Assembly: GCA_044377675.1 (NCBI GenBank)
Contig: JBILYP010000007.1
Coordinates: 32,670-96,669 of the forward strand
Direction of reading: 5' to 3'
DNA from: Crocinitomicaceae bacterium
Lineage (GTDB): Bacteria; Bacteroidota; Bacteroidia; Flavobacteriales_D; Crocinitomicaceae
Length of the DNA stretch: 64,000 nucleotides
The notes under the pieces are model-generated. The model was not told the origin of the DNA and made no database searches. It was given only the letters and a program-made list of their open reading frames with translations. Shown piece after piece: positions 1 through 64,000 of the stretch. A program made the translations under genes and the position numbers. The number at the start of each line of letters is the position of its first letter. The stretch's first letter is position 1.

Positions 1-651
1 TTACGCTAAAAGACCGTCCCTAATGGTGATTTTTCTGTCTGCCATATCTGCCAACGTTTCATTGTGCGTTACAATCACAAAAGATTGTTTTAATTCGTCA
101 CGCAGAAAAAAGAATAGCTCGTGTAGTTCTTTCGCGTTTTTGCTATCTAGATTCCCGGATGGTTCATCAGCGAAAATTATTTTTGGACGATTTATTAACG
201 CACGACAAACGGCAATTCGTTGCTGTTCCCCACCAGAAAGTTGGTTTGGTTTGTGTGAGGCTCGCTCTTCAAGACCAAGCATGTGCAATAAGCGAAGTCC
301 TTCTTTTTTTGCATCGGCCATAGAAAGACCTTTAATCAGTGCGGGTAGAATAGCGTTTTCTAGTGCGGTAAATTCGGGTAACAATTGATGGAATTGAAAA
401 ATAAAACCCAACGATTGGTTTCTAAATGCCGCTAATTTATTTTGATTTAACTGGAATGGATTTACATTGTCAATGAGAACCACTCCTTCATCAGGGGTGT
501 CGAGTGTGCCAAGTATTTGCAATAAAGTGGTTTTCCCTGCTCCAGAAGATCCAACAATAGAGACCACTTCTTGCTGGGTGATCTCTAAATCAATTCCTTT
601 GAGAATTGAAAGTTCACCATACGATTTTATAAGTCCAGTGGCTTTAAGCAT
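1..651 (-). CDS. ABC transporter ATP-binding protein (LolD-like lipoprotein-release type)
   Basis: Walker [12 protein letters not shown] signature LSGGEQQR and Walker B IIFADEP. Complete 216-aa ORF with TAA stop at 1-3. Its ATG overlaps the ribBA stop by 8 nt. Confidence 0.9.
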
Positions 652-1873
652 TGGTTGAATTATCCATTTTTAATGAATGGCCCATTTTGTCTCGTTTGGT
701 GCGTAAATAACTTTCATTATGTTTATTACTCTCGATTTCGATCGCAACATTTTCAACAATCTCTAGTCCATAGCCAATTAAACCGGATCTTTTTTTCGGA
801 TTATTAGAAATGAGTCTCATTTTTGAGACACCTAAATCGCGTAAGATTTGTGCGCCAATACCATAATCGCGTTGGTCTGCTTTGAATCCGAGTTCGATAT
901 TTGCTTCTAGTGTATCTAGTCCTTGCTCTTGCAGTTTGTATGCCTTTAGCTTATTCATTAAACCAATTCCTCGGCCTTCTTGGTTCATATATAAAATAAC
1001 GCCTTTTCCTTCTTTTTCAATGAGCTCCATTGCTTTGTGTAACTGAGGTCCGCAATCACAGCGGCATGAACCAAAAATATCTCCAGTCAAACAAGATGAG
1101 TGAACACGAACCAAAACGGCTTCGTCTTTGGCCCATGAACCTTTCACTAGCGCTAAGTTATCTTGACCCGTATTTCTTTCTTTGTAGGCGAAAAGTTGAA
1201 AATCACCAAATTCGGTAGGAAGATGCACATCAACAATTCGATCAATAAGTGATTCATGCTTGATGCGGTAATCAATTAGGTCAGCTATAGAAATAATTTT
1301 TAAATCAAATTTTTGAGCAATTTCAATCAGTTGTGGTAATCGTGCCATTGTACCATCTTCATTCAAGATTTCTACAATCACACCAGCTGGTTCAAATCCT
1401 GCGAGGCGCGCTAAGTCAACTGCAGCCTCTGTGTGTCCTGCTCTTCTAAGTACACCACCATCTTTGGCGCGGAGAGGAAATATATGTCCGGGTCTACCCA
1501 AGTCCTCTGCCTGAATGGTTTCATCAATCAACGCTAAAATAGTTTTGGAACGATCACTGGTTGATATTCCAGTTGAACAACCATGACCATTTAGATCGAC
1601 AGAAATAGTGAATGGTGTCTCGTAGGTGGCTGAATTATGTTGAACCATTAAATCTAGTTCTAATTCTTTACATCGTTCTTGAGTGAGGGGGGCACAAATT
1701 AATCCACGACCGTGTGTTGCCATGAAATTTACGACATCTGGTGTTGCGTTTCGAGCTGCGGTCAAAAAATCACCTTCATTCTCCCTATCCTCGTCATCCA
1801 CCACGATAACTACTCTTCCTGCTTGAATTTCAGCAATTGCTTCTTCAATGCTATTTAATTTAAAATCTTGCAT
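644..1873 (-). CDS. ribBA: bifunctional 3,4-dihydroxy-2-butanone-4-phosphate synthase / GTP cyclohydrolase II
   Basis: DHBP synthase motif [11 protein letters not shown] and GTP cyclohydrolase II zinc motif [18 protein letters not shown]. First ATG is at 1873; the track start at 1879 is TTG. Confidence 0.93.
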
Positions 1874-1998
1874 AATCAATACAAATGTACAACATAAAAC
1901 GGCTCATTATGTTGTGTTTTGAGGTTCGAATACTAATTTTGGTGCAATCGAGAAAAATCGACCGATCAATTTCAGTTTCCTTTTTTAATTTTGCTAAA

Positions 1999-3102
1999 AT
2001 GAAAAATAGTACGATAAATCAAATCACCGCTTATCTGGAACAACTTGTTCCGTTGGCTAGCCAAGAATCCTACGACAATTGCGGATTGTTGGTAGGAGAA
2101 AAAAATACGGAGGTGACCAATGTGCTTATTTCACTAGATTGCACCGAACAGATTGTGGAAGAGGCGATTCAAAAAAATTGTCAGTTGATTATTTCCCATC
2201 ATCCTTTACTATTCAAAGGAATAAAAAAGTTAACTGGTGGAGATTATGTTCAGCGCACCTTGATTAAATGCATTCAAAACAATATTGCTATTTATGCGAT
2301 ACACACCAATTTGGATAATTATCGGTTCGGAGTTAATTATGAAATAAGTAATCGACTCAACTTGATGAATGCTCAAATAGTACTTCCCAAAAATCAATCT
2401 TTATCAAAGCTTGTTACGTATGTTCCCCTGAGTCACGTGGATGAGGTGACAAATACATTATTTACCGCTGGAGCTGGAAGAATTGGGAACTATGAAGAAT
2501 GTCATTTTCGTACAGTCGGTTCTGGCACATACAAACCAGGAGAAATGGCAAACCCATTTGAAGGAACTCTTGATCAGCGAAGTGTTGTGGAGGAGGTAAA
2601 GATTGAGTTTGTGGTAGAAAATTCCCGAATCAATTTTATAGTGAATCAATTATTGTTGGTTCATCCATACGAGGAGGTTGCCTATGATGTTGTTGCTTTG
2701 CAAAATTCGAATGCACATGAGGGAGCAGGAATGATTGGCGAATTGCAAGAACCGATGGAAGAAATCGAATTTATTAAAAACGTAAAAGAGATTTTTCAGT
2801 GTGGAGTGGTTAAATATACTCGTTTGTTGAATAAACCAATTAAAAAAGTGGCTGTTTGCGGTGGATCGGGTAGTTTTTTAGTACAACAAGCCATTGCTCA
2901 GGGTGCAGATGTATTTGTTACTTCAGACATGAAATACCACGAGTTTTTTGATGCTGATGACCGAATATTGATCTTAGATATTGGGCATTATGAAAGCGAA
3001 CAATATACAAAACATTTAATTGCTGATATTCTTAAGAAAAATTTTACTAACTTTGCAATCCATTTAACGGAACGAAATACGAATCCAATAAATTACTGGT
3101 AA
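1999..3102 (+). CDS. Nif3-like dinuclear metal centre protein (GTP cyclohydrolase 1 type 2 homologue)
   Basis: ISHHPLLF and IHTNLD metal-site motifs, with an inserted PII-like domain. Trimmed to MKNSTINQ at 1999; the 38-aa track extension looks non-coding. Confidence 0.85.
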   Translation: MKNSTINQITAYLEQLVPLASQESYDNCGLLVGEKNTEVTNVLISLDCTEQIVEEAIQKNCQLIISHHPLLFKGIKKLTGGDYVQRTLIKCIQNNIAIYAIHTNLDNYRFGVNYEISNRLNLMNAQIVLPKNQSLSKLVTYVPLSHVDEVTNTLFTAGAGRIGNYEECHFRTVGSGTYKPGEMANPFEGTLDQRSVVEEVKIEFVVENSRINFIVNQLLLVHPYEEVAYDVVALQNSNAHEGAGMIGELQEPMEEIEFIKNVKEIFQCGVVKYTRLLNKPIKKVAVCGGSGSFLVQQAIAQGADVFVTSDMKYHEFFDADDRILILDIGHYESEQYTKHLIADILKKNFTNFAIHLTERNTNPINYW

Positions 3103-3105
3103 TAC

Positions 3106-3852
3106 ATGGCAGCAAAAGCAGCAAAAAAAGAAATAAGCGTAGCAGATAGACTAGACGCATTGTTTCAACTTCAAAAAATCGATTCTGATATCGATAAAAT
3201 TCGTACGATTCGTGGTGAATTACCGCTAGAAGTGCAAGACTTAGAAGATGAAGTAGCAGGTCTTCAAACTCGAATTTCGAATTTCGAATCGGAATTAAAA
3301 GAGTTAGAAACTGAGATTTCTGATCGTAAGAACGCTTCAAAAGAATCTGAAAGTGCTATTTTAAAGTACAAAGAGCAACAAAATAACGTTAGAAATAATC
3401 GTGAATATGATTCTTTGTCTAAAGAAATTGAATTTCAAGAATTAGAAATAAAATTGCACGAGAAAAAGACCAAAGAGGCGAGATTTAAAGTGGAGTCTAA
3501 GCAAGAAGTTCTTGAAACGGCAAAACAACAACTGGATTTTCGAACTGCTGATTTAGCAACGAAAAAAGCAGAGTTGGATGCAATTATTGCTGAAACGCAA
3601 GTGGATGAAGACCGATTATTAAAGTCGTCTGAAAACGCAAAGAAAAATATTGAAGAAAGATTGTTATTTGCATACGACCGATTGAGAACCAATGCAAAAA
3701 ATGGACTTGCAGTTGTTCCTGTTGATAGAGATGCTTGTGGTGGTTGTTTTAATAAAATTCCTGCTCAACGTCAACTTGATATTGAAACAAAAAAGAAAAT
3801 TATTGTGTGTGAGCACTGCGGACGAATTCTTTATCCAAAGATTGCATCTTAA
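3106..3852 (+). CDS. coiled-coil protein with C-terminal C4 zinc ribbon (COG1579/DUF164-like)
   Basis: Long heptad-rich Glu/Lys region followed by CGGC...x...CEHCGRIL. It sits 3 nt after the Nif3-like gene, which is a widely conserved pairing. Confidence 0.8.
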   Translation: MAAKAAKKEISVADRLDALFQLQKIDSDIDKIRTIRGELPLEVQDLEDEVAGLQTRISNFESELKELETEISDRKNASKESESAILKYKEQQNNVRNNREYDSLSKEIEFQELEIKLHEKKTKEARFKVESKQEVLETAKQQLDFRTADLATKKAELDAIIAETQVDEDRLLKSSENAKKNIEERLLFAYDRLRTNAKNGLAVVPVDRDACGGCFNKIPAQRQLDIETKKKIIVCEHCGRILYPKIAS

Positions 3853-3865
3853 ATTAACATATAGA

Positions 3866-3892
3866 AAGCCGTCGTAAGACGGTTTTTTTTTG
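3866..3892 (+). terminator. intrinsic terminator
   Basis: Stem CCGTC / GACGG with GTAA loop, followed by a T9 run, directly after the zinc-ribbon gene stop. Confidence 0.7.
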
Positions 3893-3906
3893 GAATAAAT
3901 TGACCT

Positions 3907-5133
3907 ATGAAATTCAAAGATTATCCAATTCATCAGGAAATAAAAGATCAACTTGATCGATTGGGATTTGTTCGGCCTACGGATATTCAATACCGCGCAA
4001 TTCAACCGATTTTGGATGGAGAAGATGTTATGGCCGTTGCCCAAACAGGTACGGGTAAGACAGCGGCATTTGTTATTCCAGTAATTGAGAAAATCATCCG
4101 TTCCAAAGCAAAACACAGAGAAACTCATATTCAATGCCTCGTGATGGTTCCTACTAGGGAATTGGCTAAACAAATTGCTTCTGTTTTCCATGAAATTGGA
4201 AAGAATTCGAAAGTGAAAACACTTGGATTAATTGGTGGTGTTGAGCAAGAATCACAAATAAAATCGCTGCAAAATAATGTAGATGTTTTGGTTACGACTC
4301 CTGGAAGAATGTTTGATTTAATTTCTCAAGGATTTATTAAACTCGATAAAATTCAGGTGCTTGTGCTTGATGAAGCGGATTTAATGCTCGATCTAGGCTT
4401 TCATAAGGATATCAAGGATATCATGAGACACATTCCATCCAAACGTCAAACACTTTTTTTTACGGCAACGATCGATAAAAAAATTAAAAAACTGGCCTAC
4501 GAAGTGGTGAAAGATGCCCTGCGTATTCAATTTTCTCCAAATAATCCTGTTGCTGGAAAAGTAGATCATTCGGTGGCATTTATTGAGATGGATGATAAAC
4601 GATTTTTTCTTGAAAATATCCTAAAAGAGTATGAGACTGGAAAATTTATTGTTTTTGTCCGTACCAAGGTTAGGGCTGAACGTGTTGATGCTGCTATGGT
4701 TCGTGCCGGGTTGAAAGTTGAGTCGCTACATGGTGGAATGGATCAAAAAAAACGATTTGAATTATTGGATCGCTTTCGTTCAGGAGAAAACAATGTGCTA
4801 ATTACAACCGATGTGGCCGCTCGTGGAATAGATATTCCGGATGTTGATTATGTGATTAATTATGATTTACCCGAAAATCCTGAAAATTATGTTCATCGCT
4901 GCGGAAGAACTGGTCGAGGAAATCGCCAAGGTCAAGCAATCGCTTTTTGTAGTCCAGATGAAAAGATTCTCATTGATGCGATAGAAACCTATACAGGTGA
5001 TCAAATTGAAGTATATCATTTAAAGCAAGATGAGTATCGTTGGATAATTAACGACGCCGAGGACACCAGTTATAACTGGCAAAAATTATTGAACGAGGCA
5101 AATAAGGAAGACGGAAAAGAAGAAGAATGGTAA
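3907..5133 (+). CDS. DEAD-box ATP-dependent RNA helicase
   Basis: Motif I AQTGTGKT, motif II VLDEADLMLD and motif VI HRCGRTGRG. Acidic/basic C-terminal tail. Confidence 0.92.
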   Translation: MKFKDYPIHQEIKDQLDRLGFVRPTDIQYRAIQPILDGEDVMAVAQTGTGKTAAFVIPVIEKIIRSKAKHRETHIQCLVMVPTRELAKQIASVFHEIGKNSKVKTLGLIGGVEQESQIKSLQNNVDVLVTTPGRMFDLISQGFIKLDKIQVLVLDEADLMLDLGFHKDIKDIMRHIPSKRQTLFFTATIDKKIKKLAYEVVKDALRIQFSPNNPVAGKVDHSVAFIEMDDKRFFLENILKEYETGKFIVFVRTKVRAERVDAAMVRAGLKVESLHGGMDQKKRFELLDRFRSGENNVLITTDVAARGIDIPDVDYVINYDLPENPENYVHRCGRTGRGNRQGQAIAFCSPDEKILIDAIETYTGDQIEVYHLKQDEYRWIINDAEDTSYNWQKLLNEANKEDGKEEEW

Positions 5134-5151
5134 AGATTTAAATTTCTTTTT

Positions 5152-5159
5152 TATCTTTG
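5152..5159 (+). promoter_or_regulatory. candidate Bacteroidota -7 promoter box (TATCTTTG)
   Basis: Exact match to TAnnTTTG, 26 nt upstream of the ATG at 5185. Confidence 0.35.
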
Positions 5160-5184
5160 TGTAGAATTATTCTAAATAACAACA

Positions 5185-5328
5185 ATGTCCAAAATTGAAT
5201 TAATAGAATTAACTACATTTAGTCGAGATAAAGTTCGAACGATTGAATGCTGCGACAAGAAAAAAAAGTGTTGCAAAAAATACAAATCCAAGGGTTATCC
5301 ATGTAATAAATGTCCAAAATTTGATTAG
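5185..5328 (+). CDS. small Lys/Cys-rich protein (47 aa), not in the ORF track
   Basis: ATG..TAG ORF translated by hand: MSKIELIELTTFSRDKVRTIECCDKKKKCCKKYKSKGYPCNKCPKFD. Cys pattern is CC-x5-CC-x9-C-x2-C. A -7 box lies upstream and the next gene starts 9 nt after the stop. Confidence 0.5.
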   Translation: MSKIELIELTTFSRDKVRTIECCDKKKKCCKKYKSKGYPCNKCPKFD

Positions 5329-5337
5329 TTTCGATTC

Positions 5338-5871
5338 ATGAAATTAATCGTTTTTTTTGTCGTATTTATTATCGCTCACGCCAGTTTAAGTCAACAGACT
5401 GATTTTAATTCTCCGAATCTATATCCTCAAAAAACAATTTCGCAATCATTTTCGATTCAAAAGTTTGACATTTTTTCTCATTTTCATTTTTCGATGCGAA
5501 ACAAGCAGTTGAATTATTCCGCAGGTTTAGGAATTGGATTAAATCGGACAATCTACCAAAATCGATTTTTTCCTGAGTTGAGTTTTGGGTTATCATACGG
5601 GTTCAGGGCAACGAAAAATGAGAAAAAGTCAACTGTTTTTTTTGGACCAGAAGTCCGTTTGACGCACGCTTTGTTGCGGGTAAATGAACTACACCAATTT
5701 TCAACTTTTTTATTCGGTTATTATTTTCAAGTGGGTAGAAAATTACTGTTTATTCATCGAGCTGGATTTGGAGGACTTTTGGAGAATTTTAAACTTTCTT
5801 CTGGTCGGTATATTCATGCGGCAACTAGTGCTTATCATGGCTCAATTGGAATAGGTTATGCGTTGGATTAG
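5338..5871 (+). CDS. hypothetical secreted protein, possibly a small outer-membrane beta-barrel
   Basis: N-terminal signal peptide (FIIAHASLSQQ) and alternating aromatic/Gly-rich beta-like segments. No recognisable motif. Confidence 0.55.
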   Translation: MKLIVFFVVFIIAHASLSQQTDFNSPNLYPQKTISQSFSIQKFDIFSHFHFSMRNKQLNYSAGLGIGLNRTIYQNRFFPELSFGLSYGFRATKNEKKSTVFFGPEVRLTHALLRVNELHQFSTFLFGYYFQVGRKLLFIHRAGFGGLLENFKLSSGRYIHAATSAYHGSIGIGYALD

Positions 5872-6658
5872 TTATCTTTTAGTTGTTCTATTGTTCAACG
5901 GCTGTACGAAAAAGTCAAATTTTTCTATAGTTGAGGTTGTTGGCCATGCTGGAATGGGATTATCCATGGGTAATTCGATGTTTCATGACAATTCCAAAGA
6001 AGCAATCGAATTTGCACTTCAAATGCCGGGTTGCGATGGGGTGGAGGTGGATGTTCAACTTTCAATGGATGGCGATTTGTGGTTGTATCACGATACAAAA
6101 CTTGAAACGGAAACGACCAGTGAGGGATGTTTAAATTCTAGAACTAATGAAGAATTACAGGGAGTAAGGTATAAGTCACTCCATCAAGAAAAATTAATCC
6201 GATTATCCGATTTAAATCCCGCTCTTTTGATGGGAAAAATACTTTACTTAGATATCCGCCATACAAATACTTGTTTGAATCAAGTCATTACGGCCGGAAC
6301 GTTGATTAATGCATTAAATGCTATTGATTTTCTTCACCAAGAAGGAATTCAAGTGCGATTAGTTTCAAATAACAGCAACTTAATCTCCCAATTATTGGAT
6401 GCTTTTTACGTAGTATATTGCGATGCAATTACATTTGATAATGCTCAAAGTATCTTGCTAAATAATCCTTTGGTGCAGGGCATTGTTATTAGAAATGCTG
6501 CTATAAATAAAGAAGAAGTTCAAGCCATAAAGATTTCGGGGAAAAAGGTAGTGCTGTATGAAATGCGTTCAGCGGTGGGTATTCGAAAAGCATTGAACAA
6601 AAATCCAGATTCAATTATGCCAGATGATTTACGAGAGGCGATTATCGAAACAAATTAA
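5858..6658 (+). CDS. glycerophosphodiester phosphodiesterase family lipoprotein
   Basis: Lipobox LFNGC. GDPD-like motifs GHAG...NSKEAIEFA...GVEVDVQLSMDGDLWLYHD. Overlaps the upstream ORF by 14 nt. Confidence 0.7.
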   Translation: MRWISYLLVVLLFNGCTKKSNFSIVEVVGHAGMGLSMGNSMFHDNSKEAIEFALQMPGCDGVEVDVQLSMDGDLWLYHDTKLETETTSEGCLNSRTNEELQGVRYKSLHQEKLIRLSDLNPALLMGKILYLDIRHTNTCLNQVITAGTLINALNAIDFLHQEGIQVRLVSNNSNLISQLLDAFYVVYCDAITFDNAQSILLNNPLVQGIVIRNAAINKEEVQAIKISGKKVVLYEMRSAVGIRKALNKNPDSIMPDDLREAIIETN

Positions 6659-7866
6659 TCGGGGTAAAGTAAATAATTGGCCCTCATTTTTTTAAATGAA
6701 TCTAGTCCTGGTTGCCAAGATTTTCTGATTTCTTTTACGGAAACGTTTTTTTCAAGTTGATTTTTTAGGGTTGAATTACCAGCAAGTTTATTGAAAAAGC
6801 TTGGTGAATTAATAAAAACATCGCGACTTCCCAACTGTTTTTTAGCTTGAAAAAGTACGTCAATATCTAGTTCAAAAAGGGGCATGTTTACTTTTTGAGA
6901 AACATCAACTCCTTGACAAAGCTGATTCATGAATGGTGGATTTTTAGACCCCAATCGCGGTGTTGGTGTAAAAGTAAAGCCTGTTTTTGTGAATTTCGGG
7001 TGGCCAAATATTTCAAACGGTCTTTCAGTTCCTCTTCCAACGCTAATGGTCGTGCCTTCAAATAAACAAAGACTCGGATAAAAAGCAATAGACTTATCTG
7101 TTTGTAAATTGGGTGATGGTGCTATCGGTAAGGAATAGAAGGTGTCGTGGGAATAGTTTTTACAGGAGATAACCCCTAGCGAACATAAAACACCATTCTT
7201 TAACCACTTTTCTCCATTAATCATAAGCGCATATTCACCGATTGTCATTCCGTAAACAATAGGTACCGGATGCATTCCCACAAACGAGGAGAATGCCGGT
7301 TCTAAAATTGGGCCATCTATATAATGTCCGTTGGGATTTGGTTTATCCAGAACAATCAACTTTTTGTTGTTTTCTGCACAGGCTTCCATCACGTAGTGAA
7401 GCGTTGAAATATAGGTGTAAAAACGTGCACCAACATCTTGAATGTCATACATTACTACATCTATATCAGCGAGCTGCTCGGCTGTTGGTTTTGAATTTGA
7501 ACCATACAAGGAAATAATCCGAAGCCCTGATTTTTTATCCGTTTCGTTGGCAACGTGTTCGCCATTATCCGCCACTCCACGAAAACCATGTTCGGGCGCA
7601 AAAACTTTTTTAACTTGAATTCCTAAAGCGAGCAAAGTATCCACTAAATGTGTTTTTCCAATAATCGAAGTTTGATTCCCAACTACCGCAACACGTTTAT
7701 TTTCTAGCAGGGGAAGATACAATTCTGTTTGTTGATTGCCAAGCGTAATTTGGGCTGATTTAAGCACTTTAATTCTGGAATGAATAGTATCTGATGGGCT
7801 TTTTGTGGCCCCGAATGAGCAGGAAGAAATTAAAATGAATAAAAAACACATGCTACTCAATAGCAT
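6655..7866 (-). CDS. DUF1343 family protein (NamZ-like exo-beta-N-acetylmuramidase)
   Basis: Motifs VGNQTS, APEHGFRG and YDIQDVGARFYTYIST. Trimmed to MLLSSMCFLFILISSCS (lipobox). Confidence 0.75.
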   Translation of the reverse strand: MLLSSMCFLFILISSCSFGATKSPSDTIHSRIKVLKSAQITLGNQQTELYLPLLENKRVAVVGNQTSIIGKTHLVDTLLALGIQVKKVFAPEHGFRGVADNGEHVANETDKKSGLRIISLYGSNSKPTAEQLADIDVVMYDIQDVGARFYTYISTLHYVMEACAENNKKLIVLDKPNPNGHYIDGPILEPAFSSFVGMHPVPIVYGMTIGEYALMINGEKWLKNGVLCSLGVISCKNYSHDTFYSLPIAPSPNLQTDKSIAFYPSLCLFEGTTISVGRGTERPFEIFGHPKFTKTGFTFTPTPRLGSKNPPFMNQLCQGVDVSQKVNMPLFELDIDVLFQAKKQLGSRDVFINSPSFFNKLAGNSTLKNQLEKNVSVKEIRKSWQPGLDSFKKMRANYLLYPD

Positions 7867-7897
7867 TATGTAACTTTGAATCCTAAAATGAAAATAG

Positions 7898-9586
7898 TTG
7901 CCGTCTGAATTTTTCATAGCACGCAAGTTAATTAAATCCGAAGTACAAGGTAAGAAACTTTCGCGTCCGATTGTTCGAATTTCGATAATAAGTATTGCAC
8001 TTGCAATTGTTGTAAACTTATTAACTCTCGCCGTAGTTAAAGGGTTTCAACAAGAGGTTCGACATAAAATAACCGGTTTTGGCGCTCATTTTTTTATAAA
8101 AATGGTAGGCGACGCTACTCCCTATGAAACACCACCTATTCCAATCAATCATCCGGCTTTTGATCAGCTAAAAACCATCCCAAACTTATCTGGCATCTAT
8201 CCCGTTGCATACAAGCCGGCGTTGCTTCAATCAAAAAATACAGACAGTAAAATAAGATTGGCATCCGGAAAAGACTCATTAATAAATAAACAAGATATTT
8301 TAGGAGTGATTTTTAAAGGCTTGTCGCATCCCAATCATTGGAGTTTCTTCAAAGAGAATTTGGTGGAAGGTGTAATTCCTAAATTCTCAAAATCAGCTGA
8401 TATAGAGCCTGTTGTGCTTTCAAAAAAAACGGCAAAGTTGCTAGGTTTTAAATTAAATGATACCGTTGATGCTTTTTTTGTGCGCAATACACCAGTGAAA
8501 CGCCAATTTGTAATATCAGGGATTTACTCAACCGGTTTGGAGGAGTTTGACGAAAAAATCGTGTTAACGAATATTCCTATTGTGCAGGAGCTCAATGATT
8601 GGGGATTGAACGCAACTATTAGAATTGCTGATACATTATCCCATGGTTCTTTGCTCATAAAGGCCGATGTGAGTGGTGACAATGGAACTTGTTTATATGA
8701 TTGGGGAAAGGGATTTCAGCGGTTTAATATGTTTGAATTTTACCCAACGAAGGACACATTAATTCGATTGATAACGGAAGAAATTCAACTAGGTTCCACC
8801 AAAACAAAATCTTCTGTGGCAGATACATCATATTTACAAATAAAGGTGAATGGACTTCCTTCAGGTAAATTTATGTTGGATGAAAATACTGAACTAACCC
8901 GCAAGTATTTAGACAATGAAGGAAATCATTATCAGTTGTTTACTGAAAATAAAAGTGTAATTGAGTGCCGTCAGATCGACGGAGCTTCTGCCAATTTAGG
9001 GTATGTTAGCGGTTTTGAAATCACCATTCAGAAGTGGAACGAATTGGATTTAATGTCTATTAAACTCAAGCAATTAATCGAAATGATTCCAGATGATGCT
9101 GGCTCATTGTTGCAAGTAAACAGTATTCAAGATACCGAAAAGGAACTCTTCCTATGGCTGGGGTTTCTAGATATTAATGTGTTCATCATTATCGTTCTCA
9201 TGTTGCTGATTGGAGTAATAAATATGGGTTCTGCTATGCTTGTACTTATCGTGGTTCGAACTAATTTTATTGGAATGCTAAAGGCACTTGGAGCTACCAA
9301 TTGGACTATTCGTAAAATCTTTCTCATTCAAGCTGGTTTCTTGATGTTGCGCGGCATGTTTTGGGGGAATTTAATTGGATTGAGTTTGTGCTTAATTCAA
9401 AAATATACAGGAGTGATTTCGTTAAATCCAGAAGTGTATTATCTTTCACAAGTACCGATCGAACTGGATGTTTGGCATTTTGTTGGCCTAAACTTGGGAA
9501 CCATTGTTATCTGTTTGTCAGCGCTTGTTTTACCGAGTTTTGTAATTACTCGAATAAACCCAGTTAAAGCAATTCGGTTTGATTAA
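7898..9586 (+). CDS. FtsX/LolE-like ABC transporter permease with an enlarged periplasmic domain
   Basis: LolC/E-type N-terminus FFIARKLIKS...RPIVRISIISIALAIVV and a C-terminal FtsX 3-TM bundle ending in INPVKAIRFD. TTG start, with no in-frame ATG nearby. At 562 aa it is longer than the roughly 400-415 aa I recall for LolC/E. Confidence 0.8.
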   Translation: MPSEFFIARKLIKSEVQGKKLSRPIVRISIISIALAIVVNLLTLAVVKGFQQEVRHKITGFGAHFFIKMVGDATPYETPPIPINHPAFDQLKTIPNLSGIYPVAYKPALLQSKNTDSKIRLASGKDSLINKQDILGVIFKGLSHPNHWSFFKENLVEGVIPKFSKSADIEPVVLSKKTAKLLGFKLNDTVDAFFVRNTPVKRQFVISGIYSTGLEEFDEKIVLTNIPIVQELNDWGLNATIRIADTLSHGSLLIKADVSGDNGTCLYDWGKGFQRFNMFEFYPTKDTLIRLITEEIQLGSTKTKSSVADTSYLQIKVNGLPSGKFMLDENTELTRKYLDNEGNHYQLFTENKSVIECRQIDGASANLGYVSGFEITIQKWNELDLMSIKLKQLIEMIPDDAGSLLQVNSIQDTEKELFLWLGFLDINVFIIIVLMLLIGVINMGSAMLVLIVVRTNFIGMLKALGATNWTIRKIFLIQAGFLMLRGMFWGNLIGLSLCLIQKYTGVISLNPEVYYLSQVPIELDVWHFVGLNLGTIVICLSALVLPSFVITRINPVKAIRFD

Positions 9587-9957
9587 TTCGCTTTTTTCTT
9601 AATCGCAGCTGCTTCACTTTTCTTATTCAACTCTTCCGTTCTTTGTGCTAGATTTTTACTGATTTCAGCCCAATCCTTGCAAGTGGTTATTTCTTTACCG
9701 TGTTTACAGGCTTTATTCACTTCTTTCTGCTTGGCAAGTAATGCGTTCCAACGGGTCATTAGTTTTGCTGTATCAATGTCTTTGCTATCTTTTCCAATAT
9801 TCGATTCTTGAATATCCAATCTTTCTGTTATTATCAGTTCGGCAGCTTTCAAACAATCACAGGCTGTTTTAAGTTCTTTTGGATCAATTTTATCAACTTG
9901 ATTGCCACATGCGAAAAGCACTGAAATTAAACTAATTGCCCAGAAAAATTTATTCAT
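9583..9957 (-). CDS. small helical Cys-containing lipoprotein (paralogue A)
   Basis: Lipobox LFACG, then CDC...C...C spacing, Lys/Glu-rich. Shares its layout with the ORF at 10045-10341. Confidence 0.6.
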   Translation of the reverse strand: MNKFFWAISLISVLFACGNQVDKIDPKELKTACDCLKAAELIITERLDIQESNIGKDSKDIDTAKLMTRWNALLAKQKEVNKACKHGKEITTCKDWAEISKNLAQRTEELNKKSEAAAIKKKAN

Positions 9958-9994
9958 TATAGATTGATTTGATACAAAGTTAGAATTTTAATTC

Positions 9995-10027
9995 AAAAAA
10001 AAAGAGCCATCGAAATGGCTCTTTTTA
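9995..10027 (-). terminator. intrinsic terminator (serves the minus-strand gene 10045-10341)
   Basis: Stem AGAGCCAT / ATGGCTCT with CGAA loop. An A9 run on the plus strand gives a T9 tail on the minus strand. Confidence 0.75.
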
Positions 10028-10044
10028 AAATAACTAAGCTGGAA

Positions 10045-10341
10045 TTATTTCAATCCGTCTTTCATTAGTTTTTCCATTTCAGCATATCCATCACATTTTT
10101 CAGCTTCTTCTCCCATTTTTTTCCTGTCCGCCTCAGATTTACCTTCATTCAACTTTTGACATTTTTCAAATGCCGCTTTGTTTTTGTTCTGAACAGCTTC
10201 GATTTTTGTTCTGTCTCCATTAGCAGCTTTAATTTCTTTCATTGCGCTAAGTGATGTGTCAACACAATCGCAAACCTCTGATTTACCGCAAGAAGCAAGC
10301 AAAACTAATGCTGCAGCTGCGCTTAAAATAACTTTTTTCAT
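10045..10341 (-). CDS. small helical Cys-containing lipoprotein (paralogue B)
   Basis: Lipobox LLASCG, CDC motif 5 residues after the lipobox Cys, then two further spaced Cys. Confidence 0.6.
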   Translation of the reverse strand: MKKVILSAAAALVLLASCGKSEVCDCVDTSLSAMKEIKAANGDRTKIEAVQNKNKAAFEKCQKLNEGKSEADRKKMGEEAEKCDGYAEMEKLMKDGLK

Positions 10342-10434
10342 TTTCTATATTTTTTTATTCGTGGACAAAGAAACAAAACTATTTTATTTTTCAAATATTT
10401 TTTAGCAAAAATATTCTGTTGCAGGTACAAATTC

Positions 10435-10463
10435 TTGTTTTTAAAGAATTTTCAGTATCTTTG
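10435..10463 (+). promoter_or_regulatory. candidate rpsA promoter (-33 TTG / -7 TATCTTTG)
   Basis: TTG at 10435-10437 and TAnnTTTG at 10456-10463, with 18-nt spacing. This leaves a leader of about 90 nt before the rpsA ATG. Confidence 0.4.
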
Positions 10464-10556
10464 CGGCCTTAAAAATGCTGTGTCTCTGCCCTTGACAGTA
10501 AGTAAAATAACCTTTCGGATAAGTAGAGTGTTCGAAATACAAAAAGTAAAAGCCAT

Positions 10557-12359
10557 ATGGCAAAAGCAAAAACAGAAGCAAGACCAACAGAAGGTATTGC
10601 TGATTTTAACTGGGAAGCTCTTGAATTACAAGGGTACACCCAAGTAGAGCGTTCTGAATTATCAGATCGTTACGAAAAAACCTTAACTTCTATCAACGAG
10701 AAAGAAGTAATCGAAGGTACGGTAATGATGATTACAAAAAAAGAAATCATTATTAACCTAGGTTACAAATCCGAAGGTGTTGTTCCTTCTAACGAATTTC
10801 GTTACAATGCGGATTTAAAAGTAGGTGATACAGTTGATGTATACGTAGAATGCCAAGAAGACAAAACTGGTCAATTGGTTGTTTCTCACCGTACAGCGCG
10901 TATGCATAAAGCTTGGCTTCGTGTAAATGACGTATTACGTACAGGAGAAATTATTACTGGATATGTTAAATGTCGTACGAAAGGTGGATTAATCGTTGAT
11001 GTATTTGGTATCGAAGCATTCTTACCAGGTTCTCAAATTGATGTTAAGCCAATCAGAGACTATGATGTATATGTTGGTAAAAACATGGAATTCAAAGTAG
11101 TGAAAATCAACGAAGAATTTAGAAATGTTGTTGTATCTCATAAAGCGCTTATTGAAGCTGAATTAGAAGAGCAGAAAAAACAAATTATTTCTGGTTTAGA
11201 GAAAGGTCAAGTACTAGAAGGTATTGTGAAAAACGTTACATCATATGGTGTATTCATCGATTTAGGTGGAGTAGACGGATTGATTCACATTACAGATCTA
11301 TCTTGGGGTCGCGTAACGCATCCTGAAGAAATGCTTGAATTAGACCAAAAATTGAATGTGGTTATTCTTGATTTTGATGATGATAAAAAACGTATCGCTC
11401 TTGGTTTAAAACAATTACAACCACATCCATGGGATTCTTTAGATGCTAACTTAAATGTTGGTGACAAAGTTTCAGGAAAAGTTGTTGTTATGGCGGATTA
11501 TGGTGCTTTCATCGAAATCGCTGCAGGAGTTGAAGGATTGATTCACGTTTCTGAAATGAGCTGGTCTCAGCATTTACGTTCTGCTCAAGACTTCATGAAA
11601 GTAGGTGATACTGTTGAAGCACTTATCTTAACTTTAGACAGAGAAGAAAGAAAAATGTCTCTAGGTATCAAACAATTGATGCCAGATCCATGGACTGCAA
11701 TCGAAGCTAAATACTCAGTTAGTTCTAAACACACTGCAAAAGTTAGAAACTTTACCAATTTTGGTGTTTTTGTTGAATTAGAAGAAGGTGTTGATGGTTT
11801 AATCCATATCTCTGATCTTTCTTGGCAAAAGAAAATCAAGCATCCATCTGAATTCTGCAAAGTAGGTGATGAAATGGCTGTTGTTGTATTGGAAATTGAT
11901 CGCGAAAGCAGAAGAATTTCTTTAGGTCACAAACAATTAGAAGAAAATCCTTGGGATGTATTCGAAACAATGTTTGCTGAAGGAACTGTTCATCAAGGTA
12001 CAATTATCGATATGAAAGATAAATCAGGTATCGTTGCATTGCCATACGGTGTTGAAGGAATTTGTCCTGCTAAACACTTGAAAAAAGAAGATGGTTCGCA
12101 AGCTGGATTGGAAGAAACACTTGATTTTAAAGTGATAGAATTCAATAAAGAAGCGAAAAAAATCGTTGTTTCTCATACTCGATTGTTTGAGGAAGGATCG
12201 GATAAACCAACAGCTTCTAAACCGGCGGCTAAAAAACCTACCAAAGGTACAGCAACAGATAGCGCTGTGAAAGCAGTAAATCAAACATCAGAGAAATCTA
12301 CTCTTGGAGATATCGATGCTTTGGCTGAATTGAAAGAAAAAATGGAAAAAGGAGAGTAA
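10557..12359 (+). CDS. rpsA: 30S ribosomal protein S1
   Basis: Six tandem S1 (OB-fold) repeats with the recurring G.V....GVFV.L..GV.GLIH.S pattern. 600 aa with a Lys/Ala-rich tail. Confidence 0.95.
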   Translation: MAKAKTEARPTEGIADFNWEALELQGYTQVERSELSDRYEKTLTSINEKEVIEGTVMMITKKEIIINLGYKSEGVVPSNEFRYNADLKVGDTVDVYVECQEDKTGQLVVSHRTARMHKAWLRVNDVLRTGEIITGYVKCRTKGGLIVDVFGIEAFLPGSQIDVKPIRDYDVYVGKNMEFKVVKINEEFRNVVVSHKALIEAELEEQKKQIISGLEKGQVLEGIVKNVTSYGVFIDLGGVDGLIHITDLSWGRVTHPEEMLELDQKLNVVILDFDDDKKRIALGLKQLQPHPWDSLDANLNVGDKVSGKVVVMADYGAFIEIAAGVEGLIHVSEMSWSQHLRSAQDFMKVGDTVEALILTLDREERKMSLGIKQLMPDPWTAIEAKYSVSSKHTAKVRNFTNFGVFVELEEGVDGLIHISDLSWQKKIKHPSEFCKVGDEMAVVVLEIDRESRRISLGHKQLEENPWDVFETMFAEGTVHQGTIIDMKDKSGIVALPYGVEGICPAKHLKKEDGSQAGLEETLDFKVIEFNKEAKKIVVSHTRLFEEGSDKPTASKPAAKKPTKGTATDSAVKAVNQTSEKSTLGDIDALAELKEKMEKGE

Positions 12360-12381
12360 TCTCTTTTAGGTATATTTTCGT

Positions 12382-12416
12382 AAACGGCTGTCCCTAGGGA
12401 TGGCCGTTTTTATTTT
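12382..12416 (+). terminator. intrinsic terminator after rpsA
   Basis: 7-bp stem AAACGGC / GCCGTTT enclosing the palindrome TCCCTAGGGA, followed by a T-rich tail. Overlaps the stop of the convergent FKBP gene. Confidence 0.65.
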
Positions 12417-12856
12417 GTGCCCTCCACAAAAACTTCAAAAATCAAGATGGAATTTTCGGGGATTGAGCCCTTTGAACTTCTTCCATACGCCATGTGCGGC
12501 GGACAAATAAAACGAACTTTAGAACCAACCTTTTTACTGACTAATACTTCTTTCCATCCGGCAATAACAGCAGTAATATCCAACTCTATCGGTTTTTTAG
12601 TTTTGTCAAATACAGTTCCATTGATTAAATATCCCGTGTAGCTCACCACCAAAATATCCCGCAAATGTATTTCATTGCCCTTTCCTTCTTCTACTAGTTG
12701 CTGGTAAACTCCAGATTCAGATTTTTCCATTTTCCATCCTTTTTTCTTTATCAAGGCTTTAATTTGAAGATCTACTTGTGATTTTTCACTGTCGGAATAA
12801 CTTCCACAAGATGAAAAAACAAATAAAAGAACCGAAAGGGGGAATATGAATTTCAT
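12410..12856 (-). CDS. FKBP-type peptidyl-prolyl cis-trans isomerase lipoprotein
   Basis: Lipobox FSSCG. FKBP motifs YTGYLINGTVFD and PPHMAYG. Confidence 0.85.
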   Translation of the reverse strand: MKFIFPLSVLLFVFSSCGSYSDSEKSQVDLQIKALIKKKGWKMEKSESGVYQQLVEEGKGNEIHLRDILVVSYTGYLINGTVFDKTKKPIELDITAVIAGWKEVLVSKKVGSKVRFICPPHMAYGRSSKGSIPENSILIFEVFVEGTK

Positions 12857-12916
12857 TTATTTTAAGAATTAAGTCGTAAAGATAATACTACACTTCTTTC
12901 AATTCGCTTAAAAGAC

Positions 12917-12924
12917 TAAATTTG
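12917..12924 (+). promoter_or_regulatory. candidate -7 promoter box (TAAATTTG)
   Basis: Exact TAnnTTTG match upstream of the arginase-family gene. Its position favours the ATG at 12961 over the 12937/12940 starts. Confidence 0.3.
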
Positions 12925-12960
12925 TAAGACTAAATTTTGATGGAATACAAACCAATTTAT

Positions 12961-13917
12961 ATGACAAAGAACATTCATTTAATTCTCAATTCTTCCGAGT
13001 TAGGAGCAGGAACACGTGGTGCTTCTCTTGGTCCTGCGGCAATACAAGTAGCTGCTAGAGAGATTGGTAGTGATTTTTTTGGTGATAAAACAACAACGCA
13101 TATTTTAGATCGAAATCCATTATTGGATATACCCACTTCATACCCATTTGCAAAAAGAATAGATGGTGTATCTGAGGTGGCAAATGAAATTGTACATCAA
13201 GTAAGTCAAGTCCTGGAGTCAAATGAATTCCCATTAGTACTTGCTGCCGATCATTCTTCTGCGGCGTTTACCATTGGTGGAATTCGGAAAGCCTTTCCAG
13301 AGAAAAAATTAGGTGTTATTTGGATTGATGCACATGGTGATTTACATTCTCCGTATACAACCCCTTCAGGAAATATTCACGGAATGCCGCTCGCTATCGC
13401 ATTGGGATTGGATAACTTGGAAATGAAAAGAAATGAGTTGGATGAGAAAAGCTATTCTTATTGGGAAAACCTCAAGCAGTTAGCGGGAGTATCACCCCTA
13501 TTTCAACCTGAAAACCTTGTTTTTATTGGGGTTCGTGACACCGAAAAGGAGGAGGAGTACCTTATGGATAAACATGGGATTCGCAATGTGAAAGTGGAGG
13601 AGGTTCGACAAAAAGGGGTTGATCAAATAGTAAATGAAACTACGTTGTATTTATCGGCATGTGACATTATCTATGTTTCATTTGATGTTGATTCAATGGA
13701 TCCAGATTTGACCTCATACGGGACAGGTACGCCTGTTAAGAATGGATTGACAATTGAGGAAGCAAGATCGTTGTTAGTTCAATTTACGCAAGATACCAAA
13801 ACAGTTTGCTTGGAGGTTGTAGAAGTTAATCCATGTTTGGATAATAAAAAAAATAAAATGGCTGAAATTGCATTTGATTTAATTCAATCAGTTGCCGATT
13901 CGTTGTCGAAAAAATAA
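12961..13917 (+). CDS. arginase/ureohydrolase family protein (arginase or formimidoylglutamase type)
   Basis: Mn-site motifs DHSSA, IWIDAHGDLH and SFDVDSMDP. Start is uncertain (12937 TTG, 12940 ATG or 12961 ATG). Confidence 0.8.
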   Translation: MTKNIHLILNSSELGAGTRGASLGPAAIQVAAREIGSDFFGDKTTTHILDRNPLLDIPTSYPFAKRIDGVSEVANEIVHQVSQVLESNEFPLVLAADHSSAAFTIGGIRKAFPEKKLGVIWIDAHGDLHSPYTTPSGNIHGMPLAIALGLDNLEMKRNELDEKSYSYWENLKQLAGVSPLFQPENLVFIGVRDTEKEEEYLMDKHGIRNVKVEEVRQKGVDQIVNETTLYLSACDIIYVSFDVDSMDPDLTSYGTGTPVKNGLTIEEARSLLVQFTQDTKTVCLEVVEVNPCLDNKKNKMAEIAFDLIQSVADSLSKK

Positions 13918-13918
13918 T

Positions 13919-15817
13919 ATGGAAAGTACGATAAAAAACTTGTTGGTTGGGCATGCTCAAACTCTTTTTGGAACTGAAATCACCGAAAGTTCGATTCAAT
14001 TTCAACCAACGAGAAAGGATGTTGCCGGAGATTTTACCTTGGTAACGTTCCCCTTTGTTAAAATGCTTAAATGTACACCAGAGCAAGCGGGTGAAATAAT
14101 AGGGGCTTTTTTAAAAACACATTTATCGGAAATCTCTTCCTACGAAGTTATTAAGGGATTTTTAAACATCCAATTGGCTGATACATATTGGTTAAATCAA
14201 TTTAAACAATTATCCGCTGATCCAACTTTGGGATTGCCTGCACCGAATTCTAAGTCGTTGATTATGGTGGAGTATTCGTCTCCAAACACCAATAAACCAT
14301 TGCATTTAGGACATTTGCGTAATATTTTTCTTGGGTATTCAGTGTCCGAAATCTTGAAAGCAGCAGGGCATTCAGTAGTAAAAACTCAAATCATCAACGA
14401 TCGCGGTATTCATATTTGTAAAAGTATGTTAGCGTGGTTAAAATATTCACCGCAGAATGAGGTGGGTGAACGAGAAAACCCGAATAATTCAGGTATTAAA
14501 GGCGATAAATTAGTCGGTAAATATTATGTTGAATTTGATAAACACCTCAAACTAGAAACGGAAGATGTGTTAGGTCTTTGGATGGGAGGTGATTTTTCAG
14601 GTTTTGATGCGAAAGTTATCACCGAAGTGAAACGCTTGATGGAGGCGCAAGTTGGAAAGGATGAAAAAGCAATTGAAACAATCAACGATAAAATAAAGGA
14701 AATTGCCCGTAATCAAACAGATTTGATGCGCGAAGCAAAGAATATGCTAGTGCGATGGGAAGCCAAAGATCCTGAAGTGTATTTATTGTGGCAAACCATG
14801 AACGGTTGGGTATATCAAGGATTTGAAAAAACCTATCAAAAAATGGAGGTGGATTTCGATAAATATTATTACGAATCCGACACGTATTTATTGGGCAAAG
14901 ACGTTGTTGCCAAAGGATTGAATGAGGGTGTTTTTTACCAAAAAGAAGATGGTTCAGTTTGGATTGATTTAACGGAGGATGGATTAGATGAAAAATTATT
15001 ACTTCGATCAGATGGAACTGCTGTTTATATTACCCAAGATATAGGAACAGCAATTGAGCGTTTCAATGATTATCCCGATATTAAAGGAATGGTGTATACG
15101 GTTGGGAATGAACAAGATTATCATTTCAAAGTGCTTTTCCTGATTTTACAAAAAATGGGGTATGAGTGGGCGAAAAATTGCTTCCATTTGTCGTATGGTA
15201 TGGTTGATCTTCCAACAGGTAAAATGAAATCTCGGGAAGGAACAGTTGTAGATGCAGATGATTTGATGGATGAAGTAATCGCTTCAGCAACCGAGATGAC
15301 AAAAGAGCGAGGACATTTAGATGGATTGAGTCAACAAGATAAAGACAGATTGTATACCAATATTGGTTTGGGAGGATTGAAGTATTATCTTTTGAAGGTA
15401 GATCCTAAAAAACGCATGTTGTTTAATCCAGCTGAATCCATTGAGTTAAATGGACATACTGGACCGTTTATTCAATATGCACATGCCCGAATTAAATCGC
15501 TTATACGAAAGAGCACCGAAGATTTTTCCGCTTGGAATAATCCAATTTTAGGAATTGAAGAAAAACAAATTGTTAAAACACTTACTGTATTTCCAGAAAT
15601 TATTGAGGCTGCAGCTCAAGAATACTCCCCTGCGTTGTTGGCGAATTATTTGTTTGACCTTGTGAAGGAATATAACCACTTCTACCAAAGTGTGAGTATA
15701 TTAAACGAAGAGCATGCAGACACCCGTAAGTTGCGATTAGCCATAAGTTCTTCCGTAGCTCTTGTTGCGGCAACTGGAATGCGTTTGTTGGGGATTCATG
15801 TGCCTGATAGAATGTAA
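13919..15817 (+). CDS. argS: arginine--tRNA ligase
   Basis: Class I HIGH motif SSPNTNKPLHLGHLRN, KMKSREG (KMSKS-like) and a DALR anticodon-binding C-terminus ending in ...GIHVPDRM. ATG at 13919, 1 nt after the arginase-family stop. Confidence 0.93.
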   Translation: MESTIKNLLVGHAQTLFGTEITESSIQFQPTRKDVAGDFTLVTFPFVKMLKCTPEQAGEIIGAFLKTHLSEISSYEVIKGFLNIQLADTYWLNQFKQLSADPTLGLPAPNSKSLIMVEYSSPNTNKPLHLGHLRNIFLGYSVSEILKAAGHSVVKTQIINDRGIHICKSMLAWLKYSPQNEVGERENPNNSGIKGDKLVGKYYVEFDKHLKLETEDVLGLWMGGDFSGFDAKVITEVKRLMEAQVGKDEKAIETINDKIKEIARNQTDLMREAKNMLVRWEAKDPEVYLLWQTMNGWVYQGFEKTYQKMEVDFDKYYYESDTYLLGKDVVAKGLNEGVFYQKEDGSVWIDLTEDGLDEKLLLRSDGTAVYITQDIGTAIERFNDYPDIKGMVYTVGNEQDYHFKVLFLILQKMGYEWAKNCFHLSYGMVDLPTGKMKSREGTVVDADDLMDEVIASATEMTKERGHLDGLSQQDKDRLYTNIGLGGLKYYLLKVDPKKRMLFNPAESIELNGHTGPFIQYAHARIKSLIRKSTEDFSAWNNPILGIEEKQIVKTLTVFPEIIEAAAQEYSPALLANYLFDLVKEYNHFYQSVSILNEEHADTRKLRLAISSSVALVAATGMRLLGIHVPDRM

Positions 15818-15821
15818 AGAA

Positions 15822-15842
15822 TTGTAGATATTTAATCTACAA
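15822..15842. terminator. possible shared hairpin between convergent argS and mazF
   Basis: 8-bp stem TTGTAGAT / ATCTACAA with a 5-nt loop. The T-tails are weak on both strands. Confidence 0.3.
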
Positions 15843-16155
15843 AAGTTTCTCGAATCACTTGTTTACATTCATGTATCTCCTTAATTGTTAAGGAATTAAA
15901 AACTTTAATAATTCTGGTTTTATCTATGGTTCGGATTTGATCAATTACAATCCAACCTTCTTGATTATTGTGTTTTATTTTAACTCGGGTGGGATATTTT
16001 CGACTTGTTGAAGTCATCGGTGCAATGGTAATCGTTTTCAAATTGTCATTCATTTCATTTGGAGAAAGAATAACACAAGGTCTCGTTTTTTGAATTTCAC
16101 TGCCAATAGTTGGATCTAAATTAACCAATACAACTTGATACTGCTTTATTTCCAT
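15832..16155 (-). CDS. mazF: type II toxin, PemK/MazF family endoribonuclease
   Basis: 107 aa with the MazF/PemK pattern VVLVNLDPTIGSEIQKTRPCVIL...IAPMTS. Overlaps the upstream antitoxin gene by 10 nt. Confidence 0.85.
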   Translation of the reverse strand: MEIKQYQVVLVNLDPTIGSEIQKTRPCVILSPNEMNDNLKTITIAPMTSTSRKYPTRVKIKHNNQEGWIVIDQIRTIDKTRIIKVFNSLTIKEIHECKQVIRETFVD

Positions 16156-16391
16156 TCATCAAAATTTTCATCCTCAAAAACATCATCTAGCAAGAGCTTA
16201 TCCTCACCTGATCTATGCATCTTTTGAAATGCTTCATTCCATCCCTTTCGTGGCTCTGAAATGGGACGCAGAATAATTTGACCTTTTTCCAAGATTATTT
16301 CAACTTTATCAATTATGTTGTATCTATCAATGATTGCTTTTGTTAAGCGAAAACCTTTAGAATTGCCGATTTTGATTATTGAAAGTTCCAT
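16146..16391 (-). CDS. mazE: type II antitoxin, AbrB/MazE/SpoVT family
   Basis: 81 aa with N-terminal swapped-hairpin motif IIKIGNSKGFRLTKAIIDRY and an acidic C-terminal tail (DDVFEDENFDEW). Confidence 0.8.
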   Translation of the reverse strand: MELSIIKIGNSKGFRLTKAIIDRYNIIDKVEIILEKGQIILRPISEPRKGWNEAFQKMHRSGEDKLLLDDVFEDENFDEWK

Positions 16392-16470
16392 AGCTTTTGA
16401 TTTATGTAATTACAAAGTTATTACAATTAAATCTAAAACCAAAAAATAGTTACAAAATCAAAAACGTAAT

Positions 16471-16758
16471 CTACTTTAATAATCGATGCATCCAATGTCT
16501 GTTGTGTGGATGTTCGTGCTGATTGTGCATCTCTCGATTTTCATAGATTTGTTGCGTAATGGCAGAGTCATGATGTGCACGCGTTGAAGCTTTATCTTCG
16601 GTAGATTCAATCGTTTGATCTGTTGCCAGTTTATCCAGCACTTTATTCAATTCAGCGCGTTCAAACCACATTCCATTGCAGGAGGGGCATGATTTAAAAT
16701 GAAATCCTAGGCGTTCTGTTTTTTCTAGATTGCTGCTGATGCATGATGGACATTTCAT
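16471..16758 (-). CDS. zf-TFIIB-type zinc-ribbon protein with a His-rich C-terminus
   Basis: CPSC...x...CPSCNGMWFERAELNKVL matches the bacterial TFIIB-like zinc-ribbon pattern. Tail is HNQHEHPHNRHWMH. Confidence 0.65.
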   Translation of the reverse strand: MKCPSCISSNLEKTERLGFHFKSCPSCNGMWFERAELNKVLDKLATDQTIESTEDKASTRAHHDSAITQQIYENREMHNQHEHPHNRHWMHRLLK

Positions 16759-16921
16759 ATTGTTTTTTTCCTAAAATTAGGATATCGTGAACCAATTAAC
16801 TTTTACTTATTGCGAATGATTTTGCAATTTTATCATTCAGCATGGAATTCTATATTACAAGGCTTTCAACTTTCATCCTAAGTTACTTTAAGAATTTCAG
16901 CTTTCAAATTGGTAAAATCAG

Positions 16922-16929
16922 TAAATTTG
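16922..16929 (+). promoter_or_regulatory. candidate -7 promoter box (TAAATTTG)
   Basis: Exact TAnnTTTG match 18 nt upstream of the ATG at 16947. Confidence 0.3.
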
Positions 16930-16946
16930 TAAAAAAAGAATCAATC

Positions 16947-17837
16947 ATGAAAAACGTCGCAGTTATTGGTGCAGGAACAATGGGAAATGGAATTGCTCAT
17001 GTATTCGCACAATTCGGATATACAGTAAATTTAATTGATGTTTCCGCGGCATCACTAGAAAAAGCATTGGCTACAATTGCTAAAAACTTAGATCGCCAGG
17101 TGGCTAAAGGAGCATTGACTGAAGAAGAAAAAACAACTACTCTAAATAACTTGACAACTTTTACATCTGTAAGAGAGGGCGTTCAAGGCGTTCAATTAGT
17201 GGTTGAAGCAGCGACAGAAAATATTGATTTGAAATTGAAAATATTCAAAGAATTAGATGAAGTTACCGATCCTTCAGTTATTTTGGCGACAAATACTTCA
17301 TCCATATCCATTACTAAAATTGCATCGGTTACCAATCGCGCGGATAAAGTAATTGGAATGCATTTTATGAATCCGGTTCCAGTTATGAAATTGGTTGAAA
17401 TCATTCGAGGATATTCTACTTCCGATGAAGTGACTGAATTAATCATGGAAACTTCTAAAAAGTTAGGTAAAGTTCCTGTTGAGGTGAATGATTATCCGGG
17501 TTTTGTGGCGAATCGTATTTTAATGCCAATGATCAACGAAGCAATTTATACCTTGTACGAAGGTGTTGCAGGAGTTGAAGAAATCGATACTGTAATGAAG
17601 TTGGGTATGGCTCATCCTATGGGACCCCTTCAATTAGCCGATTTTATTGGTTTAGATGTTTGTTTGGCCATCCTCCACGTTCTACATGATGGTTTTGGAA
17701 ACCCGAAATACGCTCCATGTCCCTTATTAGTGAATATGGTTACAGCCGGTAAAAAAGGCGTAAAATCCGGAGAAGGATTCTATTCTTGGACTCATGGCAC
17801 CAAAGATCTGATTGTTGCGGATAATTTTAAAAAATAA
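16947..17837 (+). CDS. hbd: 3-hydroxybutyryl-CoA / 3-hydroxyacyl-CoA dehydrogenase
   Basis: Rossmann motif VIGAGTMGNGIA and 3HCDH N- and C-domain layout (HFMNPVPVMKLVEI, PGFVANRIL). Trimmed to MKNVAVIG. Confidence 0.88.
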   Translation: MKNVAVIGAGTMGNGIAHVFAQFGYTVNLIDVSAASLEKALATIAKNLDRQVAKGALTEEEKTTTLNNLTTFTSVREGVQGVQLVVEAATENIDLKLKIFKELDEVTDPSVILATNTSSISITKIASVTNRADKVIGMHFMNPVPVMKLVEIIRGYSTSDEVTELIMETSKKLGKVPVEVNDYPGFVANRILMPMINEAIYTLYEGVAGVEEIDTVMKLGMAHPMGPLQLADFIGLDVCLAILHVLHDGFGNPKYAPCPLLVNMVTAGKKGVKSGEGFYSWTHGTKDLIVADNFKK

Positions 17838-17891
17838 GGAGTTTCTTTTGTTTAATACTCAAAATCGGCACAACTTATTAAGTCTTTTACA

Positions 17892-18911
17892 ATGTTAAAT
17901 GTAAAAGACTCCTTTCAAATAACCAAACACCTAACTTTAAGTAGGCTTTGGAATTTATTGGTGCTAAAAGCGAGTTATCTCATTTCACGCGTTACCAGAA
18001 AAGCTTGGCATGTGGGTAATCCATTCTCCTTGAGTATTGAACCCACTACGGCTTGTAATTTGGGTTGTCCAGAATGTCCGAGCGGTTTGAAGCAGTTTAC
18101 CCGACCAACAGGGAAATTAGACCTAGAGTTGCATAAAGAAATGTTGAGTCAAGTCGAAAAAAGTGTATTTTACATCAATTATTATTTTCAAGGAGAACCA
18201 TTTCTGCATCCTCAATTTTTGGATTTGATTAAAGAAGCTAAAAAAGCAAAGATATATACCGCCACATCAACCAATGCTCACTTCATCACGAAGGAGAAAG
18301 CTACCGAAATTGTAAAATCTGGATTGGATCGTTTGATTATTTCAATTGATGGACTTACACAAGAAACGTATGAGCAATACCGCGTTCATGGTCAACTGGA
18401 AAAGGTAATTGAAGGAAGTAAATGGTTGGTTGAAGCTAAAAAGGAACTAAAATCTAGCACGCCGCATTTGATTTTTCAATTTTTAGCCGTTAAACCGAAT
18501 GAACACGAAATTCCGGCTGTATTTTCATTAGCTAATGAACTTGAAATTGATGAGGTTCGCATCAAAACAGCTCAATTTTACGAGTATGAACAAGGAAACC
18601 CATTAATGCCAACGAATGAAAAGTATAGTCGATACAAACGGACTATTTCAGGGAAATATGCATTAAAAGGAGATCCCGGAAATCATTGTTGGCGCATGTG
18701 GTCCGGAAGCGTACTCACGTGGGACGGAAAAGTGGTGCCCTGTTGTTTTGACAAAGATGCACAACATGCCATGGGAACATTGAAAGACAAATCCTTTCAG
18801 GAAATTTGGCGATCAGCCAGTTACCAAAATTTCCGTCAAGCTATTTTAACGAATCGTAAAGGAATTGATATTTGTTCCAATTGTTCGGAAGGAACTAAAG
18901 TGTGGAATTAG
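17892..18911 (+). CDS. radical SAM/SPASM domain protein
   Basis: CNLGCPECP (CX3CX2C) cluster motif after a hydrophobic or amphipathic N-terminal segment. Cys-rich SPASM-like C-terminus: CWRMW...VVPCCFD...CSNCSEG. Confidence 0.8.
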   Translation: MLNVKDSFQITKHLTLSRLWNLLVLKASYLISRVTRKAWHVGNPFSLSIEPTTACNLGCPECPSGLKQFTRPTGKLDLELHKEMLSQVEKSVFYINYYFQGEPFLHPQFLDLIKEAKKAKIYTATSTNAHFITKEKATEIVKSGLDRLIISIDGLTQETYEQYRVHGQLEKVIEGSKWLVEAKKELKSSTPHLIFQFLAVKPNEHEIPAVFSLANELEIDEVRIKTAQFYEYEQGNPLMPTNEKYSRYKRTISGKYALKGDPGNHCWRMWSGSVLTWDGKVVPCCFDKDAQHAMGTLKDKSFQEIWRSASYQNFRQAILTNRKGIDICSNCSEGTKVWN

Positions 18912-19915
18912 AGAATATTCACCTCACGCTCGAGCGTTACTCCAAATTTTTCTTGAATATCTGAAATGATTGCCGTTGATAAATCGTAAATCTGATTTCC
19001 AGTAGAACCTCCGTAATTTACTAAAACTAAAGCTTGTAGTTTGTGTACGCCACACGTTCCAACCGTTTTCCCTTTCCAACCTGCTTGTTCAATTAACCAA
19101 CCTGCAGCTAATTTCTTTTTTCCATTTTCTACTGGATAAACGGGTGCTGAAGGATACTTTTCTAAAATGGCATCCGCAATAGCTACATCTACAACAGGAT
19201 TCTTAAAGAAACTTCCTGCATTTCCTAACTCAGCAGGATTTGGCAGTTTAGATTGTCGAATAGCAATAACTGCATTACTTACGTCACGAATGGTAGGGGT
19301 GGATACGCTATTATTTTCCAATTCTTGCTTAATCGCTCCGTAGGTGGTATTTACTTTTCTGTTTTTTTCTAATTGAAAACAAACTTCACTAATCACATAT
19401 TGATTTTTCAGTTTCCGTTTAAAAACGCTTTCTCTATACCCAAATTGACATTCATCCAATGAAAATCGATGCGTTTCTCCGGATTCGATGTGGTACGCAA
19501 ACAAATGATCAAACACATCTTTTATTTCAACTCCATAAGCACCAATATTTTGCATAGGGCTTGCGCCAACACTTCCCGGAATTAAACTCATGTTTTCTAT
19601 TCCACCAAACTCATTTTCAACGGCCCACAAAACGAATTCATGCCAATTTTCGCCAGCGCCAATTTTCACTAAAACAGAATCTGGAGTTTCTTCCAAAATG
19701 GATTTACCCATAATTGCGTTTCGCAATACAATCCCATCAAAATCTTGAGTAAGTAGCATATTACTTCCTCCACCCATAATTAAAAACGGAATTTCCTTGT
19801 ATTCTTTGAAAATAGAATCCAGTTCTTGAACAGAGGAAAAACGACTAAAGTATCGAGCTGTTGCTTCTATTCCAAACGTATTCAAGCTTTTTAAACTGGC
19901 ATTCTGAATTACCAT
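18908..19915 (-). CDS. murB: UDP-N-acetylenolpyruvoylglucosamine reductase
   Basis: FAD-binding PCMH domain with GGGSN. MurB C-terminal domain with GSFFKNP. Confidence 0.9.
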   Translation of the reverse strand: MVIQNASLKSLNTFGIEATARYFSRFSSVQELDSIFKEYKEIPFLIMGGGSNMLLTQDFDGIVLRNAIMGKSILEETPDSVLVKIGAGENWHEFVLWAVENEFGGIENMSLIPGSVGASPMQNIGAYGVEIKDVFDHLFAYHIESGETHRFSLDECQFGYRESVFKRKLKNQYVISEVCFQLEKNRKVNTTYGAIKQELENNSVSTPTIRDVSNAVIAIRQSKLPNPAELGNAGSFFKNPVVDVAIADAILEKYPSAPVYPVENGKKKLAAGWLIEQAGWKGKTVGTCGVHKLQALVLVNYGGSTGNQIYDLSTAIISDIQEKFGVTLEREVNIL

Positions 19916-19919
19916 AGGA

Positions 19920-20282
19920 TCAAGATTTTAAAAGAAACTCAATGGCAATCCATTGATTTTTCGTTTTTGACACAAGTTTTTTAAAATACTTCTGTTTTTT
20001 AAATTTACGCAAATTAGAAGTGTAAATGCCAAAGGTAATTATTCCTAAAAAAGAGGATAAGGTAGAGATTTTAGGTGTGCCATCAATATCAATTTCACTG
20101 ATTTCTGTCACATGAGCTGCCACATCATCTTGAGGAGATAATTCCAATAATGTTTGTTTCAATCGCAACGATTGGTCATTAAACTGCCGGACTATTTCCG
20201 CATCTAACACTTTTGATTTCAACAACTTATTTGCCTTGAAGTCAAGGTCTTTCAGTTCTCGAAATAATTCATCCATTGTCAT
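19920..20282 (-). CDS. hypothetical protein with one predicted C-proximal TM helix
   Basis: 120 aa. Helical charged N-terminal part, hydrophobic stretch LSSFLGIITFGIY, basic tail. 4-nt overlap with the bioA stop. Confidence 0.5.
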   Translation of the reverse strand: MTMDELFRELKDLDFKANKLLKSKVLDAEIVRQFNDQSLRLKQTLLELSPQDDVAAHVTEISEIDIDGTPKISTLSSFLGIITFGIYTSNLRKFKKQKYFKKLVSKTKNQWIAIEFLLKS

Positions 20283-21556
20283 AGCTCCAACTTTTTTATA
20301 AAACGCTTAATTACTGCAAAGATACGATTTTGCTCTACCTGAGTTAAACAATAAGGCGGATTAACAAAAATTACATTTCCCAATGGACGAATCCAAAGAC
20401 CATTTTCCAAAAAATAATGATACGCTTCATCGCGTATCGAATTGAAATAAGAGGATTCCTCAGAAGCTTTTAATTCGATGGCTAAAATAGTTCCAAGTTG
20501 CCGTATCTCTCGAATACTTGAACTTGATTCAATTTCCTTAATAAATGTTTGATATCCATTGCTAATGCGTTGAATTGCAGTCCAAGTCACCTCTTTTTCA
20601 AGTAAATCCATGCTGGCACATGCAGCAGCACAAGCCAAAGGATTTCCCGTGAAAGAATGCCCATGTAAAAATGCTTTTTGTTTTTCTTCCCCCAAAAATG
20701 CATTAAAAATTGCTTTTGTGGCCACAGTTAACCCGAGTGGTAAAACACCTCCTGTTAGGCCTTTTGATAAACAAACGATATCTGGAACTTCTTGGATGTG
20801 GTTTAATGCGAACCATTTGCCTGTTCTTCCCCATCCTGTCATAACTTCATCAAAGATCACTAGCGTGTGGTATTTTTTAGCCAACTTAACTAGTTCATCT
20901 AAAAATTGAGGACTATACATTCTCATACCGGAGGAACCTTGTACGAGTGGCTCAACAATCAGCGCAGCATGCTGATTTAATTTTAAAAGTGTTTCTGCTT
21001 TTGCTAGCAGTGTTTCTTCTTTTTCAGGAGTAGGAAAATCTAGAAAATCAACTTGGAAAAACAACGATTCAAATGGTCGATTGAAAACACCCCGTTCGCA
21101 CACCGACATTGCACCAAAAGTATCACCGTGATAAGCACCATCAATCGCTAGAATTTTTGTACGTTTTTCGTTTTTGTTATGCCAATATTGGATTGCCATT
21201 TTTAATGCAACTTCAATAGCAGTTGATCCATCGTCTGAAAAGAATACTTTGGATAATGGTTTCGGAAGTTTGTTGGCAACTCTTTCAGCTAATTCGATTG
21301 CCTTTATGTGTGTTGCTCCTGCAAATATGATGTGATCTACTTCCTTAAATTGGGTGTTAATGGCTTTTTGAATGTGTTTATTCCCATGTCCATGAATATT
21401 TACCCACCACGATGAGTTGCAATCAATATAGGACTTTCCATTGTCGTCAATCAGTTTTGTTCCTTTGGCCCTAACAATATGTATAGGTGGAGCTTCCGTT
21501 TGAACTTGAGTAAACGGATGCCAAACATATTCTTTATCTTTTTCAAAAAGAGTCAT
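20279..21556 (-). CDS. bioA: adenosylmethionine-8-amino-7-oxononanoate aminotransferase
   Basis: Class III aminotransferase motifs, including DEVMTGWGRTGK. Trimmed to MTLFEKDKEYVWHPF, which gives an ATGA-type 4-nt overlap with bioD. Confidence 0.88.
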   Translation of the reverse strand: MTLFEKDKEYVWHPFTQVQTEAPPIHIVRAKGTKLIDDNGKSYIDCNSSWWVNIHGHGNKHIQKAINTQFKEVDHIIFAGATHIKAIELAERVANKLPKPLSKVFFSDDGSTAIEVALKMAIQYWHNKNEKRTKILAIDGAYHGDTFGAMSVCERGVFNRPFESLFFQVDFLDFPTPEKEETLLAKAETLLKLNQHAALIVEPLVQGSSGMRMYSPQFLDELVKLAKKYHTLVIFDEVMTGWGRTGKWFALNHIQEVPDIVCLSKGLTGGVLPLGLTVATKAIFNAFLGEEKQKAFLHGHSFTGNPLACAAACASMDLLEKEVTWTAIQRISNGYQTFIKEIESSSSIREIRQLGTILAIELKASEESSYFNSIRDEAYHYFLENGLWIRPLGNVIFVNPPYCLTQVEQNRIFAVIKRFIKKLEL

Positions 21557-22179
21557 AAAAAAAGTTGTTGAAAGGATGATTCGCGAAGATTTTGCGCTTG
21601 TTCTTGAATAAATTCTGGAGAAAGATTTTCGGTCCAAGGAATATGAAAAAAATGGGTAGTGGGGGCGAAATGACGAATGATAGCCTCCGATTCAGCATTT
21701 ACATCACCCGTGAATACAATTCCTGCCAAGTGTAATCCTTTGGATTTCAGTAACTCAAGAGATAATAACGTGTGATTGATACTTCCTAAATAGAAACGTG
21801 AAACCAAAATGATTGGTATATTCCAGATTTTTAGTTGGTCCGAAAACAGAAATCCTTCTGCAGTTAAAGGAACCATGAGTCCACCGGCGGGTTCAATTAA
21901 AAGTTTTTCTGAAGTGGGTAATATTAATTTACTTGGATCAACCACAACGCCTTCTAATTTTGCAGCTTGATCCGGAGATAATGGCTCTTGAAAACAATAG
22001 GTGTTAGGGAAAATACCAATTTCCTTTGTAACAAGGTTAGAAATTGAATGGGAGTCATTGTCTTCATTTGCCCCTGATTGGATAGGTTTCCAATAGTCTA
22101 ATTCAAAAGCTTCGCAAAAAACTGCGCTAACAATTGTTTTGCCAACTTCAGTTCCTATTCCTGCTACAATTACTTTCAT
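21553..22179 (-). CDS. bioD: dethiobiotin synthase
   Basis: P-loop GIGTEVGKT and EPAGG motif. Directly upstream of bioA. Confidence 0.88.
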   Translation of the reverse strand: MKVIVAGIGTEVGKTIVSAVFCEAFELDYWKPIQSGANEDNDSHSISNLVTKEIGIFPNTYCFQEPLSPDQAAKLEGVVVDPSKLILPTSEKLLIEPAGGLMVPLTAEGFLFSDQLKIWNIPIILVSRFYLGSINHTLLSLELLKSKGLHLAGIVFTGDVNAESEAIIRHFAPTTHFFHIPWTENLSPEFIQEQAQNLRESSFQQLFL

Positions 22180-22194
22180 GTGGTTTAAAACAAA

Positions 22195-24477
22195 TTAATA
22201 GATTGTTAGTTCTTTTGGTTTAATTGAAATTTTGCCAATTTGAATTTTCGTTTTTTGAAATTCATTGTTGAAACGATCAATAATTATCCGAGCTTTTTCA
22301 GCTTCATAATTTTTAGCGACCCATTTAATAAATTCATCCTGGAGTTGTATCATCACTGACTTGGTGCGCAAGGCACTTAAGATATCATTTTTTGTTAGGT
22401 CGTATTTTTTACAAAATTCTAGTAGGTTTTTATTTTTAATATCGATAGCTGATTTTAATGGGTCCGTAAATGACTCAATTTCAAATACCACACGCCGGTC
22501 TGTTTGCACATACATGGCTGTTTTTCTCAATTTGGCATAACTTGAATCTGCAAGAGTGGATATTGTTCCATCAATTTCATCTTGCACTAGCGCTTTCCTT
22601 ACTGTTCCTTCGGTCAGGGTTCCAATTCCATAGCCATTGGCAATAAATTGAAGGGGAATATCACTTTTAATTATTAAATCTGCAATGGTGCGAAGTGATA
22701 TCGAATCATTTGGCGAAAACAATCCGGTTTTTAATTCAAATTTATCCGGATCGAATTGATCTGAGAGATTAAGATTTATTGTCGCCGTTTGTCGCGGATC
22801 AATATCGATTTTTGAAATATGAAGCATTACTTCATCCGACGTATTTGCCAAGGCATTATCTGGTATAGAAATTAAGCGAACGATGAAATTCTCCGCTTTT
22901 TGAGAAGGTCTAAATTTAAACTCTTGGGTTCTTAAATCAAAAGAACTTGAATCAGCAAAAGTATACAATGAATCAGCTACAGTAAATGACTGAATATTAA
23001 TCCCCATTGAGGATTTATAATAAGTCAGTTTTTCAGTGGATAATTTTAATCGATCATTTTCCTTTTCCTTTTGTTGTTGGTAATAAAAGATTTCTTTGGT
23101 TAAAATCTCATAGCTCTTGTATAGATCAATTAGGTCTACTTGTTTTTTTCTTCTTTTTTTCTTTTTGAATTTTACGGTAGGTCGAACTTGAGTTTCCCGA
23201 TTTTCGCTCATACCATCCAAAGCCTTTCTTCTCGCACGTCTTACTTTCTGAGGTGCTTTCTTTTTTACTGTTATCTTTCCTCCCTTAAATTGCAGGTATT
23301 TTCCTTCCTCTTTTTGGATTTGTTGATAGACCAACGCACGTTTTTCAATACGGGTTTTGATCTTCTCATCTAGTCCTTTTTTTCCAGAAATACGCTCATT
23401 TATTTTACCAACTTCTTCGGTTTCCAACTCTCCAATTACTGAAAGCAGCGTATTACCGCTTGAAAAGGAGGAGTCGGGTGAAAGAAATTGGGTGTCTCCC
23501 GCTCCAAATAGGATATAACTTTTCCCATTCTTTTCAACAACAACGGTCGTTTGTTTGCGCGCGTTGTAACCCCAAACATCAAAATGCAAGTTTGTAATTC
23601 GATTGTTTCCTGTTGTGGTCATTGGAATTGTTGCAATTTGTTCAGGAGAAATTTCTTTAATATTGTATGCTTGAATCTGGTATGGAAATAATCCAATTGC
23701 TTTGGGCAAACCTTTATTCCATTTTCCGGATAGGTTCTTTTCAAACTCAGATAATAAACCTGCCGTGCTTCCTCCTTCTCCAGCCGCAACTAAATGGCTT
23801 TCAAAATCAGATGCAATACCACCTAATTGAAGGTATATTTCAAAACACCTATTTTTGACATATTTATTGACAGAAATAGAAAACGCTTGCATTATTTTAC
23901 GCTTTTCTTCTTCGTTGTATGTTTTAAATTGGTTGAGATATTGGACTTTATCTTTAAATGTTCTTGCCGGATCAGTGAAAAAATAAAGTTCCTTATTGGG
24001 AGTGGTTTTAACTCCGTTCTTTGTGAGCGCAACTTCCGGTAATTCGGAAATTAATGTATTTTCAAATTCAACGTAACGAGAATTTTCAAAAGGTTTATTT
24101 TTTATGAATGATTCACGTTTTTCAAGTAATATTTTATTTAACTCCAAAACAGCCATCTTATTCGCTGCCTCAGCTAATAAACCCATTGGACCTTTTCCTA
24201 TTTCTGATTTCCGTATGAAGAGATATTCCGGATGATTAATGATGATTTGTTCAATTGAATCGTAGTTGATTTTTCCATCAGAAAAAGATACCGCTGGACC
24301 ACTATATTCAAAGCATCGACCGAAATTGTACTGTAATGCGGGGCTTTTCTGAACAATATGAAACAAACAGGCACGTTCGGCGGGTAATAGATTTCCATCT
24401 TGCTGCGCCAATCCATCTTTTACAAAAGTAATAGTGGAAATGATACAAAGCAACCAGTTGAAAATAGTAGGACTCAA
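22195..24477 (-). CDS. hypothetical secreted protein (760 aa) with a polybasic core
   Basis: Long uninterrupted ORF with an apparent TTG start and a hydrophobic N-terminus (WLLCIISTITFV). Central run KKKAPQKVRRARRKAL...KFKKKKRRKKQV. No motif I can assign. Confidence 0.6.
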   Translation of the reverse strand: MSPTIFNWLLCIISTITFVKDGLAQQDGNLLPAERACLFHIVQKSPALQYNFGRCFEYSGPAVSFSDGKINYDSIEQIIINHPEYLFIRKSEIGKGPMGLLAEAANKMAVLELNKILLEKRESFIKNKPFENSRYVEFENTLISELPEVALTKNGVKTTPNKELYFFTDPARTFKDKVQYLNQFKTYNEEEKRKIMQAFSISVNKYVKNRCFEIYLQLGGIASDFESHLVAAGEGGSTAGLLSEFEKNLSGKWNKGLPKAIGLFPYQIQAYNIKEISPEQIATIPMTTTGNNRITNLHFDVWGYNARKQTTVVVEKNGKSYILFGAGDTQFLSPDSSFSSGNTLLSVIGELETEEVGKINERISGKKGLDEKIKTRIEKRALVYQQIQKEEGKYLQFKGGKITVKKKAPQKVRRARRKALDGMSENRETQVRPTVKFKKKKRRKKQVDLIDLYKSYEILTKEIFYYQQQKEKENDRLKLSTEKLTYYKSSMGINIQSFTVADSLYTFADSSSFDLRTQEFKFRPSQKAENFIVRLISIPDNALANTSDEVMLHISKIDIDPRQTATINLNLSDQFDPDKFELKTGLFSPNDSISLRTIADLIIKSDIPLQFIANGYGIGTLTEGTVRKALVQDEIDGTISTLADSSYAKLRKTAMYVQTDRRVVFEIESFTDPLKSAIDIKNKNLLEFCKKYDLTKNDILSALRTKSVMIQLQDEFIKWVAKNYEAEKARIIIDRFNNEFQKTKIQIGKISIKPKELTIY

Positions 24478-24581
24478 GTAAAAACGATTTTGAATTGATT
24501 AACTAAGTACAATAATAACTTAAACTCTTTTAAAAGTTAACATTTTCATTTTTACTTATCCATACTAAGGTGTGTGTTTTC

Positions 24582-25370
24582 TTACTTGGGCTGCTTACTT
24601 GTAAAATCGTTTTTCAACCCTTTGTAATCGGTTAAATGTAATTTAACATATCCTACCGGTATTTTTGCTTTTACTAGAATCGGTATTTTGTTAGCATCCG
24701 CAGTAATCCAAAAATTTAGATCTCTTTCACTTTTAAATACACGACCAGTTTGAACAACCGGTACAAATTTATGGCATTTGTATTTTCCAGACTTAATCTT
24801 TATGATTTCATCGCCCACATATTTAATTTTCAATGTCCAAATTTCATCATCCATGAAACACTTGAATTGAAATACTTTTCCAGCTTTCATGTTTGTGAAA
24901 TTCATTGTACGAGCATAATAAAATGAGGAAATCATATCTTGAATTCCAGCAGGAACGCTAAATGACTTCTTTCCATTAGAAACAGTATTCCGGTCTTGAA
25001 AAAAGGTATAGTCTTGATTGATTTTGTACCCTCCTTCATTCACTCGTCTATAAAAATACCAAGGGATTAAACTTTTTTTGTCCAAATAACTTTCGTATTT
25101 ATCTACCACTTTATAAAAAGAATTAAATCCGCCAAGCGTTTTCCCAGTACCTTCAACGTGTATCAATTCTCTACCGCCTCCTTTTACTGTGGTAGATTTT
25201 ACCATCATTATCACTTCTCCTGCATCCATTGTTCCATAGCTTACGCGGTATTTTAAGTATTCGCCGGGAGCAAATGCGGTATTATTGATTGTTGGAAAAT
25301 TACTAGGAGCTGAACTACTTACCAAGATAAGTGTTAGTGAAATTCCAATGGCAAAAATGATAGTTTTCAT
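24582..25370 (-). CDS. DUF3108-like secreted protein
   Basis: Signal peptide, then GEYLKYRVSYGTMDAGEV... and a beta-rich body typical of DUF3108. Confidence 0.55.
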   Translation of the reverse strand: MKTIIFAIGISLTLILVSSSAPSNFPTINNTAFAPGEYLKYRVSYGTMDAGEVIMMVKSTTVKGGGRELIHVEGTGKTLGGFNSFYKVVDKYESYLDKKSLIPWYFYRRVNEGGYKINQDYTFFQDRNTVSNGKKSFSVPAGIQDMISSFYYARTMNFTNMKAGKVFQFKCFMDDEIWTLKIKYVGDEIIKIKSGKYKCHKFVPVVQTGRVFKSERDLNFWITADANKIPILVKAKIPVGYVKLHLTDYKGLKNDFTSKQPK

Positions 25371-25467
25371 AGTTGTTTTTTTTAATACTTAGCAAAGTAT
25401 ATGCCATGTCATCGAATCTTTTTTTACAAACATCTTTTACAAATGAATAAGTTTTTAACTTTAGACC

Positions 25468-26808
25468 ATGTCAACTACACAAATAATTAAGCCCAAACTA
25501 GGAGTTTTTGATCTAAGCATCATAGTAATTAGCCTTGTAATTGGAATGGGAATCTTTAGAACTCCCTCTGAAGTAGCTACTAAAGCAGGAACTCCTGAGA
25601 TCTTCTTTCTTGCGTGGACAGTTGGTGCAGTCGTTAGTTTATTTGGTGCACTAACTTTTGCTGAAATTGGTTCCCGAATTCCTAGTGCTGGTGGATTTTA
25701 TAAATTATTTTCAATATGTTACAATCCCGTTTTTGCCTTTATGGTGAATTGGATTACGGTAATTTCGAATGCTGCTTCAACCGCTGCGGTTGCAATCATG
25801 GGTTCCGCTTATATTGCACCAATTTTATTTCCGGGAATGGCAGAAGCTCATTCAACAATTATCGTTACTATTGGAACTGTTTCGCTTTTGTTAATTGTTA
25901 ACCTATTAGGTATTCGAATTAGTTCCATGGTTCTAAATGGTCTTATGTTGATCAAAATCGCACTTATTTTATTGCTGATAAGTTGTGTTTTTATCTCGAC
26001 AGGTTTCGATACTCATTCAGTTACACAAAGTCCTTTACTAGTGGATGAAAATCCAATAAAAGCTTTCATCATGTGTTTTATACCTGTTTTCTTTACGTAT
26101 GGAGGTTACCAACATACGATAAATTTTGGTAGTGATATTGCAAATCCATCAAGAACACTTCCGAAGTCAATTTTCATCGGAATTACGGTCATTTTAGTAT
26201 TGTATTTGGCTGTAAATTTTAGTTATTTTTCGGTTTTGGGATTTGATCAGTTGGCCAGCACAAAAACCTTGGCTTCAGATATGATTGGTGTGTTATTTGG
26301 GAAAACAGCTTCTGTATTTTTGTCTTTAGTGATGTTTTTGGCAGTTATGGCCTACGTAAATGTTTCGATTTTAAGTAATCCTCGGGTTTATTTCGCTATG
26401 GCGCAAGATAAAGTACTGCCTTCGATTTTCATGCGTGTCAATAGCAAAACTCAGGTGCAGGAAATTGGTGTACTAGTTTTTTGTGGATTCATTTTTATCA
26501 CCTTGTTTTTTATGCAATCTTTTCAGAAAATTCTAGAGTACGTGATGTTTTTTGATAGTATTAGCCTAATTGCTGCAGCGGGTGCAATATTTATCTTGCG
26601 TAAAAGAGCAAAGAAAAACGAAACAGATGAAAGTGGAATCTTTAAATTGAAATTGTATCCTTGGTTGCCAGGTATTTATATTGTTGTCTATACGTTGGTG
26701 AACATTAGTGTTTTTGTATCGAATAAAGCAGCATTTGGTTGGGGAGCAGTTTTGTTTTTATCTGGATTTCCTCTTTTTTATCAAATTCGTAGAGCAATAA
26801 ATAAATAG
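25468..26808 (+). CDS. APC-family amino acid permease
   Basis: About 12 hydrophobic helices. N-terminal GMGIFRTPSEVA motif typical of the APC/LAT type. Confidence 0.85.
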   Translation: MSTTQIIKPKLGVFDLSIIVISLVIGMGIFRTPSEVATKAGTPEIFFLAWTVGAVVSLFGALTFAEIGSRIPSAGGFYKLFSICYNPVFAFMVNWITVISNAASTAAVAIMGSAYIAPILFPGMAEAHSTIIVTIGTVSLLLIVNLLGIRISSMVLNGLMLIKIALILLLISCVFISTGFDTHSVTQSPLLVDENPIKAFIMCFIPVFFTYGGYQHTINFGSDIANPSRTLPKSIFIGITVILVLYLAVNFSYFSVLGFDQLASTKTLASDMIGVLFGKTASVFLSLVMFLAVMAYVNVSILSNPRVYFAMAQDKVLPSIFMRVNSKTQVQEIGVLVFCGFIFITLFFMQSFQKILEYVMFFDSISLIAAAGAIFILRKRAKKNETDESGIFKLKLYPWLPGIYIVVYTLVNISVFVSNKAAFGWGAVLFLSGFPLFYQIRRAINK

Positions 26809-26809
26809 T

Positions 26810-27985
26810 ATGGGTAAAGATTTCAAAGATTTATTTTTACTTGACCCAACAATTACCTATTTAAATTTTGGGTCATTTGGTGCTTGTCCCAAGCCAATTT
26901 TTGAAAAATACCAAGAATGGCAATTGAGATTGGAACGAGAACCCGTTCAATTCATCGTTCATGATGGGATAGAAGCTTTAGCTGGTGTACGCAAATCACT
27001 AGGAGATTTTGTGGGTTGTGATGCCGACGATATAGTACTTGTGATAAATCCATCTTATGCAATAAATACAATCGCTAAATCCCTTAAGTTAATTCCTGGT
27101 GATGAAGTATTAACCACAAATCTAGAGTATGGAGCGTGTGACCGAACGTGGGAGTATTATTGTGAAAGGGTAGGGGCCAAATATATAAAACAACCCATTG
27201 AACTTCCCATTCAATCCGCTTCATCATTTATTGAACAGTTTTGGAAAGGTTATTCAGATAAAACAAAAGCGATATTTATTAGTCAAATTACAAGTGCCAC
27301 GGGTTTAATCTTGCCAGTTGCGGAAATATGTGCCGAAGCCAAAAAACGGGGTTTACTCACGATTGTTGATGGCGCCCATGTTCCAGGACATATTCCGCTG
27401 GATTTAAGAACGTTGCAGGCCGACGTGTATACAGGAGCTTGCCACAAATGGATGATGGCACCAAAAGGGTGCTCCTTTTTATATGTGAATAAAGAAAATC
27501 AGCATTGGGTTGATCCACTGCTAATCAGTTGGGGCTTCCAAAGTGATTCTCCTTCTCATTCAAGATTTATAGATTACCATCAGACAATTGGCACAAGGGA
27601 TTTCTCTGCTTTCTTAACAGTTCCTGATTGTTTAGCGTTTCGTGAGAAATATAATTGGGAAGAGGTGTCCAAAGAATGTCGGACTATGGTTCAACTAAAT
27701 GCCTTGCGGTTTTGTGATTTGGTAGGTACTGCACCACTCGCGGAAATATCCGATGAGTTTATCGGTCAGTTATTTAGTATTCCCATAAAAACCAATGATC
27801 CAGAGAAGTTGAAGCGTCGTTTGTTTGAGAAATATAAGATTGAAATTCCTGTTGCAGTTCAAAATGGAAATGCATATTTACGCTATTCTATACAAGCCTT
27901 CAATAACCAGCAAGAATTGGATTATTTGTATGATTCAGTTGCGGAACTTTTGAAGGAAGGCTATTTATTCAATTCGGGGAAATAA
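26810..27985 (+). CDS. aminotransferase class V-fold PLP-dependent enzyme (isopenicillin-N epimerase / cysteine desulfurase-like)
   Basis: DGAHVPGHIPLD and the PLP-Lys context YTGACHKWMMAPKG. Starts 1 nt after the permease stop. Confidence 0.75.
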   Translation: MGKDFKDLFLLDPTITYLNFGSFGACPKPIFEKYQEWQLRLEREPVQFIVHDGIEALAGVRKSLGDFVGCDADDIVLVINPSYAINTIAKSLKLIPGDEVLTTNLEYGACDRTWEYYCERVGAKYIKQPIELPIQSASSFIEQFWKGYSDKTKAIFISQITSATGLILPVAEICAEAKKRGLLTIVDGAHVPGHIPLDLRTLQADVYTGACHKWMMAPKGCSFLYVNKENQHWVDPLLISWGFQSDSPSHSRFIDYHQTIGTRDFSAFLTVPDCLAFREKYNWEEVSKECRTMVQLNALRFCDLVGTAPLAEISDEFIGQLFSIPIKTNDPEKLKRRLFEKYKIEIPVAVQNGNAYLRYSIQAFNNQQELDYLYDSVAELLKEGYLFNSGK

Positions 27986-28980
27986 ACTTCTCCGAGTAAA
28001 ATGGAATTGAATACAAAATATTGACATTTAACAAGGTCTTTGCCGTTTATTTCACACCAAAAATTATCCATATCATCTGAAGTCATTACTTCACCAAACT
28101 CACTTTTTTGCGGGTTTTTTGCTTTAATTCGAAACATGCGAAGCTTTGTGGTGGTTCCATTTGTTTCTTTCAATGTCAGAATTGAAAATGGTTTACTTTT
28201 TTTGAGCGTCTCTACTTGGGATTTGTTTAATTCGTAGTTAGCCAAATTATAATGTATCTTCTTGAAATTTTGTAAGTATCTAAAAATCATTGTTGTGTCA
28301 GGGTTATTTAATGATTTTCCCGCGCTTAAAACTCGAGGGGTTTTGGATGAGTTTTCAATGCGAAAACTACGTTGTGGTTTTTCTAAATTTTGTACATCAA
28401 CACTCGCGATTTCGGATTGTTTTAATTCAAATATTTTCGTGCAAACCCATTTCCTTTTATCCGCAAAAAAGCGTGGTTCAATAATCCCACGAATATCTTT
28501 TAGTTTCATAATAACGGGTTGTTTGCTCTTACCATTTTCTGCTGTTTCCAATAGCATTATTTGACCATAATGATCTTGCGAAGCAGGCCCAATATACCAG
28601 GTTTTGTTCCAGTCCCCTTCACTAAATATCTCTACTTTTACATGTTGCGCAGTCATTGCATTAGTAAATTTTTTCACTGAATTCTCCGGTAAATACCCTT
28701 TAAATTCGATGTTTTTAAAAGCTTGTAAAATCAAAAGCATATTGGTTTGAGCGATACACCCTCCAGCAGCATCTGTCCAAATTTTACCATTTCGTTTTAA
28801 CGTTATTTTATTCGAGAAGGCGTCTGTGATTATGATTTTATCTACTTTACTCGTATCAGCAATACCGAATTCTAACAGATCTTTATCCGATTTTCCACTT
28901 CCTTTGACAACTGAATAGGTGAAATAACCAAGAACGACTAAAATAACAACAGAACCTGTAAGAATAATTAATTTTTTCAT
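27961..28980 (-). CDS. DUF4340-like membrane-anchored protein downstream of gldG
   Basis: Single N-terminal TM helix and a beta-rich body. Sits 2 nt after the gldG stop, a position I recall DUF4340 proteins occupying after gldG. Confidence 0.55.
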   Translation of the reverse strand: MKKLIILTGSVVILVVLGYFTYSVVKGSGKSDKDLLEFGIADTSKVDKIIITDAFSNKITLKRNGKIWTDAAGGCIAQTNMLLILQAFKNIEFKGYLPENSVKKFTNAMTAQHVKVEIFSEGDWNKTWYIGPASQDHYGQIMLLETAENGKSKQPVIMKLKDIRGIIEPRFFADKRKWVCTKIFELKQSEIASVDVQNLEKPQRSFRIENSSKTPRVLSAGKSLNNPDTTMIFRYLQNFKKIHYNLANYELNKSQVETLKKSKPFSILTLKETNGTTTKLRMFRIKAKNPQKSEFGEVMTSDDMDNFWCEINGKDLVKCQYFVFNSILLGEVYFPELNK

Positions 28981-28982
28981 AG

Positions 28983-30764
28983 TTAGTTGGGTTGTGCATA
29001 TTTTCTTTTACGCAGGTAATAGATCAAAAACCCTAAAAGAATAATAATCGTTACGGGCAAGAGCATATTAATGAATCGCAACATATTCGCTTTCTTTTGA
29101 ACTTTTTTCTTGTCAATCGGACGAAGGTCTATTTGTTTACTTCGGATATCAATAATCGAGTTTTCACCCATCATATAATCCACTAGATTTTGAAGAAATT
29201 CTTGGTTTCCAAATATCAACGGAACGTTCATTTCAACCAATTTTGGATCATACTTTAGGTCATTAATTCCGATAGGACGATACATAAATTTCCCTTCCTT
29301 GGTTTGGGTTGAATCATATTGATTTTTTATCCATGAGCCATTTCCAATAAGAACTACTTTCCCTTCTTTCCTTGCCTTATCAATGAATTTTGCATCAGGA
29401 TTTTTGGCAAAATCATCCACAATTCTATTTTTAAAATGGGATTGGAATTTACCTTCAACCAGTCCAGCCAGGCATAGTTTATTGTTTTTATCTTCTGTGT
29501 TTTCAACTAGTTTAGGATTGTCTTTCATCAGACGAGGCATTTCTAGACTTATAATTGGTGCCATACCCTGAGAGTTTGAATTGGTGGAACTCGTTAAAAT
29601 AGGTGACGCTGCAATATCGGGTTGTTTAACAAATTCAATTCTACTCGCGTATTTCAGGAGTACTGGTTCAACATTTCTTGATGTTGGATGGTCTGTAGGA
29701 CTTGCCATTATGTAATAATACCAGGGAGCGAGGGCATTTTTTGCATAAGGGAATAACATTGGAGCACAATTGACATCAAGGACATAATCATCATGAAGTT
29801 TTAATCCATAATCATAGAGCATTTTATCTAATCCGGTGTTTACTCTACTGGAATAAGTAACTCCTTTTGCCTTTAATGAATCGGCATTGAAATCAAGTGC
29901 ATCAACAAAACACATGAGTTTACCCCCACGCATTACAAATTGATCAATAACATATAGATCTTTCATGCTAAACGCTTGTTTTGGCGCAGCAATAATCAAT
30001 CCGTCCAATTCATCCAGAGAAGCTATCGAATCATTGATACGAACATCTTTAATTTTGTAGTAAGGTTTTAAAAGTGATCGTGCGCGAATAGTCTGAGCAT
30101 AGCTAAGCTCGCCATGACCTTGTAAAAAACCAATTTTTGGTTTGGTTTTCTGAATCGACCTTCTAATGGAGCTAATAATGTTATATTCAAGATTATTGAT
30201 AGCTTGGTCAATTATTTCTGTTATTTCATTTAATGCCAAGGGCTTACCACTTTGTGATCCGGGTAAAAACTGAATGGTATTTACTGTTGTTCCACCATAA
30301 TCAATCGTTGCTCCTGGCCATAAAAGCAATTGATTTTGTGAACCATCTTTGATGTAGGAGAGATCCAGAGGTATAATTCCCTTTCCTTGGTCGTATAAGT
30401 TTTTAAAAAGTTCTTTTTTTTCTTCTTCGGTTCCTTTGTTCGGATCTATAAAAATATACTCAATTCGATCACCAACAATTGATTTGAATTCCTTTAAACG
30501 ATCTTCTAAAGTGGTTCTGAATAATCTAATTTCAGCCGGTAAATTTCCATCAAGGTATATTTTGATACTTAATCGATTTTCGAAATTATTTTTATTTTTT
30601 AGAAATTGAATTGTACCATCAGAAAGTGAATATCGTTGATCCGAAGTAGTATCAATTCTAAAGTATAAATAAGCTCCAAGAACATTTACCAAAATGAGTG
30701 CGCCTGCTAAAACCCCTAAAAAGGTCCAATTGTAAAAGCGATCTGTATATTTCTTTATATTCAT
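28983..30764 (-). CDS. gldG: gliding motility-associated ABC transporter substrate-binding/accessory protein GldG
   Basis: 593 aa with N- and C-terminal TM anchors around a large external domain. Immediately follows gldF (1-nt gap). Confidence 0.75.
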   Translation of the reverse strand: MNIKKYTDRFYNWTFLGVLAGALILVNVLGAYLYFRIDTTSDQRYSLSDGTIQFLKNKNNFENRLSIKIYLDGNLPAEIRLFRTTLEDRLKEFKSIVGDRIEYIFIDPNKGTEEEKKELFKNLYDQGKGIIPLDLSYIKDGSQNQLLLWPGATIDYGGTTVNTIQFLPGSQSGKPLALNEITEIIDQAINNLEYNIISSIRRSIQKTKPKIGFLQGHGELSYAQTIRARSLLKPYYKIKDVRINDSIASLDELDGLIIAAPKQAFSMKDLYVIDQFVMRGGKLMCFVDALDFNADSLKAKGVTYSSRVNTGLDKMLYDYGLKLHDDYVLDVNCAPMLFPYAKNALAPWYYYIMASPTDHPTSRNVEPVLLKYASRIEFVKQPDIAASPILTSSTNSNSQGMAPIISLEMPRLMKDNPKLVENTEDKNNKLCLAGLVEGKFQSHFKNRIVDDFAKNPDAKFIDKARKEGKVVLIGNGSWIKNQYDSTQTKEGKFMYRPIGINDLKYDPKLVEMNVPLIFGNQEFLQNLVDYMMGENSIIDIRSKQIDLRPIDKKKVQKKANMLRFINMLLPVTIIILLGFLIYYLRKRKYAQPN

Positions 30765-30765
30765 T

Positions 30766-31497
30766 TTATTTCCTGTAAGATTTTAAAACAGTCATTGCTG
30801 AAAAAAGGAAAAATCCGATTAAACTTATAAAATAGACTAAATCACTTGTATCTATAACCCCTTTTTTGATAGAATCATAATGTGTAGTCATCCCAAATGC
30901 GCGAACAATTGTATCAAATTTACCCATGAGATTGTAAGAGCCCAATAAATTAAATCCATCATAAAATAGCCAGCACAAAAACATCGATAGAATAAACGCC
31001 ACAATTTGACTAGAAGTAATTGAAGAAGCAAAAATACCAATGGAAATAAATGAAGCACCTAATAAAACAAGTCCAATATAAGACGTGATTGTGGCTCCCG
31101 TGTCAATAATTCCAACTGGATCACCTAAATAATACATGGTGAAATAATAAACCAATGTAGGTGCCAAAGCTATCAAAAGCAATGTGACGGACGCGGCATA
31201 TTTTGCAAGTAAAATCTGCAAATCAGATATTGGCCGAGTAAACAATAGTTCAATCGTACCTGTGCGTTTCTCCTCTGCGATCGACCGCATGGTTATTGCA
31301 GGAATTAAAATAAGGAAAATGATGGGCGAAAGATTAAAAAACGGGATCAAATCTGCTTCAACTCCTTCTAATAAATTCGTATTATAAGAGATTACCCAAT
31401 GAAATAATCCGGAAGCAATGAGGTAAATTAATATAAATACATATCCAATGATGGAGCTTAAAAAACTCTTTATTTCCTTTAGATAAAGTGCCAGCAT
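30766..31497 (-). CDS. gldF: gliding motility-associated ABC transporter permease GldF
   Basis: 243-aa ABC-2 type permease with 6 TM helices, paired with gldG. Confidence 0.75.
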   Translation of the reverse strand: MLALYLKEIKSFLSSIIGYVFILIYLIASGLFHWVISYNTNLLEGVEADLIPFFNLSPIIFLILIPAITMRSIAEEKRTGTIELLFTRPISDLQILLAKYAASVTLLLIALAPTLVYYFTMYYLGDPVGIIDTGATITSYIGLVLLGASFISIGIFASSITSSQIVAFILSMFLCWLFYDGFNLLGSYNLMGKFDTIVRAFGMTTHYDSIKKGVIDTSDLVYFISLIGFFLFSAMTVLKSYRK

Positions 31498-31633
31498 AGG
31501 GTATAAAATTAAAACTCAAAGTTAATATTTAGTAATGACATAAGATCATTATTAATTATGACTTCGGTGAAGTTTTAAACGAAGAATTTAACAATTCGAG
31601 GTGTACATGAAATCTTACGTGCGAGCTTTCTGT

Positions 31634-32617
31634 TTAAAAGGCTGGTTTTTCAGGTGAATTTTGCAAGATAGCATCGATTTTACCCATAATTTCTGTAGTT
31701 AAACTATCTTTTGCATCAATCGCTTTCAAGTTTTCTACCAATTGTTTTTCTTTACTTGCACCTAAAATAACCGTACTCACATGTGGGTTTTTTAAACACC
31801 AAGCTAAACTCATTACAGGTAAATTAAGATTCAATTCTTCAGCCAATTCTGTTAGTTTTTTAACTTTTTCAATACGCTCAACGGTAAAATTCTTTTCTTT
31901 TAACCAATCCAATCCCTCCATGCCCAACCGTGTGTTTTTGGGAAACGAATCATTGTATTTACCGGATAAAATTCCACTCGCTAAAGGAGACCATATCGTT
32001 GTTCCAAGGCCAACAGTTTCATACATTTTTGCAAATTCAACTTCAATTTTATCTCTACAAAACATGTTGTATTCGGGTTGTTCAACAATGGGGCCGATTA
32101 AATGATTGTTTTTTGCAACCATGTGTGCTTCCATGATTTCTTGTGCGCTCCATTCGGAAGTACCCCAATAAAGAATCTTTCCTTGCAATACTAACTGATG
32201 CATCGCCCAAACAGTTTCTTCGATAGGTGTTTGTTTATCTGGTCTGTGACAAAGAAATAAATCCAGGTAATCCAGCTGGAAACGCTCTAATGCTTGGTTA
32301 CAACCTTCAATTATATGTTTTCGACTAAGTCCTTTTTGGGTTGGTAACTGACCACCAGTGCCAAAAAAAACTTTGCTACTAACTAAAAAAGTATCCCTCG
32401 ACCAATTTTTCTTTTTTAATATTGATCCCATCACAATTTCGCTCTGACCGCGAGCATAGATCTCTGCATTGTCAAAAAAGTTAATTCCATTGTCGTATGC
32501 AATGTCCATTAATTTTTCTGCCACATCATCTCCAATTTGCTTACCAAATGTCAGCCAAGACCCTAACGATAATCTACTTATTTGCAATCCGGATTTCCCC
32601 AAGTTGTTGTATTCCAT
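31634..32617 (-). CDS. aldo/keto reductase, Kv-channel beta-subunit-like
   Basis: YNNLGKSGLQISRLSLGSW...FFDNAEIYARGQSE and further AKR motifs. Trimmed to MEYNNLGKSG, 5 nt after the upstream stop. Confidence 0.85.
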   Translation of the reverse strand: MEYNNLGKSGLQISRLSLGSWLTFGKQIGDDVAEKLMDIAYDNGINFFDNAEIYARGQSEIVMGSILKKKNWSRDTFLVSSKVFFGTGGQLPTQKGLSRKHIIEGCNQALERFQLDYLDLFLCHRPDKQTPIEETVWAMHQLVLQGKILYWGTSEWSAQEIMEAHMVAKNNHLIGPIVEQPEYNMFCRDKIEVEFAKMYETVGLGTTIWSPLASGILSGKYNDSFPKNTRLGMEGLDWLKEKNFTVERIEKVKKLTELAEELNLNLPVMSLAWCLKNPHVSTVILGASKEKQLVENLKAIDAKDSLTTEIMGKIDAILQNSPEKPAF

Positions 32618-32622
32618 GTTCT

Positions 32623-34032
32623 TTATTTTAATGTTGTAGGACAAACAAAATTTGTTCGTGCAATGTTCGTTTTTGCAATCGCTGAGTAGCCTCCAATGAC
32701 ATCTTTTACTTCACTAAAACCACGAGATTTTAAAATAGATGCGGCAATAATACTTCTGTAACCACCAGCACAATGAAGGATAAACGGTTCATTTTTTGGA
32801 AATAAGTTCATTTTTTCGTTGATAAAATCCAATGGAATACTCGGTACATTTTCAACGTGCTCCGCTTCGTATTCGCCCGGTTTACGTACATCGAAAACAA
32901 GTGAATCTTTTGCTAATTCTTTTTCTAGCTCCTCCGCCGTAATTCGCTCAATGATATCTAAATTTTTACCGTCTTTTTTCCATGTTTCAATTCCTCCTTC
33001 CAAATAGCCAATCACATTGTCGTATCCAACCCGAGATAATCGCTTGATTGTTTCTTCTGTTTTATCTAAATCTGTAATTAAAACAATTTTTTGTTTGATA
33101 TCGGGAATTAATGCGCCAACCCACGGGGCAAATTGACCCTCTAAACCGATACTTACACTACCAGGAATAAACCCCGTTGCAAAATCAGAAGCGGTTCGCG
33201 TATCGAGAATTAGTATTTCTGGTTCGTTCATAATTGACTCAAAATCAGCAATGGACAACGGTTTCATTCCTCTTTCAAGTACGGCATTGTATGAATCATA
33301 CCCGGATTTATTCAATGCTACGTTCATACCAAAATAGGCAGGGGGTGGCAGGAGTCCATCTGTCACTTCCTGTATAAAATCACTTTCAGTCATTTCTTCT
33401 CGTAAGGCATAATTCGTGCGCTTTTGATTTCCAAGCGTATCAGTTGTTTCTTTTGACATGTTTTTCCCGCAGGCACTTCCTGCTCCATGTGCTGGATAAA
33501 CAATAACATCGTCAGGTAATGTCATGATTTTTGAACGCAAGGATTGATACAGAAGCCCGGCCAATGCTTCTTGGGTCATCGATGCTGCTTTTTGCGCTAA
33601 ATCGGGTCTTCCAACATCTCCGATAAACAAGGTGTCACCCGAAAAAAGGGCGTATTCTTTACCGTTTTCATCGAATAATAAAAAACAGCTAGACTCCATA
33701 GTATGACCCGGAGTATGTAACACTTTGATGGATATTTTACCAACTTTCAATACTTCCCCATCACCGGCTATGTGCACAGGATATGATGGATCGGCATTTG
33801 GCCCATAAACAATAGTTGCACCAGTTTGCTTTGATAAATCAAGGTGGCCACTCACAAAATCAGCGTGAAAATGTGTTTCCAAAATGTATTTTATACGAAC
33901 ATTATCTTGCTTCGCTCTATCAATATAGGGTTGGGTTTCTCTCAAAGGGTCGATGATTACTGCCTCATTTTCTGAGACGATATAATAGGCACCTTGTGCC
34001 AAACAACCTGTATAGATTTGTTCTATTTTCAT
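32623..34032 (-). CDS. MBL-fold persulfide-dioxygenase-like protein fused to two rhodanese domains (CstB-like architecture)
   Basis: HFHADFVSGH metal motif at the N-terminus. The middle rhodanese-like domain has no active-site Cys. The C-terminal rhodanese carries HCAGGYRS. Confidence 0.8.
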   Translation of the reverse strand: MKIEQIYTGCLAQGAYYIVSENEAVIIDPLRETQPYIDRAKQDNVRIKYILETHFHADFVSGHLDLSKQTGATIVYGPNADPSYPVHIAGDGEVLKVGKISIKVLHTPGHTMESSCFLLFDENGKEYALFSGDTLFIGDVGRPDLAQKAASMTQEALAGLLYQSLRSKIMTLPDDVIVYPAHGAGSACGKNMSKETTDTLGNQKRTNYALREEMTESDFIQEVTDGLLPPPAYFGMNVALNKSGYDSYNAVLERGMKPLSIADFESIMNEPEILILDTRTASDFATGFIPGSVSIGLEGQFAPWVGALIPDIKQKIVLITDLDKTEETIKRLSRVGYDNVIGYLEGGIETWKKDGKNLDIIERITAEELEKELAKDSLVFDVRKPGEYEAEHVENVPSIPLDFINEKMNLFPKNEPFILHCAGGYRSIIAASILKSRGFSEVKDVIGGYSAIAKTNIARTNFVCPTTLK

Positions 34033-34057
34033 GTAGTTTCTTTATTCAAATAATTAG

Positions 34058-35074
34058 TTAATTCCATTTTTGTTGATTTAACGCTGAAAACACGTTTACT
34101 CGTTGGATAAAATTAACCCATAAAATACTTCCAAGATATATACCTTGTGGCTTTTTTTTGTATTTTTTTAGTGCTCTGCGTTTTTGATACATTTTTGAAA
34201 AGTTGGCATAAATTGCCACATGAGCCAAAAAAACAACCCAAAAAAACTTCCATTTCCCTTCTACTAAAAATTTTAGTGCTGCAATGCCATCTAGAGCCAT
34301 TCTTCGAAATAATTTGGGAAGTAAAAAGCCTGCATGATTTTTTATGAGCATGAATAAATTATTCCGGAAATTCAAGTATAATTTAGTAGGGGATTCATAA
34401 TCCATAGTTCCTCCGCCTAAATGATAAACCGTGGATTGAGGAATAACTTTAAACTGCAATCCATATCGTTGAATTCGCCAGCATAAATCAATTTCTTCCA
34501 TGTGAGCAAAGAAGTCTGCGTCAAAACCGTTCATCTCTTTGAATACAGTATTTCTAATCATGAATGCTGCGCCAGATATCCAAAAAACATTCATTTCACT
34601 TTCGTATTGTCCGGAATCAACTTCAACTTTATTGAATATTCGGCCTCGACAAAAAGGAAAATAATCGATGTCCAAAAAACCCCCACAAGCACCGGCATGT
34701 TCAAACACACTTGGATTTTGATAGGATTTAATTTTGGGCTGACAACCAGCGATCATATTGTTTTTCATCGCTATAATTAGCGGATCAAGCCAGTTTTCTG
34801 TGACTTCAACGTCGCTATTAAGAAGAACAACCAAATCTTCTGTAATTGAGGCCATTCCTTGGTTATAGCCACCTGCAAAACCGAAATTTATTTCATTAGT
34901 AATGATTTCAATATTAGGATAATTTGTTTCAATAAAGGAAACGGAATCATCAGAAGAAGCATTATCAATTACATAAATTTTTGCGGGATTTGAATTTTTT
35001 ACAACAGATGGAAGGAATTGAGCTAAATGATTTTTTCCATTGAAATTCAAAATAGCAATAGCAACTGTTTCCAT
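34058..35074 (-). CDS. family 2 glycosyltransferase
   Basis: VAIAILNFNG...VIDNASSDDS...NFGFAGGYN and a DxD-like region. Trimmed to METVAIAI, 1 nt after the upstream stop. Confidence 0.85.
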   Translation of the reverse strand: METVAIAILNFNGKNHLAQFLPSVVKNSNPAKIYVIDNASSDDSVSFIETNYPNIEIITNEINFGFAGGYNQGMASITEDLVVLLNSDVEVTENWLDPLIIAMKNNMIAGCQPKIKSYQNPSVFEHAGACGGFLDIDYFPFCRGRIFNKVEVDSGQYESEMNVFWISGAAFMIRNTVFKEMNGFDADFFAHMEEIDLCWRIQRYGLQFKVIPQSTVYHLGGGTMDYESPTKLYLNFRNNLFMLIKNHAGFLLPKLFRRMALDGIAALKFLVEGKWKFFWVVFLAHVAIYANFSKMYQKRRALKKYKKKPQGIYLGSILWVNFIQRVNVFSALNQQKWN

Positions 35075-35075
35075 A

Positions 35076-36521
35076 CTAGTATTGCCTGAATAAGTCGTTG
35101 CTATTTCCTCCAAAATGTTCTTGGTTGAATTGATTCGGGTTATCTACAGATCCATTTACGGTATTTCGCTTGGATAAAATCGCCTGCCAACCTTGATTCT
35201 TTGTTTCTCCAATCATATCAGAATGAAGCAAGCGATAGGTGTTGTTTACTAAATCAGGATTATAGAAAATAAAACGCTTATTACTGAACATTCCAATTTT
35301 ATTATATTGCCAAATTTCATAGGGATATTCGGAAGGAGATGTTTCTTTTTGAACAACCGTTGTGGGCGAGCCATATTTTAAATAGACTCTTCCTCGGTCT
35401 GTTTCGTAACCATCTTGAAAGTTATTGGAATAAAGTCGTTGTACATAGTGTACCTGTTGCTTGTAAGCCATCCAAGCTTCATATGGTTTTGCTTGATTTG
35501 TTCTAATCCAATAGGCTTGAATGTGTTTTCTGGATTGTGAATTATCTTTTAATTTAAGGGTCGAAATAATATTTAATATCTCTGTTTGTTGAGAAATTGG
35601 TATTAAACTCTCTAAAAAATAGGAAACACTATCTTCTGTAATAGATTGCTGAAATGCAGGATCCAAAACGAGATTATCCATAGAAATATTGATTTCTAAA
35701 TCATTACTTCTTTCAAAAATGTATGATTGTCGTGCCTTTTCATTTTTTGATCGATCTAGTATCGAATAAACGAGCTCATATTTTCCAGTGGGTAGATTGG
35801 CGATATCAATTCCTCTAATAATTGGAACAATAGGGGATGTATTGTGTTTTGTAAATGTTTCGAATTCAATAAGCCCAGTTGTCGAACCTTCTTGAATAAT
35901 CTCTTGCTTCAGTACAAATTGAGAATCTGCGATCAAGTGAGAATTATATATTTCAAAATAAACAGGAAGGGTAGATAATTGACTGGGAAAAAAAGAAGAT
36001 AAACGAGGTAAGATATAATAACCAGATTTGGTGAAATTGGATTGTTCTTCTGTTCTTTTTGCGTATTCTGCTATCTCCAGGTCTGAAAAGGCAATTTTAC
36101 CACCCAAATTTTTACACGTTATTTCACTTTCAGCTTTTATGGCCTTTGACGTTGGATTTAATACATCTGTTAATTCTACTGTTAAATTGTGTTTTCCTGT
36201 AGGAAGTGCAAATCGAATGACGTCATAGAAATCTTCAATAATACTATCTTTCATCAATGGTGATTCTAGAATATAGACATCTGAAAAGTGAACTGAATCT
36301 TTCTGACTAACTGAAATACGCACTGCAATTTTTCCTTGTAATCCGCCTGATTTTCCTTCGTATTTTACCGATCGTGCAACAAATTGCAGATATATTTCGG
36401 CGTAATCTCCTACTTGATCATTATAAAATTGCTTGGTATCAAGGTACGCTTTGAGTTGGCCAAAACTATATTTCGATAGAAAAATAGTCGATAATACAAA
36501 AAGAATTACAGCTGCTTTCAT
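35076..36521 (-). CDS. GWxTD domain-containing secreted protein
   Basis: Signal peptide. C-terminal motif DGYETDRGRVYLKYGSP...YPYEIWQY matches the GWxTD domain pattern, with Y in place of W. Confidence 0.65.
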   Translation of the reverse strand: MKAAVILFVLSTIFLSKYSFGQLKAYLDTKQFYNDQVGDYAEIYLQFVARSVKYEGKSGGLQGKIAVRISVSQKDSVHFSDVYILESPLMKDSIIEDFYDVIRFALPTGKHNLTVELTDVLNPTSKAIKAESEITCKNLGGKIAFSDLEIAEYAKRTEEQSNFTKSGYYILPRLSSFFPSQLSTLPVYFEIYNSHLIADSQFVLKQEIIQEGSTTGLIEFETFTKHNTSPIVPIIRGIDIANLPTGKYELVYSILDRSKNEKARQSYIFERSNDLEINISMDNLVLDPAFQQSITEDSVSYFLESLIPISQQTEILNIISTLKLKDNSQSRKHIQAYWIRTNQAKPYEAWMAYKQQVHYVQRLYSNNFQDGYETDRGRVYLKYGSPTTVVQKETSPSEYPYEIWQYNKIGMFSNKRFIFYNPDLVNNTYRLLHSDMIGETKNQGWQAILSKRNTVNGSVDNPNQFNQEHFGGNSNDLFRQY

Positions 36522-36542
36522 TGGATAAATTTAGCTATTTTT

Positions 36543-38054
36543 TCATTCAGAATCTAAATCAATTCGTAGTTTTTGAATGAGTTGTCTGTTGTACGTTTCA
36601 ATTAAGTATTTCAAATAGTTGGGAGTGCATTTCGAAATACATTTCGTGTAATGCTTCAATCGATGTTCAATATGATCTTGTAATAATTGAATGAGTTTGA
36701 TGGCTTCTTCCAAATCTGATGTCGCCTCCATAATTACCTCAGCATGATTTTGCATGGATTCTTCTATTGAAACCCTTCCTTTTAGACCGTTATCCATTGC
36801 GTAATAGTAAGCATCTGCAATACTAAACGATAATAATTTCTCGGTGTTTAATATTTCCGAAAAATGCCTCGGAAATTCATATTCAATTTCAAATTGAATG
36901 TCCTCTAATTCAGAAACTCGGGATTCAAGGAATTTCTCTGGAAAACGAAAAGCATCTTGCCAATTGATGTAATCTTGCCAGTGACCAAAACGCCTCACGT
37001 TGTTTCCTAAATCAATTATTTTGAATTCGTTTTTACTTGGAAGTCTTCGAGATCCCCTTCCAATCATTTGATGATAAAGAGTTAACGAGCGAGTGGCTCT
37101 GTTTAGAATAATGGTCTCAACAGTTGGTTCATCAAAACCAGTAGTTAATATCCCAACAGAAGTAAGTATTGCATCAGGGGTTTCTTTAAACCAACGCACA
37201 ATGTCTTTACGGTCTTTATCGCTGTAAGTAGAATCTAAATGCCGAATATTATGTTTCAGTTTTTTAAATGACTCTTCAACTCTTCTTGATGTTTCTATTC
37301 CAGCATTAAAAATCAAAACCTTTTGTCCTCGTGCAATTTCTTCGTAAGCAAAAATTAATTTTTCTTGCATAAAATGATTTCCATACACAATATCCATACT
37401 GTTTACGGTGAAATCTCCATGAGTTCCTATTTTTAAACCATGTAGATTTACATCATAAGTATAGGTTTTACCATCTGATAAATATCCTTTTTCAATCAAT
37501 CCTGCTATACTTTCTCCCACAACAAGCTTATTGTAGTTATCTCGAAGTGGTAACGCTTTATTGCTGCTTAGCGGTGTTGCTGTTACTCCCAAAATATTAC
37601 AATTATCAAAGAATTGAAATAATTTTCTGAAACTATTGTAATGTGCTTCATCGACGATTACTAGTCCAATATCTTGCAGAAATTGATTGTCTTCATTTAA
37701 TCTATTGTGCAAGGTTTCCACCATGGCAATAAAACAGGAATACTCCGCTTGATCTGGAATTGTTTTAACCTCAGAATTAATAATCTTACTTCTAACTCCA
37801 CGTGCATCTAGTTGCTTCGATGTTTGTATCGATAATTCGATGCGATGCGTTAAAACAAGGACTTTTTTCTTCCACTCCGAAATATATTTTCGAGTAAGTT
37901 CTGAGAAAATCACTGTTTTACCACCACCGGTCGGTAATTGATAGAGTAAGTTAAATTGGTTACCGTTTTTTCGGAGTTCATCTAATATAGAGACAACCGT
38001 ATCTACTTGGAATGGGTATAATTCCTTCGCCTCGTATAAATCTAAATCTATCAT
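36543..38054 (-). CDS. superfamily 2 DEAD/DEAH-box helicase (ResIII-type N-domain)
   Basis: Motif I PTGGGKT, motif II VIVDEAHY, motif III VTATP and motif VI QMIGRGSR. The C-terminal helical region of about 130 aa has no recognisable motif. Confidence 0.8.
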   Translation of the reverse strand: MIDLDLYEAKELYPFQVDTVVSILDELRKNGNQFNLLYQLPTGGGKTVIFSELTRKYISEWKKKVLVLTHRIELSIQTSKQLDARGVRSKIINSEVKTIPDQAEYSCFIAMVETLHNRLNEDNQFLQDIGLVIVDEAHYNSFRKLFQFFDNCNILGVTATPLSSNKALPLRDNYNKLVVGESIAGLIEKGYLSDGKTYTYDVNLHGLKIGTHGDFTVNSMDIVYGNHFMQEKLIFAYEEIARGQKVLIFNAGIETSRRVEESFKKLKHNIRHLDSTYSDKDRKDIVRWFKETPDAILTSVGILTTGFDEPTVETIILNRATRSLTLYHQMIGRGSRRLPSKNEFKIIDLGNNVRRFGHWQDYINWQDAFRFPEKFLESRVSELEDIQFEIEYEFPRHFSEILNTEKLLSFSIADAYYYAMDNGLKGRVSIEESMQNHAEVIMEATSDLEEAIKLIQLLQDHIEHRLKHYTKCISKCTPNYLKYLIETYNRQLIQKLRIDLDSE

Positions 38055-38138
38055 TCCTTTGCCTCAAAATTTGGACGTCTAAGGTACGGGCTTTAATTGA
38101 AACAAGCATTAGAAAATGAAAATGTTCTGTTAATATTC

Positions 38139-40682
38139 CTAAAGTAATCCTTTTGACCTTAAAAATTCGTCTAAGGATTCGATATCGCTAAAAAGCACTT
38201 CTCGTGCCTTGCTCCCTTGAAATGAGCCAATTATGCCTAAACTTTCCAATTGGTCAACAATTCTTCCGGCACGATTGTATCCTAATTTTAATTTTCGCTG
38301 CAATAAACTTGCAGATCCCTGTTGGCTGATCACTACAATTCTTGCAGAGTCTACAAACATGGAATCAATTTCAGACATATCGATATCTCCATTTCCTGCA
38401 TCCTCATCTCCTTGATATTCAGGTAGAATAAGTGCTTCTGGATAAGCTCGCTGAGAGCCAATAAATTCACAGATTTCCTCTACTTCATCGGTGTCCACAA
38501 ATCCACATTGCAAACGTTTCATGTCTGAACCGGTTGAAATAAGCATATCACCTCGTCCGATTAGCTGATCTGCTCCTGATGCATCAAGAATGGTGCGTGA
38601 ATCAATTTTTGATAACACGCGAAAGGCAATTCTTGCAGGAAAGTTTGCTTTGATCATACCTGTAATTACGTTTACCGAAGGTCTTTGTGTAGCAACAATT
38701 AAATGAATTCCAATGGCTCGAGCTAATTGAGCGATACGTGCTATTGGATGTTCCACTTCTTTACCAGCGGTCATTATTAAATCCGCAAATTCATCAATGA
38801 GTACAACAATGTATGGAAGGTATCGATGTCCATTTTCTGGATTTAGGCGTCGTTTAATAAATTTTTCGTTATATTCCTTTATTGTTCGAACACCCGCATC
38901 TTTTAATAATCCATAACGGTGATCCATTTCCACACACAACGAGTTGAGTGTATTCACAACTTTGGATGTGTCCGTTATGATTGCATCCTCTTCTCCTGGT
39001 AATTTAGCCAGAAAATGGCGTTCAATTTTATTGTAAAGCGTAAGTTCTACCTTCTTTGGATCTACTAACACAAATTTGATTTGAGCTGGATGTTTTCGAT
39101 ATAAAATAGAGATCAAAATAGCATTCAATCCAACCGATTTTCCTTGTCCAGTTGCACCAGCCACAAGTAAGTGAGGCATTTTCGTTAAGTCAAACACAAA
39201 GGTTTCATTTGTAATCGTTTTACCCATTACTACGGGAAGCTCGCCGTCAAAATTTTGGAACTTTTCAGAAGCAATTAATGAGCGCATGCTAACCATTTCT
39301 GGATTGGAATTTGGAACTTCAATTCCAATTGTTCCTTTTCCTGGGATTGGAGCGATAATACGAATACCCAAAGCACTTAGACTTAAAGCGATGTCATCTT
39401 CCAAGTTTTTGATCTTTGAAATTCGAACGCCCGGTGCTGGAACTATTTCATATAAAGTAACAGTGGGTCCAACCGTTGCCTTGATTTTTGAAATGTCAAT
39501 TTTATAATGTGAGAGAGTTTGAACAATTTTATCCTTGTTAGTTTCTAATTCTTCCTTGTTGACATTAACACCGCCACTTCCATAATCCTTCAACATATCA
39601 ATTGAAGGCAAGGTGTAATCAGATAAATCCATTTTAGGATCATATTCTCCAAATTCTTGAACCAACCGCTCTGCTTGTGATAAATCGGTTGAATTTGTTA
39701 CTACTTTTGGAGATTGAACAGGCGCAATGTATTCATTTTTAGGAACATCTATTTCAAAGTCTTCATTGAGTATGGAGTCTTCTTCATCATTATTCACCTC
39801 TATTTCCATTGGAATCTTGCCTAAGTCTTCAGCTTCATCATCTTTAAATACTATGGGTTCAGAAATGTATTCATTTTCAATTTCTTCGTCTTTAATCGGA
39901 TTAACGATTGTAAAATCTGTATCTTTTTCTTTGAAACCCCTTCTTTCTTCCTTCATAGCTCCTGCTGCTGAAACAGCTGGGGATTTGCGGTCTTGTAATA
40001 GGGATAAAAGTTGAGCGTAATTTGGTTTGAATAATAGTGTCACTAAAATATACAAGGTTGCCAAATGTACTACTATTGTTCCAAAATCTCCAAGAATTAA
40101 GTTTAGCCATTGATTGGTGTAATATCCAATACTACCTCCTAAAAAGTTAACAGCATAAGCAAAATACCCTAGAAATAAGGATGCCCATACGGCCAATAAT
40201 ACTGTTTTAATTGTTGTAGAGCGCAATGGAAGAATCGTTTTGTCAAATAATATTTTGACACTAAATAAAAGAAGAATCAAACAAAATGCAAATGATGAAA
40301 CTCCAAATAATCCATAGATAAAAACATGTGATGTCCATGCACCTAGTTTTCCCAGCCAATTGTCAACGGGCGTATTTTCACTTAGAAAAATAAAGTCGAT
40401 AAAATTTTTGTTTAATACCCTGTCTTGGTCGTTTTTCCAAGTGAAAAGGTAAGAAATGCAGGCAGCGAAAAGAAAAATTGAGAAAATAAAAAGTATTGTA
40501 CCGAAAATCGTTTTAAGTTTTGCTAAATCAAATTTCAATTGTGGAAGGCTTGCTTTGTTGTCCGCTTTTTTTTCAGTGCTTTTAGGTTTTGTTTTTCTTG
40601 GCTGTTTGGAGCGTTGGGAAACACTGTCGAATAGATCTTCAATTTCAGATTCGTTATCAGGTATGTATTCGTTTTCTGCCAT
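38139..40682 (-). CDS. ftsK: DNA translocase FtsK
   Basis: N-terminal 4-5 TM helices, acidic linker, motor domain with Walker A AGATGQGKS, and a C-terminal gamma winged helix LLQRKLKLGYNRAGRIVDQLE. Confidence 0.93.
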   Translation of the reverse strand: MAENEYIPDNESEIEDLFDSVSQRSKQPRKTKPKSTEKKADNKASLPQLKFDLAKLKTIFGTILFIFSIFLFAACISYLFTWKNDQDRVLNKNFIDFIFLSENTPVDNWLGKLGAWTSHVFIYGLFGVSSFAFCLILLLFSVKILFDKTILPLRSTTIKTVLLAVWASLFLGYFAYAVNFLGGSIGYYTNQWLNLILGDFGTIVVHLATLYILVTLLFKPNYAQLLSLLQDRKSPAVSAAGAMKEERRGFKEKDTDFTIVNPIKDEEIENEYISEPIVFKDDEAEDLGKIPMEIEVNNDEEDSILNEDFEIDVPKNEYIAPVQSPKVVTNSTDLSQAERLVQEFGEYDPKMDLSDYTLPSIDMLKDYGSGGVNVNKEELETNKDKIVQTLSHYKIDISKIKATVGPTVTLYEIVPAPGVRISKIKNLEDDIALSLSALGIRIIAPIPGKGTIGIEVPNSNPEMVSMRSLIASEKFQNFDGELPVVMGKTITNETFVFDLTKMPHLLVAGATGQGKSVGLNAILISILYRKHPAQIKFVLVDPKKVELTLYNKIERHFLAKLPGEEDAIITDTSKVVNTLNSLCVEMDHRYGLLKDAGVRTIKEYNEKFIKRRLNPENGHRYLPYIVVLIDEFADLIMTAGKEVEHPIARIAQLARAIGIHLIVATQRPSVNVITGMIKANFPARIAFRVLSKIDSRTILDASGADQLIGRGDMLISTGSDMKRLQCGFVDTDEVEEICEFIGSQRAYPEALILPEYQGDEDAGNGDIDMSEIDSMFVDSARIVVISQQGSASLLQRKLKLGYNRAGRIVDQLESLGIIGSFQGSKAREVLFSDIESLDEFLRSKGLL

Positions 40683-40818
40683 GGATATAAAATATGCTAT
40701 CTACGAAATTAGGTGTAGAAATCATAGAAAACTGAATGATTTAACCGAACTATGCACAATAAGATGTTAGCAAAGCACAATCTGTTTGTTGACAATTCAA
40801 CATCGAGACAATTAAAGG

Positions 40819-41547
40819 CTAATTTTTTTTGTATTCTTTTATCTCCAGTAAGAATTCAGGATGTGTTTCGATGTGATTCCCAATTACTACGAGAGAAGCA
40901 CCTGCGTCATGATAATCTTTTATTTGTTGAATCGTTTTAATGCCCCCACCGATAATTAACTGTGTGTCGATTTGAGAAATCATTTTTACTGCTTCGATCG
41001 GAATACTTGATTTCGCTCCACTTCCAGCATCTAAATAAGTGGCTTCGTGTCCTAAAAATTTACCTGCCAATGCCGTTTTATACATAATCGCATGCTCTGT
41101 TGAAGGTATGGGTGTTGTTTGACTCACGTATGCCACAGAACTATTTGTCCCTCCGTCAATGAGTAAATAGGAGGTAGGTATTACTTTTAATTTCATTTTT
41201 GCAATGTCCTCGGCCGATTCAATTTGACTTTCAATCAAATAATACGGGTTTCGTCCTGAAATGAGGCATAAAAATAATAAGGCGTCTGCTTCTGGCGATA
41301 GTTGCTTTGGCGAACCGGGGAAAATTATCAGTGGAATCGAACAGTTTTTCTTGATAAAACTAACTGTAAATTGAAATTGTTCACGTGTGCCAGTACTGCC
41401 GCCAATAAAAATAAGGTCGATTGCTGCTTTTTCGCAATTGCTGATGATGTTTTGTAGTTCGTTTACATCTTTCGATTTGTCAGGATCAACTAAAACAGCA
41501 ATTCCTTTGGTGAATTCAAAAATGGTGGAACTATTTTGTTTGATCAT
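40819..41547 (-). CDS. geranylgeranylglyceryl/heptaprenylglyceryl phosphate synthase family protein (PcrB/GGGPS)
   Basis: Motifs VDPDK, FIGGSTG, IFPGS, SGRNPYYL, YLDAGSGA and IGGGI. Trimmed to MIKQNSS, which gives a 4-nt overlap with the upstream ORF. Confidence 0.8.
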   Translation of the reverse strand: MIKQNSSTIFEFTKGIAVLVDPDKSKDVNELQNIISNCEKAAIDLIFIGGSTGTREQFQFTVSFIKKNCSIPLIIFPGSPKQLSPEADALLFLCLISGRNPYYLIESQIESAEDIAKMKLKVIPTSYLLIDGGTNSSVAYVSQTTPIPSTEHAIMYKTALAGKFLGHEATYLDAGSGAKSSIPIEAVKMISQIDTQLIIGGGIKTIQQIKDYHDAGASLVVIGNHIETHPEFLLEIKEYKKN

Positions 41548-42125
41548 GCGGTAGTATTGACGCAAATTAAGGAATTGTTTTCTTCCAAAATTAAAAAATG
41601 GTAAATCTTTTCTGGTTTGAGCCTTGAATAACCGGTCCAACTATCATCACTTATTCTTGTTGTCATTAACTCCTTTTTATAATCAATTGTTTTGTCATCC
41701 AATAATTTTATAAGACATTCCTTAATACACCAAACAATCGTTTTATCCTTTAATGTATGTACAAAGCTTGATTCATCTTGGTGTAAATACCGTTCAGATA
41801 CTTTTTCTATGCGTTCATGAATTGTTTCTATGTCCAACCCCAAATTTTCTAAACTAGACCAAGCCAATCCAATCCAGTTTTTTGAATGACTAATTGAAAT
41901 TGAATGAGATTTAGAAGCGAAGAAGGGTTTTCCATTTAGGTTATATTCAAGTTTTTCTTTCGGATGAAACATAGTTAGTAAATATGCTATACCCGCTTTT
42001 TCGATCAATCTTTTTTCATTAAATAAAGTCTTTTCTGAATTGCTTTGTGGAATTTTCAATAATTCGGCATCCACCCTTACGAGTGCAATTTTTACGTTAT
42101 TTTTATCAATTAAGATTGCTTTCAA
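41544..42125 (-). CDS. 4'-phosphopantetheinyl transferase superfamily protein
   Basis: NGKPFF...ISISHS...GLDIETI...WCIKECLIK matches the Sfp/AcpS PPTase motifs. Apparent TTG start. Confidence 0.65.
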   Translation of the reverse strand: MKAILIDKNNVKIALVRVDAELLKIPQSNSEKTLFNEKRLIEKAGIAYLLTMFHPKEKLEYNLNGKPFFASKSHSISISHSKNWIGLAWSSLENLGLDIETIHERIEKVSERYLHQDESSFVHTLKDKTIVWCIKECLIKLLDDKTIDYKKELMTTRISDDSWTGYSRLKPEKIYHFLILEENNSLICVNTTA

Positions 42126-42283
42126 GGTTCAAAACTAAAATTTATGATTAAAAGTCTGTGTTTTTTGTAAGGTTAATTAATCTTTTTTTTTGATTTTTTT
42201 AACATTCAATATACATAGTAATTATTTTTTTCTATTTTTACGAACTAAAATTGTGGAAACTCTTTAAACATTAAATATTGTTT

Positions 42284-45200
42284 ATGTTACAAAAATTTAC
42301 ATTTGCGATAGTAACTATTTTTATATCAGTTACTTCTATTTATTCACAGACTGGTTTAGGAATGGTCAAAGGTTCTGTGAGGGATGAAAAAACTAAGGTT
42401 GGTTTAGAGTACTGTAAAGTAGTATTGATTCTTAATGGTTCAACTAAGGCCGGTGCATCAACTGATGAGAAAGGAGAATTTCAAATAAATAGTGTGTCTC
42501 CGGGTACATATGACGTGGAGGTTCGTAGCTCTGATGGTTATCAGCCTTTCAAATTGACTGGATTCAAGGTGATTGGAGACAAAATATCTTTTTTAGATAA
42601 TATTGAGTTAACAAAGCCTAACGATGTTAAGGATTTAGAAGAGTTCAAAATAGTTGTATATAAAGTTCCGTTAATTGATAAGGATGGTGGTGCATCGGGA
42701 GGAACAGTAACTCGTGAGGATATTGGAAGGTTGCCTGTTCGCTCTGCTGCAGGTGTAGCTTCAACTGTAGGTGGTGTAAGTACAAATGAAGGTTCAGGAG
42801 AAATTTCGGTTAGGGGATCACGTTCTGATGGTACTTATTTTTATATCGATGGTATTAAAGTTCGTGGGTCTTCAAATTTACCGAAGTCCTCAATGGAGGA
42901 AGTCTCTGTAATAACTGGAGGTGTACCGGCTAACTATGGTGATGTAACTGGTGGAATCATTGCAATTACCACGCGTGGGCCATCTGCTAAATATTTTGGA
43001 AGTATTGAAGGGGTGAGTTCGGGATTTTATCTTAAAGGTGCAGACAAAGATGGTTATGACGGAAAGGTGTTTGGGTTAGATAAATTTGGATATAACTTAA
43101 TTGAGGGGATGCTTTCTGGTCCGCTTTGGATGCAAAGAGATTCAACAGGAAAGAAAACGAAGCCAAGACTAGGGTTTTTAGCTTCTGTGAATTATACCAA
43201 TGAATTGGATAATCGTCCGTTAGCAGGTGGAAGTTACAGAATTAAAAAGGAAGTAAGAGATAATTTATTAACTAATCCTTTACGGCCAACCTCTACTGGG
43301 TTTGGTACTTTTCATAATGCACTATTCTTGAAGAATTCAGATTTTGAAAAAACGGCATGGAGAATGAATGCTGGTTCAAGTGTATTATCTAGTCAATTTA
43401 AATTAGACGTTAACACAGGTCCTTCTGTAAATCTAACATTTGGGGGATCGTTGAATTATAGTCAAGGAACGAATTATTCCTATGCGGGTTCATTAATGAA
43501 TTTCACGAATTACGGCGTATCCAAGTCACTAGATTGGAGGGTGTTTGGTAGATTAACACAACGTTTCGTTAATAAGGATGAAAATTCTGCTTCAAAGATT
43601 AAATCAGCTAATTATAATATCATGGTCGATTTCTCGAAATCAACAAGCGAGTTTTATGATGCTAATCACAAATATAATTTGTTCAATTATGGCCACGTGG
43701 GTAAATTTGAAACCGAAAGAAGACCATCATACGAATTTGATCCAATTACTCAGACGTATGTTCATAACGGATTCAAGGATGTAGAAGTTAAATTTACTCC
43801 TTCGGAGACAAATGCTGCCTTGGCTGCAATTACAACCCAATATTTTGATATTTACGAGGGTAATCCAACTGGTCGATATGAAAACCTATTTCAAATTCAA
43901 CAAGGTAATGCGCTTCGTAATGGGGATGCTCCCTCAAGTGTTTATGGAATTTGGAGCAATGTAGGTTCTCCATACAATGGTTTTGGTAAATCAGAGAACG
44001 ATCAATTCCGTGTTACAGGTTCAGGTTCTGTTTCAATTGGTGATCATAATATTTCGCTTGGTTTTGAATTTGAGCAACGTATGGATAGAGGCTGGACAAG
44101 TGGTGATTTTGGCCCTGTTGGTATTTGGTCGATTGCTCGTCAATTAGCTAATTTTCATATAGAAGAATTAGATTTGAATAGCTTCGCGATATCTGATTCG
44201 GGTTCTTTTAAGGCAATAACTTATGATAGATTAAATACTGGTTATGCAAATACATCAGGTTCAGGCACCTATGGGGGACAAGAGAACAATGACAATCAAT
44301 CCTTCTTTGATTATAATTTAAGACAAAAATTAGGATTAGATCCTTCAGGATCTGACTATGTTGATATAGATCAATACGACCCAAATATTTATCAATTTGA
44401 TATGTTTTCACCGGATGAATTATTGAATCAAGGGAATTCTTATGTTTCTTATTGGGGATATGATCACACAGGTAAAAAGGTGAAAGGCAATACCGATATC
44501 AACAGTTACTTTAATGACTTTGATGATAATGGTAACTATAAACGATTTGTTGGGGCTTTCCAGCCAGTTTATATGGCTGGTTATTTAATGGATAAATTTG
44601 CTTTTAAAGATATTGTATTTAATGTTGGGGTACGTGTGGATGTTTTCGATGCTAACCAGCCCGTATTGAAGGATCCTTATCTTTTCTTTAATGCACTGAG
44701 CGTGAAAGAAGTTAGAGCCCTGAAGGAATCGGATCCAAATACGTATTCATGGGTAAATCTACCTCAAGGTATGGGTGACGACTATGTTGTGTATGTTAAT
44801 GATGTAAATAATCCATCTGCAATTAACGGATTTAGAACTGGAATGAGCTGGTATAATTCTTCGGGTACTCCTATTGAAGATCCGAAAGTGATTCGTGGTT
44901 CAGCTGGTATTGCTCCATGGTTAACCAATCCTGCTCAGGAAACTCCAAATGAAACGGCATTTCAAGATTATAAAGCTCAAGTGAATGTTATGCCTCGTAT
45001 CGCATTCTCATTCCCTATTTCGGATGAGGCTTCTTTCTTTGCACATTATGATGTGTTAACAAAACGACCAACAACTGGATTTAGATTTAACCCGTATGAA
45101 TATCAGTATATTCAATCTAGAAACGAGGTTATTAATAACGCAAACCTAAAACCAGAAACAACCGTTGATTATGAATTAGGTTTTCAACAAGTTTTGTCTC

Positions 45201-46039
45201 GCACCTCCTCTTTAAAGATTTCTGCGTTCTATAGAGAACAAAGAAACAATGTTCAATTAGTTAATATGTTTGAAGCTTATCCTGCAACTTATAAAACCTA
45301 CGGTAACCGAGATTTTGGTACAGTTAAAGGGTTAACAGTATCTTATGATTTACGTCAAACCGGTAATGTACGTTTAACAGCTGCATATACCCTTCAGTTT
45401 GCTGACGGTACAGGTTCAAATGCTACAACTGCATCTGGATTAATAAATGCAGGTCTACCAAATCTACGTAATATATTCCCGTATGATTTTGATCAGCGCC
45501 ATGCATTCAATGTGACATTTGATTATCGCTATGGTGAAGGAGAAAACTACAGTGGACCAGTTATTGGGAATAAAAGAATTTTGGAGAATTTTGGATTGAA
45601 TATTTTTTCTAACATCAATTCTGGTTCACCATACTCAACTCAAACATTTATCACTGACGAAGGTATTGGTAATTTAAATGCAGGTTTGAGTGGAACATTG
45701 AATGGTTCCAGATTGCCATGGACGTATCGTTTAGATATTCAATTAGACAAAACGTTTAACATTGAATTTGGTAAAGACGAGGACAAGAAAAAAGTTACTT
45801 TCTTAAATGTATACATACGTGTAACGAACCTTTTCAATAAATTTAATATTTTGAATGTTTATCGGGCTACAGGAAACTGGGATGATGATGGATATCTTGC
45901 AGCTGCCGCTAGTCAAACGTCTATTCAAAATCAGATTGATGAGCAATCTTTCAGAGATTTTTATGCAATGAAAGTTCAAAATGCTTTCAATATTAGTGTG
46001 CCTAGAACTATCAGATTAGGTGTTAAATTTGATTTTTAA
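42284..46039 (+). CDS. giant TonB-dependent-receptor-type outer-membrane barrel with N-terminal carboxypeptidase-regulatory-like domain (Oar-like class)
   Basis: Signal peptide, beta-sandwich segment GSVRDEKTKVGLEYCKVVL..GTYDVEV, plug-like segment ISVRGSRSDGTYFYIDGIKV...GGIIAITTRG, a long beta-rich barrel region, and terminal ...RLGVKFDF. ATG at 42284; the track start is TTG at 42278. Confidence 0.8.
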   Translation: MLQKFTFAIVTIFISVTSIYSQTGLGMVKGSVRDEKTKVGLEYCKVVLILNGSTKAGASTDEKGEFQINSVSPGTYDVEVRSSDGYQPFKLTGFKVIGDKISFLDNIELTKPNDVKDLEEFKIVVYKVPLIDKDGGASGGTVTREDIGRLPVRSAAGVASTVGGVSTNEGSGEISVRGSRSDGTYFYIDGIKVRGSSNLPKSSMEEVSVITGGVPANYGDVTGGIIAITTRGPSAKYFGSIEGVSSGFYLKGADKDGYDGKVFGLDKFGYNLIEGMLSGPLWMQRDSTGKKTKPRLGFLASVNYTNELDNRPLAGGSYRIKKEVRDNLLTNPLRPTSTGFGTFHNALFLKNSDFEKTAWRMNAGSSVLSSQFKLDVNTGPSVNLTFGGSLNYSQGTNYSYAGSLMNFTNYGVSKSLDWRVFGRLTQRFVNKDENSASKIKSANYNIMVDFSKSTSEFYDANHKYNLFNYGHVGKFETERRPSYEFDPITQTYVHNGFKDVEVKFTPSETNAALAAITTQYFDIYEGNPTGRYENLFQIQQGNALRNGDAPSSVYGIWSNVGSPYNGFGKSENDQFRVTGSGSVSIGDHNISLGFEFEQRMDRGWTSGDFGPVGIWSIARQLANFHIEELDLNSFAISDSGSFKAITYDRLNTGYANTSGSGTYGGQENNDNQSFFDYNLRQKLGLDPSGSDYVDIDQYDPNIYQFDMFSPDELLNQGNSYVSYWGYDHTGKKVKGNTDINSYFNDFDDNGNYKRFVGAFQPVYMAGYLMDKFAFKDIVFNVGVRVDVFDANQPVLKDPYLFFNALSVKEVRALKESDPNTYSWVNLPQGMGDDYVVYVNDVNNPSAINGFRTGMSWYNSSGTPIEDPKVIRGSAGIAPWLTNPAQETPNETAFQDYKAQVNVMPRIAFSFPISDEASFFAHYDVLTKRPTTGFRFNPYEYQYIQSRNEVINNANLKPETTVDYELGFQQVLSRTSSLKISAFYREQRNNVQLVNMFEAYPATYKTYGNRDFGTVKGLTVSYDLRQTGNVRLTAAYTLQFADGTGSNATTASGLINAGLPNLRNIFPYDFDQRHAFNVTFDYRYGEGENYSGPVIGNKRILENFGLNIFSNINSGSPYSTQTFITDEGIGNLNAGLSGTLNGSRLPWTYRLDIQLDKTFNIEFGKDEDKKKVTFLNVYIRVTNLFNKFNILNVYRATGNWDDDGYLAAAASQTSIQNQIDEQSFRDFYAMKVQNAFNISVPRTIRLGVKFDF

Positions 46040-46065
46040 TTAAGTAGAATATAAACAACAGATAT

Positions 46066-49000
46066 ATGAAAAAGCAATTATTTGCAGCTTTATTCGGAAT
46101 TACAATAGTTACTTCAAATGCGCTCGCGTATTATGGACCTAATGATAAAAGTAATAAGCCTGTTTCTAAACCTAAGGGAGCTAATTGTAGCCCTGCAACA
46201 GCTAAATTATACATGGAGTTTAATGATGTGAAAGCATTAATTGAGCAAGGTGGAAGTATGTTTCAAAACAGACAAGCAGGTGTAGCGGCTTATGAGGTGC
46301 CAAAAGGAAGTAATCTTTTTGCGATTTTTGCTGGTGCTCTTTGGATGGGTGGCACTGACGTAAATGGTCAGTTGAAATTAGCGGCTCTTCGTTACCGTCA
46401 AGGGAATGATTTTTGGCCTGGCCCTTTAACTGTTACTCCAGGAACTGGCACATTTAATCCTGGATCTCCTGTGGGCGATGATGCAATTAGAGATTTTGGT
46501 GAGGCAAATATTGATCCAGATCAGTGTATAGCATTCGATAAATTCTATACAATTAAAAAAGCTGAAGTAATTCGTTTCAATATTTGGTGGGAATGTAACA
46601 ATGGAGTAACAACGGAAGGTTGTGATGATATTACTGTTCCAACCAATGATGAACTAAATAGAATTTATGGATGGCCTGCCCATGGTGATGTTTCAAGAGG
46701 TCAAGATTATTTCTTAGCTCCTTTTTATGATCGCGATGGAGATGGTAATTATAATCCTGACAGCGGTGATCATCCATGGTATGATGATATTTTAGGACGA
46801 GATGATATTGAATGTGGAGTAGACCGTAGGGTTTCATTATATGGAGATGAAACGCATTGGTGGGTCTTCAATGACAAAGGTAATATTCACACTGAAACAA
46901 ATGGTGATCCTATTGGAATGGAAATACGTGCTCAAGCTTTTTCGTTTGCAACGAATGACGAGATTAATCGAATGACGTTCTATAATTATGAATTGATTAA
47001 CCGAGGTACTCAAACATTGTATAATACGTATTTCTCTCAGTTTTTAGATGCCGATTTAGGAAATTATGCAGATGACTATACTGGGTGTGATGTATCTCGT
47101 GGGTTAGGATATATGTATAATGGTGATTTGAATGATGAAAGTGATGGTGGTAAATTAGGATATGGTGAGAATCCTCCGGCTATAGGATGTGATTTCTTCG
47201 AAGGACCTTATCAAGATGCTGATGGGATTGACAATACAGGGCCATATTTTGACGAGGCAACTCAAACTGAAGTTGTTCCAACCGTAGTTGAAGCTTTGGC
47301 AAATGATGGTATTATATACAAAGGAATAGGTATAGGATATAGTGATGGAATTGTTGATAATGAGCGTTTTGGAATGAGAAGATTTACTTATTTTACATCA
47401 ACATCTGCTTATCCATATAATGATCCAGGACCTGCATCTGAATATTATAATTTCATGAAAGGAAATTGGGCTAATGGTTCTCAGATGTTTTATGGTGGTT
47501 TAGGTTATACAGGTTCAAATGGAGTAACTACAACTGAATCAAGTTATATGTTTCCTGGAGATTCAGATCCATTACATTGGTCAACTGGTGGAGAAGATAT
47601 GACATCAAATCCTAATTTCGCTAATGGGTGGAGTGAGGCAACTAGTAACAATCCTGCTGGAGATAGACGTTTTGTTCAATCTGCTGGCCCGTTTACATTG
47701 AAACCAGGTGCTATTAACAATATTACTGTGGGTATTGTATATGGTAGAAGTACAGATGGCGGATTGATGGCTTCTGTAGATGCAATGAAAAGAGCAGATA
47801 CGAAAGCTCAAGCATTATTCGATGCATGTTTTAAAATTCTTTCTCCACCTGATGCTCCAAAAGTTTTAATTCAAGAATTAGAAAATGAATTAATTATCAT
47901 GTTGGAAAATCCTTCTTCTTCAAACAATTATCAAGAAGGGTACAAAGAATTGGATGAAGTAAACATTCCAGACCCAACAGTTGATCGTTATTATCGTTTT
48001 GAAGGATATCAAATCTTCCAATTGAAAAGTTCAGATGTTTCTGTTGCTGATATTTCTGACCCAACGAAAGCTCGTTTAGTAGCACAATGTGATATAAAAA
48101 ATGACATATCTCGTTTAATTAATTTTGAATTTGATGAATCACTTGGGTTTTCTGTACCAGTAGAAAAAGTGGATGGTGATAACACAGGCATTCGTCATTC
48201 ATTCAAAGTGACAGATGATGCATTTGCACAAGGACAAAGAACATTGGTAAATCATAAAACATATTATTATGTAGCTGTTGCATATGCATATAATCAATTT
48301 AAAAAATATGATCCAAATGATCCTGAATTGTTGGATGGTCAAAAAATTCCTTTCATATCCTCTCGTTTGAATTATGACGGTACTGCTATCAGCGCATATG
48401 AAGCTGTTCCACATAGTCCAATTCCTGAGGCTGGTGGTACAATGCAAATGATTGAATATGGTTCTTCCCCGCAAATCACGCGCTTAGATGGTTATGGAAA
48501 TGGAAATCGCTCATTGGATTTCACTCCTGCAACATTGACCCAAATTTTAACGGATGGTTTCATGGAGAATCCAACGTATGATTATGGAAAAGGCCCAATT
48601 AATATCAAAGTGGTTGATCCATTGGCATTAGCACCGGGTTATTTTGAATGCAAATTCAGAGATTATACAGCACCAACAACAGGTAATGGAACTGATACAG
48701 CGAGTTGGGTTGTTTATCAATACGACAAAAAAGGTGGTTCAATCATCGATTCAGTTAGTTCAGATCAAACAATAGCTGTAGATAACGAGCAAATAATTCC
48801 AAAATGGGGAATTTCTGTTCAGATTCATCAAGAGAATTATTATTTTGCCTCGGGATCTGGAAATGTTTCTGCTAAATATACAGATATGATCGAGTCATCA
48901 ATTGAATTTGCGGATTCTTCCAAAAGATGGTTAACAGGAGTTTCTGATAATGATGCTTATTTTCCAACTAACTGGGTTCGCTCAGGAGATTACGCACCTG

Positions 49001-50253
49001 AAACAGATGTTAATAATGCTGCATACGAGTGTTTACCTGATGGTCCGGCTTATCTTGACCCATGTCAATATAGAGATGAGTCCGGTGTGGATCCTGACCA
49101 GAAATATGAGGCTTTATTAACTGGAACAATTGCACCGCACAGATTGGTTGGTTACCAAGCGGATTACATGCCTTTGGCTTATTATGGTACATTCACCGGT
49201 TCAAGTAAAACAAATGCATCCATTAGCTTTTTACCGAGTGTGAATATTATTTTGACCGCTGATAAATCAAAATGGACACGTTGTCCAGTAATTGAGTTGG
49301 GAAGAAATACGGCATTGAATGTTGGTTCTGCAGCACCAGGAGCAATGCGTAAGAGTACCAGTGTGAACAAAGAAGGCCAACCGGATGGGACAGGGAATGG
49401 AATGGGCTGGTTCCCGGGATATGCAGTGGATCTAGAATCTGGAGCACGTTTGTACATGGCATTTGGTGAGAATTCATTCCTAGGTGGAGAAAACGGAGCT
49501 GATATGAAATGGAATCCAACGGATCGTTTTATCAGTAATGTTGGAACACCACTGATGGGTGGAATGCATGCTATTTATGTATTTAGTTACAAACAAAAAT
49601 CAATAAACGGTTTTGCAAACGGATTTGATTTTCCAGCGTATGTTCCGTCTGAAGCAGAAGTAAATGGATCAAACTTCTTACAAAACAAGTGGTTGGAGGT
49701 TGAAACAAATAACACGCAGAGCAAAAAAGAATTATACGGTAGTTTATCATGGGTTTCTTATCCATTGTTACGTCCAACACAATCGTTGTTGTCAACTGAT
49801 GTAACAATCAAGCTTCGAGTGAATAAAGAATACAAGAACTTTGTAGGGTCTGGCGAGAATGGTGGCAAACCAATGTACTCTTGGAGTATGGATGATATTG
49901 CAACCGTAACAGCAGATAAGGATCAATTAGCAGAAGCGTTAAAAATGATTAATGTTGTACCAAATCCTTATTACGCATTCTCTGAGTATGAGAGAAATCG
50001 ATTAGACACACGTGTAAAAATCACTAATCTACCTAAAATATGTACAATTAATATTTATACAGTAAATGGAAAATTGGTTAGAACCTTTAAAAAAGATAGC
50101 GAAATCACTTCTCAAGATTGGGATTTAACAAATAACAAAAGTATTCCCGTTGCAAGTGGTGTATACTTAATACATGTTGAGATTCCAGGTATTGGAGAAA
50201 GGGTATTGAAGTTTATTGGAGGTATGCGTCAAGTTGATTTACAAGGAATTTAA
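46066..50253 (+). CDS. 1395-aa secreted protein of unknown function with a T9SS C-terminal sorting domain
   Basis: SPI-type signal peptide (TSNALA/YY). About 1290 aa with no assignable catalytic motif. DxDxDG-like site FYDRDGDGNYNPDSGDHP. C-terminal beta-sandwich with VVPNP...INIYTVNGKLV...SGVYLIHVE. Confidence 0.75.
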   Translation: MKKQLFAALFGITIVTSNALAYYGPNDKSNKPVSKPKGANCSPATAKLYMEFNDVKALIEQGGSMFQNRQAGVAAYEVPKGSNLFAIFAGALWMGGTDVNGQLKLAALRYRQGNDFWPGPLTVTPGTGTFNPGSPVGDDAIRDFGEANIDPDQCIAFDKFYTIKKAEVIRFNIWWECNNGVTTEGCDDITVPTNDELNRIYGWPAHGDVSRGQDYFLAPFYDRDGDGNYNPDSGDHPWYDDILGRDDIECGVDRRVSLYGDETHWWVFNDKGNIHTETNGDPIGMEIRAQAFSFATNDEINRMTFYNYELINRGTQTLYNTYFSQFLDADLGNYADDYTGCDVSRGLGYMYNGDLNDESDGGKLGYGENPPAIGCDFFEGPYQDADGIDNTGPYFDEATQTEVVPTVVEALANDGIIYKGIGIGYSDGIVDNERFGMRRFTYFTSTSAYPYNDPGPASEYYNFMKGNWANGSQMFYGGLGYTGSNGVTTTESSYMFPGDSDPLHWSTGGEDMTSNPNFANGWSEATSNNPAGDRRFVQSAGPFTLKPGAINNITVGIVYGRSTDGGLMASVDAMKRADTKAQALFDACFKILSPPDAPKVLIQELENELIIMLENPSSSNNYQEGYKELDEVNIPDPTVDRYYRFEGYQIFQLKSSDVSVADISDPTKARLVAQCDIKNDISRLINFEFDESLGFSVPVEKVDGDNTGIRHSFKVTDDAFAQGQRTLVNHKTYYYVAVAYAYNQFKKYDPNDPELLDGQKIPFISSRLNYDGTAISAYEAVPHSPIPEAGGTMQMIEYGSSPQITRLDGYGNGNRSLDFTPATLTQILTDGFMENPTYDYGKGPINIKVVDPLALAPGYFECKFRDYTAPTTGNGTDTASWVVYQYDKKGGSIIDSVSSDQTIAVDNEQIIPKWGISVQIHQENYYFASGSGNVSAKYTDMIESSIEFADSSKRWLTGVSDNDAYFPTNWVRSGDYAPETDVNNAAYECLPDGPAYLDPCQYRDESGVDPDQKYEALLTGTIAPHRLVGYQADYMPLAYYGTFTGSSKTNASISFLPSVNIILTADKSKWTRCPVIELGRNTALNVGSAAPGAMRKSTSVNKEGQPDGTGNGMGWFPGYAVDLESGARLYMAFGENSFLGGENGADMKWNPTDRFISNVGTPLMGGMHAIYVFSYKQKSINGFANGFDFPAYVPSEAEVNGSNFLQNKWLEVETNNTQSKKELYGSLSWVSYPLLRPTQSLLSTDVTIKLRVNKEYKNFVGSGENGGKPMYSWSMDDIATVTADKDQLAEALKMINVVPNPYYAFSEYERNRLDTRVKITNLPKICTINIYTVNGKLVRTFKKDSEITSQDWDLTNNKSIPVASGVYLIHVEIPGIGERVLKFIGGMRQVDLQGI
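49948..50250 (+). other. T9SS C-terminal sorting domain (type A-like) of the 1395-aa protein
   Basis: INVVPNPYY...KICTINIYTVNGKLVRTF...WDLTNNKSIPVASGVYLIHVEIPGIGERVLKFI follows the PNP / IYD..G / SGVY / K-hydrophobic pattern of Por secretion tails. Confidence 0.65.
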
Positions 50254-50273
50254 ATTAAGTAAGCACTATTGAT

Positions 50274-51338
50274 ATGAAAAATAGATTGAATAAAACATTA
50301 GTAGGATTGGTTGCAGCAGGTGTTGTACTATCTTCAAGTTTATTTGCTGGAAATGAAGACAGAATTGGTTCTGCTGGTGCATCTCATTTGTTAATTAATC
50401 CATGGGCTAGGGGTTCAGCAATGGGTGATGCAGGTATTGCTAATATGAATGGATTAGAAGCTACTTTCACAAATGTTGCGGGTTTGGCTTTTACAGATAA
50501 AACTCAAATTAAGTTCAATTATTCAAATTGGATGGGTAATGCTGGAATTAGTTTAAATAGTGCTGGATTTGCTCAACGAATATCTGAATCTAGTGTGTTT
50601 TCAGTAAGTGTACAATCTTTAAATTATGGTGATATTCCAATTACTACGGTTGCAAATCCTGAAGGAAATATAGGTTTCTTTTCTCCCCGCGCTAACATTT
50701 TTAATGTTGCTTATGCAAAGGAGTTTTCATCATCTATCTCTGGTGGTATTAATTTCAAAGTTATTTCAGAAAACATCTCTAATATGAAAGCCACAGGAGT
50801 TGCAATTGATGCGGGTATTCGATATGTAACAGGGGAACAAGATCAAATAAAATTTGGAATAGCCTTAAAAAATGTTGGTCCTGTAATGAAATATAGAGGT
50901 GATGGTTTGGCACAACAAGTTTCCTATGTATCTACTGGTTTTATCGGAAGTTTGGAAAATAGATCTGCAACATACGAAATGCCTTCTTTGTTATCAATTG
51001 GAGGTTCATATGATTTCATCTTCACTGAAGCCAATAAATTGAACGTTGCTTTTGCGTTTACTGCTAATTCTTTTTCAAAAGATCAGTTTAGATTAGGTTT
51101 AGATTATGCGATGACCACTGATAAGATGGCATTTAATTTAAGAGGAGGATATATTTACGAAAAAGGTCTCTATTCTGCAGAGAATAGATCTAATGCATTA
51201 TTAGGTCCTACAGCAGGATTTTCTATAGATGCGCTTGTTGGAAAAAGTAAAAGTGCATTAGGATTAGAGTATTGTGCTCGTTTTGCTGGAGTTTTCGGCA
51301 TCATACACACAATTGGAGCTACTATTTCTTTGAAATAA
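50274..51338 (+). CDS. PorV/PorQ-family (FadL-like) outer-membrane barrel protein
   Basis: Signal peptide, then the N-terminal motif GSAGASHLLINPWARGSAMGDAGIANMNGLEATFTNVAGLAF, similar to my recollection of the PorV (LptO) N-terminal region. Alternating beta-strand body of 354 aa. Confidence 0.65.
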   Translation: MKNRLNKTLVGLVAAGVVLSSSLFAGNEDRIGSAGASHLLINPWARGSAMGDAGIANMNGLEATFTNVAGLAFTDKTQIKFNYSNWMGNAGISLNSAGFAQRISESSVFSVSVQSLNYGDIPITTVANPEGNIGFFSPRANIFNVAYAKEFSSSISGGINFKVISENISNMKATGVAIDAGIRYVTGEQDQIKFGIALKNVGPVMKYRGDGLAQQVSYVSTGFIGSLENRSATYEMPSLLSIGGSYDFIFTEANKLNVAFAFTANSFSKDQFRLGLDYAMTTDKMAFNLRGGYIYEKGLYSAENRSNALLGPTAGFSIDALVGKSKSALGLEYCARFAGVFGIIHTIGATISLK

Positions 51339-51362
51339 AAAGTAATTATTATATATTTGTTA

Positions 51363-51394
51363 AAGAGAGCCTCACAGGGCTCTCTTCTTTGTTT
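51363..51394 (+). terminator. intrinsic terminator after the three-gene outer-membrane operon
   Basis: Perfect 9-bp stem AAGAGAGCC / GGCTCTCTT, 6-nt loop and a T-rich tail CTTTGTTT. Confidence 0.7.
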
Positions 51395-51414
51395 AACTCG
51401 ATAATATTTAATGT

Positions 51415-51888
51415 ATGTCACAAATAAATTATTATACTGCAGAAGGCTTGCAAAAATTGAAAAATGAATTGTATAATATGAAGACAGTTCAGCGGCCATC
51501 TATTTCTGAACAAATTGCTGAAGCCCGTGATAAAGGAGATTTATCGGAAAATGCTGAATATGATGCTGCTAAAGAGGCTCAGGGTTTGTTAGAGATGAAA
51601 ATTTCTAAATTCGAAAATATTATTGCTAATGCTCGGTTAATCGATGAGACGCATATTGATAATTCCAAAGTTTTTATACTTTCCAATGTGAAGATAAAAA
51701 ATATAGCGAATGGAATGGAAATGAATTATATTTTAGTAGCTGAAAATGAAGCGGATATTAAACTCAAAAAGATTTCCGTTGATTCACCGATTGGAAAAGG
51801 ATTATTGGGTAAAAAAGTGGGTGATACCGCTGATGTTCAAACACCAGGTGGTATTCTTCGATTCGAGATTTTGAATATTTCCCGTTAA
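51415..51888 (+). CDS. greA: transcription elongation factor GreA
   Basis: 157 aa with an N-terminal coiled coil (AEARDKGDLSENAEYDAAKE) and a C-terminal FKBP-like domain. Confidence 0.92.
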   Translation: MSQINYYTAEGLQKLKNELYNMKTVQRPSISEQIAEARDKGDLSENAEYDAAKEAQGLLEMKISKFENIIANARLIDETHIDNSKVFILSNVKIKNIANGMEMNYILVAENEADIKLKKISVDSPIGKGLLGKKVGDTADVQTPGGILRFEILNISR

Positions 51889-52280
51889 TGTCAACAGTGT
51901 TTTCTGAAATTGTAGCTGGTGAAATCCCATGTTACAAGATTGCTGAGAATGATAATTTTTTGGCCTTTTTGGATGTAAATCCATTAGTTGCTGGTCATAC
52001 CTTGGTGATTCCAAAAATTGAACAAGATTACATTTTTGATCTAGATAATCAAGTATTAGAATCTTTGATCGTGTTTTCAAAGGAAGTGGCGGTTAAGTTA
52101 AAAAAAGCTATTCCATGCAAAAGGATAGGAGTTTCGGTAATTGGACTGGAAGTTCCACATGCTCATATCCATTTAATACCAATTAACTCCATTCAGGACA
52201 TGAATTTTAGTAAGGAGAAGGCTTCTTTTAGTCCATCAGAATTGGAAGATCTTCAAAATCAAATTTTGTCTGTGAATTGA
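51888..52280 (+). CDS. HIT family hydrolase
   Basis: Histidine triad HAHIHLIP. The ATG overlaps the greA TAA by 1 nt. Confidence 0.88.
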   Translation: MSTVFSEIVAGEIPCYKIAENDNFLAFLDVNPLVAGHTLVIPKIEQDYIFDLDNQVLESLIVFSKEVAVKLKKAIPCKRIGVSVIGLEVPHAHIHLIPINSIQDMNFSKEKASFSPSELEDLQNQILSVN

Positions 52281-52281
52281 T

Positions 52282-53301
52282 TTAAATCTCCTTTAACTTT
52301 TCAAGGGTATAATTGACTTGTTCAGCTGATACATTCAAATGAGTAACGAAACGAATCATTCCTGGTCCAAAGGCAATTGTTTTTATTCCTTTGTTCGCTA
52401 ATTCTTGAATAATATAGTCTCTTTTTGTTTCTTCTTTTAAAACAACTACAATTATATTAGTTTCAACAGCTACAATTTCTTTTATCCAAGAAAAGCTATG
52501 CATGGTTTCACTAAGTAATTTTGCATGAAAATGGTCAATCGCTAGTCGATCCACATTATGCTCAAGAGCATATAATCCCGCCGCTGCAATAATTCCTGCT
52601 TGTCTCATTCCGCCACCAAATACTTTACGAACTCGATGGGCTTTTTTAATGAAATCATTGGATCCGATTAATACTGATCCAATTGGCGCACCTAGTCCTT
52701 TCGATAAACAGAGTGAAATTGAATCAAATTGCTGAGCATATTCTTTTGGGTCTATTTTGGTTTCAATCAATGCATTCATTAATCGAGCACCATCTAAATG
52801 TAGTGGGATTTTTTTACTTCGCGAAAAATCACTGATATTTTTGATATCTTCGAAATTATATATAGCACCACCACCACGATTCGCAGTGTCTTCAAGAGAA
52901 ATTAACTGAGTTAATGGAAAATGAACATCGTGTTCTGGATTGATCCATTTTTCTATTTGTTCTTTAGTAATACGGCCACGATTACCTTGTAGCAAACGAA
53001 CAGAAGCACCAGAGTTTTTTGCGATTCCACCACCTTCATATTTATAAATGTGGCTTTCTTCATGACATATAACTTCACCTCCAGGTTGAACATGAACATT
53101 TATGGCAATTTGGTTTGTTTGTGTACCAGATGAACAAAATAACGATGCTTCTTTACCGAAGTAATTAGCTACATAATTTTGCAAGGCATTAACAGTTGGG
53201 TCTTCACCAAATACGTCGTCTCCCGTTTCAGCGCTAAACATTGCATCTAACATTGCCGTTGATGGTTTTGTTACAGTATCACTTCTAAAATCTACAATCA
53301 T
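52282..53301 (-). CDS. ltaE: low-specificity L-threonine aldolase
   Basis: N-terminal DFRSDTVTKP and a PLP fold-type I body with the SLCLSKGLGAPIGS Lys context. Confidence 0.85.
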   Translation of the reverse strand: MIVDFRSDTVTKPSTAMLDAMFSAETGDDVFGEDPTVNALQNYVANYFGKEASLFCSSGTQTNQIAINVHVQPGGEVICHEESHIYKYEGGGIAKNSGASVRLLQGNRGRITKEQIEKWINPEHDVHFPLTQLISLEDTANRGGGAIYNFEDIKNISDFSRSKKIPLHLDGARLMNALIETKIDPKEYAQQFDSISLCLSKGLGAPIGSVLIGSNDFIKKAHRVRKVFGGGMRQAGIIAAAGLYALEHNVDRLAIDHFHAKLLSETMHSFSWIKEIVAVETNIIVVVLKEETKRDYIIQELANKGIKTIAFGPGMIRFVTHLNVSAEQVNYTLEKLKEI

Positions 53302-53350
53302 ATTTTATTTATTGCTACAAAGCTATTACTTTCGTTTAAAATAAGTTGAA

Positions 53351-54124
53351 TTGGAGTTAATTATTATTCTTTTGGTTGTGTTGTTAGGAAGTGTGTTATC
53401 CTTCTTCTCAGGTTTTGGATTGGGTACAATTTTACTTCCAACATTTTCTCTGTTTTTCTCTATTGAGTTGGCTATTTTTGCTACGGCAATCGTGCATTTT
53501 TTTAATTCCTTTTTCAAATTTACTTTTATATTCCGTTCTATAAATGTTAGATTGCTTCTCAAATTTGGCGGAACTGCAATTCCATTTGCTTTGCTCGGTG
53601 CTTGGATTTTAAAAAAAGTAGATAAGTCAATCTTATTAATTCAGTATGATTTTCCGTTCTATCAACAAGATGTTTCCTTAATTCAATTTAGTATTGGTCT
53701 TGTTATGATTACATTTGCTTTCGTTGAATTATTTTTGAAGAAGAAACAATTTAACACTTCTGATATAGGGCTTTATTTTGGAGGTGCATTGAGTGGTTTT
53801 TTTGGTGGATTTTCCGGTCATCAAGGTGCTCTTCGCGCAATGTTTTTATCAAAAACTAATGTCACTAAGGAAGAATTCGTTGCCACATCAAGTACGATTG
53901 GTTTACTCATTGACCTAACTAGAATTGGAGTTTACACCTCTTATATTCCCATTTTAGCCAGCTCATCCATTCATTTTACATTAGTAGCTGCAATTGTCGT
54001 GGCATTTTGCGGAAGTTATTTAGGGTCAAAAATCTTACAGAAAACAACAATGAAAGTTGTTCAATTTTTAGTTTCAATCCTTTTGATGTGTGTAGGCTTT
54101 TTACTGATTTTGGGACTGCTCTAA
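53351..54124 (+). CDS. TauE/SafE family sulfite/anion exporter
   Basis: Polytopic membrane protein with duplicated GxGGG-like motifs (FFSGFGLGTILLP; GFFGGFSGHQGA). Apparent TTG start. Confidence 0.7.
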   Translation: MELIIILLVVLLGSVLSFFSGFGLGTILLPTFSLFFSIELAIFATAIVHFFNSFFKFTFIFRSINVRLLLKFGGTAIPFALLGAWILKKVDKSILLIQYDFPFYQQDVSLIQFSIGLVMITFAFVELFLKKKQFNTSDIGLYFGGALSGFFGGFSGHQGALRAMFLSKTNVTKEEFVATSSTIGLLIDLTRIGVYTSYIPILASSSIHFTLVAAIVVAFCGSYLGSKILQKTTMKVVQFLVSILLMCVGFLLILGLL

Positions 54125-54598
54125 TATGATAGGTTTACCAAAGATTTCTTCCACTTTTGCAAATCGATAATCAAAGATTTCTTTTAATTTTTTTTGAACT
54201 ACCAGGGGATGCGCCAATCTACCAAGTATACCTAGTGGGATTTCATAGGAAACAATATCAGACATTTCAACTCCGTTAGGGATTTCTTTGAAATGATGTT
54301 CGTGGTGCCAGATACGATAAGGTCCTTTTCTTTGTTCATCAACAAAATATTTCAAATTTTCCACGTGTGTTATTTCCGTTATCCAATTCATTGGTATGCC
54401 CAAAAGTGGTTTTACACGATATTCAATCATCAATCCTGGATACATTTTTTCAGAAATATCTACGAGAATATCAAACCCCATGTAGCTTGGTGTAATTGCT
54501 TTTAAATTAGCTGGAGATGAAAAAAAATCCCAACATGTTTTTATGTCAGTCGGTATTATTTGCTTTGTTTTTAATTGGTACATAACTCGTTTATTCAT
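54101..54598 (-). CDS. SRPBCC superfamily protein
   Basis: YQLKTKQIIPTDIKTCWDFFSSPANLKAITP... is typical of the START/SRPBCC-like fold family. First ATG is at 54598. Confidence 0.65.
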   Translation of the reverse strand: MNKRVMYQLKTKQIIPTDIKTCWDFFSSPANLKAITPSYMGFDILVDISEKMYPGLMIEYRVKPLLGIPMNWITEITHVENLKYFVDEQRKGPYRIWHHEHHFKEIPNGVEMSDIVSYEIPLGILGRLAHPLVVQKKLKEIFDYRFAKVEEIFGKPIILEQSQNQ

Positions 54599-54924
54599 AA
54601 ACAATCAAAACCTGAAATTGGTTTAAATGATAATTCGATTGAAAATTTACTGTTACCTTTATTGTATGGAAATGGAATTTGGTTTTTCTCATCAACTTAT
54701 TCAAAATTGTAGATCAACTTATCAATTATGGAGATGTAATAATCAAGAATTTTGGTTTCACGCAGTTGACTTTTTTCTAAATGAGACATTTCTAAAGAAG
54801 AAAATGGCCGAAATGTATAATTCCGAGCGTAAAAGTTTGGGTTATAATTATATTTCGCATTTATGAACTGTTTTTCATGCACCAATACTACCAGAATATC
54901 TAAGCCCATTCCAAACCAAATCGT

Positions 54925-56127
54925 ATGAATATACCTGTTGATTTTCCTATTGCATATTTGAATAGTAACGATGGCTCTGCTATGCTTGCTTTTGGCGAAA
55001 TCGATAGTTTAACAGTATTAACAGGAGGTTCCTGGGAACTAGTAGATAGTTTTTTGTTAAAACACGCGGATAAATACATTTTTGGCGGTTTAAATTATAA
55101 TTTAAAAAACGAAGTTGAATCGCTTTCAACTCGGAATATAGATCAGCATGAATTTCCATTGGTTCAATTATTTGTTCCTGCTTGCGTTGTGAAATTAGAC
55201 CACGAGAATTTCGAATTTTTGCAAGGGGATAAGAACAATTCGAACTTTGAATTTTTAAATTATTTTCTGGAAGAAGAAACCGATCAGAATTTTCATTTAT
55301 TGAATATTGATTGGAAATCGCGCACGACAAAAGAACGTTATTTGTATTGTGTTGAGGAGTTAAAAAAGCATATTGCTTTAGGAGACATTTATGAAATCAA
55401 TTATTGTCAAGAGTTTTTTGCTGAAGGGGTAAAAATCGATTATCCCCTGGATTTTTATTTTAAGTTAAACGAAATAACGAAAGCACCTTTTTCTGCATTT
55501 TTTCAAATGAAAGAGAACATCATTTTTTGTGGTAGTCCAGAACGTTTTATAAAAAGAACACAAAACAAAGTAATTTCTCAACCTATTAAAGGTACTGCGA
55601 AAAGAAATACAGACCCAATTGAAGATTTGCGCTTACTTCAAAATTTAAAATCGGATTCAAAAGAACGCGCTGAAAACATAATGATTGTAGATTTGGTGCG
55701 GAATGATTTATCTAAAATTGCTCTTCCAAACTCTGTGCAAGTTGATGAATTATGCGTGATATATTCATTTGAAACGGTTCACCAAATGATTTCTACCATT
55801 TCATGCGAGGTAGATCCAAAAACGTCTTTTACTGATATTATTAGGGCTACTTTTCCAATGGGTTCAATGACGGGCGCGCCCAAACTTAGAGCAATGCAAT
55901 TGATTGATGAATTTGAGGATTTTTCTCGTGGCATCTATTCAGGAACAATAGGATATATTGCACCCAATGGTGACTTTGATTTAAATGTTGTTATTCGAAG
56001 TATGATTTATAACACGAAAACAAATTATCTTTCTTGTCCAGTCGGTGGTGCTATTACAATTGATTCTGACCCAGAAAAGGAGTATGAAGAATGCCAGACT
56101 AAAATATCCCGTATTTTAAATATGTAA
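54925..56127 (+). CDS. pabB: aminodeoxychorismate synthase component I (chorismate-binding enzyme, short form)
   Basis: Chorismate-binding motifs SPERF, IKGTAKR, NIMIVDLVRND and PMGSMTGAPK. Confidence 0.8.
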   Translation: MNIPVDFPIAYLNSNDGSAMLAFGEIDSLTVLTGGSWELVDSFLLKHADKYIFGGLNYNLKNEVESLSTRNIDQHEFPLVQLFVPACVVKLDHENFEFLQGDKNNSNFEFLNYFLEEETDQNFHLLNIDWKSRTTKERYLYCVEELKKHIALGDIYEINYCQEFFAEGVKIDYPLDFYFKLNEITKAPFSAFFQMKENIIFCGSPERFIKRTQNKVISQPIKGTAKRNTDPIEDLRLLQNLKSDSKERAENIMIVDLVRNDLSKIALPNSVQVDELCVIYSFETVHQMISTISCEVDPKTSFTDIIRATFPMGSMTGAPKLRAMQLIDEFEDFSRGIYSGTIGYIAPNGDFDLNVVIRSMIYNTKTNYLSCPVGGAITIDSDPEKEYEECQTKISRILNM

Positions 56128-57389
56128 TGCAAGCAATTCAATTAGTCATAAATCAGATAAAGGAAGCACTTGGAACCAGACATATCTTTGTAGCTGTTAG
56201 TGGCGGAGTTGATTCCATGTTAATGCTAGAACTTGCTAGAGAACATTTTGCCGTCACTGCACTTCATGTAAATTATCAGTTAAGAGGAAATGCAAGCGAA
56301 TTGGATGAGGAATTTGTCCGGGATTACTGTTTGAAAAATAATATCGATCTAGTTGTTTTCAACTATGATTTAGGTAGTGAATTACAACTCAAAAAATCAA
56401 ATCTTCAAAATCGAGCGCGCGAAATACGGTATGATTTCTTTAGGAAGCAATTAGAACAATCTCCTGAATCCTTCTTGTTTGTTGCCCATCATGCGGATGA
56501 TCAAGTAGAAACTTTTTTTATTCAATATTTTAGAAATGCTGGAATTGCTGGGTTATCCGGGATGAAATTATTAACCAATAGACTTGTTCGTCCATTTTTA
56601 CCCTTTACAAAAACGGAATTAACAACTCATGCCCAAGAAATTGGATTAAGTTGGCGCGAAGATCAATCTAATAGGAAGAATGATTATTTACGAAACAAAT
56701 TTAGGAACCAACTTATTCCTGCTCTTGAAAAAGAGATACCTACAATTCGAAAGTCTGTTTTGAAAATCATGGATTGTTTGAAAGAAAATCAAACTATTTT
56801 AGAAAAAGAAGCAATGCATCTGGTGGAAAGAATAAAAGCGGATCGAAAAATCGAAATAACCGAATTATGTAATCTAACCAACGAACTTACCGTTGAGCTG
56901 TTTCATCAATTGGAAGTGCCAACCCATTATTTAGTGCATTGGAATAATTTAATTAAGGCCCAGAAAGGTTCCAAAATAGTACTGTCTCATTGTAATCTAG
57001 TTACTTCAATTATTCGTGAAGAAAATTCTTTTTATTTTCAATTTGCTAATTCTGATGATAAGGTTATACCGCAAATCAAAGTTACGGCTGTAGATAAACT
57101 CCCGGAAAACTTTTCAAAGTCAGTTATTTATTTTGATAAGCAAAAAATTAAAGGTGATTTTTCTATTCGATTGTGGCAAATTGGTGATCGAATTTATCCG
57201 CTAGGATTGAAGGGTTCTAAATTAATTAGTAATGTTTTGACTATGGCAAAAGTTCCACATGCCGAAAGATTGAATCAGTGGCTTATCTGCGATGAAGAAA
57301 AAATCCTCGTGTGTATAAATCATTGTATTGACCGGAGAGCTATAGCTTCTTCGCTTACAAGGGATATACTTGCTATTGAAGTTCAATAA
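56127..57389 (+). CDS. tilS: tRNA(Ile)-lysidine synthetase
   Basis: PP-loop VAVSGGVDSM, HHADDQVETF and a TilS C-terminal domain. The ATG overlaps the pabB TAA by 1 nt. Confidence 0.9.
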   Translation: MQAIQLVINQIKEALGTRHIFVAVSGGVDSMLMLELAREHFAVTALHVNYQLRGNASELDEEFVRDYCLKNNIDLVVFNYDLGSELQLKKSNLQNRAREIRYDFFRKQLEQSPESFLFVAHHADDQVETFFIQYFRNAGIAGLSGMKLLTNRLVRPFLPFTKTELTTHAQEIGLSWREDQSNRKNDYLRNKFRNQLIPALEKEIPTIRKSVLKIMDCLKENQTILEKEAMHLVERIKADRKIEITELCNLTNELTVELFHQLEVPTHYLVHWNNLIKAQKGSKIVLSHCNLVTSIIREENSFYFQFANSDDKVIPQIKVTAVDKLPENFSKSVIYFDKQKIKGDFSIRLWQIGDRIYPLGLKGSKLISNVLTMAKVPHAERLNQWLICDEEKILVCINHCIDRRAIASSLTRDILAIEVQ

Positions 57390-57441
57390 ATCACTTTTTT
57401 GTTTTGAAATATGAACGAAAGAAAAGCGTTACTTTTGAAGT

Positions 57442-58200
57442 ATGAAATGGTTGTTATTTGTTTTCTTTATCGGGTTTTATTTTAATCCATTATTTTCTCA
57501 GCGCAATGTGAAAGACTCGGCTATTGCTACTCCTTGGATTGGAGTTCATTATGGCGGTAATTTTACGGCTGGAGATTTAGCAGATCGATATGGTTATTTG
57601 AATCACCTAGGAATCATTGCGGGGTATAAAACTGCCACCAATTGGTATATTGGTATGGAAAGTAATTTTATTTTTGGTAATCAAGTACGAGTAACTGGAT
57701 TATTAAACGATTTGATTGATTCTTATGGCAACGTAACAGATGTAAATGGTGATATTGCGCGAATATTTGTTTTACCTCGTGGTTTAAATATCAATGTCTC
57801 TGTTGGGAAAGTTTTCCCGGTTCTAAGCCCAAATAACAATTCAGGGATTTTTGTAAATGGAGGTTTGGGGTATTTAATTCATCACATGCGCATTGAAACA
57901 AATGATCAAGTCGTTCCTCAGCTAGAATTAAATTACCGAAAGGGGTATGATCGGTTAACATCGGGAGTTAATCTTCATCAATTTATTGGTTATGCATTTA
58001 TGGCAAACAGTGGGTTTTATAATTTTTATGGTGGTTTTTATGCACAAGAAGGTTTTACAAAAAATTTGCGAACAATCAATTTAGATGAGCCAGAAGTTCC
58101 TGTTTCCACAAAGACTCGAATAGATATTCAAGTTGGTTTTAGACTTGGTTGGATGATTCCATTTTACAAGCGTAAACCCAAAGATTTTTATTTTAATTGA
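57442..58200 (+). CDS. hypothetical outer-membrane beta-barrel-like protein
   Basis: Signal peptide (NPLFSQ), Gly/aromatic-rich alternating segments and an aromatic C-terminus. No assignable family. Confidence 0.5.
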   Translation: MKWLLFVFFIGFYFNPLFSQRNVKDSAIATPWIGVHYGGNFTAGDLADRYGYLNHLGIIAGYKTATNWYIGMESNFIFGNQVRVTGLLNDLIDSYGNVTDVNGDIARIFVLPRGLNINVSVGKVFPVLSPNNNSGIFVNGGLGYLIHHMRIETNDQVVPQLELNYRKGYDRLTSGVNLHQFIGYAFMANSGFYNFYGGFYAQEGFTKNLRTINLDEPEVPVSTKTRIDIQVGFRLGWMIPFYKRKPKDFYFN

Positions 58201-59450
58201 TGCAATTTCTATATAATTTATCCATATTTCTTTACGGAATAGTTATTCAAATCACCTCGAATTTCAATGAAAAGGCAAAACTTTGGATCATTGGTAGAAA
58301 GGATTGGAGAAATAAACTACCAGAAATAACATTAAGTCAAGACTTAGTATGGTTTCATTGTGCGTCACTAGGAGAATTCGATCAAGGATTACCCGTAATG
58401 AAGGAGTGGAAAGCTCAAAATCCTAACTGTTTAATTCTTGTTACTTTCTTTTCGCCTTCAGGCATGCAGCATTATCAAAAACGAAATCACTGCGCGGATT
58501 ATGTTGTATACCTGCCACTCGACTCTGTCTCTAATGCTAAATATTTTCTAAATTATTTTAAACCAAAGGCTATTTTTTTTGTGAAATATGAGTTTTGGGC
58601 AAATTATATTTCTACGGCTCATAAAATGCAAATTCCTATTTATTCAATTGCTGCAAATTTTAGGAAAAACCAACATTTTTTTAGCTGGTATGGATCTTTT
58701 TTTCGAGGTGTTTTAAAGAAAATTACTTATTTCTTTGTGCAAAATGAAACATCCTTAAAATTACTTCATTCTATAGGAATAAGCCAGGTTCAGATAGCAG
58801 GAGACACACGATTTGATGCAGTATTGGAAGCTAAAAATCAGTTTTTAAATGAAATAAATGAGGGTAACCGTGATGAGGATTGGACAAAATTTGAAAAGTT
58901 TCTACAAGGTGAAAAAGCGATAATAATTGGAAGCTCTTGGCCTGTAGAGGAACGTTTCATTATCCCCTATATCTTAAAGAATATGGGCACTAAATTTATT
59001 CTTGCACCTCACGATATTTCAGAGGGCCACATTTCGAAAATCGAAGATGGATTAGGTCATTCTTGTATGCGATTCACCAATTTTAGCGATGAAAAAAACA
59101 TCGTAAACTGTTTGATTCTGGATACAATTGGACATCTATCCAAAGCATATTATTTTGGAAAAATAGCAATTGTGGGAGGTGGATTTTCAGGTAAACTACA
59201 TAATATTCTAGAACCAGCTGTTTTTGGCTTGCCGGTATTATTTGGCCCTATAAACAAACGATTTCCAGAGGCAAAAACATTTTTAACGAATGGAATTGGA
59301 TTTGAATTTATTGATGAAATAGAATTAGAAAATCAGTTGAATAAACTCAACGAGAAAAACCAATCTCTAACATCAAATATTGTCGCGTTTATTGCATCTC
59401 AAGCAGGCGCATCGGCAAAAATTGTTTCAACTCTTAGAATTAATTCCTAG
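58200..59450 (+). CDS. waaA: 3-deoxy-D-manno-octulosonic acid (Kdo) transferase
   Basis: N-terminal membrane anchor LYNLSIFLYGIVIQI, the WFHCASLGEF motif and a GT-B C-domain with GGGF. ATG at 58200 overlaps the upstream TGA. Confidence 0.85.
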   Translation: MQFLYNLSIFLYGIVIQITSNFNEKAKLWIIGRKDWRNKLPEITLSQDLVWFHCASLGEFDQGLPVMKEWKAQNPNCLILVTFFSPSGMQHYQKRNHCADYVVYLPLDSVSNAKYFLNYFKPKAIFFVKYEFWANYISTAHKMQIPIYSIAANFRKNQHFFSWYGSFFRGVLKKITYFFVQNETSLKLLHSIGISQVQIAGDTRFDAVLEAKNQFLNEINEGNRDEDWTKFEKFLQGEKAIIIGSSWPVEERFIIPYILKNMGTKFILAPHDISEGHISKIEDGLGHSCMRFTNFSDEKNIVNCLILDTIGHLSKAYYFGKIAIVGGGFSGKLHNILEPAVFGLPVLFGPINKRFPEAKTFLTNGIGFEFIDEIELENQLNKLNEKNQSLTSNIVAFIASQAGASAKIVSTLRINS

Positions 59451-60217
59451 CTTTTTTTCTTTTTCTTTGTAAAATCAACATTATAGGTTAATCCAGATAA
59501 TAAGGTGTGATTCCGTTCTGTTTTTATTCCATCTGATTTTATTACATATTGATTAAGGTAGCCTATTTGAATATTGAAATTACTATTGAATCTCCAACCT
59601 AGGGCTGCGTTAAATCTATTTTGATCAACTACATTTTTCCCAATTCCCTTCCCGAAACCAATAAATACCTCGTTATTTAAATTTAAAAAAAGTGTATTGT
59701 CTTGCAAGTTTTTTTTAGTTATTGGTATTAAAACTAGCATACGATACCTAATCCGTTGTCTAAATAAATTATCACCTTTAACGATATCACCGGAGCTGTT
59801 TTTGATGTAATTTTCGATAAAACGTTGTTCTAGTCTATAGCGGTGTTGAATATCAATCGTACGGAATTTACCTTCAATTTTACTTTTTAAGTTCAATTGT
59901 TGCCAAATACGATTTTCATTGAAGTCAGTTAAAACTGGTTGTTCACCATAGGGAAAAGTCACTATCCAACCATAACCAGCAGTTACCGTAACATCGGGAT
60001 TTATGGTGTAATCAATACCAATCCTCATCAAGGATTGTTGCCAATTTTTAAATCCATCTTCTCGGCGCCATTGATATTCAGTATGAATTCCAAATTTATT
60101 TGAAAGCTTGTGATTTCCCAAATAACTAATCCACGCGTGCTGTTGGTCTGAAAAAACTTTTTGCGCAAATGTAACAGAACTAAGGAGGAATAGGAAAGAG
60201 AGAGTTAAACACTTCAT
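59447..60217 (-). CDS. DUF2490-like outer-membrane protein
   Basis: Signal peptide and the HRYRLEQRF motif, with repeated beta-strand pattern. Confidence 0.55.
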   Translation of the reverse strand: MKCLTLSFLFLLSSVTFAQKVFSDQQHAWISYLGNHKLSNKFGIHTEYQWRREDGFKNWQQSLMRIGIDYTINPDVTVTAGYGWIVTFPYGEQPVLTDFNENRIWQQLNLKSKIEGKFRTIDIQHRYRLEQRFIENYIKNSSGDIVKGDNLFRQRIRYRMLVLIPITKKNLQDNTLFLNLNNEVFIGFGKGIGKNVVDQNRFNAALGWRFNSNFNIQIGYLNQYVIKSDGIKTERNHTLLSGLTYNVDFTKKKKKS

Positions 60218-60227
60218 AGTAGCAAAA

Positions 60228-61835
60228 TTAATGTTGATGTTTATGTACAGAATAAGGATGGTCTGTTAGCGATTTGAATTCCTCCAACCCAAGAATTTCA
60301 AAATGACCACCTTCATTTTTAAAATCATCTTTGAGGTAATGTAATGATTCTACAACTGAATGATCAATTATTTGACAATGAGAAACATTAAATATTACAT
60401 GTTCTTTCATGGAAAAATGGGTGATGTTTTTTTTAACTCCTAGAAAGTTACTGAATAACAACGGGCCATGTACTGATAAGGTATTTCCTTTTATTTCCGT
60501 ATTTACTTTGAATAATTGTTTAAACGTAACTCCTCTTGTAAGGTGAATGATCATTTTTAATACAATTCCTGCTGCAATTCCTACTAATAAGTCGGTAGCA
60601 AGAGTTACTATAATTGTAATCAAAAAGATAGATAATTGATCCTTACCAATTTTAAACATAATTCTAAATTCTTTTGGGTGAACTAATTTGTATCCAACTC
60701 CAATTAGCATAGCGGCCAAAGCGGTCATTGGGATTAAATTACTAAAGAAAACTGCGAAAATCAAGAAAATTAGGATGAAAATACCGTGGTAGAAATTTGC
60801 CCATCTTGTTTTACCACCATTATTAACGTTAGCCGAAGAACGTGCTACCTCAGAAATCATTGGTAGTCCTCCTAAAAATCCTGCAATAATATTACCCATA
60901 CCAACCGCTAATAAATCTTTGTTATAGTCTGATTTACGTTTAAAAGGATCCATCATGTCGATTGCCTTAACCGTTAACAGGGCTTCTAAACTGCCAACAA
61001 GCGCAAACATCACCACATATTTAATGAAAGTACCGGTTTGACTAAATCCACTAAAATCTGCTTTTATTCCTAAGATTTCAAAAAAACCTTTGTCAAAAGT
61101 TAATAATGGTTTAAAATCAGTAGTGTTTTTTAATCCAAAAGCCATCCCCATTGGGATCGAAAGGATTAAAACTACAAGAGAGGCAGGTATTTTTCTAAGG
61201 AAATTTATTTTTAACATAGGCCATCCAAAAACAATGGCTAATGAAACTAAACCAATAATAGCTACCTCTTTGTGCAGGAAGAAATTAGGAATTGTTTTGC
61301 CCAATAGTTCTATTAATTCCAATGGTTCAACCATTGATTTACCTTCTTGAGTTAATGGATTTACCCCGGCAAGGATATGGATTTGTTTGCTCATGATTAT
61401 TATGCCAATTGCCGCTAACATTCCATGAACTGCGGATAAAGGAAAGAAATCGCTGAATCTTCCCAGTTTCAATATTCCAAATAAAACTTGGACAACACCA
61501 GCAACAACTACTGCGCCAAGTGCAAGATGCCATCCTAAATCAGCGTTTCCGTGTCCCAGCTCTGTTACGGAACCTGCAACTATTACAATAAGGCCAGCAG
61601 CAGGACCTTTAATTGTTAGTTTTGAGCCTGCAAAAAAGCTGACGATAATTCCACCAATCATGGCTGTAATTAAACCATAAATTGCGGGAAATTCACTTGC
61701 TTTAGCAATACCTAAACTCAGGGGTAATGCAAGGAGAAATACTAAAAATCCTGATAAAGCATCAGCACCAATATTTTCTTTGAGTCCTTCAAATCCATCT
61801 TTTGGAAGGATATGTTTTTTATTTTCTGTATTCAT
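60228..61835 (-). CDS. SulP family inorganic anion (bicarbonate/sulfate-type) transporter with C-terminal STAS domain
   Basis: SulP N-terminal motif DALSGFLVFLLALPLSLGIA, a polytopic core and a STAS-like tail (LSVHGPLLFSNF...). Confidence 0.85.
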   Translation of the reverse strand: MNTENKKHILPKDGFEGLKENIGADALSGFLVFLLALPLSLGIAKASEFPAIYGLITAMIGGIIVSFFAGSKLTIKGPAAGLIVIVAGSVTELGHGNADLGWHLALGAVVVAGVVQVLFGILKLGRFSDFFPLSAVHGMLAAIGIIIMSKQIHILAGVNPLTQEGKSMVEPLELIELLGKTIPNFFLHKEVAIIGLVSLAIVFGWPMLKINFLRKIPASLVVLILSIPMGMAFGLKNTTDFKPLLTFDKGFFEILGIKADFSGFSQTGTFIKYVVMFALVGSLEALLTVKAIDMMDPFKRKSDYNKDLLAVGMGNIIAGFLGGLPMISEVARSSANVNNGGKTRWANFYHGIFILIFLIFAVFFSNLIPMTALAAMLIGVGYKLVHPKEFRIMFKIGKDQLSIFLITIIVTLATDLLVGIAAGIVLKMIIHLTRGVTFKQLFKVNTEIKGNTLSVHGPLLFSNFLGVKKNITHFSMKEHVIFNVSHCQIIDHSVVESLHYLKDDFKNEGGHFEILGLEEFKSLTDHPYSVHKHQH

Positions 61836-61859
61836 TGTATATATTTTTTTAACTAGTAA

Positions 61860-63731
61860 TTAAGCGGAACGTTTGGCAACATCGTGGTATTTTTTTAGAT
61901 GTGGCCCTAAAAACACACGAGAATAAATTCGGATAGCAGCTAACCCATTGATGATTAAACTAAGAGCAGTGAAAAATGCTAAACCGAATTGATTATAATG
62001 TATGTGAGAGAAAATGAGATCTTCACCAATAAATGTAGGTGAGATGGGGAATCCTGCCAATGTTAAACAGCAGATTAAAAAGATAATTGCAATTTTTGGA
62101 TGCTCAAACGAATGACCATAAAAATTATCTAAACTTATCCATTCATTTTGTCTGCGCAGTTTCGATAATAAATAAATCCCACAAATCCAGGCACCAATAA
62201 TCCCACTTAAATACCAAATCAATTCATTGATTTTGAATTGATTATTAAACGAAATTGCTAATACCAGAAACAAATGATTCACCACAATTAAGGTATAAGC
62301 CAATCTTGCACTATTTCGTTCTGTGAATGCTTTAATGACTACGATAAAGCCAAGAATAGCATAAATTAATGGAAGTGCATTGGATACTGTTTTTGGAAGG
62401 CTGTCCTTGTAAAACAAAGTGATTAATCCGATTAAAAAAGTACTAGCAAAAAGTAAAATCACATTTTGATAACTAATAAATTTTAATCGTTTGCCCAGGT
62501 CTTTTAATGGGTTCCATAAAAAACGATACATGTAAGAGTCTAAATTCCATTCCTTCAAGCTCAAAATAAAAAGTGTATTTTCAAGCCTTTTTGGTAAAGT
62601 ATCTTCGATTGTCAATGAGCGCGGAATAAAATTGTAAAATTGTTCTCGGATTTTATAGCTTACAACGGACGGTGAAACTAGTAATTGATAAGTTCTTAGG
62701 AATGCATTTCCTGCTATATGAACTAAAGCTAAATAATGTAATCCAAATGCAATTTCTACAAAAATTAATCCTATTTGCCCAATGGATTCGTAGGCAATTT
62801 GACTTTTTATGGATGATTGAACACGGGCCGTTAGGGTGGCAATAAATGCTGTAGTAATGCCTGAAATAACCAAGAAAACTTTGAAGGAAGTTTGATGTTC
62901 CCAGAATGGTGATGTCCGCATCAAAAGAAATGCGCCAATATGAATGGACAAAGAGCCATAAAAAATAGCACTTGATGGAGTAGGTCCTTCCATAGCTCGA
63001 GGTAACCAGGAAGAAAAAGGTAATTGTGCGGATTTAGCAGCTGCGGTAATAAAAATCAGTAAGGAAATGGCTAAACCAACCCAAGAATGAGCCTCCAAGT
63101 GTTCACTTACTAAATGTGCGTTAGTTAATTTGAAAAATGAAATGTTTTCATGCCACAAATGATGCGATAACCACATAACTAAAATCAATCCTACATCTCC
63201 GATTCGATATATGGAAAAAACTTTAACTGCATTTTTTACCGGTAAATATCGATCACGGTAGAAGGCAATAAGTAGAAATGAAGAGACTCCTAATATTTCC
63301 CATCCAATGAATAAAGTTTCCAAATTACCTGAAAAAATAATAATTGTAAATCCTGAATAAAAGAATAATATGGTATTAAAAAATCGCTTGTATCCACTTT
63401 CCCGATGCAAATAATAACGACTATAACTAGTAATAATTAACGTCAATATTGATCCGAGGAATAAATAAACTAAAGTGATATGATCAAAATAGAAATCAAG
63501 GTAAAAATCATAACCTGGTGTACTATAAATTGAAAACTCTTTAATGTTTATGATAGTATGGCCATTTGCAATCCAAAAAATAGTGAAGAAAATCGCTCCA
63601 AAAAATTGAATGCCAACGGTTAATACAGCTATCCTTGAGAGTAATTGCTCATTTGATTTTGGAACAATTAAACTTAACAAAAAACCAATAATTGGTATTG
63701 CTATAAATGAATGTATGAATGAATTTTCCAT
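61860..63731 (-). CDS. dabB: NuoL/MrpA-like proton-conducting membrane subunit, DabB-type
   Basis: PF00361-like core (LETLFIGWEILGVSSFLLIAF, AAKSAQLPFSSWLPRAMEGPTPSSA), standing alone without other nuo genes. It sits 4 nt downstream of a DUF2309 gene. Confidence 0.75.
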   Translation of the reverse strand: MENSFIHSFIAIPIIGFLLSLIVPKSNEQLLSRIAVLTVGIQFFGAIFFTIFWIANGHTIINIKEFSIYSTPGYDFYLDFYFDHITLVYLFLGSILTLIITSYSRYYLHRESGYKRFFNTILFFYSGFTIIIFSGNLETLFIGWEILGVSSFLLIAFYRDRYLPVKNAVKVFSIYRIGDVGLILVMWLSHHLWHENISFFKLTNAHLVSEHLEAHSWVGLAISLLIFITAAAKSAQLPFSSWLPRAMEGPTPSSAIFYGSLSIHIGAFLLMRTSPFWEHQTSFKVFLVISGITTAFIATLTARVQSSIKSQIAYESIGQIGLIFVEIAFGLHYLALVHIAGNAFLRTYQLLVSPSVVSYKIREQFYNFIPRSLTIEDTLPKRLENTLFILSLKEWNLDSYMYRFLWNPLKDLGKRLKFISYQNVILLFASTFLIGLITLFYKDSLPKTVSNALPLIYAILGFIVVIKAFTERNSARLAYTLIVVNHLFLVLAISFNNQFKINELIWYLSGIIGAWICGIYLLSKLRRQNEWISLDNFYGHSFEHPKIAIIFLICCLTLAGFPISPTFIGEDLIFSHIHYNQFGLAFFTALSLIINGLAAIRIYSRVFLGPHLKKYHDVAKRSA

Positions 63732-63735
63732 GGTC

Positions 63736-64000
63736 TTAGTTATTTAATTCAAAAACGGGTAAATTCTCATGGCTTGATTCAATGACTGATTCTATACCAG
63801 TAACTTTGCAAATGGAATAATCTAATAAATTATAAGGTTTAAAAGTATCATCTGAAAAGATGAAGAATTCATTATTCTCACTATCAAACGCTACTAAATT
63901 CACCCATTCATTAGCGAACCATTCATAGGTTGCTGGGTTTTTCTGAATTGTTGCAAGAACTATATCAGGATGATGCTCAACAATTACTAATAATCGCAAT
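63736..64000 (-). CDS. dabA: C-terminal fragment of a DUF2309 protein (DabA-type inorganic carbon transporter subunit); gene continues beyond the window
   Basis: RLLVIVEHHPDIVLATIQKNP...NEWVNLVAFD resembles my recollection of the DUF2309 C-terminal pattern. Open reading frame runs to the window edge. Confidence 0.65.
   Translation of the reverse strand, partial: LRLLVIVEHHPDIVLATIQKNPATYEWFANEWVNLVAFDSENNEFFIFSDDTFKPYNLLDYSICKVTGIESVIESSHENLPVFELNN

Follow-up and report, generated by a model that had tools for sequence, protein, structure and literature searches.

Why should a TonB-dependent-type barrel, a very large T9SS cargo and a PorV-like barrel be encoded side by side? Three genes in the window (the whole 64-kb stretch of DNA that was analysed) raise this question, and the first-pass annotation proposed that they might act in surface assembly or capture. 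The source genome is that of a freshwater member of the Bacteroidota.

Layout and conservation of the locus

The ORF coordinates agree with the initial description of three genes on one strand, separated by 26 nt (gene 1/gene 2) and 20 nt (gene 2/gene 3). The genes and their flanking elements are as follows:

42172-42204, forward strand: inverted repeat GTTAA-N23-TTAAC in the leader, conserved in an alignment of 14 orthologous upstream regions
42226-42241, forward strand: TTTTTCTAT(A/T)TTTAC box, about 45 nt 5' of the start codon, near-invariant across the 14 upstream regions
42284-46039, forward strand: gene 1 ORF, 1251 aa counted from the ATG
46066-50253, forward strand: gene 2 ORF, 1395 aa
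50274-51338, forward strand: gene 3 ORF, 354 aa, with a signal peptide at about aa 1-25; predicted FadL-fold outer-membrane barrel of the PorV/PorQ family
51363-51386, forward strand: intrinsic-terminator-like hairpin 3' of gene 3 and before greA, AAGAGAGCC-TCACAG-GGCTCTCTT

The gene 1 ORF extends two codons 5' of the ATG, to a TTG at 42278. The AT-rich non-coding leader of 158 bp reported ahead of gene 1 is present at 42126-42283, and may be longer than 158 bp if the divergent gene begins downstream of its own first TTG. Its inverted repeat is the sole match to this pattern in the window (0.2 expected by chance; at least one match in 18 of 100 shuffles) and is a possible operator or promoter-upstream element. 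The box that follows differs by one mismatch from TAnnTTTG, which we take to be the Bacteroidota consensus, and is likely a -7 promoter element. At the other end, the perfect 9-bp stem said to close the unit was confirmed: the hairpin has nine Watson-Crick pairs, or ten with one G-T pair, includes five G-C pairs and is followed by a T-rich tail. Of 42 orthologous loci, 32 have a terminator-like hairpin 3' of gene 3, with lineage-specific stems. Conserved order, short spacers and terminators across loci all support the earlier view that the three genes are one unit, and the trio is an operon.

The first-pass annotation had suggested a gene-neighbourhood survey, and this found the trio conserved across 46 loci of other genomes, where full-length gene 2 homologues are immediately preceded by gene 1 and immediately followed by gene 3. 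These loci span Crocinitomicaceae, other Flavobacteriales, Bacteroidales, Lentimicrobiaceae and one MAG labelled 'Chlorobi'. The order is kept down to 41% identity of the gene 2 homologues, and the median spacers are about 28 and 29 nt (roughly 37 loci). Because the same order recurs in 46 loci, the trio is not a chance neighbourhood. Exceptions are two close relatives (L006 and L077), both metagenome bins, in which gene 2 is followed by unrelated genes and no gene 3. The three proteins give pairwise distance matrices that correlate with one another at r of about 0.91-0.92, compared with 0.57-0.70 with the adjacent greA and HIT genes, although the higher values may partly reflect better signal, since the greA and HIT control is short (287 aa) and the three proteins are long. 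greA adjoins the trio in 51 of 54 loci, and the surroundings consist of housekeeping genes; no regulator, degradative enzyme or SusD-like gene was found beside the trio in the loci examined. A housekeeping setting without such partners is unusual for nutrient-uptake loci, and a core envelope function would fit it equally well. A PorP/SprF gene occurs near the trio in one locus (L001), and gldF and gldG, recognized at equivalog cut-offs, lie inside the same window. The sequence covered does not extend to the core T9SS genes sprA, gldKLMN, porU and porV.

Domain identities of the three proteins

Gene 1 has the following parts:

aa 1-22, forward strand: signal peptide
aa 28-100, 42365-42583, forward strand: CarboxypepD_reg N-terminal extension (Pfam, E 5.6e-11)
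aa 119-132, 42638-42679, forward strand: TonB-box-like EEFKIVVYKVPLID, conserved in an alignment of 31 orthologues
aa 141-224, 42704-42955, forward strand: Plug, PF07715 (Pfam, E 2e-8)
about 1000 aa, forward strand: barrel region, ending ...KFDF with a C-terminal Phe

Judged from its sequence, gene 1 is a TonB-dependent transporter. The CarboxypepD_reg and Plug domains read from the letters were both matched by Pfam profiles, in 31 of 31 orthologues as well, and the TonB-box-like consensus E-x-E-V-V-x-Y-K-V-P-L-I-D is conserved ahead of the plug across the 31. A profile of these orthologues matched the plugs of Cir, PirA and YncD in the PDB, and the same profile matched the N-terminal extensions of SusC-type transporters (PDB 6ytc, 9hfj). 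The barrel model PF00593 (TonB_dep_Rec_b-barrel) was matched by 8 of the 31 orthologues and by that of locus L084; the window protein has no Pfam barrel match, and weak NCBIfam transporter-barrel matches fall at aa 943-1041. Gene 1 had been called Oar-like. The layout of CarboxypepD_reg, plug and long barrel stands, whereas the tie to Oar is not shown: the Oar-type barrel family is absent from the Pfam matches of the 31 orthologues (E<=0.01, in a library whose coverage of an Oar-specific model is unconfirmed), and the N-terminal domain is no mark of Oar, because it is found equally in the two SusC-type transporters above. Membership of SusC/RagA was rejected, with no SusC/RagA NCBIfam model at E<=0.1 and no SusD-like Pfam match in gene 2, which agrees with the earlier statement that the downstream partner is not SusD-like.

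Gene 2 comprises a passenger and a C-terminal tail:

aa 1-21, forward strand: SPI signal peptide, MKKQLFAALFGITIVTSNALA/YYG, assigned by eye, without a lipobox cysteine
about aa 47-588, 46204-47829, forward strand: beta-supersandwich region (predicted model)
about aa 599-959, forward strand: beta-sandwich domains (predicted model)
about aa 999-1289, 49060-49932, forward strand: conserved alpha/beta core with the motif GMGWFPGYA (predicted model)
aa 1296-1385, 49951-50220, forward strand: C-terminal sorting domain, a seven-stranded Ig-like sandwich of the type A kind (predicted model)
50221-50250, forward strand: 10-residue stretch 3' of the sorting domain, GMRQVDLQGI, family consensus R-P-x-D-L-x-x-F

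Of the features attributed to gene 2, the SPI signal was confirmed by eye, and the T9SS sorting tail is well supported in fold, the seven strands matching solved sorting domains; the profile match is weak, with scores under the cut-offs (TIGR04183, 22.3 bits against 23; Pfam Por_Secre_tail PF18962, 14.8 against 27). Foldseek placed the sorting domain with the PorZ tail (5m11, E 2.9e-6, 26% identity), aligning just 111 columns of that structure, and with the NucA and RemZ tails in the SprA translocon (8glk_D and 8gl8_D, probability 1.00). The NCBIfam PorZ model matched the tail only (E 5.6e-7), with 28.4 bits compared with 22.3 for the generic model, and NCBI names the gene 2 homologues T9SS type A sorting domain proteins. 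Export of gene 2 by the T9SS, for which gldF and gldG in the window also speak, is thus very probable.

Within gene 2, conservation peaks in the sorting domain, with a majority-residue fraction of 0.72 against 0.55 for the passenger; type A tails at large share less than 40% identity (PMC12618676). In the terminal stretch, which is unstructured in the model, R1388 is near-invariant and the D-L pair is conserved in gene 2 family alignments. The same unusually conserved sorting domain is kept in 20 gene 2 paralogues that lack both barrels. PorZ retains its tail for binding PorQ (PMC10202324), and the tail of gene 2 would be retained and specifically recognized.

The passenger was described as having no recognizable catalytic or adhesin motif, and at family level this was borne out: sequence searches of Pfam, NCBIfam and the PDB matched nothing in its approximately 1270 aa, only the tail, and none of about 240 listed homologues has a precomputed Pfam domain. 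The AlphaFold2 models have pLDDT values of 80 and 86. In Foldseek searches, the alpha/beta core had no match, and for the N-terminal half the sole matches were weak ones, to sandwich domains at the N-termini of GH15, GH94 and GH116 enzymes (TM 0.2-0.3). A beta-supersandwich is the kind of fold found in non-catalytic N-terminal domains of several glycoside hydrolases and phosphorylases, but a glycan-binding role is just a hint, because this likeness is so weak. The family comprises 7130 clusters at 50% identity. PorZ itself was rejected as an identity for gene 2, since NF052228 reaches 28.4 bits against a cut-off of 260, in the tail only, and no propeller-like Foldseek match was obtained.

The assignment of gene 3 to the PorV/PorQ type held at family level, with 154.5 bits for the family model NF033709 (cut-off 90), 50 for Pfam PorV PF19572 (cut-off 27) and a match to PDB PorV 6h3i_F (E 6.5e-10 with the single sequence, 2.4e-17 with a profile). 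Both specific identities were rejected: the PorV equivalog NF033710 gave 86.6 bits against 250 and the PorQ equivalog NF033711 gave 83.8 against 220. All of the 30 orthologues passed the family model and failed both equivalogs; weak PorP matches occurred in just 7 of the 30, and a gene 3 profile searched against the PDB found PorV and not BamG. Its profile matches therefore place gene 3 in the PorV/PorQ family as neither PorV nor PorQ. By analogy with known pairs, it is likely the cognate carrier or anchor of gene 2. The further suggestion of a barrel wired to a single cargo is probably wrong: as the barrel-less gene 2 paralogues retain the same sorting domain, gene 3 probably serves more than one cargo.

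A proposed outer-membrane module and its alternatives

Our preferred reading, to which we give a probability of roughly 0.45, is that the trio forms one outer-membrane module in which gene 2 is the gene 3-tethered capture subunit of gene 1. Gene 2 would cross the inner membrane by Sec and then pass the T9SS translocon by means of its type-A-like sorting domain. It would bypass handover to the general carrier PorV, clipping by PorU and release; instead, gene 3 would take it over with the sorting domain kept and tether it at the cell surface. Gene 1, with very long extracellular loops, would be the partner of the tethered protein, which would most likely act as an extracellular capture or lid subunit that binds a macromolecule, perhaps a glycan or peptide, and feeds it to gene 1 for TonB-energized import. 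Gene 2 and gene 3 would therefore stand in for the SusD lipoprotein of a SusCD pair. The paralogues encoded elsewhere in the genome, bearing the same sorting domain, might share the gene 3 anchor. Gene 2 might, however, use general PorV, because in the published view all type A tails do so (PMC12618676). We lean towards a functional coupling of gene 2 and gene 3 to gene 1, while import, as opposed to another role, falls a little short of even odds. Only tentatively can the trio be called one stable machine of an undescribed kind, a TonB-dependent transporter with a non-lipoprotein extracellular lid or capture subunit. Conservation of the passenger is high for a substrate-binding protein and counts against capture.

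One alternative keeps gene 2 and gene 3 as cognate cargo and anchor, with gene 2 a surface enzyme or adhesin of new fold that acts, for example, on a surface or environmental polymer, but has gene 1 only co-transcribed, outside any complex and independently importing the products or something unrelated. The passenger contains many Asp, Glu, His and Ser residues that never vary, located in two strongly conserved blocks (aa 251-350 and aa 1101-1150), which fits active or metal sites, and the barrel-less paralogues have no nearby copy of gene 1, some of them adjoining M28 or M24 peptidase genes. T9SS enzymes beside transporters are also common in polysaccharide utilization loci. We nevertheless think this rather unlikely, since gene 1 is linked as tightly as gene 3 in 46 of 46 loci, with spacers of about 28 nt, and covaries as strongly with gene 2 and gene 3 as these two do together, and since Pfam, NCBIfam and Foldseek found no enzyme family or fold for gene 2. 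The trio might also be an envelope-biogenesis or T9SS accessory module and not a nutrient system, with gene 2 and gene 3 as a PorZ-PorQ-like attachment pair handling surface glycan or lipopolysaccharide and gene 1 as a TonB-dependent-type barrel for secretion or surface assembly; PG0534 (PorF) of P. gingivalis, a TonB-dependent-receptor-like barrel, is counted as a T9SS component (PMC5445135, PMC9143113), and Bacteroidota repeatedly use FadL-fold barrels to hold large extracellular proteins beside a big barrel, BamG-BamH-BamA being an example (PMC12611786). The proximity of the gene 2 tail to that of PorZ in sequence and structure, the equal scores of gene 3 for PorV and PorQ, and ancient vertical conservation beside greA in a housekeeping setting, with a highly conserved passenger and no regulators, all speak for such a role. 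It is distinctly unlikely, given that gene 2 lacks beta-propellers and failed the PorZ model outside its tail, that gene 1 has the full plug and TonB-box-like motif typical of gated transporters, and that gene 2 has been duplicated repeatedly, as substrate-facing proteins more typically are than core machinery.

Secretion of gene 2 by an Oar-like gene 1 is very improbable. PopC secretion requires Oar (PMC6434023), and the two barrels have their domain layout in common, but gene 2 has a full T9SS sorting domain of its own, folded like those of substrates bound in the translocon, the 31 orthologues matched no Oar-type barrel model, and a folded multidomain protein of 150 kDa would be an unlikely passenger for a 22-strand barrel. 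A diverged but otherwise ordinary porU-porV locus would likewise have a PorV-family barrel encoded after a large protein whose tail is of the retained type, and the lengths are close to those of PorU and PorV. Sequence and fold both refute this reading, which has practically no weight: the PorU model NF033707 gave 15.3 bits against a cut-off of 420, in the tail only, no Peptidase_C25 and no caspase-like fold was matched, Foldseek searches with both halves met PorU (6za2) solely in its tail and Ig-like parts (TM 0.09), the PorV equivalog failed and the listed homologues carry no precomputed Pfam domain. Gene 2 matching PorU or peptidase C25, gene 3 failing PorV-family models, and related genomes in which the trio are not neighbours had been named as findings that would overturn the first reading; none of the three was judged to apply.

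If the capture-subunit reading is true, type A sorting domains, like those of type B, can have cognate shuttles, and the T9SS serves in assembling nutrient-uptake complexes. The gene 2 family, with more than 7000 clusters at 50% identity and no Pfam coverage, would then be a new and widespread class of surface proteins.

Comparison with known systems

Dedicated barrels have already been described: PorQ for PorZ, PorV for PorU and PorP/SprF for a neighbouring type B cargo (PMC10202324, PMC9143113, PMC12618676). The new element here would be a type-A-like cargo that has a barrel of its own, together with a transporter. In PorZ-PorQ and PorU-PorV of P. gingivalis, the type A sorting domain stays on a T9SS-exported surface protein, which a 14-strand barrel of the PorV/PorQ family holds in place (PMC10202324). 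The gene 2 tail is nearest to that of PorZ and gene 3 belongs to the same family, whereas the passenger has neither the beta-propellers of PorZ nor the C25 peptidase of PorU and gene 3 fails both orthologue models. In the trio, moreover, the cargo gene always neighbours the barrel gene, and both are linked to that of a TonB-dependent transporter, whereas porZ and porQ of P. gingivalis are, to our knowledge, not neighbours.

Type B cargos with PorP/SprF partners (SprB-SprF, Fjoh_3952-Fjoh_3951; PMC12618676, PMC9143113) resemble the trio in that a FadL-fold shuttle directly follows the cargo, implying stoichiometric pairing, and in that orphan cargos with the same kind of tail use one shuttle, a parallel to the 20 barrel-less paralogues of gene 2. 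They differ in that the gene 2 tail has the type A fold, is near threshold for TIGR04183 and matches no type B model at E<=0.1, and in that gene 3 belongs to the PorV/PorQ family and not to PorP/SprF.

Oar of Myxococcus (PMC6434023) and PorF/PG0534 (PMC5445135) are TonB-dependent-type barrels functionally tied to protein secretion. Gene 1 has the same CarboxypepD_reg-plug-barrel layout as Oar, in a comparison made via models, none of the Oar type being matched, and not with the Oar sequence; it is likened to PorF by description only. Gene 2, in contrast, bears its own T9SS signal. In the BamG-BamH pair of the Bacteroidota BAM complex (PMC12611786, PMC12578637), a FadL-fold barrel also holds a large extracellular protein beside a big barrel, but the protein held, BamH, is a lipoprotein instead of a T9SS substrate, and the big barrel next to it is BamA.

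SusC-SusD shares with the trio a transporter with a carboxypeptidase-regulatory-like extension followed, in one operon, by a presumed extracellular partner. Gene 1, however, lacks a SusC/RagA signature (E<=0.1), gene 2 (1395 aa) is a T9SS substrate whose anchor would be a separate barrel, and the trio locus has no glycoside hydrolases or regulators. Taken by analogy, the trio may best be read as a lipoprotein-free analogue of SusCD, assembled in the manner of PorZ-PorQ and SprB-SprF.

Operon layout and conservation

The three genes lie on one strand with intergenic gaps of 26 and 20 nt, and a 158-bp AT-rich stretch separates gene 1 from the divergent gene upstream. The layout described in the first-pass annotation was accurate, with coordinates, strand, gaps, AT-rich leader and hairpin all recovered.

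Features of the window
28983-30764, minus strand: gldG, gliding-motility ABC transporter component, NCBIfam equivalog cut-off reached
30766-31497, minus strand: gldF, gliding-motility ABC transporter component, NCBIfam equivalog cut-off reached
42172-42241, leader of gene 1: inverted repeat GTTAA-N23-TTAAC and TTTTTCTAT(A/T)TTTAC box
42284-46039, plus strand: gene 1, ORF of 1251 aa
46066-50253, plus strand: gene 2, ORF of 1395 aa
50221-50250, within gene 2: conserved 10-residue end (aa 1386-1395) beyond the final sorting-domain strand
50274-51338, plus strand: gene 3, ORF of 354 aa
51363-51386: hairpin of nine Watson-Crick pairs and one G-T pair, then a T-rich tail
51415-52280, after gene 3: greA and HIT-family gene

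The G+C content of the trio (0.33-0.38) is the same as that of the surrounding DNA, and its flanks are housekeeping genes: FtsK, a PcrB-like prenyltransferase and a phosphopantetheinyl transferase upstream; greA, a HIT protein and a threonine aldolase downstream. No regulator, SusD-like gene or degradative enzyme was found near the trio in the window, and scanning the window for Rfam families and tRNAs gave no match. The gldF and gldG genes lie 11 kb upstream, and the genome therefore belongs to a gliding/type IX secretion system (T9SS) lineage. The divergent genes at 40819-42125 (minus strand) encode a PcrB-like geranylgeranylglyceryl/heptaprenylglyceryl phosphate synthase and a 4'-phosphopantetheinyl transferase, and genes that agree with these in size and placement occur in about 22-27 related loci. 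Elsewhere in the window, a 760-aa ORF (22195-24477, minus strand) had no Pfam match at E<=1e-6 and no NCBIfam match at E<=1e-15, and a 481-aa protein with a GWxTD domain (TIGR04514, E 1.8e-18) is encoded beside a glycosyltransferase gene (35076-36521, minus strand). Identical proteins have been deposited for Crocinitomicaceae metagenome bins, annotated as hypothetical; an exact-sequence context look-up of query protein P0001 gave no match.

The gene 2 family is large. A search of representatives with a query limited to aa 22-1221 retrieved 7130 clusters at 50% identity (E<=0.001), 1863 of them at E<=1e-30. With each species represented by a single genome, relatives turned up in at least 595 genomes. 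We inspected loci from the best 80 of these, all but one being metagenome bins. The neighbourhood survey proposed in the first-pass annotation upheld the trio: 46 full-length gene 2 homologues, with identities down to 41%, have a gene 1 orthologue directly upstream and a gene 3 orthologue directly downstream. Carriers include Crocinitomicaceae, other Flavobacteriales, Bacteroidales bins, Lentimicrobiaceae and a bin labelled Chlorobi, and the complete trio occurs in a cultured strain, Crocinitomix catalasitica ATCC 23190 (L042). Conservation extends beyond gene 3, which is followed on the same strand by greA and a HIT-family gene in 51 of 54 gene 3-bearing loci, across orders. The conserved block is thus transporter, cargo, barrel, greA and HIT. 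The distance matrices of the trio proteins correlate at r ~0.91, against 0.57-0.70 with greA and HIT, which is weak support for co-variation because this control is short.

Median estimated gaps across orthologous loci were 28 and 29 nt, and in 32 of 42 loci gene 3 is followed, ahead of greA, by a terminator-like hairpin whose stem sequence is lineage-specific. The inverted repeat and the TTTTTCTAT(A/T)TTTAC box are both kept upstream of gene 1 in 14 orthologous loci; the window contains a single copy of the repeat pattern, against 0.2 expected by chance. The repeat may be a regulator site and the box a -7 promoter element.

Two bins of close relatives (L006 and L077, ~80% identity) carry unrelated genes after gene 2, the next gene (L006 12204-13244; L077 1750-2736) being superoxide dismutase or LuxE-like, and lack gene 3, greA and HIT. 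Either the breakpoint just behind gene 2 is real, or the bin or assembly is chimeric. Within 1.46 Mb of fetched flanks we found no further PorV-family genes and no canonical porU-porV pair, and gene 1-like sequences were limited to three weak fragments or distant matches.

The three proteins and the gene 2 paralogues

Behind its signal peptide, the gene 1 product has two Pfam domains, CarboxypepD_reg (aa 28-100) and Plug (aa 141-224), and its last residue is Phe. A profile of 31 orthologues matched in the PDB the plugs of Cir, PirA and YncD, as well as N-terminal extension domains of SusC-type transporters. The pre-plug stretch EEFKIVVYKVPLID, kept across orthologues, resembles a TonB box. No Pfam barrel model was reached by the window protein; TonB_dep_Rec_b-barrel was matched by 8 of the 31 orthologues and by the L084 orthologue. 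Neither an Oar-type barrel model nor a SusC/RagA signature was matched in NCBIfam searches of gene 1 or Pfam searches of the 31 orthologues, leaving both the Oar-like class assigned on first reading and SusC-like membership unsupported. These features place gene 1 among the TonB-dependent transporters, as a separate subfamily; its barrel and loops take up ~1000 residues.

Gene 3 was initially read as a PorV/PorQ-type protein, and profile models bear this out at family level: it scored 154.5 bits against a PorV/PorQ family cut-off of 90 and matched Pfam PorV. It fell below the PorV (86.6 versus 250) and PorQ (83.8 versus 220) orthologue cut-offs about equally, a pattern shared by all 30 gene 3 orthologues tested. 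Its sole solved relative is Flavobacterium johnsoniae PorV; a BamG-like identity was rejected, as the profile search of the PDB returned PorV alone.

Gene 2 has an SPI signal peptide, and its Pfam and NCBIfam matches are confined to the C-terminus, in agreement with the earlier description of a T9SS tail on a protein with no recognisable catalytic or adhesin motif. No sequence relative was found in the PDB with the single sequence or a profile, and none of the ~240 homologues listed carried a precomputed Pfam domain. Invariant residues of gene 2 include N269, D270, H275, E1135, S1137, D1146 and H1168. AlphaFold2 models were obtained for aa 22-600 (pLDDT 80, pTM 0.85) and aa 590-1395 (pLDDT 86, pTM 0.83). 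The N-terminal half was modelled as a large beta-supersandwich with helical insertions, whose PDB fold matches were limited to non-catalytic N-terminal sandwich domains, at low TM (0.2-0.3), from GH15-like, GH94, GH116 and related enzymes. The C-terminal half comprises beta-sandwich domains, an alpha/beta core (~aa 999-1289) and a seven-strand Ig-like domain (aa 1296-1385). The conserved core had no fold match in the PDB or BFVD, and the remaining matches of both halves in these databases were to the tail or to generic FN3/Ig-like domains. The Ig-like domain matches the PorZ sorting domain 5m11 (Foldseek E 2.9e-6, 26% identity) and the NucA and RemZ sorting domains seen in the SprA translocon. 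NCBIfam PorU and PorZ orthologue models matched this tail alone, with scores far below cut-offs, and a PorU or PorZ identity is excluded by NCBIfam, Pfam, PDB sequence and profile searches and Foldseek. The check for PorU/peptidase C25 raised in the first-pass annotation thus came out negative, and the reading of the locus as a divergent porU-porV pair is refuted. We conclude that gene 2 is most probably exported by the T9SS, its tail being type-A-like and its passenger uncharacterised. Its last ten residues, with the family consensus R-P-x-D-L-x-x-F and Phe-terminated in most members, are unstructured in the model and possibly contact the barrel.

Among the fetched loci, 20 full-length gene 2 homologues are orphans, having neither barrel alongside. 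Hierarchical clustering did not separate trio from orphan copies. A neighbour-joining tree contained one Crocinitomicaceae-wide orphan clade of 12 members (within L022-L051) and showed that the trio copy had also been duplicated independently several times. A second copy lies between gene 3 and greA in two loci (L068 13363-17427; L019 1732-5970), and one bin (L064 and L081) holds both a trio and an orphan copy. All orphans retain the same sorting domain, the best-conserved part of gene 2 (majority-residue fraction 0.72, versus 0.55 for the passenger); type A tails generally share <40% identity (PMC12618676).

Other genes adjoin some orphans. An M28 peptidase gene lies directly upstream in seven loci, alpha/beta-hydrolase and M24 peptidase genes lie downstream of two (L083, L085), and a TonB_C-domain gene is divergently adjacent in one case. 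The peptidase neighbours are a possible hint of peptide or protein use.

Peptidase, hydrolase and TonB_C genes beside orphan gene 2 copies
L026: 6623-7897
L083 and L085: downstream genes
L085: 7079-7888

Proposed mechanism and comparison with known systems

Type A or type B sorting domains are bound by PorV and PorP/SprF proteins, which belong to the FadL family and form barrels of 14 strands (PMC9143113). PorU and PorZ retain their tails, seated on PorV and PorQ (PMC10202324). Type B cargo requires a cognate shuttle encoded immediately downstream and made in stoichiometric amounts, and one shuttle can serve more than one orphan cargo of this type (PMC12618676). Gene 2 and gene 3 mirror this cargo-shuttle arrangement, from which we infer the following steps. 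Gene 2 would be exported through the T9SS and collected by gene 3, its uncleaved tail keeping it tethered; it would then serve gene 1, the simplest role being that of a lid or capture subunit in import. Service to the transporter is suggested by gene 1 always preceding the pair, in the order of susC and its partner.

The cargo-anchor pair might instead be merely co-expressed with the transporter, a less likely reading. Less probable still is an envelope-biogenesis or T9SS accessory module, like PorZ/PorQ and PorF, although such a core envelope role is somewhat favoured by the housekeeping genes around the trio and by how strongly the passenger is conserved. Oar-type export of gene 2 through gene 1 is unlikely, because gene 2 carries a complete T9SS signal of its own.

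Counterparts are known for each element: TonB-dependent transporters with surface partners, retained tails on PorV-family barrels and cargo-adjacent cognate shuttles. The literature searched, including that on the Crocinitomicaceae T9SS, contained no description of the trio or of PorV-like barrels with TonB-dependent transporters. Two leads were discarded: 'PorV2' proved to be PorV with a citation superscript, not a protein name, and F. collinsii pep25/lbp26 is unrelated to the trio. Three features appear undescribed in the literature searched: the single operon that combines all three elements, a type-A-like cargo with a PorV/PorQ-family barrel to itself, and the unannotated passenger family.

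The passenger, of at least 1270 aa, represents a family present in at least 595 species-level genomes and without domain annotation or a solved relative, and the cultured C. catalasitica strain opens the way to experiments. The constant transporter linkage suggests that Bacteroidota can equip a transporter with a surface partner independently of lipoproteins, which bears on how these abundant freshwater bacteria capture substrates. The gene 2-gene 3 pair could also serve as a naturally occurring model of the choice between cleaving and keeping the tail. In the published view, PorV is the general carrier for every type A sorting domain, and cognate shuttles are confined to type B cargo (PMC12618676). 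The gene 2-gene 3 pair has the same arrangement as type B cargo-shuttle pairs but differs from them in its type-A-like tail and PorV/PorQ-family barrel; a conserved operon pairing such a cargo with its own barrel would mean that the cognate-shuttle rule holds for type A tails as well.
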